NCBI GenBank assembly: GCA_947626115.1 | Contig: CANQQX010000002.1 | Coordinates: 2,871-66,870, forward strand | DNA: 64,000 nt | Origin: an uncultured Bacilli bacterium | GTDB taxonomy: Bacteria; Bacillota_I; Bacilli_A; RF39; UBA660 | Direction of reading: 5' to 3' | Shown: positions 1-64,000 of the stretch, one piece after another | Layout of the letters: every line of letters begins with the position of its first letter | How positions within the stretch are numbered: position 1 is the first letter of the stretch | Position numbers and translations under genes: made by a program | Notes under the pieces: generated by a model | What the model was told of the DNA's origin: nothing | Databases searched by the model: none | The model's input: only the letters and a program-made list of their open reading frames with translations

Positions 1-1
1 A

Positions 2-1744
2 AGAGAAAATACAAAGGCAAGTATAAGAATCTCAAATGAAATTAAAAAAGGTTATATTGCAATAACTAAACATGATTCAGAAACTAATAAATGTGAAGCA
101 CAAGGTGATGCTCGTTTAGTTGGTGCTGTCTATGCTATTTATGATTCTAATGGAAAAGAAGTAGATAGATTAGAAATAAATGAAAATTGCTATGCAAAGT
201 CAATTTTACTTGAATATGGTCATTACACTGTAAAAGAAATAAGTACAGGAAATGAAGGTTATGAATTAGATCCAACAGTTTATAGTGCTTTTGTTAATGA
301 TAATGGTATTACTATTAATATAACTTCAAAAGAAGATGTCAAGAAATTTGATTTACATCTATTTAAAGTTAAAAGTGATGGTACTACCGGTGAAATAGAA
401 GCAGAAGCTAATGCTGAATTTGAAATTTATTTAATTAGTAAAAATAAAAAAGTAGATACAGTTACTACTGATGAAAAAGGTAGAGCAAAAATTACTTTAC
501 CTTATGGAAAGTATAAAGTATGTCAAGTTAAGGGTGCTGAAGACTCACAAGATGCACAATGTATTGAATTTGAGATAAAAGATAAGGATGTTGATAAAAT
601 AATTAATAATGGGCCTATTAGTGCTAGATTAAAAATGGTAAAAATAGATTTTGCTAGTAAAAAAATAATTCCAATTGCAGGAATTAAGTTTAAAATTAAA
701 AATCTTGATACTAATGACTATGTGTGTCAAACTATTTCTTATCCAGATAAAAGACAAGTGTGTGTATTTGAAACTACAAAAGATGGGGTTTTATATACAC
801 CATTCCCATTATTAAGTGGTAATTATCAATTAGAAGAAGTGGATCAATCTATAAATAAATATTTATGGAATAAAGAGCCATTAATTTTTAAAATAAATAA
901 AGAATCAGAATTTGAATATGATGAAGATTTAGGATTTATATTAGAAGTTAGATTTACAAACCAAGAAGTTATGGGTGAAGTAAATGTACATAAAATTGGT
1001 GAGAAAGTTGTATTTGAAGATAATACTTTTCATTATGAAGAAATTGAATTAGATGGAGTAATCTATGAATTATATGCAAATGATGACATCTATTCTGGTG
1101 ATGGAACTTTAATTTATAAAAAAGGTGATTTTATAGATAAGTATGTAACCAAAGATGGAAGCTTTACTATTAAAGATTTATATTTAGGTAAATATTGTTT
1201 AGTAGAGTATGCTACTGTAGGTAACCATGTATTAGATGAAACAAGGCATTGTTTTGAATTAAAATATAAAGATCAATATACACCTGTAATAACTTTAAAT
1301 TTCACATTTAAAAATTATTTAGGAAAAGGTGAATTTGATTTTACAAAAAGAGATTTAGTAACAGGAGATCCATTACCTAATACAAAAGTGCAAATTTTCT
1401 ATTATGAAGATAATATTGATGATGCTGTATTAATTTATGAAGGTTATACTGATGCAAATGGTAAAATTACTATTAAAAATTTATTTAAAGGTAAATTTTA
1501 CTTAGTTGAAAGTGAGGCACCTGAAGGTTACATTTTAAATAATGAAAAAATGTTATTTGAGATAAAAGAAAATGGTGAAATAGTTAAAGCAGAGATGACT
1601 AATGAAAAATTAATTGTTGATGTTCCAAAAACTGAATTAAATAAAAATTATGTTATTGATTTAATAGCCATAACTTTATTTTTAAGTGGAGTTGGTATTG
1701 CCTTTTATGCAAAAAGTCGAAAGAACAAAAAAGAAACCAAATAA
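2..1744 (+). CDS. Cell-wall-anchored surface adhesin with Cna-B/SpaA-like repeat domains (5' end outside window)
   Basis: The frame is open from nt 2, so the ORF-track start at 635 is internal. Recurrent signatures include GAVYAIYDSNGKEV, GRAKITLPYGKYKVCQV and TDANGKITIKNLFKGKFYLVESEAPEGY. The C-terminus has VPKTE, a hydrophobic helix and a KSRKNKK tail, which is the layout of a sorting signal. Confidence 0.7.
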   Translation, partial: RENTKASIRISNEIKKGYIAITKHDSETNKCEAQGDARLVGAVYAIYDSNGKEVDRLEINENCYAKSILLEYGHYTVKEISTGNEGYELDPTVYSAFVNDNGITINITSKEDVKKFDLHLFKVKSDGTTGEIEAEANAEFEIYLISKNKKVDTVTTDEKGRAKITLPYGKYKVCQVKGAEDSQDAQCIEFEIKDKDVDKIINNGPISARLKMVKIDFASKKIIPIAGIKFKIKNLDTNDYVCQTISYPDKRQVCVFETTKDGVLYTPFPLLSGNYQLEEVDQSINKYLWNKEPLIFKINKESEFEYDEDLGFILEVRFTNQEVMGEVNVHKIGEKVVFEDNTFHYEEIELDGVIYELYANDDIYSGDGTLIYKKGDFIDKYVTKDGSFTIKDLYLGKYCLVEYATVGNHVLDETRHCFELKYKDQYTPVITLNFTFKNYLGKGEFDFTKRDLVTGDPLPNTKVQIFYYEDNIDDAVLIYEGYTDANGKITIKNLFKGKFYLVESEAPEGYILNNEKMLFEIKENGEIVKAEMTNEKLIVDVPKTELNKNYVIDLIAITLFLSGVGIAFYAKSRKNKKETK

Positions 1745-2333
1745 GTTGCTTTATTTGTTAGGAACATTTTTAATTTTATGTAGTATATTAATTTTAACAT
1801 ACAATTATTTTTTTGTTTTTATTCAAAATAAACACAATAATGAAATGATAAAATCTTATTTAAAAGAAGATTTAAGCAATATATCAACTAATGAAACCAC
1901 TCAAAAAAATAAAGTTAAAACATCAGAAAATTATCTCGCTATTTTAGAAATTCCAAAAATTAATTTAAAAAGAGGAATTTTTGATAAAAATAGTTCAAAA
2001 AATAATGTCAATAAAAATATTTATGTTGTAAAAGAAACAACTTTACCTGATGAATATGAAAATAGTCATATTATTTTAGCATCTCATTCTGGTAATAGTT
2101 CAGTATCTTTTTTTAGAAATTTAAAGAAATTAGATATGAAAGATAAAATCTTTTTTTATTATAATGGTTATAAGTATATATATGAAGTGTCAAATAGATA
2201 TGAAATTCTCAAAACAGGTAAAGCACAATTAATTCAGTCTAATTCATCGGATATAACACTAATTACTTGTATAACAGGTACTAAAAAGCAAGTAGTTTAT
2301 TTAGGCGAATTAATTGCTAAGGAGCAATATTAA
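1686..2333 (+). CDS. Sortase family transpeptidase (dedicated to the adjacent adhesin)
   Basis: N-terminal basic stretch plus TM helix, HIILASHSG (His) and DITLITC (TLxTC Cys) motifs. It overlaps the adhesin 3' end. The true start may be ATG 1707. Confidence 0.7.
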   Translation: MELVLPFMQKVERTKKKPNKLLYLLGTFLILCSILILTYNYFFVFIQNKHNNEMIKSYLKEDLSNISTNETTQKNKVKTSENYLAILEIPKINLKRGIFDKNSSKNNVNKNIYVVKETTLPDEYENSHIILASHSGNSSVSFFRNLKKLDMKDKIFFYYNGYKYIYEVSNRYEILKTGKAQLIQSNSSDITLITCITGTKKQVVYLGELIAKEQY

Positions 2334-2590
2334 TGAATAACAAATATTGTAAAATACCTAGTTTAGTTAAAAATAATCATAATATTTGTAGTAATGCAAA
2401 ATTGCTTTATGGTGATATCTTACTTTTATGTCATCAGAATGGTTATTGTTATGCAAGTAATAAATTTTTAGCTAACAGTTTAGGAGTTTCAACAAGGACA
2501 ATTACTAAACTTATTAAAGAATTAAAAGATGCAAATTTAGTTAATATTTTTTATACAAATAAAAATAAAAGAAGAATATACATAGCATAA
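2333..2590 (+). CDS. Small helix-turn-helix protein (replication/regulatory type), function unknown
   Basis: 85-aa ORF coupled to the sortase stop (TAATG). Has an HTH-like segment, LANSLGVSTRTITKLIKELKDANLV. Confidence 0.4.
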   Translation: MNNKYCKIPSLVKNNHNICSNAKLLYGDILLLCHQNGYCYASNKFLANSLGVSTRTITKLIKELKDANLVNIFYTNKNKRRIYIA

Positions 2591-2707
2591 TTTTGCTAAT
2601 TTGGTGGTACAAAATTTCTATCTAATATAGATGAAAATTTCTATTAAATATAATAAATTAAATATAAATATATAATATATAAACTAGTTTAAATATATAA
2701 CTAGTTA

Positions 2708-3175
2708 TTGATCTTAGGAGGTGTTATTATTAATAAAAATAAAATTGAATTAATTGGTAAGATAACTAGTTTATCTTACGAAAGACAAGACATAAATGGT
2801 AAAAAATTTATGTTTTTTGATTTAGTCCAAAATGATAAGTTACAAGATAATTCATATTCTAGTAAATATTATAAAATTAAATTAACTGAAGAATTGATAA
2901 GTAAATATAAAGATATTATAAAAGTATCAAATAATGTATATATAAAGGGATATTTAAATTCTTATTTGAAAGATAATAAAAATAATTATTATATTTACCC
3001 AAAGGAAATTGTTCTTTTAGATAGTCAGTATCAAGTTATAAATAGTGAAAGTCCACGAATTGGATATGATTCTGATGGTGTTATGCTTTGGAATGGTAAA
3101 AGATGTGTAGATGAGCCACTAAATGATAAAGAACTTAAAGAAATGGAAAACTTGTTAAGTGAGTTTCAAGGATAA
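2708..3175 (+). CDS. Hypothetical protein, possibly an OB-fold/SSB-like DNA-binding protein; start codon uncertain
   Basis: IELIGKITSL...FMFFDLVQ...VYIKGYL resembles the SSB strand pattern. A strong SD (AGGAGGTG, 2715-2722) lies inside the TTG-started ORF and is followed only by in-frame ATT codons (2726, 2729). Confidence 0.3.
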   Translation: MILGGVIINKNKIELIGKITSLSYERQDINGKKFMFFDLVQNDKLQDNSYSSKYYKIKLTEELISKYKDIIKVSNNVYIKGYLNSYLKDNKNNYYIYPKEIVLLDSQYQVINSESPRIGYDSDGVMLWNGKRCVDEPLNDKELKEMENLLSEFQG

Positions 3176-3956
3176 AAATATTAATTCAGAATTTTCAAAT
3201 TATAACAATTTATTAAGTAATAAAACTATTCTGTACATTTATGCTAAAGATAAAGAATTAGCTAATTTACAATTAAAAAAAGTGAAAGCTATATGTAAAG
3301 CTAATAATATTAAAACTACAAATGTTTATTTTGATATAAATAACACAAATAGTTTAAAATATAAAAATAATTTAAAAAAAATAGTTAATGAAAATAAAAA
3401 TGTAAATATACTAATTTTAGATATAAAAGAGCTTACAAGGGATACTTTTGAATTGTATGAATTAAAGAAAAGTTGTCTGAAAAATAATATAAATATTTAT
3501 GATTTAACTTATAAAAAATTTGTTTTTGATAAAATTTTTGATGCAATAAGTTTGGAAAGAGGTGCTAAAGTATTGAAAAATAAATTAGATGTGCTGTTTA
3601 TAGAGCCAAATAAATTACCGATAACAAAAACAATTGATAATACATTAGAAGATATGCAAAAATTAGTTGGGGGTTATATTGAATATACTTATTTAAATGG
3701 TTGTGATGATGTTGCAATTGTTTGCAATGAAGAAGCAAAATTATTAAGATTACCTTTTAATAGATATATAGGTCATGATATAATTGCTGGTAATTTTTTT
3801 GTTGTGGGTATTAATTTAACAAATGATGACACTTGTTCTTTAACTAAGGAACAAATTGATAAATATACTAAATATTTTGGAAAAAAATCTATTGAAATAA
3901 CAAATGATAAGATTAATGAAATATTAAAAAATAGTTATAAGGATTATGAATTGTAA
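3159..3956 (+). CDS. DUF3846-type conjugative-element protein with a degenerate resolvase-like N-terminal domain
   Basis: The C-terminal part (LEDMQKLVGGYIEYTYL...VCNEEAKLLRLPFNR...GNFFVVG) matches the DUF3846 pattern. The N-terminal part follows small serine recombinase spacing (ILYIYAKDK...YFDINNTN...ILILDIKELTRD) but lacks the catalytic Ser/Arg. Confidence 0.5.
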   Translation: MSFKDKNINSEFSNYNNLLSNKTILYIYAKDKELANLQLKKVKAICKANNIKTTNVYFDINNTNSLKYKNNLKKIVNENKNVNILILDIKELTRDTFELYELKKSCLKNNINIYDLTYKKFVFDKIFDAISLERGAKVLKNKLDVLFIEPNKLPITKTIDNTLEDMQKLVGGYIEYTYLNGCDDVAIVCNEEAKLLRLPFNRYIGHDIIAGNFFVVGINLTNDDTCSLTKEQIDKYTKYFGKKSIEITNDKINEILKNSYKDYEL

Positions 3957-3972
3957 AGGAGGTGATAAATTG

Positions 3973-4320
3973 ATGAATCAAACTATGCTTGTTGGAAGAA
4001 TTGCTAGTGATCCAGAGGTTGTGGAAACAAAAGATGGTAAAAAATTAACCAAAGTAGTATTAGCAATAAATAGAAGTTATAAAAATGCAGATGGAGTATA
4101 TGATACAGATTTTATTAGTTGTACTCTTTGGAATAATATGGCAACAACAACATCAGAATACTGTAAAGTTGGCGATGTTGTTGGTATAAAAGGCAGATTA
4201 CAAACGAGTAAATATGAAGATGAAAATAAAAAAACTCATTATATTACCGATGTAATAGCTGAAAGAGTTACTTTTTTATCATCTGCTAAAAAAGAAAAAT
4301 CAGATGAAATGGATATGTAG
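3973..4320 (+). CDS. ssb: Single-stranded DNA-binding protein
   Basis: NQTMLVGRIASDPEVVETKDGKKLTKVVLAINRSY...DFISCTLWNNMA...GDVVGIKGRLQTSKYED is the canonical SSB OB-fold. SD AAAGGAGGTGA lies upstream of ATG 3973. Confidence 0.9.
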   Translation: MNQTMLVGRIASDPEVVETKDGKKLTKVVLAINRSYKNADGVYDTDFISCTLWNNMATTTSEYCKVGDVVGIKGRLQTSKYEDENKKTHYITDVIAERVTFLSSAKKEKSDEMDM

Positions 4321-4331
4321 TTTATGAAAGT

Positions 4332-4410
4332 AAAGCAAAGAAAAAAGAGTTAAATAAGCCCCATGCCTAAATAACTCTGTTGTAATTATATCACAACTCT
4401 TTGCTTTTTT
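4332..4410 (+). terminator. Compound hairpin / probable intrinsic terminator after ssb
   Basis: AAAGCAAAG (4332-4340) pairs with CTTTGCTTT (4399-4407), followed by a T-run to 4410. The stem encloses smaller hairpins (GAGTTA/TAACTC, GTTGT/ACAAC). Confidence 0.45.
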
Positions 4411-4468
4411 CATTATTTAAGGAGAAATGATATATTGAAAACTATTATTTATGTAAGGAGAATGTTTA

Positions 4469-4780
4469 TTGCTTAAATTCGTAGGTAATATCCTTTCTAA
4501 TATAGGGTATTCTATGAATTTACTTGCAATTACAAAATTAGATGGTGGCAATTATAACATTGATTCAATATTAAACGCTATTAAAACTGTAACAGATTGG
4601 TGTTTACGAGTCGGAATAGCACTTGCTGGTGTTTCTTTAGTTGTTGGTTTTATTATGTATGCTGTCGCAGATGTTGATAGAAAACAACAAGTAAAGCAAA
4701 GAATTATACAAACAATGTTTGGCATTGTAGGTATTATACTAGCTATTTCTTTGGTAAATTTGATTATAAGTTTATTTTAG
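4469..4780 (+). CDS. Small two-TM membrane protein of the T4SS operon (possibly VirB2/TrbC-like)
   Basis: 103 aa with two hydrophobic helices. First gene of the operon that contains the VirB6/VirB3/VirB4-like genes. SD TAAGGAG lies upstream of the TTG start. Confidence 0.35.
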   Translation: MLKFVGNILSNIGYSMNLLAITKLDGGNYNIDSILNAIKTVTDWCLRVGIALAGVSLVVGFIMYAVADVDRKQQVKQRIIQTMFGIVGIILAISLVNLIISLF

Positions 4781-4791
4781 GAGTAATATAC

Positions 4792-5148
4792 ATGAATATA
4801 GAGGAATTAAAAAATAAAGTACAAAAACTTGAAAATAAATATTATGAAAAACAATTAAAATTTACAAATAAATATTTTGGTGAATTATGTGAAATATTTT
4901 ATGAATATGCTGATTTAAATGATAATACGGATTACGAATTTGATGAGGTTTTTAAAGAAATTGTATCAGGTGAAGATTGTATGTATGATGTTGCTGGTGC
5001 AAGAAGTGATGCCCTTTATTATTGGTCTGAAGATGAAAATGGAAAAACAAAAGTAGAAGAATTAGATTTTAATCTTTTAAAAACTTTGGCTAATAAGGCA
5101 TTAACATACTATGAAAAAGATAAAGAGAAAGATTTTGAAATATGTTAA
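4792..5148 (+). CDS. Hypothetical acidic protein
   Basis: 118-aa ORF with an SD (TTAGGAG), acidic composition and no recognised motif. Confidence 0.4.
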   Translation: MNIEELKNKVQKLENKYYEKQLKFTNKYFGELCEIFYEYADLNDNTDYEFDEVFKEIVSGEDCMYDVAGARSDALYYWSEDENGKTKVEELDFNLLKTLANKALTYYEKDKEKDFEIC

Positions 5149-6518
5149 GTGCTTTGGATTTACTTAGAAGATTAGGTTGGGCTGTTATTGATTTTATTTA
5201 TAATTTAATTGATACCTTGTTTAATATCATTAAAGAAATAAATTTATATGATATAGTTGATAATGTGTCCGATAATACTATTTTTTCTAATTTTCATTCT
5301 GGAATCATTGCTATTGCACTAACTTTATTTGCTTTGTTTATAATATGGAAATTTGTTATGAAAATATTAGAGCCAGAAGATGGATTATCTACTAATCAAA
5401 TAATTGTTGAAATTGTAAAATGTGGCGTACTAGTATTAATGAGTGTTTTCTTATTTACCCAAGCAAATTCATTTTCTATAAAATTAAGTGGTTATACATC
5501 CACAGCTTTTATAGGTAATAATACTGCATTGTCTGACACAATGCTTAGTATGTATATTAATCATTCTGATGGTTATAAAAATAGTGATGAATTTAAAAAT
5601 GAAAATATTGTTAAAAACCTTAAAAATGATAATTTTACTAAAAAAAGAATGTTTAATGATAAATATGTAACTTCTAATAATTGGATTTTGCCTGATGAAA
5701 AAGATTACAAGTATAATATTAATTGGATAATGGCAATAATTGTTGGTGGCTTTTTCTTATATGCTTTATTCTTTAGTGGCATGATGCTAGCTCGTAGGCA
5801 AATAGAATTTTTATTTTTATTTCTTATTAGTCCAATAGTTTTTGCAACATCTGTTGGTAGTAAACAAAAAAGATCAGCAGTAATAGAACAATTAGTATCT
5901 TTAATATTGCAGAGTGCAGTTGTTATGATGATTATAGGTATTACAGTAATAGTAATGCAATCAATTAATAGTACGACATTTTTTGCAAATTCGCAATTAC
6001 AAGATATGGCATTAAAATCATTGATGTTTATTGGTTGTGGTACTTTCTTATTAACTGGTAGTCAAGTTGTTAATAGATTTATTGGTACTAATGTGTCTGC
6101 AAATTCTAGTCGTGAACAATTTATGAATTTAATGAGTTATGGACATACAATGTCATCTGCTACTCATATTGGTGCTAGTGCCTTAACTGGTGCTGGATCT
6201 TTCGGTTTAGGTGTTGGAGCATCAGCACTTGGTAATTTAGGTGGTAATAAAATGGTTAATAAGGTTGGTAATGCGATTGCTGAATTTGGTAAAAATTTAC
6301 GAAATAACAGTTCTTCTTCAAGTAATCCTATTTCTAGTAAAATTGGTAGTGGTATAGGTAATGTTATTGAGAAATTTGGAAATAAGGTTAAAACTTCCAC
6401 ACCATCTAATTTAGGTAAAAATCTACGAAGTCATGGTCGTGAAAATATGGGTGAAGCTATAAGATCTATAATGCCACAAAGAAATATGTATCGTAATAGA
6501 TATAGAACAAGGATGTGA
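5142..6518 (+). CDS. Polytopic T4SS membrane protein (VirB6/TrbL-like) with Gly/Ser/Asn-rich C-terminal tail
   Basis: 458 aa with multiple TM helices. Positioned just upstream of the VirB3/VirB4-like genes. The low-complexity tail explains the antisense shadow ORF 6164-6400. Confidence 0.55.
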   Translation: MLSALDLLRRLGWAVIDFIYNLIDTLFNIIKEINLYDIVDNVSDNTIFSNFHSGIIAIALTLFALFIIWKFVMKILEPEDGLSTNQIIVEIVKCGVLVLMSVFLFTQANSFSIKLSGYTSTAFIGNNTALSDTMLSMYINHSDGYKNSDEFKNENIVKNLKNDNFTKKRMFNDKYVTSNNWILPDEKDYKYNINWIMAIIVGGFFLYALFFSGMMLARRQIEFLFLFLISPIVFATSVGSKQKRSAVIEQLVSLILQSAVVMMIIGITVIVMQSINSTTFFANSQLQDMALKSLMFIGCGTFLLTGSQVVNRFIGTNVSANSSREQFMNLMSYGHTMSSATHIGASALTGAGSFGLGVGASALGNLGGNKMVNKVGNAIAEFGKNLRNNSSSSSNPISSKIGSGIGNVIEKFGNKVKTSTPSNLGKNLRSHGRENMGEAIRSIMPQRNMYRNRYRTRM

Positions 6519-6522
6519 TAAT

Positions 6523-6834
6523 TTGTATATAACAATTAAAAGTCTTAAAAAGACATTAGGTAAATATATAGAAATAACTGATTTATACTTAGGTCTTCCA
6601 ATGCTTATGATATTTTTAGTGTTGTTTGCATTTACAAATTTAAAAATTCAAGCATTGGTTTTCCTATCAATTTGTTTATTTCTTCTTATACCTGTTAATT
6701 TATCTAAGAAGAATCGTATGTATAAAATTATGATTCTTTTAGTAGATTATGTTTTTAGAAATAAAAATTATTGTTTCTTTAATGAAGATATTAAGGAAAG
6801 TAAAATAAAACAAATAACAAAATATTTAAAATGA
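6523..6834 (+). CDS. Small two-TM protein (VirB3/PrgI-like by position)
   Basis: 103 aa with two hydrophobic helices, immediately 5' of the VirB4-like ATPase. Confidence 0.4.
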   Translation: MYITIKSLKKTLGKYIEITDLYLGLPMLMIFLVLFAFTNLKIQALVFLSICLFLLIPVNLSKKNRMYKIMILLVDYVFRNKNYCFFNEDIKESKIKQITKYLK

Positions 6835-6955
6835 AAGTGATGGTGATATTATCGGGTTATTCCCTGAAAATAAAAAAACAAATAAAGAAAAAATTTTAGA
6901 AAAACAAAAGAAAAAACTTGAAAAAGAAAAGCCTAAATTTGTAATAAAAAAACAA

Positions 6956-9313
6956 ATGAAAAAGAGAATTAAAAACTCTCAGATATTTTCAAATGTTAAA
7001 TCAGTTGCAGATGATGGATTAATAGAATTAAAAACTGGTGAAGTAGCATCTTTAATTGAAGTTAAAGCTATTGATTTATCTCTAGCGAGTAAATCAGAAA
7101 AGCAAAACTTTTTTTATGCTTTAAAAAGTCTTTATCAAGTTAAAGGGCTTACTTTAAAATGTTATAAATTAGATCAAAAAATAAATTTAAATAATAATAA
7201 GATTAACTTAACAAATTTAATTAATTATTATATAGATGATGATAAAAAGTATAAATTACTTGAAGAAAGTAAAAGATTAATTGAGGAATTAGAAGATAAT
7301 CATTATACTATTTCTAGTGTTTATTATTTAGTTGTTATTGCTAGGGATTTAAATGCTCTGGAAAAACAACTTGATGAAATTGAAGAGATTATTTCTAATA
7401 TAACACCTAGAATAAATATGGAAGTTATAAACAATAGGTTAGAAATATATAAATTCTTAACAAATTTATATATGAATCCTAAATCACTTGATGATTTAAT
7501 ATGGAGTGATTTTCCATCTTTAATTTCGCCACTTAATTTACAGGAAAAAATAAATATGTTAAAAGTTGATGATAATGAAATTCAAATGGTAACAATTAAA
7601 AATATTCCACCATTTGTTGATGAATTGTTTTTTGAAGAAATTTTTAATGTTCCAGATGTTATGGCTTGTATAAGTATTAAAGATGCAATTAGTCAAGATG
7701 AATTAATTCGTTGGGTAAATTCGCAATATCAATTTTTACTTAGTGATCGTAACACTACTAGAAAATTAAGTGATGCTACTGAATTAGATACTCAAAAGGA
7801 AAATTTCCAACAATTAATGTTAGAAATTAAAAATGGTGATGAGAAAATTAAAGAAGTAGCTTTAACACTTATTATTACAGGAACTAAAAAAGAAAGAGAA
7901 AATACATTTAGAGAATTAAAGAGAATAGTAGATAAATATCAAATAAAACTTGATATTCCAAAATTAAGACAAATGGAATGTTGGCAAAATTTTGATATTA
8001 CTTCAACTTCTTTAAATGATTATTCGGTTTATTTACCAACTTTAACATTAAGTGCTGGTTTTCCTTTTACAAAAACTTACTTTAACGATTCAAAAGGTTA
8101 TATGTTAGGTGTAGATTTACATACTTCATTACCTATATTCTTTGATCCATTTACTTTAAATAATCAAAGAACTTCCCATAACTTAGCAATAGTATCATCT
8201 ACTGGTGGTGGTAAAAGTTATACTATGAAGAAAATGATTATTAATGAATTTGCTCGTGGTACTAAAATATTTATATGGGATGCTGAAAATGAATATAAAA
8301 AATTAGTTGAAGCTAATGGTGGGGAATATATAGATTTATATTCTAAAAAAGGTGGAATTATAAATCCTTTACAAATAAGATATATTCCAAGTGATGATGA
8401 GGATAAGGAACTAAAAGAAACAGATTGTCCATTAGCAAAACATTTAGGTTTTTTGGAAGCGTTTTTTAAAACTGCTTTTGAAAGTATAACTGAAAAAGAA
8501 CTTGTTATGTTATTAGCGGTAGTAGAATCGTTATATAATACCAAAGGTATATTTAAAAATACTTCAATTAATACTTTGCAAAGTTTGAAACCAACTGATT
8601 ATCCAATTTTTAGTGAGTTATATGAATATTTACCAGTTTATAAAAATCAATTAGAAAGTAGTGAAAAGAAGAAGTTAATAGATCAATTAGAAATATTAAT
8701 TTCAAGATTTTTAACTGGTACTGATTCATTCTTATTTGATGGTTATACTAATATCGATTTATCAAATGATTTAATAGCTTTTAACTTACAAGAATTATTA
8801 TATAGTGGAAATCAAAGATTAATTAATACCCAAGTTTTAAATTTACTTACTTATCTTAATAATAGTATTGTTGCTAATAAAATTCAAAATGAGAAATCTG
8901 ACAAGAAAAAACATATAAGTATTATAGTTGATGAGTTTCATTTATTCATAGATGAAAAAAATAATGAAGTATTAAAGAATTTTGGACAACTTGCTCGTAG
9001 AGTTCGTAAATACTCAACTAATTTAATCGTTAGTACTCAAAGTGTTAAAGATTTTGTTGGTAATGCTAGTGTATTAAGACATGCTACTGCAATTTTCAAT
9101 AATTGTCAGTATACTATGATAGGTATGTTAAAAGAAGATGATTTACTTGCTTACTTAGAATTATTTAAAAATAATCCTTTAACAGATACTCAAAAAGCAT
9201 TTTTACTTTCTGCTAAACGAGGTGAATTTTTACTTAATGTTGATAATAAAAATAGACTTAGAGTTTGGATTCGTGCTACTGAATTAGAAAGAGAAATGAT
9301 GGGTGAGAATTAA
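6956..9313 (+). CDS. VirB4-family conjugative transfer ATPase
   Basis: 785 aa. Walker A is SSTGGGKSYT and Walker B is ISIIVDEFHLF. Size and operon context match Firmicute VirB4/TraE/PrgJ-type ATPases. Confidence 0.85.
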   Translation: MKKRIKNSQIFSNVKSVADDGLIELKTGEVASLIEVKAIDLSLASKSEKQNFFYALKSLYQVKGLTLKCYKLDQKINLNNNKINLTNLINYYIDDDKKYKLLEESKRLIEELEDNHYTISSVYYLVVIARDLNALEKQLDEIEEIISNITPRINMEVINNRLEIYKFLTNLYMNPKSLDDLIWSDFPSLISPLNLQEKINMLKVDDNEIQMVTIKNIPPFVDELFFEEIFNVPDVMACISIKDAISQDELIRWVNSQYQFLLSDRNTTRKLSDATELDTQKENFQQLMLEIKNGDEKIKEVALTLIITGTKKERENTFRELKRIVDKYQIKLDIPKLRQMECWQNFDITSTSLNDYSVYLPTLTLSAGFPFTKTYFNDSKGYMLGVDLHTSLPIFFDPFTLNNQRTSHNLAIVSSTGGGKSYTMKKMIINEFARGTKIFIWDAENEYKKLVEANGGEYIDLYSKKGGIINPLQIRYIPSDDEDKELKETDCPLAKHLGFLEAFFKTAFESITEKELVMLLAVVESLYNTKGIFKNTSINTLQSLKPTDYPIFSELYEYLPVYKNQLESSEKKKLIDQLEILISRFLTGTDSFLFDGYTNIDLSNDLIAFNLQELLYSGNQRLINTQVLNLLTYLNNSIVANKIQNEKSDKKKHISIIVDEFHLFIDEKNNEVLKNFGQLARRVRKYSTNLIVSTQSVKDFVGNASVLRHATAIFNNCQYTMIGMLKEDDLLAYLELFKNNPLTDTQKAFLLSAKRGEFLLNVDNKNRLRVWIRATELEREMMGEN

Positions 9314-10089
9314 TGTCAGTAAGATCAAGAATTGCTATGAAGCAAAAAGATAATACATATAAGTCTATATCTTGTCATCATGATGGTAATTTATTTGGAA
9401 ATGGTAAAATGTTATATGAGAATTACCAGGATCCTATCAAAGTAGAATTATTAATGTCTTTAGGTGATTTATCAAGTTTAAAAGAATATATTTTTCCAGA
9501 TATTTTAAAACAACATGATTTTGATAATCCATTATGTGATGTTTGTGTTGCTTATCATCGTGATCGTGGTGAAAAATTAAATTTTGAAGTAGATAAAGAC
9601 TTAGAAAGTTTAATTAAAAATGTTTCTTTATCAGATCAAGAATATTTATATTTGTATGAGGATGGGCGTTGGAAATATGCTGATACTACTTCCAAAGATT
9701 ATAATAATATTGTGCTAAATGATTTAGAAAATGATTTAATAAAATATAACATAATTGATCAACCATCTTTTGGTAACAATAGTTATATAGATGAACTTTC
9801 AAATGAATTAGTACAATATGTTAAAAATGCTGATCCTTATGAATATAATGATGATTATGAAAATGCTGATCATGCTTTTAATGATATGAAAAAAAGTTTA
9901 TCAACTACTTCAGGAGTAGATACTTTAATAGAAAGTTTATGTAGTGATATTAATTATTATGTTAGTGAAAATGATTTATCTAACGATAATATTCTTGATA
10001 ACTTTAAAAGTGCAACAGATTTATTAATAAAATTAAATAGATATGCCAAAATTCTAGAAAAACAAAATGATAAAGAAATGGATATGTAA
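9313..10089 (+). CDS. Hypothetical conjugative-element protein with acidic C-terminal half
   Basis: 258-aa ORF translationally coupled on both sides (TAATG at both ends). No recognised motif. Confidence 0.4.
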   Translation: MSVRSRIAMKQKDNTYKSISCHHDGNLFGNGKMLYENYQDPIKVELLMSLGDLSSLKEYIFPDILKQHDFDNPLCDVCVAYHRDRGEKLNFEVDKDLESLIKNVSLSDQEYLYLYEDGRWKYADTTSKDYNNIVLNDLENDLIKYNIIDQPSFGNNSYIDELSNELVQYVKNADPYEYNDDYENADHAFNDMKKSLSTTSGVDTLIESLCSDINYYVSENDLSNDNILDNFKSATDLLIKLNRYAKILEKQNDKEMDM

Positions 10090-11006
10090 TGAAGAAAAAA
10101 ATATTATCTATTCTTTTAGGATCAATTGGTGGCATTATTTTACTTGCTCTTGTAATTATAGCACCAGTATTAATGATTCTAGATTTTTTTGGTGCTAATA
10201 TTACTGATGGTTATATTGAAAATAATAGTCAATATGCAAATGAATACATTAAAACTGTTAAAAAAAACATTAAAGCAAAAAATGGCTATGTATCACTAGA
10301 AAGAATTTTGTATTTTTATTTAGCAGATAATTCTTTAACTTTTGATGAAATATATACTGATAATTTAGATAAAGATTCTAAAAAGTTAATTCCTATAAGT
10401 GAAGTTTGCACTATACAAAAGTATAAAGTATTAGATGTTTGCAAATCTGAAAATATCTCATCTAGTGGGCAAATAAATGAAGAACAAGCAAAACCATTTG
10501 CACCGCCAATAAATTTTTCTAATTCTAATATAACTAGTTTTTTTATGGAAGAAAGAATTGTTTATGGAAAGGAAGAAATTCATAAAGCTTGGGATATATC
10601 AAGTTCTGAACAAGAGCCAGTTTATTCAACTTGTGATGGCATAGTTGAAAAAAAGTCTTTTCCATATTTAATAAATAAAATTGATAAAAATGGTGGAACT
10701 GGTAATACTATAACTATTTCTTGTGAAATAGATAATTTAAAATATAGTGTATTATATGGACATTTGTATCCAAATTCATCAACACTAAAAGTTGGTGATA
10801 ATGTAACAAAGGGACAAGTTATTGCCAGTGTTGGAACAACTGGTTATTCAACTGGTAATCATTTACACTATCAAGTTTCATTAAATGATAAGGTTATTGA
10901 TGGTATGAGTTTAGTAGATTTTAATTATGAATCTGATTATTATCAACCAGTTTATCCACCATCTTTACATGGTTATGAGGATTTTCAAACATCATATAAA
11001 AATTAA
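10089..11006 (+). CDS. Membrane-anchored M23 family peptidoglycan endopeptidase (T4SS wall hydrolase)
   Basis: N-terminal TM helix. The C-terminus (YGHLYPNSS...VGTTGYSTGNHLHYQV) matches the M23 metallopeptidase HxH region. Confidence 0.8.
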   Translation: MKKKILSILLGSIGGIILLALVIIAPVLMILDFFGANITDGYIENNSQYANEYIKTVKKNIKAKNGYVSLERILYFYLADNSLTFDEIYTDNLDKDSKKLIPISEVCTIQKYKVLDVCKSENISSSGQINEEQAKPFAPPINFSNSNITSFFMEERIVYGKEEIHKAWDISSSEQEPVYSTCDGIVEKKSFPYLINKIDKNGGTGNTITISCEIDNLKYSVLYGHLYPNSSTLKVGDNVTKGQVIASVGTTGYSTGNHLHYQVSLNDKVIDGMSLVDFNYESDYYQPVYPPSLHGYEDFQTSYKN

Positions 11007-11020
11007 TAAAATAAAAATTT

Positions 11021-11234
11021 AGGATGAAAATTAAAAAAATAAAAGTCCCAAATATAAAGAATAAAAAAGGTTTTTATCCTTTGAATCAACCTACAAAGTA
11101 GGATGAATTTTGCAAGTGCAAAATCAGTCTTACACAATACTAAACCCTTATAAAATAAGGATTTGTTTAGTGTTATTGTGTAAGTTTCTTATCCTGCTTT
11201 TTTATATATTATCAAATTTGGGACTTTTCATCCT
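11021..11234. other. About 215-nt nested inverted-repeat element (candidate oriT, ssDNA-active element or structured RNA)
   Basis: Outer arms 11021-11030 plus 11042-11053 pair with 11216-11234. Inner hairpins are at 11090-11102, 11108-11123, and 11129-11145/11165-11184 with an apical CCTTA/TAAGG. Confidence 0.6.
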
Positions 11235-11253
11235 ATTAATATAAGGAGGTTAA

Positions 11254-11418
11254 ATGAGAAGATTTGATTTTTGGTTACCTATTGACCTATTTAATAGGAT
11301 TAAATTAATGGCCCAATTCTATGGTGTTCATATTTCAAAAATGATGATACAACTTTTAGAAATGGGATATATTGATATGTTAAAAGGAGGTTATGATAAT
11401 GAAACTGTCAATAAATAA
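11254..11418 (+). CDS. Ribbon-helix-helix (CopG/Arc-like) DNA-binding protein; not in the ORF track (54 aa)
   Basis: SD AAGGAGG at 11243-11249 and ATG at 11254. MRRFDFWLPIDLFNRIKLMAQFYGVHISKMMIQLLEMGY fits the beta-strand/helix/helix RHH layout. Confidence 0.6.
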   Translation: MRRFDFWLPIDLFNRIKLMAQFYGVHISKMMIQLLEMGYIDMLKGGYDNETVNK

Positions 11419-11845
11419 ATTAATTGCAAATGATATAATAAATTATGGTATGGATCAAGCCAGTCAAATGGAAAACTGTAATAATGCTAATTATATTGTT
11501 TCTCTTGATACATACTTAAAAGATTTTGATAAAGATTCACAAAAATATATTTTAAAAAACATAGATTTTATAATTGAAGATATAAGTACTAGTGAGCGTG
11601 TTTTTGATTTAGAGATAGAAAAAGAAGATAAAAATATAAACTTAGATATGATTTTCTCTTGGGGAAATTTACTTAATGAAGTTGATAAAAAAATAGATTC
11701 TACTGCTAAAAGTATGGGTGTAGAAATGGATTTAAAAGATATTAAAGAAATGTCTACTAATATATTAGATGATGATGCTCTCAATGATGATATAATTAGT
11801 AGAATAAAATATTTTGATAACGAACATGATAAGGAGTTAAGCTAA
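11393..11845 (+). CDS. Hypothetical strongly acidic protein
   Basis: 150 aa, Asp/Glu-rich, overlapping the RHH gene end. The antisense ORF 11491-11784 is a shadow. Confidence 0.4.
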   Translation: MIMKLSINKLIANDIINYGMDQASQMENCNNANYIVSLDTYLKDFDKDSQKYILKNIDFIIEDISTSERVFDLEIEKEDKNINLDMIFSWGNLLNEVDKKIDSTAKSMGVEMDLKDIKEMSTNILDDDALNDDIISRIKYFDNEHDKELS

Positions 11846-11848
11846 ATA

Positions 11849-12250
11849 ATGAAAGTTCGTTTATATACTGATGAAGAGATTAAAAAATTAAAACAGTGTG
11901 TCTTTGTCAGGAATATAAGATATAAAAGAGAAATAGAGTATGATCCAATTTTTAAATTATGGACTATTATGATGAGATATGATATGCCAGAATTATCCGC
12001 AAGAGAAATATTTGCTCGTGGTGGTTTTGATGTAAATATACTTCACAAAAAATTACCGCAACGAAGAATTAAAGAATGGACTGATAATTATAAAAAATTC
12101 GGTATAAGATATTTTTTACCAGAAAATAAATATTATGAAAGCGTTGACTGTCCGAAACCAGTTAAAAAAGTTCATGATACTTTTAAAATACAAATATTGG
12201 ATTATGTTTTAACGCGATTAAAGGAAATTGATTTTAATGACAATAGATAA
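11849..12250 (+). CDS. Hypothetical protein in the relaxosome gene block
   Basis: 133-aa ORF, 3 nt after the previous stop and overlapping the next gene. No firm motif. Confidence 0.35.
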   Translation: MKVRLYTDEEIKKLKQCVFVRNIRYKREIEYDPIFKLWTIMMRYDMPELSAREIFARGGFDVNILHKKLPQRRIKEWTDNYKKFGIRYFLPENKYYESVDCPKPVKKVHDTFKIQILDYVLTRLKEIDFNDNR

Positions 12251-12554
12251 GCATATATATTTTACTAATGAAGAATATGCTCGTATAAAAGATTATGCTG
12301 ATAGGAATAAGTTATCGTTTTCTAAAACTGTATGTAATTTATCTATATCTGCTTTAAATGATAATGAAATTTTAGATAGATTTAATAAGTTGGAAAAAAG
12401 TATTGAATATATTATAAAAAAACAGCATGTTATTCATTTATTAGAAGAGCAAATATATTCAGATATGGATTTTGAAAATGTTTCAGATCCTAAAAAAAGT
12501 AAACCTTTAAATGAATTTAATAAAAGGATTAGGAATAATTATATAAATGACTAA
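12228..12554 (+). CDS. MobC-like relaxosome accessory protein
   Basis: FTNEEYARIKDYADRNKLSFSKTVCNLSISAL resembles the MobC/RHH accessory pattern. It overlaps the relaxase start. Confidence 0.5.
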   Translation: MILMTIDKHIYFTNEEYARIKDYADRNKLSFSKTVCNLSISALNDNEILDRFNKLEKSIEYIIKKQHVIHLLEEQIYSDMDFENVSDPKKSKPLNEFNKRIRNNYIND

Positions 12555-13854
12555 AAGTCCTAAGGTTATTTTTAATTCTATTTTTACCTTTGCTTTCAAT
12601 AATCCGGATAGTAAATATACAAATCATGCTAAATCTATTAAAAGAGTTCAAGATATGTATGACTACTATACTAATGAAGAAAAACGAGCTATGTCTATGT
12701 ATGATTATTATACTGGTAAACTTACTAAGGAAAAAACTATGAATTTAGTTATGGAAAATGGAAAATTTGCTAGTGAAGCTGAAGTTGAAAGAAGAAAAAA
12801 GCTATCAGTTAAGTATTTAGAAAATTCTAATTTATGGCAAGGCGTGCTATCATTTAATAATGATTATATTAATGAGAATATTGACATTCATAAACTAGAA
12901 CAAGAACTTGCTACAAATATATTACCTAAATTTTTTAAAAAATGTGGATTTAAAGATTCCAAAAAAATGTTTTATCAATTAGCACTTCATACTGATACTG
13001 ATAACTTACATTTTCATTTTTCGTTTATGGAAAAACAACCTAACTATATATATTCTAAAAATAAGATTGGTTATAGAAGATCTGGCGAATTATCACAAAC
13101 TGAAATTGACTTTTTAAAAAATCAAGTAATACATACTATTGAAAAAGAAAAAATTTATACTCCTTTACTGAAAGAAACAAATAAAGATATAGAAGAATTA
13201 AAAAAATATTTTAATCCAAAAGAAAAAAATTATCTTCTAAGAGATAAAAAAGACTTATTATTTGAAGAAAAAATATTAAAGTTAGGACAACTACTTTATA
13301 ATGAAAGAATTAATAAAGAGACTAAAATTAAGTATGGATCAATTAAAAATAAAGAAATAATAAATCTTACCAAAGAAATTAAAAATTACATTTTTTCTAA
13401 TTCTAATCCTAATTTTAAATTAGACTATGATAGTTTTAAAAAATCATTAAATAAAATTAATTCTTATTTCTATAAAATTAATGAAGATAATAATATTAAA
13501 ACTATTGATGTAGATACCACTTTAATTGATTCAAAAAATAAATATGTAGATAATTATATATATAATGCTATTGTCAACTATGCTGATTATAATTATAAAA
13601 AGGAATCTAAGTCTTTTAATAAAATTAAAGAAAATGATATTATACAAGAAATTGTTTTAAAACATTATCTTAAAAATAAAAAGCAAACTAGAAAAGATAT
13701 ACTTAAAAATTATCTTTCTGGTAATAATCCAAAGCAAAGATTTAGAAATAGAATTAAACTTGAACAATCTATTAAAAATATTAATGCGGAAATGGAAGAA
13801 GCTCAAAAAGAATTTAGTAAATTATTTGAAAATGACAATTATTATTCAAAATAG
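12547..13854 (+). CDS. Conjugative relaxase (MOBQ/MOBP-type nuclease domain)
   Basis: LALHTDTDNLHFHFSFME is an HxDxD...HxH metal-binding motif of the Relaxase/Mobilisation nuclease family. Preceded by accessory genes. Confidence 0.7.
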   Translation: MTKSPKVIFNSIFTFAFNNPDSKYTNHAKSIKRVQDMYDYYTNEEKRAMSMYDYYTGKLTKEKTMNLVMENGKFASEAEVERRKKLSVKYLENSNLWQGVLSFNNDYINENIDIHKLEQELATNILPKFFKKCGFKDSKKMFYQLALHTDTDNLHFHFSFMEKQPNYIYSKNKIGYRRSGELSQTEIDFLKNQVIHTIEKEKIYTPLLKETNKDIEELKKYFNPKEKNYLLRDKKDLLFEEKILKLGQLLYNERINKETKIKYGSIKNKEIINLTKEIKNYIFSNSNPNFKLDYDSFKKSLNKINSYFYKINEDNNIKTIDVDTTLIDSKNKYVDNYIYNAIVNYADYNYKKESKSFNKIKENDIIQEIVLKHYLKNKKQTRKDILKNYLSGNNPKQRFRNRIKLEQSIKNINAEMEEAQKEFSKLFENDNYYSK

Positions 13855-13887
13855 TTGCAAATTTTATAAAAAAATGTTATTATACAG

Positions 13888-13917
13888 TTGTGATAAATAA
13901 AAAAAGGTTTATCACAA
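13888..13917. repeat. Perfect 10-bp inverted repeat downstream of the relaxase gene
   Basis: TTGTGATAAA (13888-13897) and TTTATCACAA (13908-13917). No T-run follows. Confidence 0.7.
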
Positions 13918-14088
13918 GTGAACCATTTTACTTTACCGTGCATACAATCTTTACAGATAAATGCTATGGTAAACAACAAAATAGTTGCTAGTATAGGACT
14001 ATTTTTTCATTTATAATATTAAAGTTTTTATATTTTTAAATAGAAAAGGACATATTGTACATTATAAATAAAAAGATAGGGTGATTAT

Positions 14089-14298
14089 ATGGGATTAGCA
14101 TTTTACATTAATAAGCATATATATGTTATTGTAGCAATAATCGTAATAATAACTTTTATTGTTATAGCTATTTTTTGGTATAAATATAAAAAAGATTCTA
14201 GAGAACTAAAAGAATTTTTTGGGAATATAGTTTCTTGTTCAATGTATGATTTTAAGCATAAAGTTAATAAACATGAAGTAGCAACAAAAAATAAGTAA
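14089..14298 (+). CDS. Single-pass membrane protein (69 aa)
   Basis: Central hydrophobic helix VIVAIIVIITFIVIAIFW followed by a basic stretch. SD GATAGGGTGA. Confidence 0.45.
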   Translation: MGLAFYINKHIYVIVAIIVIITFIVIAIFWYKYKKDSRELKEFFGNIVSCSMYDFKHKVNKHEVATKNK

Positions 14299-14501
14299 TG
14301 ATGAAAATAGCAAATAAAGAATTATTAAAAAAAATATATAGTGAATTAAAATTAAATCCGAAAGTATCTCAAAAAACATTAGCAAGAAAATATAATGTTT
14401 GTGAGAGAACAATCAGAAGATACTATAAAGTTTTAAAAGATAATGGTTTTATTATTCAATATAGCTCAGGAAGAAGCACAGAATGGAATATTATAAATTA
14501 A
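14298..14501 (+). CDS. Small winged-HTH transcriptional regulator (67 aa)
   Basis: VSQKTLARKYNVCERTIRRYYKVLKDNGFI is an HTH. Start overlaps the previous stop (TAATG). Confidence 0.55.
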   Translation: MMKIANKELLKKIYSELKLNPKVSQKTLARKYNVCERTIRRYYKVLKDNGFIIQYSSGRSTEWNIIN

Positions 14502-14578
14502 TGTATTATAATATGTTATATATGTTTTAATTTAAATGTTGCGTAATTAACTCTACTAGAATTTTTGCAGGAGGTATT

Positions 14579-15292
14579 ATGAAATGCGTTAATTGTAACT
14601 CTACAAATGTCCAAAAAGATGGAAATCATAATGGTTATCAAAGGTATAAATGTTTAAATTGTAAAAAAAGATTTGATTTTGGAAAATATGAAAATGTTAA
14701 TGAGTATATTTTACATTTTAATCTTAAATTAAAAAAACAGGATAATAACAAATTAACAAGAGAAAATTATTGTGTTCCATCAAATAAGCCAAGTTATTAT
14801 GGAAGAGAAGTTTATAGCGATGAATGGGTAAAAAAACAACATGAAAGATGTTTAAAAAATTTTGATGGTAAGATGACAAAAGTCAATAAATTAAATCATA
14901 ATGATTTTAATAACTATTTAATTAATTTTGTAAATAAATATGATTTTAAAGAAATTAAAGATTTAAATGAAGTTAATAATATATCAGGAATATATATAAT
15001 GGTTTTAGATAGCTATTCGCAAGTTTATATTGGTATGTCAAAAAATACAATAAAAAGAAGGATTATTGAACATTGGCGAAAACGAATACCGTTTGATCGA
15101 TTAGTGTCTAGTAAAAACCGTAATTCTTTAATCAATATTGATTCATTTGGAGCGTTAGACACAACTAGAATATTTTATAAACAAGTTGAGTCAGAACTTT
15201 GTGATAATTATTTAGATAAAACTGTAAATGAATTTAATGATATTTATAATTTAAATAGTGATTTAGATGAGCAAACTCTAAGTGATATATAA
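14579..15292 (+). CDS. Zn-ribbon (IS1 InsA-like) + GIY-YIG nuclease domain protein
   Basis: N-terminus CVNCNSTNVQKDGNHNGYQRYKCLNCKKRF is a CxxC...CxxC ribbon. C-terminus ISGIYIMVLDSYSQVYIGMSKNTIKRRIIEHW carries GIY...YIG...R...H. SD GCAGGAGG. Confidence 0.65.
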   Translation: MKCVNCNSTNVQKDGNHNGYQRYKCLNCKKRFDFGKYENVNEYILHFNLKLKKQDNNKLTRENYCVPSNKPSYYGREVYSDEWVKKQHERCLKNFDGKMTKVNKLNHNDFNNYLINFVNKYDFKEIKDLNEVNNISGIYIMVLDSYSQVYIGMSKNTIKRRIIEHWRKRIPFDRLVSSKNRNSLINIDSFGALDTTRIFYKQVESELCDNYLDKTVNEFNDIYNLNSDLDEQTLSDI

Positions 15293-15305
15293 AGTTTGCT
15301 TTTTT
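15271..15305 (+). terminator. Intrinsic terminator
   Basis: GCAAACT (15271-15277) pairs with AGTTTGC (15293-15299), followed by T6. Confidence 0.6.
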
Positions 15306-15489
15306 ATTCTCTTTTTAACACTTGTACTAAATTATCTAAATGAATAAATGTTAAATGAATTCTTGATTTTTAGTGGTTATTATTAATTGTAATAAATATC
15401 ACAAATTGATATTTATTACTGAAAAACTGTTATTTATGTTCAAATTGTAGTCAAATTTTTACAACAAATAATACAGAATTATACATTTT

Positions 15490-15543
15490 AGCACATTAAA
15501 TTAGCACATTAAATTTGACAAATGTTTACAAATGTGTTATACT
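15490..15543 (+). promoter_or_regulatory. Near-consensus sigma-A promoter with operator-like direct repeats
   Basis: TTGACA (15515-15520), a 17-nt spacer, then TATACT (15538-15543). AGCACATTAAATT occurs twice in tandem (15490-15515) abutting the -35. ACAAATGT occurs twice in the spacer (15518-15525, 15528-15535). Confidence 0.65.
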
Positions 15544-15607
15544 TTTTTTATCAACGAGGGGGTTAAATACATTTCTTTGAAATTTTATGATAAGGGGGAA
15601 TTTAAAA

Positions 15608-16141
15608 ATGGAAAAGAAAGTTGACAAGAAAAGAATAGTAAAATTTGCAGCAGCAGGTTTATTAACTGCTACATTAGCAACAGGTATAGGATTACATATA
15701 TATGATTCAAATATTGATCATTTGAATGAATATTGTCCACTTAATAATATTTTTGGTGCACAACATCAAGTTCACGAAATTAATAATGAATATGCTGTAT
15801 ATGGAATAAATGCCTTTTATGCAGAAAATGGTAGAGCCCAATTGGTCTCTGCACCTATGATATCAGAAAAGGATGGTAAAACAATTTATACTGCCCCAAT
15901 TGGGTATGAATTATCTAATGGTCAAGTAGTAAAAAATGTTGGATTTGATGAATTAGAGAAAGATAAAGAAGATGCAATTGTTTTAACATCTGGAACTCCA
16001 GTATATCCTGAAGGTGCACAACCAGGAGATATAATAAGAAAGTCTGATATTCAAGTATATGATCCACAAGTTGTTAAATTGATTAGAGCTAATCAAGAAA
16101 TTGAATCTGAATTAATAGATCAAGAAAAACTCTCAAGATAG
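15608..16141 (+). CDS. Membrane-anchored extracytoplasmic protein, unknown function
   Basis: SD AAGGGGGA upstream of ATG 15608. N-terminal basic stretch plus hydrophobic helix (FAAAGLLTATLATGIGL). No known motif. Confidence 0.45.
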   Translation: MEKKVDKKRIVKFAAAGLLTATLATGIGLHIYDSNIDHLNEYCPLNNIFGAQHQVHEINNEYAVYGINAFYAENGRAQLVSAPMISEKDGKTIYTAPIGYELSNGQVVKNVGFDELEKDKEDAIVLTSGTPVYPEGAQPGDIIRKSDIQVYDPQVVKLIRANQEIESELIDQEKLSR

Positions 16142-16161
16142 ATAGAAAAGAGAATGATAAA

Positions 16162-16425
16162 ATGAGAAGTATGCAATTTGCAGTAGAAGATAAAAATGGA
16201 AGAAAAATAATCTGTGAAGTAATTGCAACTTATCATGATGATGAAACAAATAAAGATTATATTGTATATACTGATAAAACTTTAGATGAAAATAAAAAAT
16301 TAAAATTATATTATTCATTGTATAAACAAATTGATAATAATATTAAATTAATTGATATTAAAGATTCTGAAGATAAAAAAATAGGATTACAATTAATTAA
16401 AGAAATTATTAATGATATAAAATAA
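16162..16425 (+). CDS. DUF1292 family protein (ICE-borne paralogue)
   Basis: FAVEDKNGRKIICEVIATYHDDETNKDYIVYTD fits the DUF1292 pattern. A chromosomal family member lies at 58218-58421. Confidence 0.55.
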   Translation: MRSMQFAVEDKNGRKIICEVIATYHDDETNKDYIVYTDKTLDENKKLKLYYSLYKQIDNNIKLIDIKDSEDKKIGLQLIKEIINDIK

Positions 16426-16657
16426 CAAAATTAAAGCATTGAACTTAAATAGTTTGGTGCTTTTTTATGTTATAAGTTTATGTCAAATAAGTTTGATATC
16501 GAAAATATAATTTATAAATTAGATAAAACATCGGTTTTTGTATCAGAGCAGATTACAATTTGAGATAGCGTTGATATAAAAGTTGGATTTCTAATAATAA
16601 AATAAAAATATTTATGTTACAATGAATAAGAAGATTTATATGAGGTGGGAATATATT

Positions 16658-17617
16658 ATGGAAAAATTGAGTTTATTGCAAAAAAGAAAAATGGCAATCG
16701 AAGAATTAATAAAATATGAAAATGAACTAAGAAAATATAATTATGATAATGGTTATCAATTAAAAGCTATAAATATTAGGAAAAAAATACATTGGTTAGT
16801 TAGTTTGATTCTTAAAATAGATCAAGTGCTATCTAAAGAAAAAATAATAGTTTTAAATGATAAGCATAATACTCAAAGTAATAATTCAAGAATTTATGCA
16901 TGTACTCATATAGGTGGTAATGATATTCAAAGAACTTTTCAAGTTATAAAAGAGCCAGCTTATCTTATGTTAGGTGATCCAGGTATTTTATATAAAATGC
17001 TTATTTATCAAGGTTTAAGAATGAATGGAGTTATACCACTAGATACTGCAGACAAAAAAGATAGAAAAATTGCCTATAATAGGAGTATTGAACTTTTAAA
17101 TAAAGGTGGTAATTTATTAATTTATCCAGAAGGAGCTTGGAATGTTTCACCTAATTTAGTGGTAATGAAAATATTTAAAGGTGCTATCAGAATGGCTAAA
17201 GAAACTGGTGCTGAAATAATTCCAATTGGTGTAGAACAGTATGATGATACATTTTATTTTAATATAGGTGAAAATTATACTATTTCAAAAGATACTTTAA
17301 AATCTGAAGATGAATTGAGAGATGAATTAAGAGAAAAGTTAGCAACATTAAAATGGGAAATTATTGAATCACAACCAAAGTTTGATAGAGCAGATTTAAC
17401 TGATAATTATTTGGAAGATTTTCAAAATAAAATTGTTGAAAGATGTAATTATGGTTATGGTTTTTCATTACAAGATGCTTTAGCAGAAAGTTTTCACGAT
17501 AAAACAGTTGTTGATGAAGAAGAAGTGTATTCATTTTTAGATGATTTAGAAATTGGAAAACATAATGCTTTTCTGTTACAAAACAAATTAAATTTACAAA
17601 GAATAAGAAAAAAATAA
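16658..17617 (+). CDS. PlsC/LPLAT-family acyltransferase
   Basis: HIGGND (HX4D) and LIYPEGAWN motifs. SD GAGGTGGG upstream of ATG 16658. Confidence 0.65.
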   Translation: MEKLSLLQKRKMAIEELIKYENELRKYNYDNGYQLKAINIRKKIHWLVSLILKIDQVLSKEKIIVLNDKHNTQSNNSRIYACTHIGGNDIQRTFQVIKEPAYLMLGDPGILYKMLIYQGLRMNGVIPLDTADKKDRKIAYNRSIELLNKGGNLLIYPEGAWNVSPNLVVMKIFKGAIRMAKETGAEIIPIGVEQYDDTFYFNIGENYTISKDTLKSEDELRDELREKLATLKWEIIESQPKFDRADLTDNYLEDFQNKIVERCNYGYGFSLQDALAESFHDKTVVDEEEVYSFLDDLEIGKHNAFLLQNKLNLQRIRKK

Positions 17618-17681
17618 TAACAATTAATAGATTAAATTAATAAGTTTATGATATAATTGTTAATAGTAAGAGGTTGATGGT

Positions 17682-19070
17682 ATGGATGCAGTAATTTTAC
17701 CAATAATTGCAGTGCTAATTGATGTTACACTTATTATTTTATTCTTTTCTAAAAAACATATCAAAAACACTGAAACAAAAATATATTCAACAATGCTGTT
17801 TTTAACATTAATCTTTGCATTAATAGGAATAATAACTTTTATAATAGCAAAATTAACCGGTAACTTATCTTTGATAGAAATATTTCAAAAATTATATATG
17901 CTATTGTTAATAATATTAGATTATTATTCTTTAAAGTATTGTTTTATTGTTTCTAATATTAATATAAAATACAATAAGATTGTAAAATTTACAGTATTAG
18001 GTATTACATTTATATCAATGTTTTTGCTACTTGTTTTACCACTTAATGTAATTTTTGAAAAAAATTTATTAGATGGTGAAGGACTTTCTTATAATATTGC
18101 TGTTTTCTATTCCTTGATGACATTTTTAATTATTGTTATTTTAACTTTATTTTTAACTTTTAAAAATAGAGATACTATTGTTAAAATTATTCCATTTTTG
18201 ATTTTGATATTTCTTTATGTTTTAGGTTTTATTTTAAGAACTATTTATCGTGAATTAATTTTTGAGGGATTTTTCTATTCATATATATTATTAATTATGT
18301 ATCATACCATAGAGAATCCTGATGTAAAAATGTTAAATGAAGTTATTTTAGCTAAAAATCAAATTGAAAAAAATAATAAAGTAAAATCTGAATTTATTTC
18401 AAGTATGTCGCATGAAATTAGAACACCACTTAATGCAATAGTTGGTTATGCTCAATTAATTGATTATGCTGATACATTAGAAGAAGCAAAAGAAAATTCT
18501 AAGGAAATTGTAAATGCATCTAATACACTTCTTAATATGTTAAGTAATGTTTTGGATATATCAATGGTTGAAGTTAATTCCTTAGAATTAAGAGAAGTAA
18601 AATATGATTTTCAAAAACTACTTAATGATGTTTTAGAGTTATTTAAATATAAGATAGATTCAAAGAAGATAAAACTTGAAATTAAAGTAGATAAAAATAT
18701 AAATGAGCTTGTTGGTGATCCGGACAAAATAAAAAGAATTTTAGCTAATTTAATTGATAACGCTATAAAATATACTGATAAAGGGAAAATTATCATATCT
18801 GTATCTAGTGAAATAAAAAATAAATGCTGTACTTTGAAAATATCTGTTTCTGATACTGGAAAAGGTATGGATGAGATTACATTAAAACATCTTTACAACA
18901 ATTTTAATAGATCTGAGAAATATGTTAATAGTAGTATATCTGGAATGGGATTGGGTTTATCCATAACTAAAAGTTTAACCGAACTTATGGATGGATCAAT
19001 TAATTGTAAAAGTGAAGTAGGTAAGGGCACAACATTTAATGTTGAGATAAAGCAAAGGATAGGTTTTTGA
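17682..19070 (+). CDS. Sensor histidine kinase with polytopic membrane N-terminal domain
   Basis: About six TM helices, then HisKA (SHEIRTPLNAIVGYAQL) and HATPase_c (DTGKGMD, GMGLGLSITKSL, GKGTTF). Confidence 0.85.
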   Translation: MDAVILPIIAVLIDVTLIILFFSKKHIKNTETKIYSTMLFLTLIFALIGIITFIIAKLTGNLSLIEIFQKLYMLLLIILDYYSLKYCFIVSNINIKYNKIVKFTVLGITFISMFLLLVLPLNVIFEKNLLDGEGLSYNIAVFYSLMTFLIIVILTLFLTFKNRDTIVKIIPFLILIFLYVLGFILRTIYRELIFEGFFYSYILLIMYHTIENPDVKMLNEVILAKNQIEKNNKVKSEFISSMSHEIRTPLNAIVGYAQLIDYADTLEEAKENSKEIVNASNTLLNMLSNVLDISMVEVNSLELREVKYDFQKLLNDVLELFKYKIDSKKIKLEIKVDKNINELVGDPDKIKRILANLIDNAIKYTDKGKIIISVSSEIKNKCCTLKISVSDTGKGMDEITLKHLYNNFNRSEKYVNSSISGMGLGLSITKSLTELMDGSINCKSEVGKGTTFNVEIKQRIGF

Positions 19071-19438
19071 TGAAAGTATTAGTAGTAGATGATTCACAAA
19101 TTAATTTAAGGGTAGCTCAAAAGTTATTAGAATTTGAAGGTTTAAATGTTGATACTGTTTTAAGTGGAAAAGAATGTCTAGAAAAAGTAAAGACTGAAAA
19201 ATATGATATTATTTTTATGGACATTATGATGCCAGAAATGGATGGAGTAGAAACATTTAAAAAGTTGCAAGAACAAGAAGGTTTTAATATTCCTGTTGTT
19301 TGCTTAACAGCTGATGCAGAAACAGGATCTCGTGATAAATATTTATCTGTTGGTTTTTGTGATTATATACCAAAACCAATTAATAAAAATGATTTGCATA
19401 TAATAATAGAAAAAATTAAAATTGATAAAAATTTATAA
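19070..19438 (+). CDS. Stand-alone response-regulator receiver domain (no output domain)
   Basis: VLVVDDSQINL...IIFMDIMMPEMDG...CLTADA...IPKPI. Start overlaps the kinase stop (TGATG). Confidence 0.85.
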   Translation: MKVLVVDDSQINLRVAQKLLEFEGLNVDTVLSGKECLEKVKTEKYDIIFMDIMMPEMDGVETFKKLQEQEGFNIPVVCLTADAETGSRDKYLSVGFCDYIPKPINKNDLHIIIEKIKIDKNL

Positions 19439-19528
19439 AAAATTTGAAAAAAACTATTTTTTTTAATTATTGAGTGTTATAATAAGCTCGTTTTATGAGT
19501 TTTTGATTTATATGAGGTGGGAAGAAAG

Positions 19529-20044
19529 ATGGATTTTAAAGAAGATATTTTAAAACAAAGAAAGGAATATTTAGGGTTAGATAAAGTACTCACAAAACTT
19601 ATATTTGAACAAATTATCGATTATTATAAAAATTTAGTAGTAAAAGCACCTAGAGAAGTTATTGGTTATACTATTGATATTGTAATTTGTAATATGAATT
19701 TTTATAATAAATTAGGGAGTTTAGAAAATTTGAATAAAACATGGGGTGATACTAATCTTTATGTTGATTTAAATAATTCAGAATTTGTATCTCAAACAAG
19801 TAATGATGATGAATATGAAGAAATTATTGAAGAATTATCATTTAGAGATATTTCAGAATTTAAAGAATTTAAAAATATTTCATTTTCTTTAAAGGAAATG
19901 ATTGAATTGTGCAGACAATATGACTTTAGCTTAAAAATATTGGCAAAAGATGATAAAAATCATGAAACAACTTTGGAAATTTCTCCTTATTTACCTTTTG
20001 CTATGAATGATAATATTAAATGTTATTTAGAAACTTTAAACTAA
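19529..20044 (+). CDS. Hypothetical protein (172 aa)
   Basis: ORF with the same 19-nt SD-containing leader as the acyltransferase gene. No known motif. Confidence 0.4.
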   Translation: MDFKEDILKQRKEYLGLDKVLTKLIFEQIIDYYKNLVVKAPREVIGYTIDIVICNMNFYNKLGSLENLNKTWGDTNLYVDLNNSEFVSQTSNDDEYEEIIEELSFRDISEFKEFKNISFSLKEMIELCRQYDFSLKILAKDDKNHETTLEISPYLPFAMNDNIKCYLETLN

Positions 20045-20052
20045 AAATAAAT

Positions 20053-20087
20053 AAGAATTGGGAATTAAAATACCAGTTCTTTTTTTT
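20053..20087 (+). terminator. Intrinsic terminator
   Basis: AAGAATTGG (20053-20061) pairs with CCAGTTCTT (20073-20081, one G-U), followed by a T-run. Confidence 0.65.
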
Positions 20088-20118
20088 GCTATAAAGTTAA
20101 AAGAAAGGGATGATGTAA

Positions 20119-20196
20119 ATGAATTTATTTATTATTGTTTTTTTAATTTTTATTATATCTTATTTAGAATGGAGTCAAAATGTTAGAATTAAATAA
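20119..20196 (+). CDS. Possible 25-aa hydrophobic leader peptide overlapping the methyltransferase start
   Basis: SD AAAGGGA then ATG 20119. Translates to MNLFIIVFLIFIISYLEWSQNVRIK. Below the ORF-track size cutoff. Confidence 0.25.
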   Translation: MNLFIIVFLIFIISYLEWSQNVRIK

Positions 20197-20905
20197 GATA
20201 TACAACGAAGATTGTTTAAAAGGCTTAAAGAAAATACCTGATAATTCAATAGATTTAGTTCTAATTGATCCGCCTTATGATATTTGTACTGCTGGTGGTA
20301 AAAAGGGAAATGATAGAATCACAAAAAGTAAGAAAAAAGTAGAAAGTGAATTAATTACTAATAATTTAGTTAATGGTTTTGATTTTAAAATTTTAGATGA
20401 GTTAATTAGAGTAATGAAGGGCATTAATATCTATATTTGGTGTAATGTTAGACAAATACCGATGTATATAAAATATTTCAATTTACAACTTAAATGTAAA
20501 TTAGAAGTTCTTATATGGAACAAAACAAACCCTATACCATTACATAATCATGCATATATGAATGATAAAGAGTACTGTTTATATTTTCGAAATAATGGTT
20601 ATTGTAATCCAAAGAATTATGAAGATTCAAAAACTGTATATATTTCAACAATTAATGTGAATGACAAAAAATTATATAATCACCCTACAATAAAACCATT
20701 AAGCTTAACAAGAAAAATTATTAGAAACAGTTCTAAAGAGCAAGAAACGGTTTTAGATTGCTTTTTAGGAAGTGGTACAACTGCTGTTGCATGTATTTTA
20801 GAAAATAGAAATTATATAGGTTTTGAAATAGATAAAAAATATTATGATATTGCTTTAAAAAGAATTGAAGAAGCAATTAAAATGAAGGAGGAGGAAAACA
20901 AATGA
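20180..20905 (+). CDS. Orphan DNA methyltransferase (beta-class N6-adenine/N4-cytosine type)
   Basis: LVLIDPPYD (motif IV) lies N-terminal to FLGSGTT (motif I). No adjacent restriction endonuclease gene. Confidence 0.8.
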   Translation: MLELNKIYNEDCLKGLKKIPDNSIDLVLIDPPYDICTAGGKKGNDRITKSKKKVESELITNNLVNGFDFKILDELIRVMKGINIYIWCNVRQIPMYIKYFNLQLKCKLEVLIWNKTNPIPLHNHAYMNDKEYCLYFRNNGYCNPKNYEDSKTVYISTINVNDKKLYNHPTIKPLSLTRKIIRNSSKEQETVLDCFLGSGTTAVACILENRNYIGFEIDKKYYDIALKRIEEAIKMKEEENK

Positions 20906-21039
20906 TTTATATTTTAGGTTTTATAGGAGCAGTTTTATTATTGTTTATATTACTATTTTTATTTTGTACTATGAAGATTTCTAGTAAATGTTCTCGTATC
21001 GAAGAAAGGGGTGATAAAGATGAAGAAATCAAAAAATGA
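20902..21039 (+). CDS. Possible 45-aa single-TM peptide coupled to the methyltransferase stop
   Basis: ATGA overlap with the methyltransferase stop. Translates to MIYILGFIGAVLLLFILLFLFCTMKISSKCSRIEERGDKDEEIKK. Confidence 0.3.
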   Translation: MIYILGFIGAVLLLFILLFLFCTMKISSKCSRIEERGDKDEEIKK

Positions 21040-21259
21040 TTTAAAAAATATACTATTTAATATGTTTGATGAATATGAAGAAGTAGATGATATTATAGAT
21101 AATTTGAGAAATTTGGAAAGCGACAATGAAATTACAAGTGATGAGTATGGTGAAATAATGGATAATTATGATTCATGGCTTACTGAATATGAAAAAAAAG
21201 AACAAGAACAAAAATTAGAAAATAAAAATAAATCAAAAAGCAAGGAGCTTGATTTATAA
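21020..21259 (+). CDS. Hypothetical acidic protein
   Basis: SD GAAAGGGGTGA upstream of ATG 21020. Asp/Glu-rich, about 80 aa. Confidence 0.4.
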   Translation: MKKSKNDLKNILFNMFDEYEEVDDIIDNLRNLESDNEITSDEYGEIMDNYDSWLTEYEKKEQEQKLENKNKSKSKELDL

Positions 21260-21712
21260 ATGAACAAATATAAAGAAATAAAAGATAAACATCAAAAAAG
21301 GGTTAATGACTTTCCGTTAGGTTTTGCTTTTAGCAACCTACAATTTAAAGAAATGATGGAAAAATGGGGTTTAAAAGAAACTGATACAGATAAAATATTA
21401 ACTATTGGTGCAGGTGGATTCATTAGAAAAAGTGATTTAAATGAATATAATAGAATGTGGAAAGAAATTAGAAAAGAAGAAAAATATTTAATAGAACAAG
21501 ATAAAACTGGTGAGGGTTATATTAAGGATATGTTTTTATATGAACTTGAAAACCATGAGTATGGTTATACTCACGAATTAGAAGATACCTTAGATGCATT
21601 AGAATTAACTTATGATCAAGTAATGAAAAGTCCATCTTTAAAACATGGATTAGAACTTGCTAGAAAAGAAATTTTAGATAGGGAAAATGAAAGGGACTAT
21701 GTCTATGAATAA
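21260..21712 (+). CDS. Hypothetical conjugative-element protein
   Basis: 150-aa ORF that starts 1 nt after the previous stop. Confidence 0.4.
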   Translation: MNKYKEIKDKHQKRVNDFPLGFAFSNLQFKEMMEKWGLKETDTDKILTIGAGGFIRKSDLNEYNRMWKEIRKEEKYLIEQDKTGEGYIKDMFLYELENHEYGYTHELEDTLDALELTYDQVMKSPSLKHGLELARKEILDRENERDYVYE

Positions 21713-21920
21713 TATAGAAGAAAAATATGAGGATTTACAAGCAATTTTAAATTCATCAAAAGAATTTAGGTTTAAAAATGATACAGTTTTAAATATAAAA
21801 CAATATTATGGAAATAAAGAAATTAATTTAGATTTGTCTAAAATAGATTTTGATATGTTTATTGATTTATATTATGATCCAGAAAAAGAAAAAGATTCTA
21901 AGGAGGATTATGATTTATAA
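21687..21920 (+). CDS. Hypothetical protein
   Basis: 77-aa ORF overlapping the previous gene. Alternative starts at 21699 and 21705. Confidence 0.35.
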   Translation: MKGTMSMNNIEEKYEDLQAILNSSKEFRFKNDTVLNIKQYYGNKEINLDLSKIDFDMFIDLYYDPEKEKDSKEDYDL

Positions 21921-21944
21921 CAATAATTTAATGAGGGGCATCTT

Positions 21945-24104
21945 ATGAATTTGCCCCTTATTGCTTTATTGTTAGTATTAATTGTATTTATTATTTTTTT
22001 TATTTATATAGAGCCAATAATTGCTAAACATAAAATAAAAAATAATAATGAATATGGATCAGCAAGGTTTTCTACTTTATCAGAAATAAATAAAAATTTT
22101 GTGAAAGAAAGAATTTCTAATATTCATGATGTTGGATTTCCTGTCTATTATGATAAAAAAGCTAATCATGTATGGTTTGATAAAGAAACACCACACTATG
22201 TTTATTTAGGATCTAGTGGATCTGGTAAAAGTGTAACTTGTGTTATCCCTATGATAAGTTTTATTGCTAATGCTAAAAAACCAAGAAGTATATTTGTAAC
22301 TGATCCAAAAGGTGAAATTTATCATACTACTTCTAAAATGTTGTATGATAAGGGTTATAAAATTTTAACAATAGATTTTAGACATCCTGAATTATCTAAT
22401 CATATTAATATTTTAGAGCCGATTATTTGTGAGTATGAAAAATTTATTGATTATGATAAAAAAGTTAAAGAATATGAAAATAAGATGTTGCCATATCTAT
22501 CTCAAAATAAGGTTTTAAAAGAAAAGTTAAAAACTAAAAAATTAAAACCAATAAATATAGAAAGAATAAATAATAAAATTGATATTAATAATAAAATACT
22601 TAATATTTTTAATAAGGCAAAATTAGATAATCAAAATAATTCAATTTCTAGTTATGCAGATACAAGTAGATTAATTACTTCTTTAGCTTCAATGATTACT
22701 TATGAAAAAATACAAAATAAAGATCCTTTTTGGAATAATAGTGCTAAAAATTTACTTGAAGGTTTAATTGGATTTTTTTTAGAAGAATATAAAGATGGTA
22801 AAATAAGTCGTGAACAAATTACTATGACTTCTATTCGTAAATTTCAAAACTCAACCATGGAAGAAAAAAATTCTGAAAAATTTAAAAATTATATAAAACA
22901 AAAACCTTATGGTACTAAATCAAAGGATAGTTTAATTCCAATTCTCTCATCTAGTGAAAATACTTATAAGTCTATCACTAGCGTTTTTTCAGAAAAAATG
23001 GCAATATTTGATGATGTAAATGTTGCTAATGTTACAAGTAAATCAGATTTTGACTTTGATATTTTAGGAAAAGAAAAGTCTGCTTTATTTGTTATTGTTC
23101 CTGATGAAGATAAAATTTATTATACATTGGTTACTATTATTTTAGGCTTATTGTATAAAGAATTAGTCAAATTAGCTAATAGTACCGAAAATAAAAAGTG
23201 TCCTATTGAGATAGACTGGATATGCGATGAATTTTCAAATTGTCCACCTTTAGTTGAGCCAAGTATAGAATCAATTATTAGTGTTGCTAGATCTCGTGGA
23301 TTAAGATATCATTTATTTATTCAATCTTTAAGTCAATTAGATAATGTTTATGGTAAAGAAGTAGCTCAAATTATTCTCGATAACTCTGGACTTGCTTATT
23401 TAAAAACTAATACTATGGATACTGCTGAGGCAATTAGCAAAAGATTAGGTAAAAAAACAATAGAATCGAATTCTATTAGTCAGTCAGTTAGTCTAACTAA
23501 TTATAATGGCAATAAATCAACATCTCTAATTGCTCGTGATTTACTTACTCCAGATGAAGTTAAAAATCTTCATTATAAAACAATTATATTTCCCAATATA
23601 GGTTATCCAATTTTTAGAGATACTGTTATTTATAAAAAACTATCATGTTATTCTAGTGGTGAATTAAAAAGGAAAGTAACTCCATTAGTAGATTTAAGTA
23701 ATACATATTTTACAGTAGAAGATATTAAAACTAAATATGATAGACTTTATAGAAATAGAACTAATAAATCTATTGAAGAGCCAGAATTATCAGATTATGA
23801 TTTATTTAAAGAATCGGAAAAAGAAAAATTAAAAAATATAGTTGAAATAGTACAAAACCAATTAAAAGATAAAATCTCTTTATTTGAATTTAAAGAAAAT
23901 AACAATAGAACTTATGCTAGTTTTGAATTATCTAGACCATTAAATGCTAAGGAATTGGCATTTGTAAAAGGTAGAACAAATAAAAATGTATATCATCTAG
24001 AAATAGATAATGATAGTAATACTAAATCTACTATTGAAATACATTTGAAAAATCCTTTGGAACAAGACTTAACTTTTGAAAAAGGAAAAAATAATAATGT
24101 CTAG
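21945..24104 (+). CDS. Type IV coupling protein (VirD4/TraG family)
   Basis: N-terminal TM helix, YGSARFSTLSEI, Walker A GSSGSGKSVT and Walker B IDWICDEF. 719 aa. Confidence 0.85.
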   Translation: MNLPLIALLLVLIVFIIFFIYIEPIIAKHKIKNNNEYGSARFSTLSEINKNFVKERISNIHDVGFPVYYDKKANHVWFDKETPHYVYLGSSGSGKSVTCVIPMISFIANAKKPRSIFVTDPKGEIYHTTSKMLYDKGYKILTIDFRHPELSNHINILEPIICEYEKFIDYDKKVKEYENKMLPYLSQNKVLKEKLKTKKLKPINIERINNKIDINNKILNIFNKAKLDNQNNSISSYADTSRLITSLASMITYEKIQNKDPFWNNSAKNLLEGLIGFFLEEYKDGKISREQITMTSIRKFQNSTMEEKNSEKFKNYIKQKPYGTKSKDSLIPILSSSENTYKSITSVFSEKMAIFDDVNVANVTSKSDFDFDILGKEKSALFVIVPDEDKIYYTLVTIILGLLYKELVKLANSTENKKCPIEIDWICDEFSNCPPLVEPSIESIISVARSRGLRYHLFIQSLSQLDNVYGKEVAQIILDNSGLAYLKTNTMDTAEAISKRLGKKTIESNSISQSVSLTNYNGNKSTSLIARDLLTPDEVKNLHYKTIIFPNIGYPIFRDTVIYKKLSCYSSGELKRKVTPLVDLSNTYFTVEDIKTKYDRLYRNRTNKSIEEPELSDYDLFKESEKEKLKNIVEIVQNQLKDKISLFEFKENNNRTYASFELSRPLNAKELAFVKGRTNKNVYHLEIDNDSNTKSTIEIHLKNPLEQDLTFEKGKNNNV

Positions 24105-24170
24105 TTTGGACTTATTGTTCTTTTTTTAATTAGTTTTCATAAAATTTAAAGAATACGGAGGAATTCTTTA

Positions 24171-24386
24171 ATGTATGAAACTAACGATATAGAAGTTAAG
24201 TTTAGTACAAAGCATTTACCTTTTGAATATAAATGGTTGGAATATAGATTAATTGTAAATAAAGAATTATATGATGAAAAAGTTATAGATTTAAAAGTAT
24301 TTAAAGCAATGGAACAGTCTCTTTTATCAAGACTTAATAAACTTAAAAATGAATATTCAAATAAATTGACAAATAACAACAAATGA
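24171..24386 (+). CDS. Hypothetical small protein upstream of the recombinase
   Basis: SD ACGGAGG upstream of ATG 24171. The antisense ORF 24146-24382 is judged a shadow. Confidence 0.35.
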   Translation: MYETNDIEVKFSTKHLPFEYKWLEYRLIVNKELYDEKVIDLKVFKAMEQSLLSRLNKLKNEYSNKLTNNNK

Positions 24387-24447
24387 GGTAATATTCAGGC
24401 AACCTAAGGTGTCTTGGATTTTAGGAACATAGAAAGGATGTGGTATT

Positions 24448-24675
24448 ATGTATTTTAAAAAAATTAGAGAAAGGTTAAAAGAAGGTAAAATAATTTATGA
24501 CAAGGATTTAAATGTTTGTTACTATACTCGTATTTCAAACAATAAATTGGATTCACTTGAAAATCAGAAAAAATATTGTGAAAAAATGATTAAGAGAAAC
24601 AACATAAAGAATCTAATTCATAGCTATATTGATAAGTATATTTTTGGTATAGCAGTAAAACATAAATTGTTTTAA
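24448..24675 (+). pseudogene. Truncated, diverged tandem duplicate of the serine recombinase 5' end
   Basis: The 75-aa product aligns with residues 1 to about 80 of the 24707 recombinase (GKIIYD..LNV.YY.R.S...LENQK.Y...MIK......YID......AVKH). The upstream CATAGAAAGGA is also duplicated. It stops before the rest of the catalytic domain. Confidence 0.7.
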
Positions 24676-24706
24676 ATTCTAGTAGCATAGAAAGGAATAT
24701 AGCTTC

Positions 24707-26428
24707 ATGGATGTTAAAAAAGTAAGAGAAGAGATAAGACAGGGTAAAATAATTTATGACATGGAATTAAATGTTGGTTACTATGCTCGTGTTTCAACAG
24801 ACAAAGATGATCAATTAAATTCACTTGAAAATCAAAAAAATTATTTTGAAGACATGATTAAAGAAAACAAAAAATGGAAATTAGTTCGTGGCTATATTGA
24901 TGAGGGTATTTCTGGTACGGCAGTAAAACATAGGGATTCCTTTTTAAAAATGATAGAAGATGCTACCTTAGGCAAATTAGATTTAATACTTACAAAAGAA
25001 ATATCAAGATTTTCAAGAAATACAGTAGATAGTATTAAATATACAGAATATTTGCTTAAAAATGGTGTTATTGTATATTTTTTATCAGATAACTTAAATA
25101 CAATTCAAGAAGATGCTGAATTTAGATTAACTATTATGTCTAGTTTAGCACAAGATGAAGTTAGAAAATTATCAGAAAGAGTTAAATTTGGTGTAAATAG
25201 AATGATTAAAGATGGTAAATTAATTGGTGGTAATTTAACTGGTTATTTCAAAAAAAATGGTAGATATGAAATAAATCCAAAAGAAGCACCAATAATAGAA
25301 TATTTATTTACTACTTATGCAAGTGGTAATATTGGACTTAAAAAAATTGGCGAAGAACTCGCAAAACAGGGTTATCTCAATTCAAAAGGACAACCTTATT
25401 CACAAACAACTTTGGCAAAGTTTTTGACTAATCCTAGATATAAAGGATATTATACTGCAAGACTTACCGAAGTTGAAGATTATAAAACTCATAAAAAGAA
25501 AAAAGTACCAAAAGAAAGACAAGTTATATATAAAGATGAAAGAATACCTGCTTTAGTATCAGAAGAGTTATGGGAAAAAGCAAATTTATTGCATGAGAAA
25601 AGAAAAAAATTACCATCAAGGCATATTTTAAATGCTGAAGAACATATCAAAAGATATAAATATTCTTGTAAATTATATTGTAAAGATTGTGGAGCAGTAT
25701 TTATTAGAAATGGTGGATCTAATCGTGCTAATAATCCAGTTTGGGCTTGTAAAACTTATAAAACTGATGGTGTATCTAAGTGTGCATCCCCAAACATAAA
25801 AGAATCGTATTTGGATAAAATATTTATTGATTTATTTAGTAATTTTATAAAAAATAAAAAACAATATATAAAATTAGTATTGAATGAATATAGAAATATT
25901 ATAGAAAATTATAGTGATGATTTAGATATTGAAGATATTAATAGTAAAATAGCAAATATTGAAAAGCAAAAAGATAAACTATTAGATTTAAGTATTAAAG
26001 GTATGATAGATGATTTTGAATTTAAAAAAAGAAATGATAAGTTTAATGTTGAGTTATTTAATTATCAAAAACAACTGGATAATCATTCGCAAAGTGATTT
26101 AGAAGAAGAAAAATTAAAGAAGAAATTACAAAACATTGAAAATTGTTTAAATACCAAATTAGACATTAAAGAAAATTTACCATATTTAATTAATCTATTA
26201 GTTGAGAAAGTAGAAATAGAAAAAGTTAATGGTGATAGAAAGCATATAAAATTAAAAATATTTTATGATTTTAATACTCCAGATATTGATATAGATTTAG
26301 ATATGAATGAAGATAACTCATTAAAAAGTTTGAGTTCTAAAAACCTTGCTTGTGCAAGACATTCTTCTGTCTTAAAGTGTTCCTGTATAGATACAAAGCA
26401 ACCCAGGATTTGTCTCGTTAGGAAATAA
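24707..26428 (+). CDS. Large serine recombinase (ICE integrase)
   Basis: YARVSTDKDDQLNSLENQ catalytic N-terminus, recombinase domain, Cys-rich zinc ribbon (CKDCGAVF...WACKTYKTDGVSKC) and a coiled-coil C-terminal part. The last codons read into PBP-derived DNA. Confidence 0.9.
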   Translation: MDVKKVREEIRQGKIIYDMELNVGYYARVSTDKDDQLNSLENQKNYFEDMIKENKKWKLVRGYIDEGISGTAVKHRDSFLKMIEDATLGKLDLILTKEISRFSRNTVDSIKYTEYLLKNGVIVYFLSDNLNTIQEDAEFRLTIMSSLAQDEVRKLSERVKFGVNRMIKDGKLIGGNLTGYFKKNGRYEINPKEAPIIEYLFTTYASGNIGLKKIGEELAKQGYLNSKGQPYSQTTLAKFLTNPRYKGYYTARLTEVEDYKTHKKKKVPKERQVIYKDERIPALVSEELWEKANLLHEKRKKLPSRHILNAEEHIKRYKYSCKLYCKDCGAVFIRNGGSNRANNPVWACKTYKTDGVSKCASPNIKESYLDKIFIDLFSNFIKNKKQYIKLVLNEYRNIIENYSDDLDIEDINSKIANIEKQKDKLLDLSIKGMIDDFEFKKRNDKFNVELFNYQKQLDNHSQSDLEEEKLKKKLQNIENCLNTKLDIKENLPYLINLLVEKVEIEKVNGDRKHIKLKIFYDFNTPDIDIDLDMNEDNSLKSLSSKNLACARHSSVLKCSCIDTKQPRICLVRK

Positions 26429-27260
26429 ACTGGGAGTAGAAAAATTAATGGGTTATATTAGAGGCTTTGGCTTTGGTACTAAAACAGGAATTGATTTAAA
26501 TGGAGAAGGCAATGGTATATTATTTAAAAACGAAAATATGGGACCAGTAGAACTTGCCACAACTGCCTTTGGTCAAGGTATAAGTGTGACACCAATACAA
26601 CAAATAACCGCGATATCGGCTGCGATTAATGGTGGTAATTTAAATACGCCATATGTTGTATCTGCAATAATAGATGATAGTAGTAAATCAATTATTTATG
26701 AAAATAAACCGAAAACAAAAAGAAGAGTAATAAGTAAAGAAACATCCGCTACCGTTAGATTTGTTTTAGAAAGTGTCGTTGCTAATGGTACGGGTAAAAA
26801 TGCTTATATTGAAAATTATCGTGTTGGCGGTAAAACCGGAACAGCGCAAAAGGTTTCTAATGGTAAATATATGGTTGGTAATTATATTCTATCTTTTATT
26901 GGCTTTTTACCAGCCGATGATCCGGAAGTTATTGTTTATGTAGCAGTGAATAATCCGAAAGGAGTGACGCAATACGGCGGAACAGTTTCAGCACCAATTG
27001 CCCGAAATATAATGCTTTCTGCTATTGAAACTTTAGGTATTAAAGAAAAAGAAGGCGGCATGTTAAAAGAATATAGTTATTTAGATGTTAAATATTTACA
27101 AGTACCAGATGTAGTCGGAATGAGTAAGGAAGAAGCTACTAAAGCTTTAAAAGATTTTAAAGTAAAATATACTGGTGATGGTAATAAAGTAGCCTATATG
27201 TCTCCATTTGCTAATACCTTTCAAAGTGTGGAAACAACTATTACATTGTTATTAAACTAA
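26391..27260 (+). pseudogene. 3' portion (SxN box to C-terminal PASTA) of a class B penicillin-binding protein gene, separated from its 5' half by the ICE
   Basis: The frame upstream of ATG 26448 reads IQSNPGFVSLGNKLGVEKLMGYIRGFGFGTKTGIDLNGE and is closed by TAG 26388-26390. Contains GGKTGTA (KTG box) and a PASTA-like end (VPDVVGMSKEEATKALKD). No SxxK-bearing N-terminal half is present. Confidence 0.8.
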
Positions 27261-27344
27261 TGTAAATATTTGTCAAAAAGGTATTTCTATATCTAATTAA
27301 TAGCAATTTGTAGTGTATAATAATAAAAGAAGAGGTGAATACTT

Positions 27345-28337
27345 ATGTTAATACTAGCAAAGGCAGCGATGGCCATGATGTTAGGTTTTACTTTAGCAAT
27401 TGCATCAGGTTTAGTATTTATTCCCATGCTTAAGAAATTTCATATTGGTCAAATGGTTAGTAGAGAAATTAATAAAAGACATTTAGTTAAGGAAGGAACA
27501 CCAACAATGGGTGGGATTATCTTTATTTTTCCAGTTATTCTTTCTTTAATTTTATTATATATCAATGGTAGTATTGAAATAAGTTATAATATAATTATTT
27601 TAGTTTTTACCTTTTTAGCTTATGCTCTTTTAGGTGGCGTTGATGATTATTTAAAAGTAAAATTTAAAAATAATGCCGGGCTTTCTATTGTCACTAAATT
27701 TTTAATTCAAATGATTATTGCTTTAGTGTTTTTCTATTTATTTATGCGCAGTGGTGGCTCTAATGTATTACAATTTACCGCTTTAAATTTAGTAATACCA
27801 TTAGGGTGGACCTTTGGTTTATTCATTTTATTTTTACTAGTTGGTACAACTAATGCGGTTAATATTACCGATGGCTTAGATGGTTTGTGTGCAGGACTAT
27901 CTGCGATTGCCTTTCTTGCTTATGGTATTATTTCTTGGAATTGTGGTTGGCTTGAAGGGTATCAAGAAATTGCTATTTTCTGCTTTTTAATCGTTGGGGC
28001 TTTACTTGGTTTCTTAGTTTATAATTCGCATCCTGCTCACGTATTTATGGGAGACTTAGGATCTCTTTCATTAGGTGGTGCACTTGCTACAATTGCTATT
28101 TTAACTAGACATGAATTATCGCTTGCTATTATTGGTGGCGTCTTTGTTATTGAAACATTAAGTAGTTTAATTCAAATAATAGGCATTCGAAAATTTAATA
28201 AAAAGATATTTTTAAAAGCACCATTGCATCATCATTTTGAAGAATTAAAATGGAGTGAAAGTGATATAGTTAAATTATTTTATGTGGTCGGTTTAATTTT
28301 AGCCATGGCTGCAATTACTTATGGTGTTTGGTTATAG
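27345..28337 (+). CDS. mraY: Phospho-N-acetylmuramoyl-pentapeptide transferase
   Basis: GTPTMGGIIF, NAVNITDGLDGL, VFMGDLGSLSLGG and PLHHHFE motifs. 330 aa. Confidence 0.95.
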   Translation: MLILAKAAMAMMLGFTLAIASGLVFIPMLKKFHIGQMVSREINKRHLVKEGTPTMGGIIFIFPVILSLILLYINGSIEISYNIIILVFTFLAYALLGGVDDYLKVKFKNNAGLSIVTKFLIQMIIALVFFYLFMRSGGSNVLQFTALNLVIPLGWTFGLFILFLLVGTTNAVNITDGLDGLCAGLSAIAFLAYGIISWNCGWLEGYQEIAIFCFLIVGALLGFLVYNSHPAHVFMGDLGSLSLGGALATIAILTRHELSLAIIGGVFVIETLSSLIQIIGIRKFNKKIFLKAPLHHHFEELKWSESDIVKLFYVVGLILAMAAITYGVWL

Positions 28338-28365
28338 ATAAAAAATTTTAAGGGGGTTAAAATTT

Positions 28366-29451
28366 TTGAAAAAGAACTTTGATAGACAATTATTAATAAC
28401 AGTAATAATAATTGCCATCTTTGGTTTAGTAATGATTTATTCCGCTAGTTTTGTGTGGGCAGAATATAAATTTAATGATCCTTATAAATTTGTGAAAATG
28501 CAAGGATTATTTTTCTTAGTTGGTTTAATTTTAATGTATTTTTTATCGAAAGTAGATTATCATCTCTATTATAAAAAAGCTAACTTAATATTAATGATAT
28601 GTGCTATTCTTTTGATTTTAGTTTTAATTCCCGGTATTGGTAGTATTAGAAATGGTAGTCGTAGTTGGTTTGGTATAGGTTCTTTAGGTATTCAACCATC
28701 AGAATTTGCTAAAATTGGTTTAATTATTTATGTTTCTAAATATTTAACTAATAATAAAAGAATAATGAAAAGTATAAAAAGCGGTGTTTTACCTATTTTA
28801 GGAGTTATCGGTTTATTCTTTCTTTTAATTATGTTAGAACCTGATTTTGGTACCGCAATGGTTATTGTCTTAACTTTAGTAGTGTTGATATTTATAAGTG
28901 GAGTTGAAATATCATTCTTTGTCAAAGTTGGCCTTTTTGGTTTACTTGGTATAGTTGGCATTATCATTGCAGCCCCTTACCGGATGAAGAGAATAGTAAG
29001 TTTCTTAAATCCGTGGAGCGATCCTTTAAGTTCAGGTTATCAAATACTCCAAAGTTTATATGCCATTGGTCCTGGTGGACTTCTCGGTCAAGGATTTTTA
29101 AAATCACGCCAAAAATATTTTTATTTACCTGAACCCCAAACCGATTTTATTTTTTCCATTATTAGTGAAGAATTAGGTTTCTTAGGTATCTTAATAGTTA
29201 GTATTTTATTTTTTATTATCTTTTATCGTGGCATTACTATATCACTAAAAGCGAGTGATTTATTTGGTAAATACTTAGCTTTTGGTCTTGTCTTTGGTTT
29301 AATTATTCAAGCTTTATTAAACTTAGCAGTAGTAGTAGGTTTAATTCCGGTAACTGGTGTAACTTTACCTTTTCTTAGTTATGGTGGATCTTCATTACTT
29401 GTTAGTATGGCTAGTATTGGTATACTTTTAAATATTTCCCGCAATTCTTGA
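28366..29451 (+). CDS. ftsW: FtsW/RodA/SpoVE family peptidoglycan polymerase
   Basis: Ten-TM SEDS pattern with PSEFAKI, EPDFGTA, TDFIFSIISEELGF and LPFLSYGGSS. TTG start after SD AAGGGGG. Confidence 0.9.
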   Translation: MKKNFDRQLLITVIIIAIFGLVMIYSASFVWAEYKFNDPYKFVKMQGLFFLVGLILMYFLSKVDYHLYYKKANLILMICAILLILVLIPGIGSIRNGSRSWFGIGSLGIQPSEFAKIGLIIYVSKYLTNNKRIMKSIKSGVLPILGVIGLFFLLIMLEPDFGTAMVIVLTLVVLIFISGVEISFFVKVGLFGLLGIVGIIIAAPYRMKRIVSFLNPWSDPLSSGYQILQSLYAIGPGGLLGQGFLKSRQKYFYLPEPQTDFIFSIISEELGFLGILIVSILFFIIFYRGITISLKASDLFGKYLAFGLVFGLIIQALLNLAVVVGLIPVTGVTLPFLSYGGSSLLVSMASIGILLNISRNS

Positions 29452-29492
29452 ATAAGTAATTCTTTAAACAGCCAAAATATAATAACACAATG

Positions 29493-29525
29493 TAATTGTA
29501 ATGTAAAACAATATATTTACAATTA
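29493..29525. promoter_or_regulatory. Perfect 9-bp inverted repeat upstream of the antitoxin gene (candidate operator)
   Basis: TAATTGTAA (29493-29501) and TTACAATTA (29517-29525), about 45 nt upstream of the relB/dinJ-like start. Confidence 0.4.
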
Positions 29526-29567
29526 ATAAAAACAATTATATAATTATATTAGAAATGAGGTATAATT

Positions 29568-29864
29568 ATGGAGTCATTGAATTTAAATGTTCGAGTTGAT
29601 GCTCATGATAAAAAAAGTTTTGAGCAATTTTGTAATAGCGTAGGAATGAATGTGTCTACTGCTATTAATATGTTTATAAAAGCAGTCCTTCGTGAGAGAA
29701 AACTACCTTTTGAAATAAGAGATGATTATAATGATTATATCTATGATAAATTAAATGAAGCAGAAGAACAAATGAAAACAACTACTAAAAGATATTCTAA
29801 GGATGAGCTTTTAGAAAAAATGAATAATATTATCAATGAATTTGAAAGTAATAATCTTGAATAA
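29568..29864 (+). CDS. RelB/DinJ family antitoxin
   Basis: LNVRVDAHDKKSFEQFCNSVGMNVSTAINMFIKAVLRERKLPFEI matches the DinJ/RelB RHH pattern. Confidence 0.8.
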   Translation: MESLNLNVRVDAHDKKSFEQFCNSVGMNVSTAINMFIKAVLRERKLPFEIRDDYNDYIYDKLNEAEEQMKTTTKRYSKDELLEKMNNIINEFESNNLE

Positions 29865-29869
29865 AATTT

Positions 29870-30186
29870 ATGTATAAGTTAGAAATATTCATTTTGCTGA
29901 TAGATTTATTACCAATATTATTCATTATATTTCATTTGATTTAAAAAATATTACTGCTGCAAAGCAACATAGAGATTTATTTATGCAAAGTTTTGATTAT
30001 ATTTTAGAATTTCCTTATGGATGTCCTTCTTATAAAATAAAAAATAGAATGAACTTTGAATATAGAGTTTACAAAGTAAAGAATTATCTTATGTTTTATA
30101 CCATAAATAGAAAAGAACAAAAAATTATTATTAGTAGGGTTTTATATCAAAGAATGAATTTTAATGATATTTTAAATATAAAATGA
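29870..30186 (+). pseudogene. ParE/RelE family toxin gene with a 5' frameshift
   Basis: ATG 29870 gives MYKLEIF... then a stop after 24 codons. The other frame reads IHFADRFITNIIHYISFDLKNITAAKQHRDLF...YRVYKVKNYLMFYTINRKEQKIIISRVLYQRMN, which is toxin-like. One indel near 29887-29892 separates the two frames. Confidence 0.7.
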
Positions 30187-30243
30187 AATTTCTTGCCAAA
30201 ATAATAAATAAAATATATAATACTTGCTATTAAAGGGATTTTT

Positions 30244-31230
30244 ATGGAAAGATTAGATGTCTTATATGCCATTAATAATAAATATATTGATATTATGTTA
30301 GCGTCAATATTATCTTTATTAGAAAATGGTAATGTAAATAATTTAAGAATACATATTATAACAAGTGATTTTACTAAAGATGATTATGATAAGATTAATT
30401 TATTTTTAGAAAGTTTTAATATAGAATATTATTTTTATGATATAAAGAAATTCGCTATTGAAAAATATCATATTCCTAATTGGAAAGAATCACAAATACC
30501 TAATGCTAGATTATTTTTTCAAAGTATTTTAGGTAGTAGACTAGCTAATATTACTAATTTATTATATTTAGATGCCGATACTTTAGTAGTAAATTCTTTA
30601 GTTGGTTTAAATAATTATAGTTCAAATACTATAAATGCAGTACGAGAGTTAGAAATAAATAAACATTGTGAAAGATTAAAGCTATTAAATAATTATTATA
30701 ATTCAGGCGTTTTATATATAAATACTTCTAATTGGTGTAATTATGGTTATGAAGAAAAATTAATTAAATTTATTCAAGAAAATAAAATACCTTTAATTTT
30801 TCCTGATCAAGATATTCTTAATTTTGGCTTAAAAAATAGTATAGCAACTTTACCAAATAATTATAATTTAGTAGCAATTAATAATATGTTTAAATCTTTA
30901 GGAGATTACTTATATTATGGTAATCCCATGATAGTAGGATCTACTAAAGAAATAAAAGAAGTGAAAAAGAATCCTGTTATAATTCATGGTACAGGAATAT
31001 TTGATATTAGTCCTTTTTCTTATAATAAATTAAATCCATATAATGATATATTTAGAGAATATTTAGATAGGATAAATAGTAATTTTACTTATAAAGAGCT
31101 AGAAAGTATCCAAAAGTTTTTAGCAAATAACCCTAATTTATTTAAAATGTTATATATTATGCAAAGTTATCTTCCTTATTGGACACAAGAGAAAGTAAGA
31201 AAATTAGCTGTCAAGGTAACTAAAAGATAA
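30244..31230 (+). CDS. Glycosyltransferase family 8
   Basis: LYLDADTLV (DxD), NSGVLYIN and FPDQDILN motifs. Confidence 0.8.
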   Translation: MERLDVLYAINNKYIDIMLASILSLLENGNVNNLRIHIITSDFTKDDYDKINLFLESFNIEYYFYDIKKFAIEKYHIPNWKESQIPNARLFFQSILGSRLANITNLLYLDADTLVVNSLVGLNNYSSNTINAVRELEINKHCERLKLLNNYYNSGVLYINTSNWCNYGYEEKLIKFIQENKIPLIFPDQDILNFGLKNSIATLPNNYNLVAINNMFKSLGDYLYYGNPMIVGSTKEIKEVKKNPVIIHGTGIFDISPFSYNKLNPYNDIFREYLDRINSNFTYKELESIQKFLANNPNLFKMLYIMQSYLPYWTQEKVRKLAVKVTKR

Positions 31231-31282
31231 TTGTCAAATTATTAAGTTTATGATAAGATGATTATAAGGAGAGTGAATATAT

Positions 31283-31831
31283 ATGTGGTGGATTATTCTA
31301 ATTGTTATTGTAGTTTTATTAATTATCTATGTTATAGGTGTTTATAATAGTTTAGTAAGACTTAGAAACAATGTTGAAGATCAATATAGTCAAATTGATG
31401 TTGAACTTAAAAGAAGATTTGATTTAGTACCAAATTTAATTGAAACAGTTAAAGGTTATACAAAACATGAAAGTAGTACTTTTAAAGAAGTAGTGGAAGC
31501 TCGTAATACTTATGCTAATGCAAATGGTATGGGTGAACAATTAAAAGCTGATGGAGAACTATCTAATGCCATTAATAAATTATTTGCCCTAGCAGAAAGT
31601 TATCCTGAGTTAAAAGCTAATGAGAATTTTATACAACTACAAAATGAATTAGCTGATATTGAACAAAAAATAGTTTATGCGCGTGGTTTTTATAATGATT
31701 CAGTATTAAAACTAAATAATAAAATTGAAATGTTTCCTTCCAATATCATAGCTTCGATGTTTGGCTTTAAAAAACGCGAATATTTTGAAGCAAATGGTAA
31801 TGAGAGAGAAAACGTTAAAGTTAAATTCTAA
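31283..31831 (+). CDS. lemA: LemA family protein
   Basis: N-terminal TM helix plus YNSLVRLRNNVEDQYSQIDVELKRRFDLVPNL. Confidence 0.9.
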   Translation: MWWIILIVIVVLLIIYVIGVYNSLVRLRNNVEDQYSQIDVELKRRFDLVPNLIETVKGYTKHESSTFKEVVEARNTYANANGMGEQLKADGELSNAINKLFALAESYPELKANENFIQLQNELADIEQKIVYARGFYNDSVLKLNNKIEMFPSNIIASMFGFKKREYFEANGNERENVKVKF

Positions 31832-31853
31832 GGCATTAAAAAATGCCTTTTTA
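31831..31853 (+). terminator. Hairpin + T-run between lemA and the DUF2207 gene (possible partial terminator)
   Basis: AGGCATT (31831-31837) pairs with AATGCCT (31842-31848), followed by TTTT. Confidence 0.45.
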
Positions 31854-31866
31854 AGTAGGTGAGTTA

Positions 31867-33525
31867 ATGAAATTTAAACATTTTATTTGGTTTATTGGGC
31901 TATTTTTATGTTGCAAAGTAGTATATGCTAATGATATTAAAAGTATCAATATGGATATATTTATCGATAATTATGGTAATGCAAATATTACGGAAGTTTG
32001 GCAAGCTGATTTAGATGAAGGTACTGAAGGCTATAAACCATATTATAATTTAGGTAATTCTACTATTGAAGATTATCGAGTATCTCTTGGGAGTAGACAA
32101 TTTCAAACATTAAGTTACTGGGATATTAATGCTTCTTTTAGTGAAAAAAGTTATAAAGCCGGTATTAATGAAGTTGATGATGGCTATGAGTTATGTTTTG
32201 GCATATCAAAATATGGCAATAATACTTATACGTTAAATTATACTATTACTAATTTTGTTTCTAGAGTAGAAGATGCAGATATGGTTTATTGGCAACTTAT
32301 TCCTTATGAACTTTCAGATAAACCAGAACATGTCTATATTAAAATTCATAGTGATTTTGCTTATAGTAATGATTTACCTGTCTGGGGTTATGGCTATGGT
32401 GATGATTATAATGAAGGTTATGCTTATGTTACTGATGGCATAATTGAAATGACTAAAGAAGGTTCTTTAGATAGTGATGAATATATGACTGTCTTAATTA
32501 AGTTTCCTAAAAATACTTTTGAACTTAGTAATACTTTAGATAATGATTTTGATTATTATTTAGATATGGCTGAAGATGATTCTTATAATTATCATGATAC
32601 AACGAGCTTTAGAGAAGTAATTTCTATTATTTTGGCCTTTATTGCTAATTTTTTACCTTTTATAATTGTTATTATTGTTAGTGTTTTTGTGGCTAAAAAT
32701 AGTAATGGCTATGGGACGAAAAATGTTAAAATAAGTAAAGATATTAGAAATGTAAAAGATGCCCCATATTTTAGAGATATTCCTTTAAATAAAAATATTT
32801 TTAAAGCCTATTGGGTAGCGTGTCAATTTCGCTTAGTTCAAAATAAAACTGATTTTCTTGGAGCTATTCTTTTAAAATGGTTAAAGAATGGTAATATTGA
32901 AAATATTAAAGATGAAAAAAATAATAAAAAATTAAAATTAATTTCTAGTGATAATTTAACACCTTTAGAAGTTGAATTATACGAAATGATGCATACAGCA
33001 TCTGGAGATGGAATTTTAGAAAAAAATGAATTTACGAGATGGTGTAAAAATCATTATAATAAAATACTTAGGTGGTTTAATAAAGTAATTGATGATACGA
33101 CTTTAGAATTTACTAATGAAAATTTAATAAATGAAACTAATGAAGTATATTATGTTAGAGAAGAAATGAAAACATATGGTATGCAAATGGCTGGTTTAAA
33201 GAATTTTTTAAATGATTTTTCTAATATAAAGGATCGCGAAGCTATTGAAGTAAAAATATGGGATGAATATTTAATATATGCTCAAATATTTGGCATTGCG
33301 AAGAAAGTAGCTGAAGAATTCAAAAAATTATATCCTGATATTATTACGGATGATTATTATGACGATATTATCTTTATTCATATGATTTCGTATGAAGGGG
33401 TGCATGCCGCAAGTGTTGCTAAGAGTAGAGCCGAAAGTTACTCATCTGGTGGTGGGGGATTCTCATCATCTGGCGGAGGCGGTGGTTCCTTCGGCGGCGG
33501 AGGCGGCGGAGGCGGTTTCCGTTAA
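31867..33525 (+). CDS. DUF2207 membrane protein (usual LemA partner) with poly-Gly C-terminus
   Basis: Signal peptide, central TM region and a C-terminal GGGGFSSSGGGGGSFGGGGGGGGFR. Conserved adjacency to lemA. Confidence 0.75.
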   Translation: MKFKHFIWFIGLFLCCKVVYANDIKSINMDIFIDNYGNANITEVWQADLDEGTEGYKPYYNLGNSTIEDYRVSLGSRQFQTLSYWDINASFSEKSYKAGINEVDDGYELCFGISKYGNNTYTLNYTITNFVSRVEDADMVYWQLIPYELSDKPEHVYIKIHSDFAYSNDLPVWGYGYGDDYNEGYAYVTDGIIEMTKEGSLDSDEYMTVLIKFPKNTFELSNTLDNDFDYYLDMAEDDSYNYHDTTSFREVISIILAFIANFLPFIIVIIVSVFVAKNSNGYGTKNVKISKDIRNVKDAPYFRDIPLNKNIFKAYWVACQFRLVQNKTDFLGAILLKWLKNGNIENIKDEKNNKKLKLISSDNLTPLEVELYEMMHTASGDGILEKNEFTRWCKNHYNKILRWFNKVIDDTTLEFTNENLINETNEVYYVREEMKTYGMQMAGLKNFLNDFSNIKDREAIEVKIWDEYLIYAQIFGIAKKVAEEFKKLYPDIITDDYYDDIIFIHMISYEGVHAASVAKSRAESYSSGGGGFSSSGGGGGSFGGGGGGGGFR

Positions 33526-33600
33526 AAATGTCATATTTTGTATAATTTTGCAAGATAATTGTTAATTTTTGGTAAATCAGCATTAATATTTTTACAAAAC

Positions 33601-33629
33601 TTGACATAAAATGTAATATATGCTATAAT
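33601..33629 (+). promoter_or_regulatory. Consensus sigma-A promoter
   Basis: TTGACA (33601-33606), a 17-nt spacer, then TATAAT (33624-33629), 26 nt upstream of ATG 33655. Confidence 0.75.
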
Positions 33630-33654
33630 TATTTTGTTCATTCAGGGGGAATGT

Positions 33655-34290
33655 ATGAATAATTTAGTTGATTATGTCCCGCTCCTCCACAAGTTGTGGA
33701 GTGGGGTAAAAAATAATTTAAAATATTTGGCTATGCCAATAATGTACTTAGCTATTATTGTATCAGTGGTACCTAGTCCAAAGACAATAGTAAATATCAC
33801 CGATGATATAAGATTAAGTTCCTATAATACAGTAGTGCTAGATAAGAATGCTAAAATAGATTATATTTTAAATAAATATGACTTATCGCAAAGTGAATTT
33901 AATGTTCTATGTGGAATAGTTTTAAGTGAAGCAGATGATACTTATGAAGATGCATATGCTGTTATTAATACTATTTATAATAGAACACACAGTAAAAACT
34001 GGGTTAGAAGTGTTGATAATAAATTTGGGAAAGGCAAAGGAATGAACCTATATTATCAAGCTATATCACCTAACCAATTTACAGTTTATGCTAGTGGAAC
34101 TTATAAAAAACATATGAATGATATTGATAGCGCTGGTTATGATGCCATTGTTGACTTTCTCTATACGGAAAATATTATGCATAATTACCTATCATTTAGG
34201 TCACATAGTATTAAAGTAGATAATAGTGAATCATTTAGTAAAAAGGGGAATAATTACTTTAATACTATAATAGAAGAAAACAGAATTTAG
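33655..34290 (+). CDS. Membrane-anchored cell wall hydrolase (SleB/CwlJ Hydrolase_2-like)
   Basis: LCGIVLSEADDTYEDAYAVINTIYNR...ISPNQF resembles the Hydrolase_2 core. SD CAGGGGGA. Confidence 0.55.
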   Translation: MNNLVDYVPLLHKLWSGVKNNLKYLAMPIMYLAIIVSVVPSPKTIVNITDDIRLSSYNTVVLDKNAKIDYILNKYDLSQSEFNVLCGIVLSEADDTYEDAYAVINTIYNRTHSKNWVRSVDNKFGKGKGMNLYYQAISPNQFTVYASGTYKKHMNDIDSAGYDAIVDFLYTENIMHNYLSFRSHSIKVDNSESFSKKGNNYFNTIIEENRI

Positions 34291-34305
34291 TTATTCTGCT
34301 TTTTT
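34281..34305 (+). terminator. Weak intrinsic terminator
   Basis: CAGAAT (34281-34286) pairs with ATTCTG (34293-34298), followed by C and T6. Confidence 0.4.
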
Positions 34306-34357
34306 CTTGCAATAATAATTATAATAGTTTAAAATACTAATTGATTTGGAGTAAAAT

Positions 34358-36076
34358 ATGAAAAATTGGAAGTATTATAAAAAAATAATCAATTATTTTA
34401 AAGAAAAAAAATTATTAATATTAATTTATATAATAGCATCTCTTGCAATTACAGCTATAAATACTATTATTCCTGTAATTGATGCTAAAGGCTTAGAAGC
34501 AATTACTAAAGTAGATATGCCTAATATGTTAAAATTTGCTTTAATTCTTCTTTTCTGCAATATATTATATCGAATTATATCTTTTATTAACACAGTATGC
34601 AGTTCTAAGATTCAAGATAGTGTTGAAATTAAAATAAAAGAAGATGTTTCTAAAGAATTATTTAATTTAGAAATTAAAAATTTTGATAAAGAAGGTACTG
34701 CTTTTTTTGCCGAAAGAATTAATAATGAACCAAGAGTACTTGCGGGTATTTTTAATCGTTTTCGTTATAATTTAACATATTTTTTAACTTCTCTTGGTGT
34801 AGTATTTTATATATTTTATGTCAATGTTTATATTGCTATATATTTTCTGTTATTTTCTTTTATCTTTTTTATTATAAGTATTAGAAGGACTAAAAGATGG
34901 GAAGGTGAGCGTAAAAAATATAATGAAATGCATGAAAAATATTCTAGTAATTTTGGTGAACTCATAAGAGGTATTAAAGATATTAAAGTACTTAATCTCA
35001 AAAATACTTTAATTAAAAAAACTACTAAAGATCAAAAAGCTATTATTAAATATGATTATGAAACTAGATTAAAAGATGAAAAAATGTTTTTTATTACTAA
35101 TTTTTTAGATAATATTTTTGATTTATTCTTTATTGTTTTAAGTATTATTTTAATAAAAAATAATTTACTTAATGGGGCTAATCTATTAGTAATATATATG
35201 TATAAAGGTAAAGCAACTGGTTTTGTTGATTCTCTTGCTGATATATATCGTAACTTTAAAGATATTAATTTATCTGTTGAAAGATTATATGAGATAGTTG
35301 ATGGTGATAAATATTCTAAAGAAGTATATGGTAGTAGAGAAATAAAAGAATTAAATGGTAAACTAGAATTTAAAAATGTTTATTTTGGCTATGATAAAAG
35401 TAATGTTTTAAAAGGAATTAATTTTACTATAAAGCCAAATGAAACTATAGGTATTGTCGGTAAAAGTGGAGTAGGTAAAACAACAATGTTTAATTTAATT
35501 AATAAGTTATATACTCCTAATGAAGGTAGTATTTTATTTGATGATATAAATATTAATGAATTAACTGAAAATACTATTAGAGAAAATATTTCTACTATTA
35601 CCCAAGATCCTTATATTTTTAATATGAGTATAAAAGATAATTTAAAAATAGTTAATCCGAATATTACTGATGAAGAAATTGAAGAAAAATGTCATTTATG
35701 TATGCTTGATAAATATATTAATAGTTTAGATAAAAAATATGATACTTTAGTTGGAGAAAATGGGGTTATTTTATCAGGTGGTTTAAAACAAAGATTAGCA
35801 ATTGCTAGAGCATTAGTTAAAAATAGTAAAATTATTATGCTTGATGAAGCCACTAGTAGTCTAGATAATGAAACACAAGATTATATTCATGATTCTATTA
35901 AAAAGATAAGAAAAGATTATACAATTTTAATAATTGCTCATCGTTTATCTACTGTTATTGATTGTGATAAAATATTAGTAATTGATGATGGTAAAGTAGT
36001 AGGATTTGATACCCATGAAAATTTAATAAAAAATAATAAGTATTATCAAAAATTATATCGAAAAGAGTTATTATAA
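34358..36076 (+). CDS. ABC exporter, fused permease/ATPase (MsbA-like)
   Basis: Six-TM N-terminal half, Walker A GKSGVGKTT, signature LSGGLKQR and Walker B IIMLDEATS. Confidence 0.9.
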   Translation: MKNWKYYKKIINYFKEKKLLILIYIIASLAITAINTIIPVIDAKGLEAITKVDMPNMLKFALILLFCNILYRIISFINTVCSSKIQDSVEIKIKEDVSKELFNLEIKNFDKEGTAFFAERINNEPRVLAGIFNRFRYNLTYFLTSLGVVFYIFYVNVYIAIYFLLFSFIFFIISIRRTKRWEGERKKYNEMHEKYSSNFGELIRGIKDIKVLNLKNTLIKKTTKDQKAIIKYDYETRLKDEKMFFITNFLDNIFDLFFIVLSIILIKNNLLNGANLLVIYMYKGKATGFVDSLADIYRNFKDINLSVERLYEIVDGDKYSKEVYGSREIKELNGKLEFKNVYFGYDKSNVLKGINFTIKPNETIGIVGKSGVGKTTMFNLINKLYTPNEGSILFDDININELTENTIRENISTITQDPYIFNMSIKDNLKIVNPNITDEEIEEKCHLCMLDKYINSLDKKYDTLVGENGVILSGGLKQRLAIARALVKNSKIIMLDEATSSLDNETQDYIHDSIKKIRKDYTILIIAHRLSTVIDCDKILVIDDGKVVGFDTHENLIKNNKYYQKLYRKELL

Positions 36077-36183
36077 TGGTTAGTATAGAAATGAAGTATT
36101 TATGAAAAATAATATTGTTAAAGGTAACTTACTTTATTATATTGATAATACTATAAATTGCAAATAAATAGTATATGCTAAAA

Positions 36184-37107
36184 TTATTCATCTAATCTTT
36201 TTACATTACTGAAATTCATTTTCGCAATAGTTGTTAATTTTTCGATACCATATTTTTCTTTAATTTCTTTAGCAACTTCATCAACACTTGCCCCAGCTCC
36301 TTTTGGAAGGGGAATATGTACACTATCAGATAGTTCATCCATTTTTTGTAAGAAAATATATCTGCTTATAATTGAGGCACAACCAACACTTAATACTTTA
36401 TCTTCAGCTTTAGTCATAAAAGTTATATGCATAACTTTATCGGGAACATCTTCAATATATTTATAAAAAATATCTTTGCTACAAAATTCATCAATAACAA
36501 TTTTCGCATAATTGAATTTATTTTTATTTTTAAGCTCATATAAGGCTTTATTATGTAAAATGGCTTTTAATTTATTCATATTATTATTTTTACTATAATG
36601 TTTATTATAAGTAGGATTGTCTAAAATAGTAGTAACATATGGTATTTTTTGCATTATTTTTGGTGCAATTTCTTTTATTTTTTGATCAGTTAGTTTTTTA
36701 GAATCTTTTACACCAAGTTCTTTTAAATAATCAAAATTATCTAAAGAAACAAAAGTAGCAGTTACAACAATGGGTCCAAAGAAATCTCCTGTACCAACCT
36801 CATCAGAACCAATAGTAGAAAGTTCCATAATACCATCATTATTTTTATCTTTAACTTTTGTTTCGGTTCCATCAATATTAATAACTCTTTTATTAATTTT
36901 CTTTTCTAAATCAATCCAAAGATTAGCATCAATATCAGCTGAAGTTCCTTGAAACATTATTTTTCCACTTTCATATAAAGTAATAATAGTATCTTCTTCT
37001 TCGGCTTGAAATATAGCATAAGGTGGAGTTTTAGGTCTAACTTTATCTTTATAATAATCAATTATCTTATTTTTTAAATTATCTGATACTTTAAATACAA
37101 TAGTCAT
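36184..37107 (-). CDS. rnhC: Ribonuclease HIII
   Basis: N-terminal DUF3378-like region (YAIFQAEEEDTIITLYESGKIMFQG) and catalytic GSDEVGTGDFFGP. SD GAGGTG upstream of the Met at 37107. Confidence 0.85.
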   Translation of the reverse strand: MTIVFKVSDNLKNKIIDYYKDKVRPKTPPYAIFQAEEEDTIITLYESGKIMFQGTSADIDANLWIDLEKKINKRVINIDGTETKVKDKNNDGIMELSTIGSDEVGTGDFFGPIVVTATFVSLDNFDYLKELGVKDSKKLTDQKIKEIAPKIMQKIPYVTTILDNPTYNKHYSKNNNMNKLKAILHNKALYELKNKNKFNYAKIVIDEFCSKDIFYKYIEDVPDKVMHITFMTKAEDKVLSVGCASIISRYIFLQKMDELSDSVHIPLPKGAGASVDEVAKEIKEKYGIEKLTTIAKMNFSNVKRLDE

Positions 37108-37191
37108 TTTACACCTCAAGACAATTTTAACATAATTTACTTTATTTTTCATTACAAATATAATATAATTTAAAATAGGAGATGATTAAGT

Positions 37192-37920
37192 GTGAAAACA
37201 GTTGTAGATATTCTTATTATAGTTTTTCTTTTATTAGGTACATATGCTGGATGGCGGAAAGGATTAATAAAGTCATTAGTTAATTTTGTAGGCTTAATTG
37301 CTGTAGTAATCTTAAGTTTTTATTTAAAAACTTTTATTGCTAATTTTTTAATAGACAAAATGCCATTTTTTAATTTTGCTGGTTTAAATGGACTTAGTGC
37401 AATTAATATTTTAATTTACAATGTAATTTCTTTTGTCTTTGTTTTTGTTATTTTATATTGTTTATTAAATATTATTATTTCAATAACAGGATTTATTGAT
37501 ACTCTTTTAAAATTTACAGTAATTTGGATTATTCCATCTAAGATTTTAGGGGCTGTAGTTGGTTTATTAGAATCATGGTTATATGTATTTTTATTATTAT
37601 TTGTCTTAAGTGCCTTTAATGTTACATCAAGTTTTATTTTAGATAGTAAAGTAGCAACATTTATGTTAGATAATACACCAGTAGTTAAAAATGTGTTTGG
37701 GGGAGCATATAGAACAATAAAAAATGTCTATAATAATGTCGAAGAGTTTGAAAAAGATAAAAATAAAACAACAGAAGAATTAAATTTAAGAATATTACAA
37801 ATAGAAATAACAAATGGTTTAGTTACCAAAGATAAAGCTCAAGAATTAGTCGATAATGGTAAAATCGATTTAGGTGATGTAATTTTTGGTAAAGGGGAAA
37901 ATTTATGGTTAAACATTTAG
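37192..37920 (+). CDS. cvpA: CvpA family membrane protein
   Basis: VDILIIVFLLLGTYAGWRKGLIKSLVNFVGLIAVVILSFYL is the typical CvpA N-terminus. GTG start. Confidence 0.75.
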   Translation: MKTVVDILIIVFLLLGTYAGWRKGLIKSLVNFVGLIAVVILSFYLKTFIANFLIDKMPFFNFAGLNGLSAINILIYNVISFVFVFVILYCLLNIIISITGFIDTLLKFTVIWIIPSKILGAVVGLLESWLYVFLLLFVLSAFNVTSSFILDSKVATFMLDNTPVVKNVFGGAYRTIKNVYNNVEEFEKDKNKTTEELNLRILQIEITNGLVTKDKAQELVDNGKIDLGDVIFGKGENLWLNI

Positions 37921-38210
37921 AAAATAGTGATGATTTTAAGAAAGAAATAGCAAGCGGTTTCGTTTTAGTTGACTTTTATACTGAATGGTGTGGCCCTTGT
38001 AAAATGCTTGCTCCTATTCTAGAAGAAATTGACTATATGAATGTTTTAAAAATAGATGCTGATAAATTTATGGATTTAGCTCAACAATTTGGCATTATGA
38101 GTGTCCCAACATTATGTTTTTTTCAAGATGGTGAATTAAAAGAAAGAGTAATTGGTTACCGAAATGCCGAAGAAATAAAAGAAATATATCAAAAAATAAG
38201 TGGAAATTAA
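37905..38210 (+). CDS. trxA: Thioredoxin
   Basis: WCGPCK active site; 101 aa. Confidence 0.9.
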   Translation: MVKHLENSDDFKKEIASGFVLVDFYTEWCGPCKMLAPILEEIDYMNVLKIDADKFMDLAQQFGIMSVPTLCFFQDGELKERVIGYRNAEEIKEIYQKISGN

Positions 38211-38563
38211 TCCACTTTTTTAATTACTTCTTTGGCACTATTTAAATAAGTTCTAGTAAGTAGTCCAGATCCCAGAAGAGTACCACCAAAGTATCTTACC
38301 ACTAAAATTAAAACATTATTTAAATTATTTTGGATAATGATATTGTATATTGGGGTACCTGCTGTATTACCTGGTTCTTTATCATCACTTTTTTTAACTA
38401 AATTATCAATTTTATATGCATAAGGAATATGTTTCGCTTTTTTATGTTCTAATTTTATAGTTTTTAAAATATTATCTACTTCTTCTTTTGTTTTTACTTC
38501 ATAATAATACGCTATAAATTTCGATTTTTTTACTTCTAATATACAAGTGTTAATTAATTTCAT
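38207..38563 (-). CDS. YigZ/IMPACT (UPF0029) family protein, N-terminal domain only
   Basis: KSKFIAYYY...AKHIPYAYKI...DDKEPGNTAGTPI...VVRYFGGTLLGSGLL. Confidence 0.75.
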   Translation of the reverse strand: MKLINTCILEVKKSKFIAYYYEVKTKEEVDNILKTIKLEHKKAKHIPYAYKIDNLVKKSDDKEPGNTAGTPIYNIIIQNNLNNVLILVVRYFGGTLLGSGLLTRTYLNSAKEVIKKVD

Positions 38564-38633
38564 AATTTCACCTAAATATATTTTATCATAAAATTCATTT
38601 ATGGTATAATTTAAATATATAGGGTGTGATAAG

Positions 38634-39767
38634 ATGATTTATTTTGAAATACCTAATTTTATTATCAAGAGAATTTATATAGTTAAAGAAAATAATAAAT
38701 TAGTTTATAAAAAATTAGTTGATAATCAATATATTTCTTTAAATGAACAAGAAATAAAAGAGCTAGAGAAATATTTAAATAGAAATAATTCAAGTATATA
38801 TTATTCGGAAAGAAAAGATATGCCCGCTGAAAATAATGATATAGCTGCAAAAATGGACAATTATTTATATATCTTTTTTGAATATTTAGGTACAAAAGTT
38901 CCCAAAAATTGTCATAATAATTTTTATACTAATTTTCCAACTTTAAAAATTAATTTTAATTTACAAGTTTTAGATGAATCAATTACTACAGAAGAGAAAG
39001 ATGATTTTATGGCTGGTTATGATGTCGAACATAATGCCATATTTTCTGATCCTGATTCCATTAGACAATATCGATTAATGGCTCAAAGTATGCCTAATCC
39101 AGATGAGTTTTTATGGTCAAATATTAGTCATGATTTAATTCATGAATTATTTCATATGGCAAGTAGTAAATATTTTGGTGAAGGACAAGGTTTTGTTTGT
39201 GGGTTTGATAAATATCCCGCTAATAATTATGAAAGAAATCGTGGTTTAACGGAAGGATTTACCGAGTATTTAGCTAATGCTTGTGTACCTAATACTAAGG
39301 AAATTCCTTGTAATTATTTCGTTGAAGAAATGCTTGTCAATCAGCTTATTTTAATAGTGGGTAAAAATGTTATGATAGAGTCTTATTTTAATAATTTAGG
39401 TATTAAAGAGATTGCCAAAAAACTATGTGAATTTGCTCCAGATTTTGATGAAGCATTATTTTTGTTTGAATTAATAGAAATTAATTTTAATTTAGATAAG
39501 GATTCTCCACGTAATATTTTAGCAGGGATAGAAATGAGACTATTAAATTATTTTAAAATAAAGATTGAAAAAGATATTTTAAATAATGTTAGCAAAGAAG
39601 AAATTTTAAAATCTATTGAAGAATATAAAAGTTATTTAGTAACCAGAGAAATTTTAAATATTCATCAAGAAAATACCCCAAAATATAATGATATTGAAAT
39701 AGTAATTGATGATTTTAATCAATTTACCAAGAATATAATGGAAAAATTAGCAAGTAGAAATATTTAA
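38634..39767 (+). CDS. Hypothetical protein with HExxH zinc-metalloprotease motif
   Basis: HDLIHELFHMAS followed by GLTEGFTEY (a possible third ligand Glu). No other recognisable domain. Confidence 0.4.
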   Translation: MIYFEIPNFIIKRIYIVKENNKLVYKKLVDNQYISLNEQEIKELEKYLNRNNSSIYYSERKDMPAENNDIAAKMDNYLYIFFEYLGTKVPKNCHNNFYTNFPTLKINFNLQVLDESITTEEKDDFMAGYDVEHNAIFSDPDSIRQYRLMAQSMPNPDEFLWSNISHDLIHELFHMASSKYFGEGQGFVCGFDKYPANNYERNRGLTEGFTEYLANACVPNTKEIPCNYFVEEMLVNQLILIVGKNVMIESYFNNLGIKEIAKKLCEFAPDFDEALFLFELIEINFNLDKDSPRNILAGIEMRLLNYFKIKIEKDILNNVSKEEILKSIEEYKSYLVTREILNIHQENTPKYNDIEIVIDDFNQFTKNIMEKLASRNI

Positions 39768-39834
39768 AATACATGGTATAATTTAGTTGAAAAGGGAAAG
39801 ATATTAATAGATTTACATAAAAGTGGTGAAGCAT

Positions 39835-41625
39835 ATGTTAGAAGAAAAATTAAAATTAGTACCACATCTACCTGGGAGTTATCAAATGCGTGATAAAAAT
39901 GGGATAGTTATTTATGTGGGAAAAGCTAAAGATTTATATAAAAGAGTAAATAGTTATTTTAAAGGAACTGTTACGGGTAAAACTAGAAAGATGGTATCAG
40001 AAGTAGTAGATTTTACTTATATTGTAACAGGATCCGAAACTGAAGCTTTTATTACCGAAATAAATTTAATTAAAGAGTATAATCCTAAATATAATATATT
40101 GCTTAAAGATGATAAAAGTTATCCTTATATTGAATATATATCTAAACCTTACCCTAAAGTAAAAGTAGCAAGATACCTAAATATTAAAAGAAGAGATAAG
40201 AAATTAATATTTGGACCATATCCTAATGCCTATGCCGCAAGAAGAATAGTTAAATTAATTAATCGTTTATACCCTTTAAAAAAATGTGAAGGAATGCTGA
40301 AACAAGTATGTTTATATTATCATATTGGGGAATGTCTTGGTTATTGCACGAAAAATGTTGATCCTGATAAATTAAAAGCCATGGAAGATGAAATATTAGG
40401 TTTCTTACGAGGTAATGATAAAATTTTAAAAAATAAAATAATGGAAAAAATTAAAATTTATTCTGATACGCTTAATTATGAAATGGCGAAGGAACTTACC
40501 GAAGAACTTCATTATATCAATGTTGTATTAGATAAACAAAAAGTAGAATTACACGACTTTGTTAATCGTGATATTATTGGTACATATTTAGATAAAGGTC
40601 ATATTGGTATAAATATTTTATTTATCAGAAATAATAAATTAATTGGTAGTCATAATGAAATACTTACAATAAAAATAGATCCCGAAGAAGAATTAAATTA
40701 TTATATAATGAATTTTTATACTAAACACGAAATACCTAAAGAAATAATAGTAAGTAATGATATATTTAGTGATATCTTAAGTGATTTAATTAATACTTCT
40801 TTTGTAATACCAGAAAAAGGTATAAAGAAGAAATTATTAGGTATGGCCGAGACTAATGCGAAGATTTATTTAGAAAATGAAATTACAAGAGTAGAAAGAG
40901 AAGAGTTAAGAACAGTTGATGCTAATGAAAATTTAAGAGAACTACTTAATCTAGATAATTTGAGAAGAATTGATGCTTTCGATAACTCCAATCTTTTTGG
41001 TTCATATTCGGTAAGTGGCATGGTTGTCTTTAAAGAAGGATTACCTTATAAAAAAGATTATCGTAAATATAAGGTAAGTGTTGATAAAAATGATGATTAT
41101 AATACAATGAAGGAAGTTATTTATAGAAGGTACTACAGGGCTCTTTTAGAAAAAACCGAAATGCCTGATTTAATTATAGTAGATGGTGGTATCAATCAAA
41201 TTAATGCTTGTTTAGATACTTTAAATAGCTTAAATTTACATATTAAAGTAGTGGGTTTAAAGAAAAATGATAAGCATAGAACGAATGAACTAATTGATGG
41301 TGATACTTATCAAATTATTGAACTTGATAAAGATAGTAATATCTTCCATTATTTAACGCGTATTCAAGATGAAGTACATAGATTTACGATTACTTATCAT
41401 AAAACTTTAAGAAGTAAGGGAAGTATTAGTAGTATCTTAGATAATATTGAAGGAATAGGTAATGTCAGAAAAAAAGAATTAATTAAAAAGTATGGTAATA
41501 TAAATAATATTAAGAATGCTAGTATTGAAGAGCTTTCCCAAATTATACCAGAAGGGGTTGCTATGGAACTAAAAAAATATTTAGAAGCTAAAGATAAGGC
41601 CAAAAAGGAGAATGCTAATGAATAA
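39835..41625 (+). CDS. uvrC: Excinuclease ABC subunit C
   Basis: GIY-YIG N-terminus (GSYQMRDKNGIVIYVGKAKDLYKRVNSYF), UvrBC domain, RNase H-like endonuclease and C-terminal HhH. Confidence 0.95.
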   Translation: MLEEKLKLVPHLPGSYQMRDKNGIVIYVGKAKDLYKRVNSYFKGTVTGKTRKMVSEVVDFTYIVTGSETEAFITEINLIKEYNPKYNILLKDDKSYPYIEYISKPYPKVKVARYLNIKRRDKKLIFGPYPNAYAARRIVKLINRLYPLKKCEGMLKQVCLYYHIGECLGYCTKNVDPDKLKAMEDEILGFLRGNDKILKNKIMEKIKIYSDTLNYEMAKELTEELHYINVVLDKQKVELHDFVNRDIIGTYLDKGHIGINILFIRNNKLIGSHNEILTIKIDPEEELNYYIMNFYTKHEIPKEIIVSNDIFSDILSDLINTSFVIPEKGIKKKLLGMAETNAKIYLENEITRVEREELRTVDANENLRELLNLDNLRRIDAFDNSNLFGSYSVSGMVVFKEGLPYKKDYRKYKVSVDKNDDYNTMKEVIYRRYYRALLEKTEMPDLIIVDGGINQINACLDTLNSLNLHIKVVGLKKNDKHRTNELIDGDTYQIIELDKDSNIFHYLTRIQDEVHRFTITYHKTLRSKGSISSILDNIEGIGNVRKKELIKKYGNINNIKNASIEELSQIIPEGVAMELKKYLEAKDKAKKENANE

Positions 41626-42775
41626 AGAAATAGCAGCAAAAATAAATAATATATTAAAAAATTATAACATTAAAGGTAAATGTATTAAAATAGAAGAAAA
41701 TCATACTGGTAATATTAATAGTACTTATGTCGTAACAATATTAGAAGATAGTGGTATATTAAGAAGATATATTATTCAAAAAATAAATACAACTGTATTT
41801 AAAGATCCTAATATTTTAATGCATAATATTGAAAATGTTACTTTACATTTAGAAAAAGAACTTAAATCTTTAAATGATACAACGCATAAATCACTACATT
41901 TAATAAGAACTAAAGATGATGATATCTATTGTCATGTAACGGAAACTGATGATAGAGATTATTACCGAGTTTATGATTATATTGAAAATGCTATATCTTA
42001 TGATATGGTAAAAAGTCCTGATATTGCTTATAAAGTAGGGCAAGCTTTTGGTAATTTTCAAATGTTACTTAGAGATTTTCCAATTTTCTCTTTAGAAGAA
42101 ACTATTCCTGGTTTTCATGATACCCCAGCTAGATATGCTAAATTAGAAAATGATATCTTTAAAGATTTTAAAAAAAGAGCTGATGATATAGGACAAGAAT
42201 TTTATACAATTTATCGTAATAAAAATAGATATCCAAAAATTATTAATGCCCTAAGGTCTAATCGCATTCCTTGGCGCGTAACTCATAATGATACGAAAGT
42301 TAATAATGTCATGATGGATAAGGATACTAATGAATTTTTAGCCGTTATTGATTTAGATACCGTTATGCCCGGTAGTATGCTTTTTGATTATGGTGATGGG
42401 ATAAGATCAACGGCTGCAACTGCTTTTGAAAATGAAACAGATTTAAGTAAAGTGCATTTAGATCTAGAATTATTTGAAGCTTATACTGATGGCTTTTTAA
42501 GTGAAATGGCTCCTTGTATTACCGAAAGTGAAGTATCCTTAATGGGTGAATCAATTAGAATTATCACTTTAGAACTTGCTATAAGATTTTTAGATGATTA
42601 TATTTGTGGTGATATCTATTTTAAAGTAGATCCTAAAAGAACTCGCCATAATTTAGAAAGAGCCCAAAATCAATTAGCACTTGCTAAAGATATTGAAAAA
42701 AACATGCCAACTATTGAAAATTTTATCAAAGAGTGCTATAAAAAACATAAGGGGAAAAGTAGAAAAATTATTTAA
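41612..42775 (+). CDS. Aminoglycoside-phosphotransferase-fold kinase, resembling the N-acetylhexosamine 1-kinase family
   Basis: VTHNDTKVNNVMMD and AVIDLDTVMPG (catalytic and Mg loops of the APH/ChoK fold). Confidence 0.5.
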   Translation: MLMNKEIAAKINNILKNYNIKGKCIKIEENHTGNINSTYVVTILEDSGILRRYIIQKINTTVFKDPNILMHNIENVTLHLEKELKSLNDTTHKSLHLIRTKDDDIYCHVTETDDRDYYRVYDYIENAISYDMVKSPDIAYKVGQAFGNFQMLLRDFPIFSLEETIPGFHDTPARYAKLENDIFKDFKKRADDIGQEFYTIYRNKNRYPKIINALRSNRIPWRVTHNDTKVNNVMMDKDTNEFLAVIDLDTVMPGSMLFDYGDGIRSTAATAFENETDLSKVHLDLELFEAYTDGFLSEMAPCITESEVSLMGESIRIITLELAIRFLDDYICGDIYFKVDPKRTRHNLERAQNQLALAKDIEKNMPTIENFIKECYKKHKGKSRKII

Positions 42776-42796
42776 ACTTACCATTGTAAGTTTAAT

Positions 42797-42870
42797 GCCC
42801 AATTAGTTTAATGGTAAAACAAGGCACTCGTAATGCTTAGCTGTGAGTTCGATTCTCGCATTGGGCACCA
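42797..42870 (+). tRNA. tRNA-Thr (anticodon CGU), CCA encoded
   Basis: Acceptor stem GCCCAAT/ATTGGGC, anticodon stem AGGCA/TGCTT, loop CTCGTAA (anticodon CGT), T-arm GTGAG-TTCGATT-CTCGC, discriminator A and CCA. Confidence 0.85.
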
Positions 42871-42898
42871 TTGACGTTTCTATTCGAACTTTTTCGAA
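42865..42898. repeat. Left flanking direct repeat (attL candidate)
   Basis: GCACCATTGACGTTTCTATTCGAACTTTTTCGAA, compared with GCACCATTGACGAATCTGTTCGAACTTTTTTCGGA at 48248. The first 12 nt are identical and about 30 of 35 match overall. Contains the hairpin TATTCGAA-CTTT-TTCGAATA. Confidence 0.7.
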
Positions 42899-42911
42899 TA
42901 TTGATATATAG

Positions 42912-42937
42912 AAATCAATCGTAAGATTGGTTTTTTT
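42912..42937 (+). terminator. Intrinsic terminator downstream of the tRNA
   Basis: AAATCAATC (42912-42920), loop GTAA, GATTGGTTT, within a T7 run. Confidence 0.6.
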
Positions 42938-42968
42938 CGTATTTAGAAAAAAACTTTAGTCAGAAAGG

Positions 42969-43253
42969 TTGGTGTCTATGGTTAATGTAATCAAGCAAGA
43001 AATTGATATGGAAGAATCTTTAAAAAGAAGACTAGATATTATTTGCGATTTTTGTAATACTGCTCCTAAAATTATTAACGGAAGTATTAGAAAAATAGAT
43101 AAAACAAATTTATCTTATATTGAACCACATAGGATTATCATTAAAAACATAACATTTCTTGCATTTAATTATTCTACTGATATTTATATTAAAAATTTGA
43201 AAAATAAAATACAATTATCAGAATTACAAGATTTTATCAGTAAAATCAAGTAA
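42969..43253 (+). CDS. Hypothetical protein (94 aa)
   Basis: ORF with SD AGAAAGG and a TTG/GTG start region. No motif. Confidence 0.35.
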   Translation: MVSMVNVIKQEIDMEESLKRRLDIICDFCNTAPKIINGSIRKIDKTNLSYIEPHRIIIKNITFLAFNYSTDIYIKNLKNKIQLSELQDFISKIK

Positions 43254-43418
43254 TACATCGCTTCTCAAGTAATGGACTTTTTACGACAATTGTTGTATAA
43301 TTAATATAGATGGTAACCTAGTTACCAAGAGTCTTACAAAGTTATTTAGAGAAGTGAAAGTATTATTTTATAGTAGTACCTTTATTTCTCTTTTTTAAAT
43401 TTAAAATAAGAAAAGGAG

Positions 43419-45350
43419 ATGGTTGTTTTGGAAGATGTAAAAATGATTGCAGGTATTTATATTAGAGTTAGTACAGAAGATCAAGCACGAGAAGGTTTTA
43501 GTTTGCCAGAACAAGAAAAAAGATTAAGAGCAATGTGTGAGTACAAAGGTTATAAAATTTATAAAGTATATAAGGATGCAGGTATAAGTGCTAAAACTGG
43601 TAATCATAGACCTGCTTTCGAGGAATTATTACAAGATATTAAAGATAAGAAATGTAATATAATTGTTGTTTTAAAGTTAGATAGGCTATCAAGAAGTGTA
43701 TATGATATGGAACACATAATGAAATTTTTAGAAGAAAACGAAGCATATCTTGATTGTGCAAATGATGATATAAACACCACAACTGCTAATGGTAAATTAG
43801 TTACTAGGCTACTAACATCAGTTAGTCAAAACGAAATAGAAAGAACAAGTGAAAGAACTAAAATTGGTCTTGCTGGTGCAATACAAGCAGGTCATATCCC
43901 TCATAAATGTCCCTTAGGATATAAAAGAGTTGATAAAATTTTAGTGCCTAATATTGCTACTAAAGATGTAGTTATAAGAATTTTTAATATGTATCATAGT
44001 GGTTTATCTTATAAAAAGATTAGTAATATTTTAAATGAAGAAAAAGTTTTAAATAAAACAAATTGGCGAGATTCGACTATTACTGCTATACTTCAAAATG
44101 AGGTCTATAAAGGAGACTTTGTGCATGGTAAAAGAACTAAAAAGCCGACATATTATAGTAATGTTGTCGAACCTATAATATCAAAAGAACTATGGGAAGA
44201 ATGTCAGGTGCAAAAGAAAAAGAATTCGCGTAGTTATAAAAGAACATTAACGTATTTATTTTTACAAAAATTAAGATGTCCAAGATGTGGAAGAATTTTA
44301 GGTGGTAAAGCAACAACTAAGAAAAATGGAACATCATATTATTACTATTATTGTAATGATTGTGAACTAACAATTAAAGAAAAAACAATTGAAGATGTAG
44401 TCGATACTCTTATGGATGAAATCGTTGAATATGATTCAGTTGTGAATCAATTCTTTTTACCTATGATTAAACAAAAGATAGAAAATCCAAAAGAAGAAAT
44501 AGAAAAAGAAATTAAAAAACAAAATGACAAATTTAAACGTATAAAGGATGCCTATATCAATAATGTATTTACTTTAGAAGAATATGACTTAGAACGAAAG
44601 AATGTAGAAAATACCATTGAAGAATTAAAATTTAAACTTAATGAAACTGAAATATGTGATGAATTAAGATTTACTCCAGAAGATATTTTAATTAAACGAG
44701 ATATAGATTTTATCAATAGTATAAAATTTCCTGATCAATATAAAGAATTTAATAAGTCTTGGAAAGATTATACTAGAGAAGATAAAGCTAAGCTTATTAT
44801 GGATTACGTAGAAGATATAACACTTTTAGAATTAAAAAGTGGATGTATTGTAGAACAAATTAATTTTAGAGAATCAATTGCTAAGACACGTAGTGAATTA
44901 TATGAACAAGGTTATTTAGATAGAAAAGATACTATACTATTTGATAATACACCTGGAATAATACGATTTAGTGAATATCTACCAAAAGAAAAAGTGTCAG
45001 AGCATATTTTAAGATTAAGAAATTTTTATGAAGTTGGTTTTTATGAAGCAACTTACAATGTGGAAAACCAAGTGTTCTATTTTAATTTTGAAGATAACAA
45101 AACAATAATAAGAGTATTCCCTTTAGAAGATTATAAAAAGATAGATTCTAAATCAACAATGAAAGAATATAGTTTAGGAGTCATTTATACTTATAAAGAT
45201 AGTGAAACATTATTAGAAGATCAAGAAGACGTATTTAAAAATATACCTAGTGAATGTGATGGAATAATTCATTATGGCGAAGCACCTACTTATGTAGATG
45301 TTAAACCAATTACTAAAGAAGAAGTAATGGAAGAAATTAACTATGCTTAA
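43419..45350 (+). CDS. Large serine recombinase (IME integrase)
   Basis: IAGIYIRVSTEDQAREGFSLPEQ, recombinase domain, zinc ribbon (LRCPRCGRIL...YYYCNDCE) and a coiled coil. The SD GGAG directly abuts ATG 43419, so TTG 43428 or ATG 43443 may be the real start. Confidence 0.9.
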   Translation: MVVLEDVKMIAGIYIRVSTEDQAREGFSLPEQEKRLRAMCEYKGYKIYKVYKDAGISAKTGNHRPAFEELLQDIKDKKCNIIVVLKLDRLSRSVYDMEHIMKFLEENEAYLDCANDDINTTTANGKLVTRLLTSVSQNEIERTSERTKIGLAGAIQAGHIPHKCPLGYKRVDKILVPNIATKDVVIRIFNMYHSGLSYKKISNILNEEKVLNKTNWRDSTITAILQNEVYKGDFVHGKRTKKPTYYSNVVEPIISKELWEECQVQKKKNSRSYKRTLTYLFLQKLRCPRCGRILGGKATTKKNGTSYYYYYCNDCELTIKEKTIEDVVDTLMDEIVEYDSVVNQFFLPMIKQKIENPKEEIEKEIKKQNDKFKRIKDAYINNVFTLEEYDLERKNVENTIEELKFKLNETEICDELRFTPEDILIKRDIDFINSIKFPDQYKEFNKSWKDYTREDKAKLIMDYVEDITLLELKSGCIVEQINFRESIAKTRSELYEQGYLDRKDTILFDNTPGIIRFSEYLPKEKVSEHILRLRNFYEVGFYEATYNVENQVFYFNFEDNKTIIRVFPLEDYKKIDSKSTMKEYSLGVIYTYKDSETLLEDQEDVFKNIPSECDGIIHYGEAPTYVDVKPITKEEVMEEINYA

Positions 45351-45392
45351 TTTCTTCTACTTATAAAATTAACGAGAGTTAATTTTCGGATT

Positions 45393-45468
45393 CTAAGGCG
45401 AGCCTTAGCCCCCCGTATTTTGTTATGACAAAATACCTAGGGGGTTAATAATTTTGTCATAACAAAAT
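45393..45468. promoter_or_regulatory. oriT-like cluster of overlapping inverted repeats upstream of the MobV gene
   Basis: CTAAGG/CCTTAG (45393-45408). C6...G5 arms (45409-45444). A perfect 18-bp inverted repeat ATTTTGTTATGACAAAAT (45417-45434) / ATTTTGTCATAACAAAAT (45451-45468). Confidence 0.6.
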
Positions 45469-45499
45469 TACCATAAAAAACTTAAAGAAAGGAGATGTA

Positions 45500-46870
45500 A
45501 TTTTTATATATAGTTTAGCTTATTCTTTCCATATAGGAAATGACCAAAATAAGAAGAATAGTGTTAGAAATAGTGCTAAAAGTAATTTAAGTGGTACAAC
45601 ATCTAAAGCTAATAATGCAATTCAAAATGCATCATCATTAGCAAAAGTTGATAATCATAATTGTAGAAAATATGATGATAAAGAAAATGATATTGAATTT
45701 ATTAGAGGTACTAATTCGGTAGTGGATGATGTTAAAAAACTATATAAAGATGAGTTTGAAGAAGCAGTTTTGAAATATAATTCAAGACAAGTTAGAGATG
45801 ATAGAAAAATTAAAGATTACTTTACTTATGTTAGCAATAACGCTAAAAATGATCTAGCAGTTCAGATTATAATTGAACTAGGAGATAAGGAATTTTGGGA
45901 TACGAAAGATATAATATTTAAAAAGAGAATGACTACCATTTATAAAGAGCAAGTTCATTATTTAGAACAAATACTTCCTAATTTTAAAGTAGCAAGTGCT
46001 ATTATTCACTATGATGAAAGTTGTCCCCATCTTCATATTGTAGGTGTACCAATTAAATATAAAAGTAAAAACGGAATGAATAAACAAGTTGGAAAATCAG
46101 ATGTATTTACAAAAGAATCTCTCCATAATTTACAAGATAAAATGAGAGAAAATTGTATTGAAGCTTATAATAAAGAGTATAGCTTAGATGATATTTTAAA
46201 TGAAAAAATGGAAGGTAGAAATGAAGATTATGTAAAAAAAGACTATATAAAAATGAAGAAAAAAATTAAAATTCATGAGAACAATTTAAAACGAGCAAAA
46301 GAAAAATCAGAAAAATTAGATAGTTCTACTAAAGAAGTAAAAGAGATACTAAACAATACTAAAGTTAAAGGCTTTAATAAAAGTCAATATGTAATATCTC
46401 TTGAAGAAAAAGAAAAAATTGATGAGTTTGTTAAGCAAGTAGATAATACTAATAAAGAGTATCAAAGAATTCAAAAGTTATCAGTTACTTTGGAAGAAAT
46501 GGATTCTAGTATGTTTAAAAACGAACAACAAATTTCTCATCTTACTATGTTAAATTCAAATCTAGAAACTGAAAATATTTCTTTAAATAAAATGTTAAAA
46601 GAAAAAGAAGTTACTATTGATAATTTAAAGAATGAAAACAAAACATTATCTTCTAAACTTAAATATTTTAAAGATATGTTTTATAATCTTGTTCAATTTC
46701 TTATGGATAAAATATTTAGAGTTAAAGATAGTAAGTATAAGGAGTTTGCTAAAGAATTATACGAGCATGGAGCATTAGAAAATAAAAACTATGAAGATAT
46801 TATGGGTATATCTAAAGTCAGTAATTTAAAAGAAAATAAAGTAAAAGAAAAAGAAGATTTTGAGCGATAA
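45500..46870 (+). CDS. MobV-family (Mob/Pre) relaxase; 5' end lacks a canonical start codon
   Basis: HYDESCPHLHIVGVP (HxDE..PHxH, motif III) lies downstream of GTG 45722. The HxxR motif (DNHNCRKY) lies upstream of it in the same open frame, which has no ATG/GTG/TTG back to the TAA stop upstream of the SD. SD AAAGGAG is followed by ATT at 45500. Confidence 0.7.
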   Translation: MFIYSLAYSFHIGNDQNKKNSVRNSAKSNLSGTTSKANNAIQNASSLAKVDNHNCRKYDDKENDIEFIRGTNSVVDDVKKLYKDEFEEAVLKYNSRQVRDDRKIKDYFTYVSNNAKNDLAVQIIIELGDKEFWDTKDIIFKKRMTTIYKEQVHYLEQILPNFKVASAIIHYDESCPHLHIVGVPIKYKSKNGMNKQVGKSDVFTKESLHNLQDKMRENCIEAYNKEYSLDDILNEKMEGRNEDYVKKDYIKMKKKIKIHENNLKRAKEKSEKLDSSTKEVKEILNNTKVKGFNKSQYVISLEEKEKIDEFVKQVDNTNKEYQRIQKLSVTLEEMDSSMFKNEQQISHLTMLNSNLETENISLNKMLKEKEVTIDNLKNENKTLSSKLKYFKDMFYNLVQFLMDKIFRVKDSKYKEFAKELYEHGALENKNYEDIMGISKVSNLKENKVKEKEDFER

Positions 46871-46893
46871 TGCTAAAATCTTCTTTTAAAATA

Positions 46894-48096
46894 CTATTTT
46901 TTAACTTCAAGTTTTAGTACTTTAGAAGTACCATCTATTTCCAAATTATGTTGTTTATTAATCAAGGCTAAACAATTGTCAATTCGTTCAACTAAACCAG
47001 ATAATGGTAATTCTCCTTTTATAGTTTTTAACATCTCTATTACCATTGCTTCAGTTTGTTTTACAGTTTCCATGTTAAAATCAGAAGAATCAAAACTAAT
47101 AACTCTTTGACTTAAATTTTTTGCAATAGCATTTTGTGTAGAACTCGCAAAATTAGAGACAATTATGTCACTGCTACTTTGATTATTATATGATGGTAAT
47201 AATAAATTATTTGCAGTTCCTAATAACATAGGATTTGTTGTTAAATCAACTTTAACGCCTTTTCTAGAATAGAAATTAGCACGAATTCCTTTTTTTCTAC
47301 TTACATCAAATCTATAAGTACCATTTATTTTTCCGTTACCTTTATGGGTGTTAATTGCAATTGCACCCATTTCTAAACTATCATCAGGATTTAGAGCAGC
47401 TTCAAAAGCGATTGAAGCATTATTTTGTCTATTTCGTTTATCATATTCTTTTATTATTCTTACTAACTTCATGCCAGTATTTAAGTCTTCAATAATTTCT
47501 ATATCATTAAATCTTTTTGTTAAAATATTTCCATTTAAAGCAAGTGAAATATGATCAGACATGAGTTCTTTTCTCCAATCCTGAGTTAATTTAAAAAGTG
47601 TAATATCTATACTAAAATCATTTGATAAAACATTAAAAGTTGTGTTATAAGATATTTGTCTAGGATTTTGTGGTGTTATTCTTTTTTTTACTTCTTTTGA
47701 AAAATTAATTTCTCCATTGTTATTGAAAGAAAAGTATCTTCTTGATTTATGAGATATCATCGCATGCCAATCAATTCTTCCAAATTCACATTCAAAATTT
47801 ATGTTTCTTTCTCCTGTGTTTGAATTATTTCCTACTAAGATTTCTTTCGCAAGAGGTATCCCAATACTTTTTCCAGAATAAAAAGCATTTGCTAATCTAT
47901 ATCTTAATCCATATTTATCTTCCATATCTCGTACATCAGCTTCACCAATTCCATAATGTAATGTTAAACAATGTGCATCTAGTAATTCTTCATACCAACT
48001 AGCATTCCAACTTTTTACATACTCTTCAGCTTTTTGCATTTCTTCTAAAACTTTTTCAACTGCTATCATTTGCAATTCTTTATCTAATTTTTCCAT
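46894..48096 (-). CDS. Orphan 400-aa protein, unknown function (sole cargo of the IME)
   Basis: Long ORF with SD AGGAGGAAAG and an upstream TATAAT-like box on the minus strand. No motif I can recognise. The plus-strand ORFs 47348-47554 and 47742-48002 are shadows. Confidence 0.6.
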   Translation of the reverse strand: MEKLDKELQMIAVEKVLEEMQKAEEYVKSWNASWYEELLDAHCLTLHYGIGEADVRDMEDKYGLRYRLANAFYSGKSIGIPLAKEILVGNNSNTGERNINFECEFGRIDWHAMISHKSRRYFSFNNNGEINFSKEVKKRITPQNPRQISYNTTFNVLSNDFSIDITLFKLTQDWRKELMSDHISLALNGNILTKRFNDIEIIEDLNTGMKLVRIIKEYDKRNRQNNASIAFEAALNPDDSLEMGAIAINTHKGNGKINGTYRFDVSRKKGIRANFYSRKGVKVDLTTNPMLLGTANNLLLPSYNNQSSSDIIVSNFASSTQNAIAKNLSQRVISFDSSDFNMETVKQTEAMVIEMLKTIKGELPLSGLVERIDNCLALINKQHNLEIDGTSKVLKLEVKK

Positions 48097-48247
48097 GGCT
48101 TTCCTCCTAATAGTTACATATTATATCATAAATTGATTAAAAAATTAAAACAATTTTGAATAATTGTGATAAAATGTTAAGTAGAGATTGATTTTTATAT
48201 ATTAAAATCGCTGATTGGGTGAAAAGTTGTAGATTACTACGTTACTT

Positions 48248-48283
48248 GCACCATTGACGAATCTGTTCGAACTTTTTTCGGAC
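48248..48283. repeat. Right flanking direct repeat (attR candidate)
   Basis: GCACCATTGACGAATCTGTTCGAACTTTTTTCGGAC. See 42865-42898. Confidence 0.7.
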
Positions 48284-48302
48284 TTTAACATAAAAAATAA
48301 TC

Positions 48303-48350
48303 CCTTAGGTTATTTTGATAGACTTGTCAAAATACCTAGGGGGTTAAATA
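48303..48350. repeat. Degenerate second copy of the IME oriT left half
   Basis: CCTTAGG-TTATTTTG...TGTCAAAATACCTAGGGGGTTAAATA compared with the IME sequence CCTTAGCCCCCCGTATTTTG...TGACAAAATACCTAGGGGGTTAATA. The 20-nt CAAAATACCTAGGGGGTTAA is identical (45429-45448 and 48328-48347). Confidence 0.65.
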
Positions 48351-48374
48351 TTAAGGAAAAGAGAAATTTTGTTT

Positions 48375-48821
48375 ATGAAAAATTATAAGGCTTATAAATT
48401 AGAATCTGCAACTAAGAATGATATAGAGTTATTAATATCCTATAAATTAGCAACTATTTTAGATTATGCTAAAGATTTACCTAAAGGAGAAATTGAGAAA
48501 ATAACTAATTATGTTAAAACTACTGTTCCTACCCAAATTGATGATTATAAGATTATTATAATCAACAACAAAAAAATTGGATGTTTATTATTAGAAAAAT
48601 ATGAAGATGGTATTTTACTAAGCGAATTATATCTGGATAAAAATTATAGAAGAAAAGGAATAGGTACAAATATATTAAATAATGTATTAAATAATAATTT
48701 TAAAGTCTATTTATGGGTTTATAAAGAAAATACTCTTGCTTTAAATTTATACAAAAAATTAGGATTTAAAATAAAAGAAACTACTGAAAATAGATATTTT
48801 ATGCAATATGACAAAAGTTAG
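48375..48821 (+). CDS. GNAT family N-acetyltransferase
   Basis: LYLDKNYRRKGIGTNILNNVL (acetyl-CoA binding R/Q-x-x-G-x-G/A) and LYKKLGFK. Confidence 0.75.
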   Translation: MKNYKAYKLESATKNDIELLISYKLATILDYAKDLPKGEIEKITNYVKTTVPTQIDDYKIIIINNKKIGCLLLEKYEDGILLSELYLDKNYRRKGIGTNILNNVLNNNFKVYLWVYKENTLALNLYKKLGFKIKETTENRYFMQYDKS

Positions 48822-49019
48822 TTTTTTTATAGCTAACTTTTTTAATTGTATAGATATATAATTTTAATATATAATATAAATACAAAGTATAAATTAAAAA
48901 ATTAAAATGTAAATTTATTGTTAGTGAGTTTACACTTTTGTGGTAATACTTATTTACATTTTGCATATATTACTTTATAATTAGGTTATAAAATGAGTTT
49001 TAGAAAGAGGTAAAAATTT

Positions 49020-50315
49020 ATGAAAAAATTATCAGTTAAATCTGTTACAGGTTTAGTATTAGTATCTGGCTTAGCTGCTGCTGGTGCTTATGTAGTAACA
49101 ACCAATGCTAATAAAAAATATGATGCTTCACTAGTTAATGAAGTAAATAATGAAGAAACTTTAAATTTTGCAGAAAATGCTACAATTGAAATAACTGCAG
49201 ATGATAGTGAAGAAGTAGTTGAAGCAAAAAAGGAAGCCATTGCTGCTAATGAAGAAGTTGCTAGTGCTACAAAAGAAATTAAACAAGCTAATGCTAAAGT
49301 AGATAATGCTAATAAGGAAATAGCAGAAGCACAAAATACGCAAAAGGAAGCAGAAAAAGCAGTTCAAAATGCCGAAAAAGCTGCCGAAGATGCTAAAGAA
49401 GCAAAGAAAGCTGCTGAAGCAGAATTAAAGGCTGCTAAAACTGCTGCTGAAAAGAAAGCTGCCGAAGCTAAATTAAAAGCTGCTAAAGAAGAAGCACAAA
49501 GAGCAGCAGATGCTAAAAAGGAAGCTGAAGCTAAAAAACAAGCAGCCATTGAAGCTGAAAGAAAAGCTGAAGAGACAAGAAAAGCTGCTGAAGAAGCTGC
49601 AAAAAAAGCCGAAGAAGCAAGAAGAATTGCCGAAGAAAAAGCTAAGAAAGCTGCCGAAGAAGCTAAAAGATTAAAAGAAGAAGAAGCCAAGAGACAAGCT
49701 GAAGAAGCAGCTAAATTCCAAAGAATGCTAGAAATGGCAAAAAAAGGTGAAGAAAGAGATAAAGCTGAATATGAAGCTCAAATGAAAGCTAAGGAAGAAG
49801 AAGTTGCTAAAAAAAGAGCTGAAAGACTTGCTAAAGAACAAGCCGAAAAAGAAGCAGCTGAAAAAGAAGCTCAAGAAAGAGCAGCCAGAGAATCAACTGC
49901 TGGTTTAGAAGAAAGACTAAAAGAGGAAGAAGAAAGAAAAAATGTAGAATATACATCTGATAGATTAATTACAGCCCAAAAACAAGCCGGTTCTTCAGTT
50001 AAATCAGATGTTAAAGAACATCCGATTGATGCTTTACGTAAAGATTTTGATCCAACTCTTACTGATAAAGATTATGGTTATATTTGGTTTGTTAGATTTA
50101 CTTGTGATATGAATGAGTGTTATGGATTCTCTATACCTGGATCTAGTAACTTTGGTGGTGATGTTATTTATGGTCGCAGAGGAGACGTTGAAAAATTAAC
50201 AATGTATGCTCCAGCTGCAAAACCTGGTTATGAATTTGAAAAATGGGAAAGATCTTCTTACACCCTTGAAAACATTACTATGGTAAGTTATAGAGCAGTA
50301 TATAAACAAATTTAA
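49020..50315 (+). CDS. Secreted/surface protein with long Ala/Glu/Lys-rich coiled-coil and a C-terminal Listeria-Bacteroides-repeat-like domain
   Basis: Signal peptide (KSVTGLVLVSGLAAAGAYV), about 250 aa of AEKAAEEAKK-type low complexity, and a C-terminal PGYEFEKWE motif. Confidence 0.55.
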   Translation: MKKLSVKSVTGLVLVSGLAAAGAYVVTTNANKKYDASLVNEVNNEETLNFAENATIEITADDSEEVVEAKKEAIAANEEVASATKEIKQANAKVDNANKEIAEAQNTQKEAEKAVQNAEKAAEDAKEAKKAAEAELKAAKTAAEKKAAEAKLKAAKEEAQRAADAKKEAEAKKQAAIEAERKAEETRKAAEEAAKKAEEARRIAEEKAKKAAEEAKRLKEEEAKRQAEEAAKFQRMLEMAKKGEERDKAEYEAQMKAKEEEVAKKRAERLAKEQAEKEAAEKEAQERAARESTAGLEERLKEEEERKNVEYTSDRLITAQKQAGSSVKSDVKEHPIDALRKDFDPTLTDKDYGYIWFVRFTCDMNECYGFSIPGSSNFGGDVIYGRRGDVEKLTMYAPAAKPGYEFEKWERSSYTLENITMVSYRAVYKQI

Positions 50316-50324
50316 TAAATTAAT

Positions 50325-50348
50325 AAACTTCTCAACCGAGAAGTTTTT
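50325..50348 (+). terminator. Intrinsic terminator
   Basis: AAACTTCTC (50325-50333), loop AACC, GAGAAGTTT (50338-46), then T-run. Confidence 0.75.
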
Positions 50349-50387
50349 AAATTGATAAAATTATGTTAAAATTAAATTGGTGTTATT

Positions 50388-50777
50388 ATGAATATAAAAG
50401 AATTAATTAAAAAAAATAAAACATTTTTAAAATACATATTAGTAGCAATTCTTAGTTTTTTAATCGATATTACTTTTTTTACTATCTTTAATTTTTTATT
50501 TACTAATATAATACTAGCAACTATTTTGGCAAGAATTATATCATCTTTAATTAATTTTTTACTTAATAGAGATAAAGTATTTAAATCTTTAAATAAAAAT
50601 AAAATTATGTATGTCAAATATTATACTTTAGTAATATGTCAAATGTTAGTATCAGCCTTTGTCGTAGATAACTTAGTAAAAATTATTCCAATAAATGCCA
50701 CTTTAATTAAAATACCAGTAGAATTTATTATCTTTATTTGTAATTATTTAATTCAAAAATTTTTCATATTTAAATAG
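50388..50777 (+). CDS. GtrA family membrane protein
   Basis: 129 aa with four TM helices. FLKYILVAILSFLIDITFFTIF and the C-terminal NYLIQKFFIF are typical of GtrA. Confidence 0.7.
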   Translation: MNIKELIKKNKTFLKYILVAILSFLIDITFFTIFNFLFTNIILATILARIISSLINFLLNRDKVFKSLNKNKIMYVKYYTLVICQMLVSAFVVDNLVKIIPINATLIKIPVEFIIFICNYLIQKFFIFK

Positions 50778-50851
50778 TATTTCATTAAACTTTCATTGTT
50801 CTTATTTAATTATTATTGTATAATTAAAATATAATAGAAATAGGGTGCAAT

Positions 50852-52555
50852 ATGGCAAAAGATAAATATTTATGGGAACACTATTATCAAGAAAGCGAAA
50901 GAAATATAAGTGTACCAGATCAATCATTATATGATTATATGATGGATTCTACTAAGGAATTTAGTAGAGAAGTGGCGCTTAATTATTTTGGTCGAAAAAT
51001 AACTTTTAAAACATTTTGGGATTATATTGATAAATGTGCCAAAAGCCTAAAAGTTTTAGGTGTCAAAGAAAAAGATGTTGTTACTATTTGTATGCCTAAT
51101 ACACCAGAAGCAGTTATTTCTTTTTTTGCTGTTAATAAAATTGGAGCAATTGCTAATATGATTCATCCCTTATCTGCTGAAGAAGAAATTAAAGATTATC
51201 TAAATAATACTAAAAGTAATTACATGATTGCTTTAAATCAATGTTATAGTAAAATTAAAAAAATTATTAAAGATACAAAAGTAAAAAAAGTAGTTATTGC
51301 TAGTCCTTCTGATTCAATGCCTATTTTTATGAATACTTTATATAATGCAACGATGGGTAGAAAAGAAGAAAAGCCTGTAAGTAATAGTATGTATTTATTT
51401 TGGCAGGAATTTATTAATTTAGAATCTTCTTATCAAGAAAAAATCGATGTTAAAATTTCTAAAGATGATACTGCTGTAATACTACATAGTGGTGGAACAA
51501 CTGGTGTACCAAAAAGTATTGTTTTATCTAATGCTTCCATTATTGGGGTAAATGAACAAGCCAAAATATTTTTCCCAGAAGCAGAAGTTGGTGATTCTCT
51601 TCTTTTAATACTACCATTATTCCATTGCTTTGGTTTAGTTGTTGGAATGTTTATTCCAATATGTCGGGGTGCAAGTTCTATTTTAATTCCGCAATTTGAT
51701 GCGAAGAAATTTGATAAATTATTATCACGTTATAAACCAAATTTCTTACTTGGCGTGCCAACTTTATTTGAAGCCATGCTTAATAATAAAAAAATAAAGA
51801 TGATGGATTTATCTTTCCTTAAAACTTTAATTTGTGGTGGAGATTCTTTATCTGAAAAGAAGAATAAAGAGATAAATGATTTTTTAACCAAACATAATTC
51901 TAATGCTAAAGTTATCCAAGGTTATGGCATGACGGAAACAACTGGACCAGTTTGTTATGGTACCCACGGTAGTAATAAACTCGGAAGTATTGGTATTCCT
52001 TTACCTGGTAATATAATTAAAATATGTGATAAAGAAAACAAAGAGGTAGCACCAGGTGAACTAGGCGAAATTTGTATTCATAGTATAGTTGTTATGAAAG
52101 AATATTTAAATAATAAAAAAGCGACTGAAGAAGTTTTAATTAAACATGATGATGGTCTTAAATATATTCATACTGGTGATTTAGGTTATATGGATAAAGA
52201 TGGGGTAATATTCTATGTCCAAAGACAAAAAAGAATTATTATTTCATCAGGATATAATGTTTATCCGCAATATATTGAAAATGTTTTAAAAGATAATGAA
52301 TATATTAAAGATGCTTGTGTAGTTGGTGTTCCCCATCCATATAAAAAAGAAATAGCGAAAGCCTTTATTATTCTAAAAGATGGTGTAGAAGAAAGTTATA
52401 CAGTTAAAAAAGCAATAATGGATTACGCCGAAAAGAATTTAGCTCATTATATGATACCAAGAGAATATATTTATAAAAGAGAATTTCCTAAAACAAAAAT
52501 GGCTAAGACTGATTATTTAGCCTTAAGAGATGAATTAATCAAAAAAGATAATTAG
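50852..52555 (+). CDS. AMP-dependent acyl-CoA synthetase/ligase (FadD-like)
   Basis: ILHSGGTTGVPKS (AMP-binding motif), GYGMTET, and YIHTGDLGYMDKDG. Confidence 0.85.
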   Translation: MAKDKYLWEHYYQESERNISVPDQSLYDYMMDSTKEFSREVALNYFGRKITFKTFWDYIDKCAKSLKVLGVKEKDVVTICMPNTPEAVISFFAVNKIGAIANMIHPLSAEEEIKDYLNNTKSNYMIALNQCYSKIKKIIKDTKVKKVVIASPSDSMPIFMNTLYNATMGRKEEKPVSNSMYLFWQEFINLESSYQEKIDVKISKDDTAVILHSGGTTGVPKSIVLSNASIIGVNEQAKIFFPEAEVGDSLLLILPLFHCFGLVVGMFIPICRGASSILIPQFDAKKFDKLLSRYKPNFLLGVPTLFEAMLNNKKIKMMDLSFLKTLICGGDSLSEKKNKEINDFLTKHNSNAKVIQGYGMTETTGPVCYGTHGSNKLGSIGIPLPGNIIKICDKENKEVAPGELGEICIHSIVVMKEYLNNKKATEEVLIKHDDGLKYIHTGDLGYMDKDGVIFYVQRQKRIIISSGYNVYPQYIENVLKDNEYIKDACVVGVPHPYKKEIAKAFIILKDGVEESYTVKKAIMDYAEKNLAHYMIPREYIYKREFPKTKMAKTDYLALRDELIKKDN

Positions 52556-52563
52556 GTGATTTT

Positions 52564-53220
52564 ATGTTAGCAGTGTTAATTATTTTAAACTTATTATGTC
52601 TATATATTATTTTTATCATCTTTAAATCATTTAAACAAAATGAATTTCATATGTTTTGGTATAATTTCTTAAAGTATCCTTTAGGATTAATCTTCAAATT
52701 ATATTATCCTTTTAAAGTATATAATAAAGAAAATGCAAAAGTAGAAGGACCAGTTATATATGCTGGTAATCATATTCATCTAATGGATCAATGTTTAGTT
52801 ATTTTAACAACAAAAAGACCAATTCATTATATGGCTAAAAAAGAATATTTTGATAAATTTAAAACTAGATGGTTTTTTAGTTTAGTTGGTTGTATTCCGG
52901 TTAATAGAGAAATACATGATGAAGAAGCAAAGAGTGAAGCGTTAGAAGTATTAAACAATGGTCTTGCTTTAGGAATATTCCCAGAAGGTACTAGAAATAA
53001 AACCAAAGAATTATTATTACCTTTTAAATTTGGGACAGTTTCGATGGCAGAGAAAACTAATGCGACAATTGTGCCTTTTGCGGTAACTGGTACCTATAAA
53101 TTTAGAAGTCATAATTTAAAACTAACTTATGGCAAACCTTTTAAAGTAGATGATATGTCTTTAGAAGATGCTAATGATAAATTATATAAAGAAATATTAA
53201 AAATGGTAAAGGGGGGATAA
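52564..53220 (+). CDS. 1-acyl-sn-glycerol-3-phosphate acyltransferase family protein
   Basis: NHIHLMD (HX4D) and FPEGTRN motifs. Confidence 0.8.
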   Translation: MLAVLIILNLLCLYIIFIIFKSFKQNEFHMFWYNFLKYPLGLIFKLYYPFKVYNKENAKVEGPVIYAGNHIHLMDQCLVILTTKRPIHYMAKKEYFDKFKTRWFFSLVGCIPVNREIHDEEAKSEALEVLNNGLALGIFPEGTRNKTKELLLPFKFGTVSMAEKTNATIVPFAVTGTYKFRSHNLKLTYGKPFKVDDMSLEDANDKLYKEILKMVKGG

Positions 53221-53222
53221 AA

Positions 53223-54599
53223 ATGCATAATATTTATGTAAAAGATGTTACTCAAAAATGTCATGGTAAACTTATTCAAGGTGCGTTAGATACACCTTTA
53301 ATAAGTTTTTCCAAAGATACAAGAACTATCCAAAAAGGTGATGTTTTTGTTGGTATTAAAGGAACTAATTTTGATGGTAATAATATGTATGAAGAAGCTT
53401 TAGAAAAAGGCGCAATTGGTTGTATTTTAAATAAAGATACTATAGTTAATGAATATTATTTAAATAAATATTCTGATACTTTTATAATTTTAGTAGATGA
53501 TACAATAGAAACTTTACAAAAACTAGCGAGTTATAAAAGAAGTTTATATGATATCCCGGTTATCGCTATTACTGGTAGTGTAGGTAAAACTTCTACCAAA
53601 GATATTGTAGCTTCCGTCTTAGAAGAAAAATATCATGTTTTAAAAACATTAGGCAATTTAAACAATCATATAGGTTTGCCTTTAACTATTTTATCTTTGA
53701 AAGATGAAGATGCCCTAGTAGTTGAAATGGGTATGAATAATTTAGGCGAAATTAATACACTATCTAAAATAGCTAGACCTACAATTGGCATTATTACTAA
53801 TATTGGTACTGCACATATAGGAAATTTAGGTAGTAGAGAAAATATTTTAAAAGCTAAACTTGAAATATTAGATGGGATGGATAATGGCATCTTAATTATC
53901 AATAATGATAATGATTTATTACATGATTGGTATTTAAAAAATAAACATAATTTAAAGATAGTTACTTATGGCATTAATAATCAAAGCGATTTTAATGCCA
54001 AAGATATTAATCTAAATGAATTATTTAGTACTTTTATGGTAGATAATGAAAATTATCAAATAAATATTCCTGGTGATCATTTTATTTTAAATGCTTTAGT
54101 AGGTATAACCATCGGTAATCTATTTAATATATCTACTGAAAAAATAAAAAATGGTCTAGAGAATTTTACTTTATCTAAAAATAGGATGGAGATAGAAAAA
54201 GTAAACAATTATACGATTATTAATGATTCTTACAATGCTAATTATGATTCTATGGTTAGTGCCATAAATTATTTAGGATCACTAAAATCTCATAAAATAG
54301 CTGTCTTAGGTGATATGTTAGAGTTAGGTAAATATTCGGAAAAACTACACCGTAATTTGGCTAAAGTTTTATTAGATAATAAAATAGATATCGTAATAAC
54401 TGTTGGTAATAATGCTAAATATATATCTTCGGAATTATTAAATTTAAATTTTAATAAAAATAATCTTTATTCATATAATTCTAATAAGGATGCCATTAAT
54501 AAATTAAAAGGAATTATCAAAGATGATGATACTATTTTAATTAAAGCATCAAATGGTATGCATTTTAAAGAAATTTATGAGGCATTAAAAGGGGATTAG
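53223..54599 (+). CDS. murF: UDP-N-acetylmuramoyl-tripeptide--D-alanyl-D-alanine ligase
   Basis: ITGSVGKTSTKD, NLNNHIGLPLTIL, EMGMN and NDSYNAN motifs. Confidence 0.92.
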   Translation: MHNIYVKDVTQKCHGKLIQGALDTPLISFSKDTRTIQKGDVFVGIKGTNFDGNNMYEEALEKGAIGCILNKDTIVNEYYLNKYSDTFIILVDDTIETLQKLASYKRSLYDIPVIAITGSVGKTSTKDIVASVLEEKYHVLKTLGNLNNHIGLPLTILSLKDEDALVVEMGMNNLGEINTLSKIARPTIGIITNIGTAHIGNLGSRENILKAKLEILDGMDNGILIINNDNDLLHDWYLKNKHNLKIVTYGINNQSDFNAKDINLNELFSTFMVDNENYQINIPGDHFILNALVGITIGNLFNISTEKIKNGLENFTLSKNRMEIEKVNNYTIINDSYNANYDSMVSAINYLGSLKSHKIAVLGDMLELGKYSEKLHRNLAKVLLDNKIDIVITVGNNAKYISSELLNLNFNKNNLYSYNSNKDAINKLKGIIKDDDTILIKASNGMHFKEIYEALKGD

Positions 54600-54605
54600 A
54601 TTTAA

Positions 54606-55646
54606 ATGAAATTAGCAGTTATCTTTGGTGGTAAGTCAACAGAACATGATGTTTCAGTTGTCTCTGGTACATCTATAATTGCTAATTTAAATCCAGAAAA
54701 GTACCAAATTTATCCAATTTATATTGATAAGTTTGGTACTTTTTATGCTTGTCCATATAATAAAAAAATCTTATCTTTAGGAGAATCTCCCCAAAATTTA
54801 AAAAGAATAGATAATATATTTGCTTATTTAAAAAATATAGATGTAGTATTTCCAGTGTTACATGGTAAATATGGTGAAGATGGTACTATTCAAGGTATGC
54901 TTGATTTATTAGATAAAAAATATGTTGGGTGTCATACATTATCATCAACTATTTGTATGGATAAAGTATATACGAAAATAATATTAAATAGCGCTGGTAT
55001 TAAACAAGCAGATTATTTAGTTGTAAAAAAATATCAAAATGAATATAAAATACTAGATAATTCTTATCACGAAAGTATGCATAATAGTGTTAGCTTAATA
55101 AATTTTATTAATAACAAATTTAATTATCCCATATTTATAAAGCCATCTAAATCAGGATCATCTATTGGGGTTACTAAAGCAGAAGTAGAAGATGAATTAA
55201 TTAATGCTATAGAAGATGCTTTTAAATATGATGATAAAATTTTAATTGAAGAAGGAATAATAGGAAGAGAAGTAGAATGTGCTATTTTAGGAAATGATGA
55301 ATTAATAGCAAGTCCGATTGGCGAAATTAAAACCGATACTTCTTTTTATTCTTATGACTCTAAATATAAAAGTGAAAATGAACAAACTTTGATTCCTAAC
55401 GATATTTCATTTGATATAACTAATAAAATTAAAAATATTGCTAAAAAAGCTTTTCAAGTTTGTGATTGTAAAGGTCTTGCGCGAATAGATTTCTTTATTA
55501 AGAATGATAATGAAATTATTTTAAATGAGATAAATACAATGCCAGGTTTTACTAGCATTTCAATGTATCCTAAATTAATGCAAGAATATGGTTATGACTA
55601 TAAAACTCTTTTAGATAAATTAATTGAATTAGCAAAAAACTCCTAA
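54606..55646 (+). CDS. ddl: D-alanine--D-alanine ligase
   Basis: KLAVIFGGKSTEHDVSVVSG, HGKYGEDGTIQG and EINTMPGFT motifs. Confidence 0.92.
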   Translation: MKLAVIFGGKSTEHDVSVVSGTSIIANLNPEKYQIYPIYIDKFGTFYACPYNKKILSLGESPQNLKRIDNIFAYLKNIDVVFPVLHGKYGEDGTIQGMLDLLDKKYVGCHTLSSTICMDKVYTKIILNSAGIKQADYLVVKKYQNEYKILDNSYHESMHNSVSLINFINNKFNYPIFIKPSKSGSSIGVTKAEVEDELINAIEDAFKYDDKILIEEGIIGREVECAILGNDELIASPIGEIKTDTSFYSYDSKYKSENEQTLIPNDISFDITNKIKNIAKKAFQVCDCKGLARIDFFIKNDNEIILNEINTMPGFTSISMYPKLMQEYGYDYKTLLDKLIELAKNS

Positions 55647-55659
55647 TTAGGAGTTTTTT
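55634..55659. terminator. Bidirectional terminator shared by convergent genes
   Basis: Perfect palindrome AAAAAACTCCTAA|TTAGGAGTTTTTT. The ddl stop (TAA, 55644-55646) and the minus-strand XRE stop (55643-55645) both lie inside it. Confidence 0.7.
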
Positions 55660-55867
55660 CACGAGTTTTTTCATCTAAATTTAAAATATAATCAGCAGAT
55701 ACATTTAAATATTTACATATCTTTGGTAAATATGTAACTGGCATAATATTTACCCCTTTTTCATATCTAGCATATTGTTGTTGTTTAATTCCTAAATAAT
55801 CTGCAATTTCTTTTTGGGTAATATTTTTACTTTCTCTTATCCATTGAATTTTTTCATTATAATACAA
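55643..55867 (-). CDS. XRE-family helix-turn-helix regulator
   Basis: NITQKEIADYLGIKQQQYARYEKG is a Cro/C1-type HTH. Confidence 0.8.
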   Translation of the reverse strand: MYYNEKIQWIRESKNITQKEIADYLGIKQQQYARYEKGVNIMPVTYLPKICKYLNVSADYILNLDEKTREKTPN

Positions 55868-55912
55868 TTTATATCACCTAGATAACTAATATCATTTTTT
55901 ACAACAAATATG

Positions 55913-55941
55913 TTGAATTGTGAACTCTTGTGTTGTATAAT
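55913..55941 (+). promoter_or_regulatory. Sigma-A promoter for the 56038 gene
   Basis: TTGAAT (55913-55918), a 17-nt spacer, then TATAAT (55936-55941). Confidence 0.6.
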
Positions 55942-56037
55942 TTAATTACAATAGATGTGTAGTAAAACATAGTAATATTTATAATATTTTACATATTAAA
56001 TATGAATACTAACAATAAACAGAGAAGGTTATTATAG

Positions 56038-57483
56038 ATGAAAAAAGTAATAAAAAATAATTATAAAATAATAATTGCTTTTATATTAGGTTTAATAATA
56101 TCTGGAACAACAGTATATGCAGTTGATGCTTATATCGAAAGTAATAAAGTTGCCTATAATAATCATAATAAAAGTAATGTTGAAGAAGCTATAGATGAGT
56201 TATATGAAAAAAGTGGAGTTCATAAAAATAAATGGGTAGATTCTGAACTTAATGGAGCAGATCCAGTATTAAAAAGTCCATTAATACCAGTTGAGATAAA
56301 GAATAATGGAGATGTATATTATGCTAGTTTAAATAGTGAATGGTATAATTATGGTGAAAAAAGATGGGCGAATGCTATTATATTAGTAGATAGTCCCAGT
56401 AATACAAATTATAAAGAAGGAGATCATATTCTAGAAAATGACATTGAAAGTTATTTTGTGTGGATACCAAGATATCAATATAAAATATGGGATTTAGGAA
56501 AATATACTAGTGCTCCGGATGGTAAAACTTTAGTAAATAATGATTATGCAACATCAACAACCCAAGCAATTAATAAAGCAAGAATAATAGATATCCAATT
56601 TGGAAATATAGCAACAATACCTAAAATGGCAGAGCCAAGTACAACAGGAGTATATTATACTCATCCAGCCTTTACTTTAGGAAATAAAGATTTAAATGGT
56701 ATCTGGGTCGGCAAATTTGAAACTGGTGGAACAAATGCTAGTAATATGGTAGTAAAGCCAGATGTTAATTCATGGCGTAATGGAAAATTAAAAACATTTT
56801 ACGATGCTGCGAAACAATATGCAAGTGAATTAGATAGCCATATGGTAAAAAATACGGAATGGGGAGCAGTAGCATATCTTTCTCATTCCAAATATGGTAT
56901 TGGGACAGAAGTGAATATCAATAATGCAAATGATTATAAAACCGGCTATTCTGCGGCACCTAATACAAATCAAAGTACTGCTTTAGGGGATGTTGGTGAT
57001 AGTACTGATGAGACAAAAACTCAACCATGGAATACGTTAACTGGTTATTTAGCAAGTACAACGGGAAATATAACTGGCGTATATGATATGAGTGGGGGAG
57101 CAGGAGAGTATGTTGCTGGATGCATGAAAGGTATTGTTAGTAATAGTGGTTTTGACGCTTCAACTTTAGCAAGTGAAATGGCAGCTGGTTATATAGATGA
57201 ATATTCTGCCGATAGTAAAGAAATTTCTTATGATAAAAGAATACTTGGAGATGCGACAGGCGAGATGGGGCCATTTTATCAATATTATAGTGGTACTGGT
57301 GCAAACCATTATCATAATGGTTGGTATGGTGATATTTCTCATTTTGTTGAAACTTCAACTCCTTGCTTTCATCGTGGGGGAAGTCGTGCTGATGGTGGTT
57401 TAGGTGGTCAATTTTATTTTGCTAGATGGAATGGCGATATAAATGATATGTATGGCTTTAGAGTTGCATTAGATTTTAATTAA
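56038..57483 (+). CDS. N-terminally anchored extracellular protein, FGE-sulfatase(SUMF1)-like domain suspected
   Basis: N-terminal helix IIIAFILGLIISGTTVYA. HPAFT...GIWVGKFE...NTEWGAVAYL...YGFRVAL resembles the spacing of FGE-sulfatase-fold proteins. A-ending codon bias is atypical for the window. Confidence 0.4.
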   Translation: MKKVIKNNYKIIIAFILGLIISGTTVYAVDAYIESNKVAYNNHNKSNVEEAIDELYEKSGVHKNKWVDSELNGADPVLKSPLIPVEIKNNGDVYYASLNSEWYNYGEKRWANAIILVDSPSNTNYKEGDHILENDIESYFVWIPRYQYKIWDLGKYTSAPDGKTLVNNDYATSTTQAINKARIIDIQFGNIATIPKMAEPSTTGVYYTHPAFTLGNKDLNGIWVGKFETGGTNASNMVVKPDVNSWRNGKLKTFYDAAKQYASELDSHMVKNTEWGAVAYLSHSKYGIGTEVNINNANDYKTGYSAAPNTNQSTALGDVGDSTDETKTQPWNTLTGYLASTTGNITGVYDMSGGAGEYVAGCMKGIVSNSGFDASTLASEMAAGYIDEYSADSKEISYDKRILGDATGEMGPFYQYYSGTGANHYHNGWYGDISHFVETSTPCFHRGGSRADGGLGGQFYFARWNGDINDMYGFRVALDFN

Positions 57484-57505
57484 CACTTTTTAAAGTGTTT
57501 TTTTC
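57482..57505 (+). terminator. Intrinsic terminator
   Basis: AACACTTT (57482-57489) pairs with AAAGTGTT (57492-57499), followed by T6. Confidence 0.7.
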
Positions 57506-57553
57506 TTAATATTGAAAAAGACGCTTATATTTGATAGAATTATTTTGAGAGTG

Positions 57554-57805
57554 ATGGTATTTATGGATAAGACTAGTATATTTAATGTTGCAGCTTTAAG
57601 ACAAGAAATGATTTTAATTACAATTAATGAAATCATTACATCTTTAGAAAAAAAAGGCTATAAAGCAGAAAATCAATTAGTAGGTTATTTATTAACAGGG
57701 GATCCTACTTATATTTCTAATTTTGAAGGTGCTCGTGAAAAGATTAAAACATTAAAAAGAGAAGAAGTTTTACTAGCGCTTATCAACTCATATGAAGGTA
57801 AATAA
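57554..57805 (+). CDS. IreB family regulatory phosphoprotein (UPF0297/DUF965)
   Basis: DKTSIFN...EKKGYKAENQLVGYLLTGDPTYIS...AREKI. The alternative start ATG 57563 is equally plausible. Confidence 0.8.
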   Translation: MVFMDKTSIFNVAALRQEMILITINEIITSLEKKGYKAENQLVGYLLTGDPTYISNFEGAREKIKTLKREEVLLALINSYEGK

Positions 57806-58221
57806 TGCGGTATTTAGGTTTAGATTTAGGAACAACTACTTTAGGGATAAGTATAAGTGATAAAACGAATACTTTAGTAAGTCCCTTAAAAGTTATTAAA
57901 TTTTCTTTTGAAGACTATGCAAGTGTTATAGATGAATTAAAAGAAATAATAAGTAATTATAATATTACTGAAGTAGTTTTAGGATTACCTAAAAATATGG
58001 ATGGTAGTATGGGGTTTGCCAGTAAAAGAAGTCTTGATTTTAAAGAACTACTTGAGAAGAATAATATTTCCGTTATTTTAGAAGATGAAAGACTTACTAC
58101 TAAATTGTCTGAAAATATTATTCATAGTAATAATGAAAATATAAAAAATACGAAAAATAAAATAGATGCTATCGCAGCCTGTCTTATATTAGAAAGTTAT
58201 TTAAAACGGGTGAATAAATGA
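57805..58221 (+). CDS. ruvX: Holliday-junction-resolvase-like nuclease YqgF/RuvX
   Basis: RYLGLDLGTTTLGISISD, GLPKNMDGS and DERLTT motifs. Confidence 0.9.
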   Translation: MRYLGLDLGTTTLGISISDKTNTLVSPLKVIKFSFEDYASVIDELKEIISNYNITEVVLGLPKNMDGSMGFASKRSLDFKELLEKNNISVILEDERLTTKLSENIIHSNNENIKNTKNKIDAIAACLILESYLKRVNK

Positions 58222-58421
58222 TAATTGAAAATAATAAAGGAATTAAAAAAGAATTTAAATTACTTTTTAAAATAGAAAAAGATAACAATATTTATTTAAT
58301 TTATCAAGATAATTATAGTAAACAAGTATATGCAGGTAAACAAAATAAAGATAATTTAAAAAAATTAAATGATAAAGAAGTAGATTTAATTAATAATTTA
58401 CTTAAAAAAATAGAAGAATAG
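58218..58421 (+). CDS. DUF1292 family protein (YrzB position)
   Basis: Small ORF overlapping the ruvX stop. Same position as yrzB in the Bacillus yrr cluster. Confidence 0.5.
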   Translation: MIIENNKGIKKEFKLLFKIEKDNNIYLIYQDNYSKQVYAGKQNKDNLKKLNDKEVDLINNLLKKIEE

Positions 58422-58433
58422 AAGTGGTTAGAG

Positions 58434-59486
58434 ATGAAATTAAAGAAAAGTGTTAAAAGAATAATAATAGTAGTAATATGTATTTTAGTAGTAATTTTAC
58501 TTATGATAGGTATGTATTTTTATGGCTTAACTAGTGTTAGTAAAAAATCAGAGAAAGTTAAATTTAATGTTGAATCAGGTACTAGTACCAGAGAAATAGT
58601 CGATAATTTAGCTAAATCTAAATTAATTAAAAGTAAAATAGCAACTTTAATTTATTTAAAATTAAATCGTAATATTATTATCCAAGCTGGTACTTATGAA
58701 TTAGATCGTAATTTAGATACCAAAGAAATATTAGAAAAATTAAATAGTGGTAAAATAGTTAAAAATACCGTTACTATTACCTTTATTGAAGGTAAAAAAG
58801 TTACTGATTATGCTAAACTTATTCATGAGAAATTAGGTTATAGTGAAGAAGAAATATATAAAGTAATAAAAGATCAAGAATATTTAAAAGAATTAATTAA
58901 AAAATATGATTTTTTAGATGATTCTATATTAAATAGTAATTTGTATTATCCTTTAGAAGGTTACTTATTTCCAGCTACTTATGAATTCTATAAAGATGAG
59001 AGTATTAAGAGTATATTAGAAAAAATGCTTGATAAATGTGGCAATGTGTTAGATAATTATAGTGCTGCCATTAATGCATCTAAGTATAGTATTCATGAAA
59101 TTTTAACAATGGCTAGTATTATTGAGAACGAAACTATGGCCAAAGATGATCGGCCTATAGTTAGTCAAATAATTTATAAAAGATTGGATTCAAATATGGC
59201 TTTAGGAATGGATGTTACAACATCTTATGGTGTGCAAAAGGAAATAGTTGATGGCCTATCAGATAGTGACCTAGATAGTCAAAATGCATATAATACAAGT
59301 GTAAGAAATAAAACTGTGAAAGGTCTTCCGGTTGGACCAATCAGTAATCCAAGTGAAGATTCTCTAAAAGCAGTATTTAATCCAGCTTCAACTAGTTATC
59401 TTTATTTTTACGCAGATAAAGATGGCAAATTACATTTTGCTAATACATATGCTGAACATCAAGAATTGATTCGACAATATAGTTAG
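58434..59486 (+). CDS. mltG: Endolytic murein transglycosylase MltG (YceG-like)
   Basis: N-terminal TM helix, GTYELDRNLDTKEILEKL, LTMASIIENE and YNTSVRNKTVKGLPVGPISNPS. Confidence 0.88.
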   Translation: MKLKKSVKRIIIVVICILVVILLMIGMYFYGLTSVSKKSEKVKFNVESGTSTREIVDNLAKSKLIKSKIATLIYLKLNRNIIIQAGTYELDRNLDTKEILEKLNSGKIVKNTVTITFIEGKKVTDYAKLIHEKLGYSEEEIYKVIKDQEYLKELIKKYDFLDDSILNSNLYYPLEGYLFPATYEFYKDESIKSILEKMLDKCGNVLDNYSAAINASKYSIHEILTMASIIENETMAKDDRPIVSQIIYKRLDSNMALGMDVTTSYGVQKEIVDGLSDSDLDSQNAYNTSVRNKTVKGLPVGPISNPSEDSLKAVFNPASTSYLYFYADKDGKLHFANTYAEHQELIRQYS

Positions 59487-59494
59487 GTGGTAAT

Positions 59495-60091
59495 ATGAAA
59501 CAAACAATCTTGGAAATGGAAGAATACGCAAGTGAGAAAAATGTTCCCATTATTGAGAAAAAATCAATTGCGTTTATTATGAAATACATTAAGGAACATA
59601 ATGTCAAAAATATTTTAGAAATAGGATCAGCTATTGGATACTCAGCTATTTTAATGGCTGGTGCTTCAGAAGATGTCTTTGTTACAACTATTGAAAGAGA
59701 TGAAGAAAGATACATGGAATGCTTAAAAAATGTTAAAAAATGTGGCATGGATAAGAAAATTAATGTTGTCTTTCAAGATGCTTTAGATGTCAATTTATCA
59801 GAAGATGTTAAATATGATTTAATCTTTATTGATGCTGCTAAAGGTCAATATACGAAATTCTTTGAAAAATATAAATATTTCTTAAAGAGTAATGGGGCAA
59901 TTATTTCTGATAACTTAAAATTTCATGGTTATGTGGGTGATTCTGATAATATTGAAAGTAAAAACTTAAAAAGTTTAGTTAAGAAAATTGAAAGTTATAT
60001 CGATTATTTAAAAGAAAATCCTGAATTTGAAACTAAATTCTATGATATAGGTGATGGACTTTCAGTGAGTACCTGGAAAAATGAAAAGTAA
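59495..60091 (+). CDS. Class I SAM-dependent O-methyltransferase (YrrM/TrmR-like)
   Basis: ILEIGSAIGYSAI (motif I) and LIFIDAAKGQY. Synteny with the U32 peptidase genes. Confidence 0.8.
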   Translation: MKQTILEMEEYASEKNVPIIEKKSIAFIMKYIKEHNVKNILEIGSAIGYSAILMAGASEDVFVTTIERDEERYMECLKNVKKCGMDKKINVVFQDALDVNLSEDVKYDLIFIDAAKGQYTKFFEKYKYFLKSNGAIISDNLKFHGYVGDSDNIESKNLKSLVKKIESYIDYLKENPEFETKFYDIGDGLSVSTWKNEK

Positions 60092-60863
60092 AATATTAAT
60101 TACTTTAAATAAAGAAGAAGATATTAAAGCTTTAAAAGAATTAGGAATTAATAACTATATTTATCCTCTAGAAGGATTTTGTGTAGGTTATCCTAATACT
60201 TTTTTAATTTCTAAAATACCTGATAATAGTTATATTTTAGTAAATAGAATACTTGATAATAAAGGAATAGATGATTTATCTAAAATAATTAATAAAAACT
60301 CAAATAAATTTAAAGGTATTATTTTTGATGATTTAGGAGTTTTACAAATAATTAAAGATTTAAAAATGGAAAAAATTCTATATTTAAGTCATTTTAATAC
60401 TAATAAAAAGTCTATTAAAATTTATTTAGATTATGTTGATTCTGTTATCGTATCTACTGATATTACTAAAGAAGAAGTAAAAGATATAGTTAACTATTTA
60501 CCAAATAAATTAACTCTTTTTGTTTTAGGTTATGTGGGTGCCATGTATTCAAGAAGACATCTTTTAGATAACTATGCTAAATTTCATCAAATACCTTATC
60601 AAAATGAATTAAATATTACTAATACTAATCATGATTTTTTAGTAATGGAAAATGAATATGGTACTTATTTTTATCATACTCCTTTATTTAATGGTTTAGA
60701 GTTATTAGAATTACCTGCTAAATATTACTTTATTAATAGTGCATTTTTAAGTGTTCAAGATATTAAAGAATTACTAGAAGGTACATCTAAATTAGAAACA
60801 GATACTGGATTTTTATATCAAGAAACCATCTTTAAATTGAAAGGAGGAGAAAATAATGACTGA
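60081..60863 (+). CDS. Peptidase U32 family protein (YrrN-like)
   Basis: Position and size match the yrrN partner of yrrO. Weak U32-like pattern. Confidence 0.55.
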   Translation: MKSKILITLNKEEDIKALKELGINNYIYPLEGFCVGYPNTFLISKIPDNSYILVNRILDNKGIDDLSKIINKNSNKFKGIIFDDLGVLQIIKDLKMEKILYLSHFNTNKKSIKIYLDYVDSVIVSTDITKEEVKDIVNYLPNKLTLFVLGYVGAMYSRRHLLDNYAKFHQIPYQNELNITNTNHDFLVMENEYGTYFYHTPLFNGLELLELPAKYYFINSAFLSVQDIKELLEGTSKLETDTGFLYQETIFKLKGGENND

Positions 60864-62028
60864 GCTACTTTCTCCCGCTGGCGATTTAGAAAGATTAAAA
60901 ATAGCCCTTTTATATGGGGCAGATGCGGTTTATATTGGTGGTAAAGATTATAGTTTAAGAGCGAATGCGAAAAATTTTAGTATTGCTGAAATTAAAGAAG
61001 CATGTGACTTTGCCCATAATTTAAAGAAAAAAGTTTATGTAACAGTTAATATTGTTTTTCATGATAAAGATTTAGTTGGTTTAGATGAATACTTAGATAA
61101 ATTAAAAAATGTAGGAGTAGATGCGGTTATTGTGAGTGATATTGTGGCAGTCACTTTAGCAATAGATAAAAAAATACCAGTTATCTTATCAACCCAAGCA
61201 AGTATTTTAAATTATGAAGCCATTAAATTTTGGCAAGATTTAGGTGTTGAAAGATTTGTATTAGGAAGAGAAGCTACGAGAGAAGATATCATTAAAATAA
61301 AAAGAGAAACAAATGCCGATATTGAATGCTTCATTCATGGAGCCATGTGTACATCAATAAGTGGTAAGTGCGTTTTATCAAATTATACTACTAATAGAGA
61401 TTCAAATCGGGGTGGGTGTGCCCAAATATGTAGATGGGTCTTTGAAACTCCAGATAAACCAGATTTTACTTTAATGAGTAAAGATTTAAATATGGTTGAC
61501 TATATTGAAGATATGATTAATATTGGTGTAAATTCTTTTAAAATAGAAGGAAGAATGCGTTCAGTATATTATGTTGCTACAGTAATTAATTGTTATCGTA
61601 AAATTATTGATGGTATAAATAATCACACTTTAACAGATAAAGAAAAAATTTATTATAAAAACATATTAGATCGAGTATCTAATCGTGATACTGTACCGCA
61701 ATTTTACCAAAAATTTCCAGGAGTTAATGAAAGTTATTTTCAAGATCGGATGGAAGTAAGTAATCAAGATTTTGTAGGTATTGTTCTAAATTATGATAAA
61801 AAGAATAAACAAGTTTTAATTGAACAACGAAACTATTTTAAAGTTGGTGATGTAGTCGAATTTTTTGGACCAAATATGGAAGAATATACATATACTATTA
61901 AAGAAATTATAGATGAAGAAAATAATATTATAGAGATAGCTAATCACCCAATGATGCATGTTTATTTACCTTTAGACATAGAATTAGAGAAATACACAAT
62001 GATGCGTTTAAAATTATTTGACAAATAG
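60856..62028 (+). CDS. Peptidase U32 family protein (YrrO/TrhP-like)
   Basis: ELLSPAGDLERLKIALLYGADAVYIGG, CFIHGAMCTSISGKCVLSNY and FKIEGRMRS. Confidence 0.88.
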   Translation: MTELLSPAGDLERLKIALLYGADAVYIGGKDYSLRANAKNFSIAEIKEACDFAHNLKKKVYVTVNIVFHDKDLVGLDEYLDKLKNVGVDAVIVSDIVAVTLAIDKKIPVILSTQASILNYEAIKFWQDLGVERFVLGREATREDIIKIKRETNADIECFIHGAMCTSISGKCVLSNYTTNRDSNRGGCAQICRWVFETPDKPDFTLMSKDLNMVDYIEDMINIGVNSFKIEGRMRSVYYVATVINCYRKIIDGINNHTLTDKEKIYYKNILDRVSNRDTVPQFYQKFPGVNESYFQDRMEVSNQDFVGIVLNYDKKNKQVLIEQRNYFKVGDVVEFFGPNMEEYTYTIKEIIDEENNIIEIANHPMMHVYLPLDIELEKYTMMRLKLFDK

Positions 62029-62077
62029 ATAATTTAGTAGTATCATTTTGTAAGTCAACGAAAAGGAGAAATTTTTA

Positions 62078-62545
62078 ATGAAAAAAGAAGATTTATTCGA
62101 ACTAACTGCTGAAGGATATTTAGAGTTAGAGACTGAGTTAAATGAACTTAAAAATGTTAAAAGAAAAGAAGTTATTACGGCTTTAAAAGAAGCAAGAGCA
62201 ATGGGAGACTTATCAGAAAATGCTGATTATGATGCTGCCCGTAATGATCAAGCTCAAATTGAAGCTAGAATAAAAGAATTAGAATATAAACTAGAACATA
62301 GTAAAATAGTAGATAAGAAAAAGGGAAGTAAGATTGGTATAGGTTCTGTTGTTACTATTAAAGATGATGATGGTGACGAAGAAGAATATAAAATAGTTTC
62401 ATCAGTTGAAGCTGACCCATTTAATAATAAAATATCAGTAGAATCTCCAATAGGTATTGCTATTAAAGGACATAAATCAGGTGATACAGTTCTAGTTGAA
62501 AGTCCAAATGGTGGATATAATATTACAATATTAAAAGTGGCTTAA
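62078..62545 (+). CDS. greA: Transcription elongation factor GreA
   Basis: LTAEGYLELETELNELK...EARAMGDLSENADYDAARNDQA. Confidence 0.93.
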   Translation: MKKEDLFELTAEGYLELETELNELKNVKRKEVITALKEARAMGDLSENADYDAARNDQAQIEARIKELEYKLEHSKIVDKKKGSKIGIGSVVTIKDDDGDEEEYKIVSSVEADPFNNKISVESPIGIAIKGHKSGDTVLVESPNGGYNITILKVA

Positions 62546-62559
62546 TTAGCCATTTTTTT
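62538..62559 (+). terminator. Intrinsic terminator overlapping the greA stop
   Basis: TGGCT (62538-62542) pairs with AGCCA (62548-62552), followed by T7. Confidence 0.65.
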
Positions 62560-62698
62560 AATGTAAAAATTTTCTATCTACTTTTATGTCAAGTAAAAAT
62601 AAAAAAATATTTATAAGAAACAAATAGAATGATATAATAAAAATATACAGTAATACGATATTGAGTTTACATTCCCTGTGTAAAATTAAAAAAATCAG

Positions 62699-62726
62699 TT
62701 GATTTTCGGGGGGGGTAATATATACT
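62699..62726 (+). promoter_or_regulatory. Candidate promoter with a G8 homopolymer in the spacer
   Basis: TTGATT (62699-62704), a 16-nt spacer containing GGGGGGGG (62708-62715), then TATACT (62721-62726). Lies 29 nt upstream of ATG 62755. Confidence 0.4.
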
Positions 62727-62754
62727 TATCTTATAAAGGTAGAAAGGATCTATT

Positions 62755-64000
62755 ATGAACGAAGAAGTAAAAAATAATGAGAATAAGAAGAAACAAAAGG
62801 TAGCAATACTAATAGGTTTAGTAACATTGTTAATAGCGGTACTTGGAGCCACTTATGCTTACTTTCAAATAAGTACAAATAATGAAAGTAGTAATACAAC
62901 TATAACCGGAAAAACACCACCAAAAAGTTTGGTAACATTAAAACCGGGAGCGGATAATTTACATTTAAATATAAGTGCAAGTGATATGTCATATGAAAAT
63001 AGGACAAAAGAATATTATGGAACAGATGGAGAAGACCCATATGTAGGAACAGAAGAATTAGGAACAAAGACAATAGCATCAGTAGAATTAACTGGTGGAG
63101 AAGAGACAACAAAATATAGTTGTACAGCTAAATTAATAGTATCAAAGGTAACAGAACCTTTAGATGAAGCAGATACAATGATAGAAGTCTTACAACCAGG
63201 AGATATGATATTACAATTTAAAGGGAATATCATAAGTGAGAAATTAGATTTAAGTGATTTAAAGACAACAGGAAGTAAAGAATATGAATTAAAGTTTAAA
63301 GTAACAGGAAATACACCAGAAGAAATACAAGCATATATTAAATTATTAAATAAAGCAACACAACAAAATTATTTAGCAGGGAAGAAATTAAATATAGATA
63401 TAAATACAAGTGAATTAAAATGTGAAATATTTATATCAGATCCAAAGATAGCACGGTTAAGAGCAGACGATAGTAAAGGATATTTAAGTGAAGAATTACA
63501 AGGTGGAATGTATAGATATCAAGCATCATTTCCAGATAGTGATTCATCAGAAATGACGAATTGGATATGCTTCGGAACAACAGAAAATTGTGGTACAGAT
63601 GAAACAGATAGTGATGGTAATAGTATACCAGATGGAATAGATAAATATATGTACAGAATAATAGGAATAACAGACGAAGGTCAAATATATTTAATAAAAG
63701 AGACATTCTTAAAGGAAGACAATTACGGGATGTCGTGGGGAAAAAGCTACATCTCGGATTGTTTGGGGGATGAATGTGAGTGGCCAAATTCTGATATATA
63801 TAAAAGATTGAATGGAACACCAACTGGAGATGGCATTCCGATCCCTGGAATTAGCAATCCAATATTTGTAAATAGTAGTGACTATGAATATATGACCAAA
63901 GGTAGTGAATGGTACAATTTAATAGCAGACCATAAATGGATGTATGGCGATACAAATACTACAGACCATTCAATACTATATAATGGAGATGCAATGTATG
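62755..64000 (+). CDS. Secreted protein with SipW-type (TasA/CalY-like) signal peptide, 3' end outside the window; absent from the ORF track
   Basis: SD GAAAGGA and ATG 62755. I translated the frame by eye to the window end without finding a stop. The N-terminus is KKKQKVAILIGLVTLLIAVLGATYAYFQ. Strong ATA/ACA/GGA/AGA codon bias produces the minus-strand shadow ORFs. Confidence 0.65.
   Translation, partial: MNEEVKNNENKKKQKVAILIGLVTLLIAVLGATYAYFQISTNNESSNTTITGKTPPKSLVTLKPGADNLHLNISASDMSYENRTKEYYGTDGEDPYVGTEELGTKTIASVELTGGEETTKYSCTAKLIVSKVTEPLDEADTMIEVLQPGDMILQFKGNIISEKLDLSDLKTTGSKEYELKFKVTGNTPEEIQAYIKLLNKATQQNYLAGKKLNIDINTSELKCEIFISDPKIARLRADDSKGYLSEELQGGMYRYQASFPDSDSSEMTNWICFGTTENCGTDETDSDGNSIPDGIDKYMYRIIGITDEGQIYLIKETFLKEDNYGMSWGKSYISDCLGDECEWPNSDIYKRLNGTPTGDGIPIPGISNPIFVNSSDYEYMTKGSEWYNLIADHKWMYGDTNTTDHSILYNGDAMY

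Follow-up and report, generated by a model that had tools for sequence, protein, structure and literature searches.

Why does the reading frame of a cell-wall PBP gene in an uncultured Bacilli bacterium begin abruptly behind a recombinase gene, and is this gene lost or can it be restored? The locus lies in a 64,000-nucleotide stretch of DNA (contig CANQQX010000002.1 of assembly GCA_947626115.1), all of which was analysed and is termed the window. The reading favored here, with a probability of roughly 0.75, is that a large serine recombinase (LSR) inserted a conjugative element (ICE) site-specifically into spoVD of an uncultured low-G+C gut Bacilli, and that positions 26377-26425 are the attR of this element. 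The window element is read as a member of a new family of spoVD-intervening elements.

On the right of the junction, three genes occupy the dcw cluster position in the order spoVD fragment, mraY, spoVE:

26400-27260, plus strand, spoVD 3' fragment (codons 348-633: Asn of the SxN box, KTG and PASTA)
27345-28337, plus strand, mraY (TIGR00445, 295 bits; cut-off 192)
28366-29451, plus strand, spoVE-type SEDS gene (TIGR02615 spoVE, 458.2 bits; cut-off 448.8)

Window positions 26400-27260 comprise the final 286 codons of a class B PBP gene of the SpoVD type and show 92% amino-acid identity to the intact orthologue at locus L099. The original prediction described an ORF (26448-27260) that has no N-terminus of its own and whose frame is closed by a TAG at 26388-26390; re-reading the frame gave the same result, the frame being open as far as this TAG with a translation starting IQSNPGFVSLGNKLGVEKLMGY. 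This 289-aa frame matches Pfam Transpeptidase (positions 103-298 of 299; E=1e-54), Pfam PASTA (E=3e-7) and the NCBIfam SpoVD model TIGR02214 (positions 346-632 of 636; E=1e-101), and contains GGKTGTA. The gene identities proposed from the letters alone, namely a fragment with a KTG box and a PASTA-like end followed by mraY and ftsW, are all borne out by Pfam or NCBIfam models. The accompanying claim that homology begins at the SxN box is approximately right: the box is S-C-N, and only its Asn lies in the window. The fragment lacks SxxK as well as the Ser and Cys of this box, whose codons stay with the 5' half of spoVD; the S in the QSN of the window is encoded by the element and is aligned with the Cys. 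The rise in G+C noticed by eye to the right of about 26.4 kb is a step from 21.8% (25901-26400) to 33.4% (26401-26900). No further sporulation genes were found within the 64-kb window.

On the left of the junction, conjugation genes occur throughout:

1-26401, plus strand, right-hand part of the ICE, at least 26.4 kb, with the left end outside the window
635-1744, plus strand, SpaA-type pilin/adhesin (Pfam SpaA, E=1.9e-30)
1686-2333, plus strand, sortase (PF04203, as annotated for an identical gene of L004)
6956-9313, plus strand, VirB4-like conjugation ATPase (Pfam P-loop_TraG, DUF87 and AAA_10)
10089-11006, plus strand, M23 peptidase, a cell-wall hydrolase of the transfer apparatus (Pfam Peptidase_M23, E=2.8e-19)
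12547-13854, plus strand, MobL-type relaxase (Pfam MobL, E=3.6e-12, and Relaxase)
21945-24104, plus strand, type IV coupling protein of the VirD4/TraG family (Pfam T4SS-DNA_transf, E=2.7e-57, TraG-D_C and TrwB_AAD_bind)

As relaxase, coupling protein, VirB4-like ATPase and sortase/pilin genes lie upstream of the LSR gene, the element is assigned as an ICE; the relaxase, coupling protein, VirB4-type ATPase and integrase are all on one element. The view that an ICE, not a prophage, sits in the class B PBP gene is thus upheld by these genes and by the M23 peptidase. DNA homology between the window and the chromosome of the intact relative L099 starts only at 26400, and mean G+C is 23.9% in the ICE part (1-26401) versus 26.3% in the remainder of the window. 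Exact-protein look-ups of the left-end window genes, made for the left end of the ICE, yielded nothing but short contigs, which break off within the adhesin gene. Of the two element ends, the window contains attR, and attL is deduced from the left-end contigs L100 and L101.

Between the coupling protein gene and the junction lies a recombination unit:

24138-24145, plus strand, CATAAAAT box, candidate mother-cell-type -10 element upstream of the small ORF (CATAnnnT conservation)
24171-24386, plus strand, 71-aa ORF, candidate recombination directionality factor and LSR partner (conserved linkage to the LSR gene)
24448-24675, plus strand, degenerate duplicate of the LSR N-terminus, a pseudogene remnant of 75 codons (resembles LSR residues 1-75; Resolvase, weak, E=3.9e-4)
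24707-26428, plus strand, LSR of 573 aa (Pfam domains, PHROG integrase), with the last 8 codons and the stop in spoVD DNA

The LSR contains the Pfam domains PF00239 Resolvase (E=1.9e-29), PF07508 Recombinase (E=4.7e-19) and PF13408 Zn_ribbon_recom (E=9.7e-9), matches a PHROG integrase (E=1e-107) and is also matched by the XisF model. The solved structure nearest to its catalytic domain is 3g13, a 'putative conjugative transposon recombinase' of C. difficile (E=2e-41); TnpX matches too. This junction is also occupied by LSRs of 78-96% identity in L015, L103, L104 and L199. The original prediction placed the 3' end of the LSR gene in PBP-derived DNA, which is correct, over about 11 codons, which is too many: only 8 codons (PRICLVRK) and the stop are spoVD-derived, because the homology with L099 starts at 26400 and the crossover AA is at 26400-26401. 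The LSR gene overlaps attP, so that host DNA supplies the end of the LSR C-terminal tail.

A match to the 71-aa ORF is located upstream of an LSR match in 41 loci by tblastn, of which many are weak (E up to about 10) and 26 are at E<=0.01. The gap to the LSR gene is mostly no more than about 150 nt and reaches about 600 nt, and all three spoVD site classes described below are covered. The ORF has no match in Pfam, NCBIfam or PHROG; its conserved linkage makes it a candidate directionality factor. Homology between elements ends about 60 nt upstream of this ORF, and ICE backbones and non-conjugative mini-elements alike carry the unit of small ORF, LSR gene and att site.

The attachment site was analyzed by comparing attR of the window, attB of L099 and attL of L100, which have an AA core in common:

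26377-26425, plus strand, attR, consisting of the P arm (GTGTTCCTGTAT...AAGC), the crossover AA (26400-26401) and the B' arm (CCCAGGATTTGT...)

The crossover AA falls within the codons for Cys and Asn of the S-C-N box, a catalytic motif. In the reconstructed attP, the P and P' arms form an inverted repeat (18/23 matches) in which a perfect 12-bp block is symmetric about the AA; as in LSR att sites, a 2-bp crossover is flanked by imperfect inverted repeats, and this is also the case in L102 and L106, in which the complete element is on a single contig. The predicted attP is GATACAAAGCAATCTTGGAGTCAATACAGG (junction ...GATACAAAGCAA/TCTTGGAGTCAATACAGGAAC...), and the predicted restored attB is GAAAATTCTTGTAACCCAGGATTTGT-like (junction ...GAAAATTCTTGTAA/CCCAGGATTTGTCTCG...). 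An exact 17-mer scan for attP in viral contigs gave 14 matches, all by chance, and no attB or attP junction was seen from the population of the window.

L100, a metagenome contig of the same ENA accession series as the window, contains a spoVD 5' half ending 15 codons past S-C-N, together with attL and the complementary P' arm. L100 and L101 share no DNA with window positions 1-26400, and the link between L100 and the window accordingly rests on att symmetry and the shared accession series. Joining the flanks in silico had been proposed as a check for an intact PBP gene, and the join of L100 and the window indeed yields an uninterrupted ORF of 633 aa, which is 93.2% identical to L099 without gaps, scores 691 bits against the SpoVD model TIGR02214 (cut-off 688) and carries STFK (SxxK), SCN (SxN), KTG and PASTA. 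A neighboring 700-aa PBP in L100 scores only 340.7 with the SpoVD model, its best match being PBP2X. In L102 and L106, the two gene halves likewise join perfectly at this AA. As in skin-type elements, the spoVD ORF is interrupted, and precise excision of the element restores the ORF in silico.

In the attP reconstructed from the window and L100, the LSR frame is open for 874 codons and runs into a DUF5655-like ORF. A functional fusion was considered and rejected as accidental: the corresponding frame of L106 stops 10 codons past the crossover. In L123 and L129 a stop separates the LSR and DUF5655-like ORFs, and a conserved stretch there looks like a sigma-A promoter.

Could the junction have arisen otherwise? 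The sequence derives from metagenome assemblies, in which an ICE contig might have been joined to a dcw-cluster contig. The junction is, however, identical in seven contigs from separate samples and different assemblers, and homologous junctions, including ones with the same crossover, exist in many other species, and thus it is neither chance nor an assembly artefact; the att half-sites are also symmetric in the way an LSR site should be, leaving a chimera extremely improbable. A naturally split PBP, assembled from two polypeptides without DNA rearrangement, would be consistent with the in-frame ATG at 26448, from which gene callers annotate a 270-aa ORF. Yet the break passes through the catalytic SxN box, parting SxxK/SxN from KTG, coincides with the LSR att core, and is found at other points or not at all in relatives, so that this explanation is hardly credible. 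The original prediction also offered an alternative in which the left end of the ICE supplies a replacement 3' end that keeps the PBP intact, the window fragment being a displaced remnant. Nothing was found in its favor, and it is very improbable: 5' fragments of the SxN site class stop 3-25 codons past S-C-N in short element-encoded tails such as LGVNTGTHTNLKNML followed by a stop, and the larger ORFs scanned in the ICE part of the window include no PBP-like ORF.

Relatives place the site-specific insertion into spoVD in a wider context. The suggested search for the empty site succeeded, as intact spoVD orthologues are present in all 80 loci kept from GTDB genomes, a scan that covers only the best 80 of 556 relatives and hence gives no prevalence estimate; the closest among these 80 is L099 (633 aa, 706.6 bits versus the SpoVD cut-off of 688). 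In many species, related LSRs occupy three sites in spoVD, at SxxK, at SxN and between GQGISVTPI and QQ, and two elements are sometimes present together in one spoVD gene. The SxN site is used by 14/14 informative loci with an LSR at least 64% identical. Among the best 120 N-terminal protein clusters, 86 end at one of the three sites, which indicates frequent interruption and not a rate, as match lists of protein searches may favor short proteins. More distant LSR relatives are inserted in sigK (39-40% identity) and in a DacB-like gene, and mini-elements of 3.5-6 kb without transfer genes have intact LSRs.

Insertion splits spoVD into a 5' half, containing SxxK and S-C-N with a short element-encoded tail, and a 3' half containing KTG and PASTA, the part present in the window. 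The mechanism proposed for excision is as follows. The LSR and the 71-aa candidate directionality factor would bring attL and attR into synapsis, and the LSR would cut at the AA, rotate its subunits and religate, producing a circular ICE with attP and an intact spoVD with attB. This excision would take place in donors, ahead of conjugation. With about even chances, it may also take place in the sporulating mother cell, driven from the CATA-type promoter, with the forespore keeping the element; mother-cell excision would allow cortex synthesis to proceed, as with skin/sigK and SPbeta/spsM. Sporulation-coupled excision, and with it the idea of a genetic switch, is plausible, with indirect evidence from the CATA box and the omega value described below and from the LSR relatives in sigK. 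Related uncultured orders (RF39, RFN20 and ML615J-28) are predicted spore-formers from gene content, and sporulation in these orders is so far only a prediction (PMC10868615).

Promoter comparisons bear on this timing. CATAnnnT is present in 7/7 independent upstream sequences of the LSR subfamily of the window versus 12% of 953 background genes. Intact spoVD promoters carry a CATA-type box in 47-61% of cases, and the form CATAnAnT occurs at 47% of 76 such promoters versus 8% of background genes, an enrichment of about 6-fold and a hint of mother-cell expression of spoVD. The box overlaps a sigma-A-like TAnAnT hexamer, no -35 element could be assigned upstream of it, and the LSR lineage of L198 is without it.

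A rival account is that spoVD is only a safe harbor: the LSR would use the ultra-conserved motif DNA of a growth-dispensable gene as a broad-host-range attB, spoVD would be knocked out, and excision would serve conjugation alone. Several observations point this way. LSRs of 97-99% identity occur in hosts with SpoVD identities of only 51-58%, indicating recent horizontal spread, two elements can share one gene, and these gut lineages have often lost sporulation (PMC10868615). Against this, selection on the spoVD fragment is not relaxed: in three diverged lineages (host dS 0.35-0.5), 3/3 of the sampled sister lineages, the site is occupied and omega is 0.04, like that of mraY and spoVE. The LSRs are nearly identical across hosts with saturated core-gene dS, however, and therefore the insertions are recent and purifying selection could predate them. 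A test of element-host co-divergence, for which only L106/L108 and the trio of the window, L198 and L199 are informative, failed, since similarity among the LSRs far exceeds that among the host genes. Also speaking against a mere harbor are the interruption of a majority of sampled spoVD alleles, the inclusion in the LSR clade of skin-like sigK and DacB-like insertions, both in mother-cell sporulation genes, the CATA-type box common to the LSR unit and spoVD promoters, and the persistence of mini-elements that lack transfer genes. Overall, this account appears rather unlikely.

Extending the spoVD-intervening reading, spoVD of uncultured gut Bacilli may be a multi-site landing pad for a radiating clade of portable units of small ORF, LSR gene and att site, carried on ICEs or mini-elements and targeting SxxK, SxN and GQGISVTPIQQ DNA. 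The units would be transcribed from mother-cell-type promoters, and one to three elements would be excised from one gene in sporulation, rebuilding the cortex transpeptidase, while the forespore would keep them. This extension is tentative and falls a little short of even odds. If true, these would be the first conjugative elements to exploit mother-cell/forespore asymmetry, and a bacillar counterpart of the multiply interrupted heterocyst nif genes. If excision is coupled to sporulation, horizontal gene transfer would be linked with the way in which gut bacteria form spores and are transmitted. The cortex transpeptidase gene spoVD is an addition to the few sporulation genes known to be interrupted by elements with a recombinase gene, here with a natural conjugative element as the interrupter. 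Gene-content surveys describe spoVD as 'reduced or absent' in RF39-like bacteria, which may be because fragmented genes escape orthologue calling (PMC10868615). A set of closely related LSRs, whose att sites are defined and highly conserved and which come with a candidate directionality factor, makes the evolution of specificity testable within one gene and is of practical interest for genome engineering.

Known intervening elements of sporulation genes include skin in sigK (SpoIVCA), SPbeta in spsM (SprA/SprB), vfbin in spoVFB, vrin in spoVR, gin in gerE and yin in yabG; as in the window, an LSR-bearing element breaks a mother-cell sporulation ORF, and precise excision restores the ORF (PMC4191935, PMC5595907, PMC10747680, bioRxiv 10.1101/2022.02.25.481979). 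In these elements and in the window element, the recombinase gene adjoins the 3' gene fragment, and size and content are very different with the recombination unit alone in common. The likeness to skin extends to the location of relatives of the window LSR in sigK. Unlike in the skin group, the target is spoVD, the carrier is a conjugative and not a prophage-like element, and three separate att sites, sometimes occupied together, are used in one gene. In the literature searched, spoVD was encountered as an insertion target only in the form of a secondary integration site of ICEBs1 obtained by experimental selection (PMC3715440), and not as a gene that an intervening element targets in nature. 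An engineered ICEBs1-SPbeta chimera and the concept of a 'site-specific recombination unit' come from Suzuki et al. (PMC6957869); their chimeric ICE integrated into the sporulation gene spsM. The presence of one kind of unit on ICEs and on mini-elements and the homology break upstream of the small ORF fit the proposed exchange of such units between element types; that chimera is a laboratory construct, whereas the window element is an ICE that occurs naturally in a sporulation gene.

Like the window element, Tn5397 (TndX) and other clostridial conjugative transposons are ICEs that move by means of an LSR encoded at one end. Target choice by TndX is relaxed and centers on a GA dinucleotide, in contrast to the single AA in the spoVD SxN codons used by all 14 informative relatives. 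The heterocyst fdxN element (XisF) is likewise an LSR element, and the gene it interrupts is required only once a cell has terminally differentiated; in some cyanobacteria several elements can interrupt one gene. Elements of the fdxN type differ from the window element in that they belong to another phylum and another developmental programme and are not conjugative.

In the window, an integrative conjugative element (ICE) on the left meets the 3' fragment of the class B PBP gene spoVD on the right, with these features:

From beyond the left end of the window to the junction: ICE with genes for MobL relaxase, VirD4/TraG coupling protein, VirB4-like ATPase, M23 hydrolase, SSBs and a sortase/SpaA pilin pair
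16622-20905: ICE cargo (acyltransferase, histidine kinase/response regulator pair, N6/N4 DNA methyltransferase)
24138-24145: conserved CATAnAnT box
24171-24386: small ORF, 71 aa
24448-24675: 75-codon degenerate copy of a large serine recombinase (LSR) N-terminus
24707-26428: LSR gene, 573 aa, Resolvase, Recombinase and Zn-ribbon domains
26400-27260: spoVD 3' fragment, with the LSR gene immediately upstream and mraY and a SEDS gene directly 3'
29568-30186: RelB/ParE toxin-antitoxin pair right after spoVE; in L099, the closest relative, this position is occupied by a different ORF of 118 aa
42797-46870: probable separate mobilisable element directly behind tRNA-Thr (42797-42870), with a MobV-like relaxase (45722-46870) and a second LSR (43419-45350, 643 aa) that is unrelated to the first (25% identity)
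49020-50315: 431-aa ORF without a match in NCBIfam, in an unusual stretch (G+C 35.6%, AT skew 0.45)

The frame of the fragment is open back to a TAG at 26388-26390, consistent with the original observation that the ORF at 26448-27260 has no N-terminus of its own. Its 289-aa translation matches positions 346-632 of 636 in the NCBIfam SpoVD model (TIGR02214), and, in Pfam, PASTA and the part of Transpeptidase that starts at profile position 103, which identifies it as the 3' part of a class B PBP, as had been read from its motifs. The adjacent SEDS gene scores above the SpoVE model cut-off, in keeping with the mraY-ftsW order, and the G+C rise seen by eye near 26.4 kb amounts to a step from 21.8% to 33.4% across 26400 in an AT-rich window (overall about 25%). 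The relaxase, coupling protein and VirB4-like ATPase genes left of the LSR bear out the assignment of the element as conjugative.

The identical junction is found in 7 contigs assembled from different metagenome samples and is thus no assembly artefact. Alignment of the window with L099, the closest intact relative (a rabbit-gut 'uncultured Bacilli' MAG; 92% amino acid identity over the spoVD 3' part), begins at 26400 and continues rightward; intact spoVD genes read ...VVENSCNPGFVSLG... and the window reads *IQSNPGFVSLG. Comparison of the empty target attB of L099 (GAAAATTCTTGTAA/CCCTGGTTTTGT; slash, exchange point) with the right junction attR of the window (GATACAAAGCAA/CCCAGGATTTGT) places the exchange at an AA dinucleotide (26400-26401) within the Cys-Asn codons of the S-C-N (SxN) box. 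The empty site sought in related genomes is represented by intact spoVD in L099 and in other relatives; in a scan of GTDB genomes, spoVD is intact in all 80 loci kept, the best 80 of 556 relatives.

When the N-terminal 347 residues of L099 SpoVD are used as a protein query for the missing half, many spoVD 5' fragments are found to stop just past S-C-N in short foreign tails. This leads us to reject the alternative that the left ICE end supplies a replacement 3' end. One of these fragments (P0121, 363 aa, 94% identical) ends ...ENSCN/LGVNTGTHTNLKNML*; its contig, L100, belongs to the same ENA accession series and carries rsmH-ftsL-PBP2X-like PBP ... spoVD 5' half, then foreign DNA, with the left junction attL (GAGAATTCTTGTAA/TCTTGGAGTCAATACAGGAACAC). 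In-silico joining of L100 and the window at the AA yields a 633-aa ORF with STFK, SCN, KTG and PASTA, which aligns gap-free with L099 (93.2% identity) and scores 691 bits against a SpoVD equivalog cut-off of 688 (L099, 706.6). In the attP assembled from the window P arm and the L100 P' arm, the arms form an 18/23 inverted repeat containing a perfect 12-bp block (GTGTTCCTGTAT / ATACAGGAACAC) symmetrical about the AA. L100 and the window have no further DNA in common, so that the physical link between both ends of the window's ICE is inferred. Two elements on single contigs, one of 9,082 bp (L102; LSR plus a 2,398-aa M26-peptidase gene) and a mini-element of 3,532 bp (L106), permit perfect rejoining at the same AA and thereby remove the doubt about the SxN/AA site as such. 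Overall, the matching attB, attL and attR and the rejoined ORF uphold the main interpretation, insertion of an ICE by its LSR into the PBP gene at the spoVD position. As for gene content, the peptidase gene (L102 7793-14989), with an M26 (IgA1-protease-type) C-terminal region, is the sole cargo of its rabbit-gut 9.1-kb spoVD element; L100 11155-21092, after the spoVD 5' half, encodes a group II intron reverse transcriptase, a resolvase fragment, an exo/endonuclease, acetate kinase, a NUDIX protein and a radical-SAM protein, part of which may be element cargo.

Scanning of metagenome contigs with the LSR alignment yields 80 loci. The SxN site is occupied in 14 of the 14 informative loci with an LSR at least 64% identical to that of the window, and is also used by LSRs at 47-54% identity; LSRs at 41-43% identity use the SxxK codons (...EPGSTFK/) or a third site (...GQGISVTPI/QQ). 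On several contigs (L110, L112, L151, L153, L105, L118, L119), two elements at different sites leave one spoVD gene in three or more pieces, as in L110 (codons 1-296, LSR element, 291-350, LSR element). Of the best 120 protein clusters retrieved with the N-terminal query, the SxN box is the end point for 36, the third site for 45 and SxxK for 5, and 29 read through; these counts give frequency, not rate, from a search that may favor short proteins. LSR relatives at 39-42% identity flank sigK fragments (skin-like; L143, L163, L181) or a DacB-like D,D-carboxypeptidase cut at the SxxK box (L131, L161, L165), which may be another unreported target. In two further contigs (L123 7540-7620; L129), a hybrid site comes after an LSR of the L124 type; both the right arm of this site and the DUF5655-like ORF downstream have their match in the L100 left end, which suggests either elements in tandem or a junction like attP. 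A single TAA separates this LSR from the next ORF, which is in the same frame.

The LSR stop codon (26426-26428) lies past the start of chromosomal homology, so the recombinase ORF does cross the junction as originally noted, by 8 codons (PRICLVRK) plus stop rather than about 11. The stop is likewise provided by spoVD DNA in L015, L103/104, L106/108, L199 and for the distinct L198 LSR; in the complete L106 element, the LSR would end SWCYYKNIFI* when excised in silico and PRFRKTGSNAG* when integrated. In L109-L113, where the unit adjoins attL, the LSR does not cross the junction. We explain the overlap by the position of attP within the LSR gene 3' end and do not regard it as a demonstrated regulatory device.

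In 41 loci, spanning all site classes, the small ORF has tblastn matches upstream of the LSR, many of them weak and mostly within about 150 nt of it. No database family was found for the small ORF; on the model of SprB, Skr and CD1234, we propose it as a candidate directionality factor. Relatives have only 55-105 nt between the two genes, where the window carries the degenerate LSR copy, which looks like a relic left by a former recombinase gene or by a module swap. Homology of the units ends some 60 nt ahead of the small ORF, and this 60-nt stretch contains the CATAnAnT box, which resembles the -10 element recognised by mother-cell sigma factors. Boxes of this type precede 47% of 76 intact spoVD genes versus 8% of 953 other genes; the box overlaps a sigma-A-like hexamer, and no -35 could be assigned upstream of it. 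Both ICE backbones (window, L015, L103/104, L107/108) and mini-elements carry the unit; this distribution, together with the homology break, fits the idea of a portable recombination unit (PMC6957869).

LSRs are 97-99% identical across hosts whose SpoVD proteins are only 51-58% identical; therefore, the elements spread by horizontal transfer, and the majority of insertions are recent. The window, L198 and L199 represent sister lineages (host dS 0.35-0.5) in which the SxN site is occupied in all three by differing elements (L198 LSR only 46% identical), and omega for their spoVD fragments is 0.04, the same as for mraY and spoVE. This trio tells against simple gene loss; omega is 0.07 for L106 versus L108. 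That a gene so often interrupted is still strongly constrained argues against equating interruption with loss of function; programmed excision is not thereby proved. That excision might further act as a developmental switch, as originally proposed, is a step for which we consider the odds about even.

Spore formation is predicted for the uncultured orders concerned, and spoVD is scored 'reduced' in RF39 (PMC10868615), to which split spoVD genes could contribute. In the literature searched, no report of spoVD as a natural intervening-element target was found; it appears only as a secondary ICEBs1 site obtained by experimental selection (PMC3715440). We classify the feature as a sporulation-gene intervening element, of the same kind as skin, SPbeta, vfbin, vrin, gin and yin (PMC4191935, PMC5595907, PMC10747680), in which the target gene spoVD and the conjugative carrier are new.

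Follow-up and report, generated by a model that had tools for sequence, protein, structure and literature searches.

What is the function of a protein of 400 aa that is the only cargo of a minimal mobilizable island? The question is raised by a 5.4-kb element in a 64,000-nucleotide stretch of DNA from an uncultured Bacilli bacterium (the whole of which we call the window). The element contains only orf94, a large serine recombinase, an oriT-like hairpin, a MobV relaxase, and an ORF that we name, together with its family, X400 (Table 1). The ORF list reveals no other credible ORF within the element; this list and the domain matches bear out the sequence-only reading of the locus, which had described an island reduced to integration, mobilization, a 94-aa ORF, and the 400-aa ORF. 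That reading had also placed the latter on the opposite strand with a Shine-Dalgarno (SD) sequence and a -10 box of its own, and both signals are indeed found. The SD sequence, AGGAGGAAAG, is the reverse complement of positions 48099-48108, and the extended -10 element, TGATATAAT, occupies 48120-48128 on the minus strand. The two are kept in front of the homologs in five other loci (six with the window), and X400 is transcribed independently, from a conserved extended -10 promoter that is its own.

Table 1. Features of the X400 island and its immediate flanks (positions in the window)
Feature	Positions	Strand	Evidence or remark
tRNA-Thr (CGT), integration target	42797..42870	+	ARAGORN; Rfam tRNA 66.7 bits; element begins at its 3' end
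Left junction: tRNA 3' end GCACCA plus left-end motif TTGACG..TTCGAAC	42865..42894	+	Repeat D14
orf94, conserved backbone gene	42969..43253	+	ORF; directly upstream of the recombinase
Large serine recombinase, integrase, 643 aa	43419..45350	+	Pfam Resolvase 2e-34, Recombinase 4e-20, Zn_ribbon_recom 6e-5
oriT-like inverted repeat upstream of mob	45417..45468	+	ssDNA fold -18.4 kcal/mol, z = -5.4
MobV/Mob_Pre relaxase	45500..46870	+	Pfam Mob_Pre 6e-14, NCBIfam MobV; aligned with 448-462-aa homologs
X400, cargo protein of an undescribed family	46894..48096	-	ORF, 400 aa, ATG start
X400 ribosome-binding site AGGAGGAAAG and extended -10 promoter TGATATAAT	48099..48128	-	Sequence; conserved across six loci
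Right junction: GCACCA plus second copy of the left-end motif	48248..48277	+	D14, 27/30 nt identical
Remnant oriT-like hairpin (second copy) beyond the intact element	48298..48346	+	ssDNA fold z = -3.3
GNAT acetyltransferase gene, divergent from X400, outside the intact element	48369..48821	+	Pfam Acetyltransf_7/1

Anatomy and boundaries of the island

The presence of a recombinase, a relaxase with an adjacent oriT but without mating-pore genes, and defined ends at a tRNA target indicates that the element is, as judged from its sequence, an IME. The 19-nt core of the oriT-like repeat also precedes the Mob gene in sister loci. The small upstream gene orf94 recurs in nearly every sister element (60-80% identity); it has no match in Pfam, NCBIfam, PADLOC, or PHROG and is a candidate regulator or recombination directionality factor. 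The frame of the relaxase is open 5' of the listed GTG (45722) and encodes there the conserved N terminus, including the H-x-x-R motif (VDNHNCRKYD). Between positions 45490 and 45725, no in-frame ATG, GTG, or TTG that would give the full-length relaxase is found; an ATG at 45495 is out of the relaxase frame and runs into a TAA, and an in-frame ATT lies at 45500, 5 nt past an AGGAG. The relaxase would appear either to use a noncanonical start or to have been inactivated by a 2-nt indel.

In most of the 80 sister elements described below, orf94 is preceded by the left-end motif, TTGACGAATCTGTTCGAAC. This motif adjoins different tRNAs across genomes (Thr-CGT, Leu-CAA, Leu-TAG, and Gly-GCC) and, because the adjacent tRNAs differ in this way, it belongs to the element rather than to its targets. 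The right boundary at 48247/48248 is supported by a locus whose X400 is 93% identical to that of the window (L018), where the similarity to the window stops exactly at GCACC. The window contains two copies of GCACCATTGACG, the core of the repeat that marks both junctions, where 0.03 would be expected, and the second hairpin, beyond the right junction, carries a 19-nt core identical to that at 45430-45448, with 0 expected by chance. A classical att duplication was considered for the 30-nt repeat and rejected in favor of a remnant in tandem: the majority of sister elements lack a copy on the right, and the right-hand copies that do occur are usually followed by a second orf94. The right-hand copy and the second hairpin are thus probably what is left of a decayed second element in tandem, a remnant that would be mobilizable in cis. 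An independent element at a tRNA-Leu displays the same arrangement of a left-end-motif copy and a second hairpin (L011, 1500-1800).

An undescribed family with an unmatched predicted fold

A search of 5.8 billion proteins recovered 187 clusters of X400 homologs, mostly full length and down to about 46% identity, and 1.84 billion representatives, scanned exhaustively with HMMER, yielded 131 clusters at 50% identity. All named sources of these homologs are metagenome-assembled genomes of uncultured gut Bacilli, Erysipelotrichales, or "Tenericutes". X400 had earlier been called an orphan, a label that is wrong given a family of this size. The same reading had recognized no catalytic or structural motif in the protein, and here the more sensitive comparisons agree with it. 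Searches with X400 against Pfam, NCBIfam, PADLOC, and PHROGs gave no meaningful match, Pfam being equally empty for 50 family members. None of the 5027 models of PADLOC-DB v2 was hit at an E value of ≤1, and nothing was retrieved from the PDB sequences by single sequence or by profile. No catalytic, nuclease, NTPase, TIR, or membrane domain was recognized by Pfam, NCBIfam, or hydropathy analysis. The last of these detected no transmembrane segment (maximum Kyte-Doolittle 19-residue score, 0.93); the protein is predicted to be soluble and does not have the makeup of a pore or 2TM effector.

An AlphaFold2 model built from a 50-sequence alignment is confident (pLDDT 87.2, pTM 0.84) and displays, after a set of N-terminal helices, about 15 β strands (83-284) that run as one unbroken antiparallel meander; four helices make up the C-terminal part. 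The helical N terminus and the β-rich region had been correctly anticipated from the sequence, but the C-terminal helical region of about 100 aa had been missed. Foldseek comparison of the model with the PDB and BFVD returned nothing credible; a comparison of this kind had been asked for in the sequence-only reading. All matches were insignificant, with TM scores below 0.25; they comprised β-barrel or half-barrel lipid binders (such as ORP/Osh, LolA, VioE, and ATG2) and MORN proteins. MORN-like or other internal repeats were also sought directly and rejected: hhalign comparison of three β segments and self-comparison gave probabilities of ≤2%, and there is no Pfam MORN match. The best-conserved part of the protein is a basic hairpin region at 247-284 (THKGNGKINGTYRF...NFYSRKG), and C terminal to these hairpins lies a conserved K-I-x-G-E-x-P-L-x-G-L-x-x-R motif. 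Nearly invariant positions are R120, K134, Y150, N155, Y261, G280, E362, P364, and R371. The X400 family is firmly established as real, conserved, and under constraint, and it is undescribed in both its sequence and its predicted fold.

X400 as variable cargo of a defense-rich slot

Loci that are collected through X400 itself are subject to ascertainment bias, and to avoid it we used the relaxase as the anchor. This yielded 80 metagenomic elements (L036-L115; 1.07 Mb) with the same orf94-recombinase-Mob backbone and left-end motif. X400 was found in none of the 80 by tblastn with 50 diverse queries, and the profile HMMs of both of its subfamilies likewise gave no hit at an E value of ≤10 across the 1.07 Mb, against 38 hits in the positive control. 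Its absence from all 80 indicates that X400 is variable cargo and not part of the backbone.

Downstream of Mob, the sister elements have a hypervariable slot, whose proteins fall into 252 clusters in 54 loci. In many cases the gene that comes first in it is convergent with Mob; another orf94-recombinase unit frequently begins 1-5 kb farther along, so that tandem arrays at tRNA genes are common. Among 148 de-duplicated slot proteins, PADLOC recognized CBASS cyclases, a retron reverse transcriptase (6e-126), viperins, SAVED-HNH, RmrA, mad2, capH, and PDC-S02; Pfam adds radical-SAM, HTH, and methyltransferase proteins and some genes of the host flank. Going by these assignments, the slot that X400 occupies is used largely for immunity genes in this element family. 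The backbones of the sister elements are alike, yet nearly every copy carries a different cargo of 1-4 kb, with many unknown proteins.

Gene neighborhoods of X400

About 11 of the 24 distinct X400 loci retain orf94, recombinase, or Mob genes. X400 is codirectional with Mob in two loci (L001 and L012) and convergent with it in the window and five others (L009-L011, L022, and L031), and a tRNA or tmRNA gene lies within 10 kb in 14 of 22 loci. We found no match to the family in 72,556 plasmids, 50,697 phages, or IMG/VR contigs, and a plasmid or phage origin of X400 is accordingly unsupported.

Several loci combine X400 with recognizable defense genes. In one (L001), it is followed by SLATT_4, SMODS/AGS_C (CBASS), and Abi_2 genes; in another (L012), it is followed by PDC-M41A (1e-84) and its radical-SAM partner; and a PDC-M30A-like fragment lies downstream of it in a third (L004). 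The Shedu gene sduA is directly upstream of X400 in three different elements (L009, L010, and L031-L033), and in three contexts (L009, L014, and L026-L030) X400 is followed after 14 nt by a gene for an LDcluster4/SLOG (LOG-like) protein; SduA-X400 and X400-LDcluster4/SLOG may represent recurrent two-gene modules. HamB (Hachiman) and AbiD are also among the 126 proteins encoded next to X400. Some of the homologs occur, as the sequence-only reading had asked to be checked, with mobile-element backbone genes or with defense genes. A recognized defense gene is present within ≤4 kb in about 6 of the 24 loci, a raw proportion that is confounded because X400 is found on an IME vehicle that itself carries defense genes.

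Many other neighbors are housekeeping or metabolic genes, such as those for HSP90, a P-type ATPase, and a pseudouridine synthase. At one locus (L034), X400 is wedged between PPDK_N and a string of aminotransferase, SDR, and aldehyde dehydrogenase genes, with 14 nt separating it from each. At another (L026), it is placed between an AP_endonuc_2/xylose-isomerase-like gene and genes for LOG-like, His-phosphatase, APH, cupin, and deaminase proteins. A codirectional gene starts within 100 nt downstream of X400 in 10 of 17 informative loci, and these genes belong to eight different families. Frameshifts, in-frame stop codons, or a deletion within the gene disrupt X400 in four of the approximately 24 distinct loci (L016, L017, L020, and L022), as would fit a gene that is costly or can be dispensed with.

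tmRNA genes are classical hotspots of integration. The X400 island of L004 (5953-9212) begins right after a tmRNA gene, and its unannotated genes include one for an Mbeg1-like protein.

A long subfamily with a GNAT-fold domain

Distant relatives of X400, about 470-500 aa in length, have an extra N-terminal domain of about 160 aa fused to the same core (P0182, P0190, P0215, P0218, P0222, P0227, P0233, P0238, and P0246; L119). This domain has no Pfam match by sequence, and a profile search of the PDB likewise failed to detect it (E value, 0.28). In the AlphaFold model of P0190 (pLDDT 71), the N-terminal domain displays the canonical GNAT order of β and α elements. Nearly all of the top 50 Foldseek matches of P0190 are GNAT acetyltransferases (probability 1.00, target-normalized TM 0.45-0.65), and its core again has no structural match. 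The N-terminal domain of the long subfamily (that of P0190, for example) shares its topology with the GNAT acetyltransferases, including the toxins AtaT and KacT; the X400 of the window differs in having no such domain, as it has neither a Pfam match of this kind nor a GNAT-like β-α unit in its model. Inspection by eye revealed no Q/R-x-x-G-x-G/A acetyl-CoA motif in the fused domain, which may therefore be inactive. The gene for P0190 lies at the border of a different mobile element, close to tyrosine integrases and an ArdC-N domain. Two further proteins, P0121 and P0186, have other, unrecognized N-terminal extensions of 250-280 aa.

Functional interpretation

The explanation that we favor, with a confidence that falls just short of even, is that X400 is a stand-alone immunity protein of the abortive-infection type directed against phages or mobile elements. 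Its gene is an accessory of a small IME (orf94, large serine recombinase, oriT, and MobV) that inserts at the 3' ends of tRNA genes. The β domain, with its invariant basic hairpins (around 247-284), may recognize a ligand derived from the invader, for instance, a nucleic acid or a nucleotide, and the helical parts at the two termini, including the K-I-x-G-E-x-P-L-x-G-L-x-x-R motif, could pass the signal on to bring about growth arrest or blockage of the invader. In the distant subfamily, the same core would be coupled to the GNAT-fold domain as an enzymatic output. This scheme, with sensing by basic β hairpins and a helical or GNAT-fold output, is a working model and purely hypothetical. The earlier proposal of a single-gene defense or exclusion determinant stands in that the family is undescribed, X400 is true cargo, and its context is rich in defense genes, but we infer the role itself from association, because several homologs sit among ordinary or metabolic-looking genes. 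On this evidence, X400 is a plausible and credible candidate for a single-gene defense system of an undescribed family. It is also possible, if somewhat doubtful, that X400 founds a family of single-protein immune systems with a fold absent from the PDB, in which the β meander and helical core act as a modular sensor of invaders, alone or with varied N-terminal modules (one of them GNAT fold), and that this IME family, in its tandem arrays at tRNA genes, is an important reservoir of unexplored immunity in uncultured gut Bacilli.

Other roles can be conceived for such a gene. X400 might be nonimmune adaptive cargo, such as a small-molecule- or lipid-binding, β-barrel-like protein or an accessory metabolic factor, which is borne on islands as any useful gene would be. 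Its tight packing with PPDK_N and the aminotransferase, SDR, and aldehyde dehydrogenase genes in L034, its metabolic-type flanks in L026, and the faint resemblance of its model to lipid-binding β folds are in line with such a role. However, those fold matches (TM below 0.25) are insignificant, X400 has a promoter to itself and is the only cargo that the window element carries, and its partners differ at almost every locus, which disfavors a single pathway; we regard this role as rather unlikely. A function in antidefense or establishment, by which X400 would aid the entry of the element or its helper like the leading-region genes of conjugative plasmids, seems quite improbable to us. Defense and antidefense genes are known from the literature to cluster near oriT in integrative elements, X400 lies beside mob and oriT at the element end, and the long-form P0190 is found near ArdC-N and integrases; yet no member of the family was found among the plasmids, phages, and IMG/VR contigs, X400 is convergent with mob in some elements and codirectional in others, and many copies have no transfer genes nearby.

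We give little credence to the idea that X400 is a selfish stabilizing gene, an addiction or toxin-like factor that holds the island in the chromosome. The frequency of disrupted copies is what a costly gene would show, and X400 is the sole cargo of a minimal element, but no small antitoxin ORF is conserved beside it, its neighbors vary, and sister elements persist without it. A backbone function, as a recombination directionality factor, replication protein, or regulator, might be read from the adjacency of X400 to mob in several elements and from its position against the right end, with conserved flanks, in the window, L011, and L018. Its absence from every one of the 80 sister elements with the same backbone led us to reject this hypothesis, and its presence in many loci devoid of any backbone gene makes it hardly credible.

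If X400 is indeed an immune protein, as we favor, it would constitute a defense family without sequence or structural precedent from poorly studied gut bacteria, presented in the simplest testable form, a single gene under a single promoter carried by an element of 5.4 kb. Unknown genes are numerous in defense-rich contexts, and X400 is one of them; it offers no catalytic clue. Independently of X400, the single cargo slot of the element family samples many defense systems as well as unknown genes and can be used as bait for further systems.

Relationship to known mobilizable islands and defense systems

Mobilizable transposons of the Tn4451/Tn4453 type encode TnpX and TnpZ. Streptococcal IMEs combine a MobV relaxase with a serine recombinase (PMC5357655, PMC5704250). 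The window element resembles both in pairing a large serine recombinase with a Mob_Pre/MobV protein, in the inverted-repeat oriT just upstream of mob, in its small size and small cargo, and in its need for a helper conjugative system; the comparison with TnpX and TnpZ is one of description. Its family differs from both in targeting the 3' ends of several tRNAs (Thr, Leu, and Gly), in the conserved orf94, in its tandem arrays, and in a hypervariable cargo slot with many defense systems.

IMEs and recombinase-linked islands are carriers of defense systems (PMC10201445, PMC13552941, bioRxiv 10.64898/2026.01.13.699239), and defense cargo on mobilizable islands is a known theme (the same sources and PMC11551731). 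Defense hotspots of hitcher elements and recombinase-marked islands are described in reports on pipolins (PMC11551731), P4/P2 (PMC13586616), and serine-recombinase-linked islands (PMC13552941). These share with the element family of the window a conserved mobility module and a rapidly exchanging slot for diverse immune systems. The element that carries X400 is a large-serine-recombinase/MobV IME from uncultured gut Bacilli, whereas PMC13552941 deals with small serine recombinases; the systems described in the available text of the three reports do not include X400. The literature that we searched holds no description of the X400 family, its fold, or the window element family in uncultured gut Bacilli.

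Among single-gene defense systems, AbiD/Abi_2 and Shedu SduA resemble X400 in consisting of one gene with its own promoter that is carried as mobile cargo, and both are found side by side with it. X400 differs from them in having no similarity to either in sequence or fold and no nuclease or other catalytic motif.

Genes beyond the right end of the island

A GNAT acetyltransferase gene lies next to X400 in the window (Table 1). A functional link between the two was rejected: the product of this gene has no profile similarity to the fused GNAT-fold domain, no split copy of that domain is found beside X400 anywhere, and the adjacency of a GNAT gene is not recurrent. Farther downstream (49020-50315), an ORF of 431 aa without a Pfam match has an N-terminal hydrophobic, signal-like segment followed by a long Ala/Glu/Lys-rich repetitive region, visible in the DNA as many degenerate repeat families; it probably encodes a surface or coiled-coil protein.
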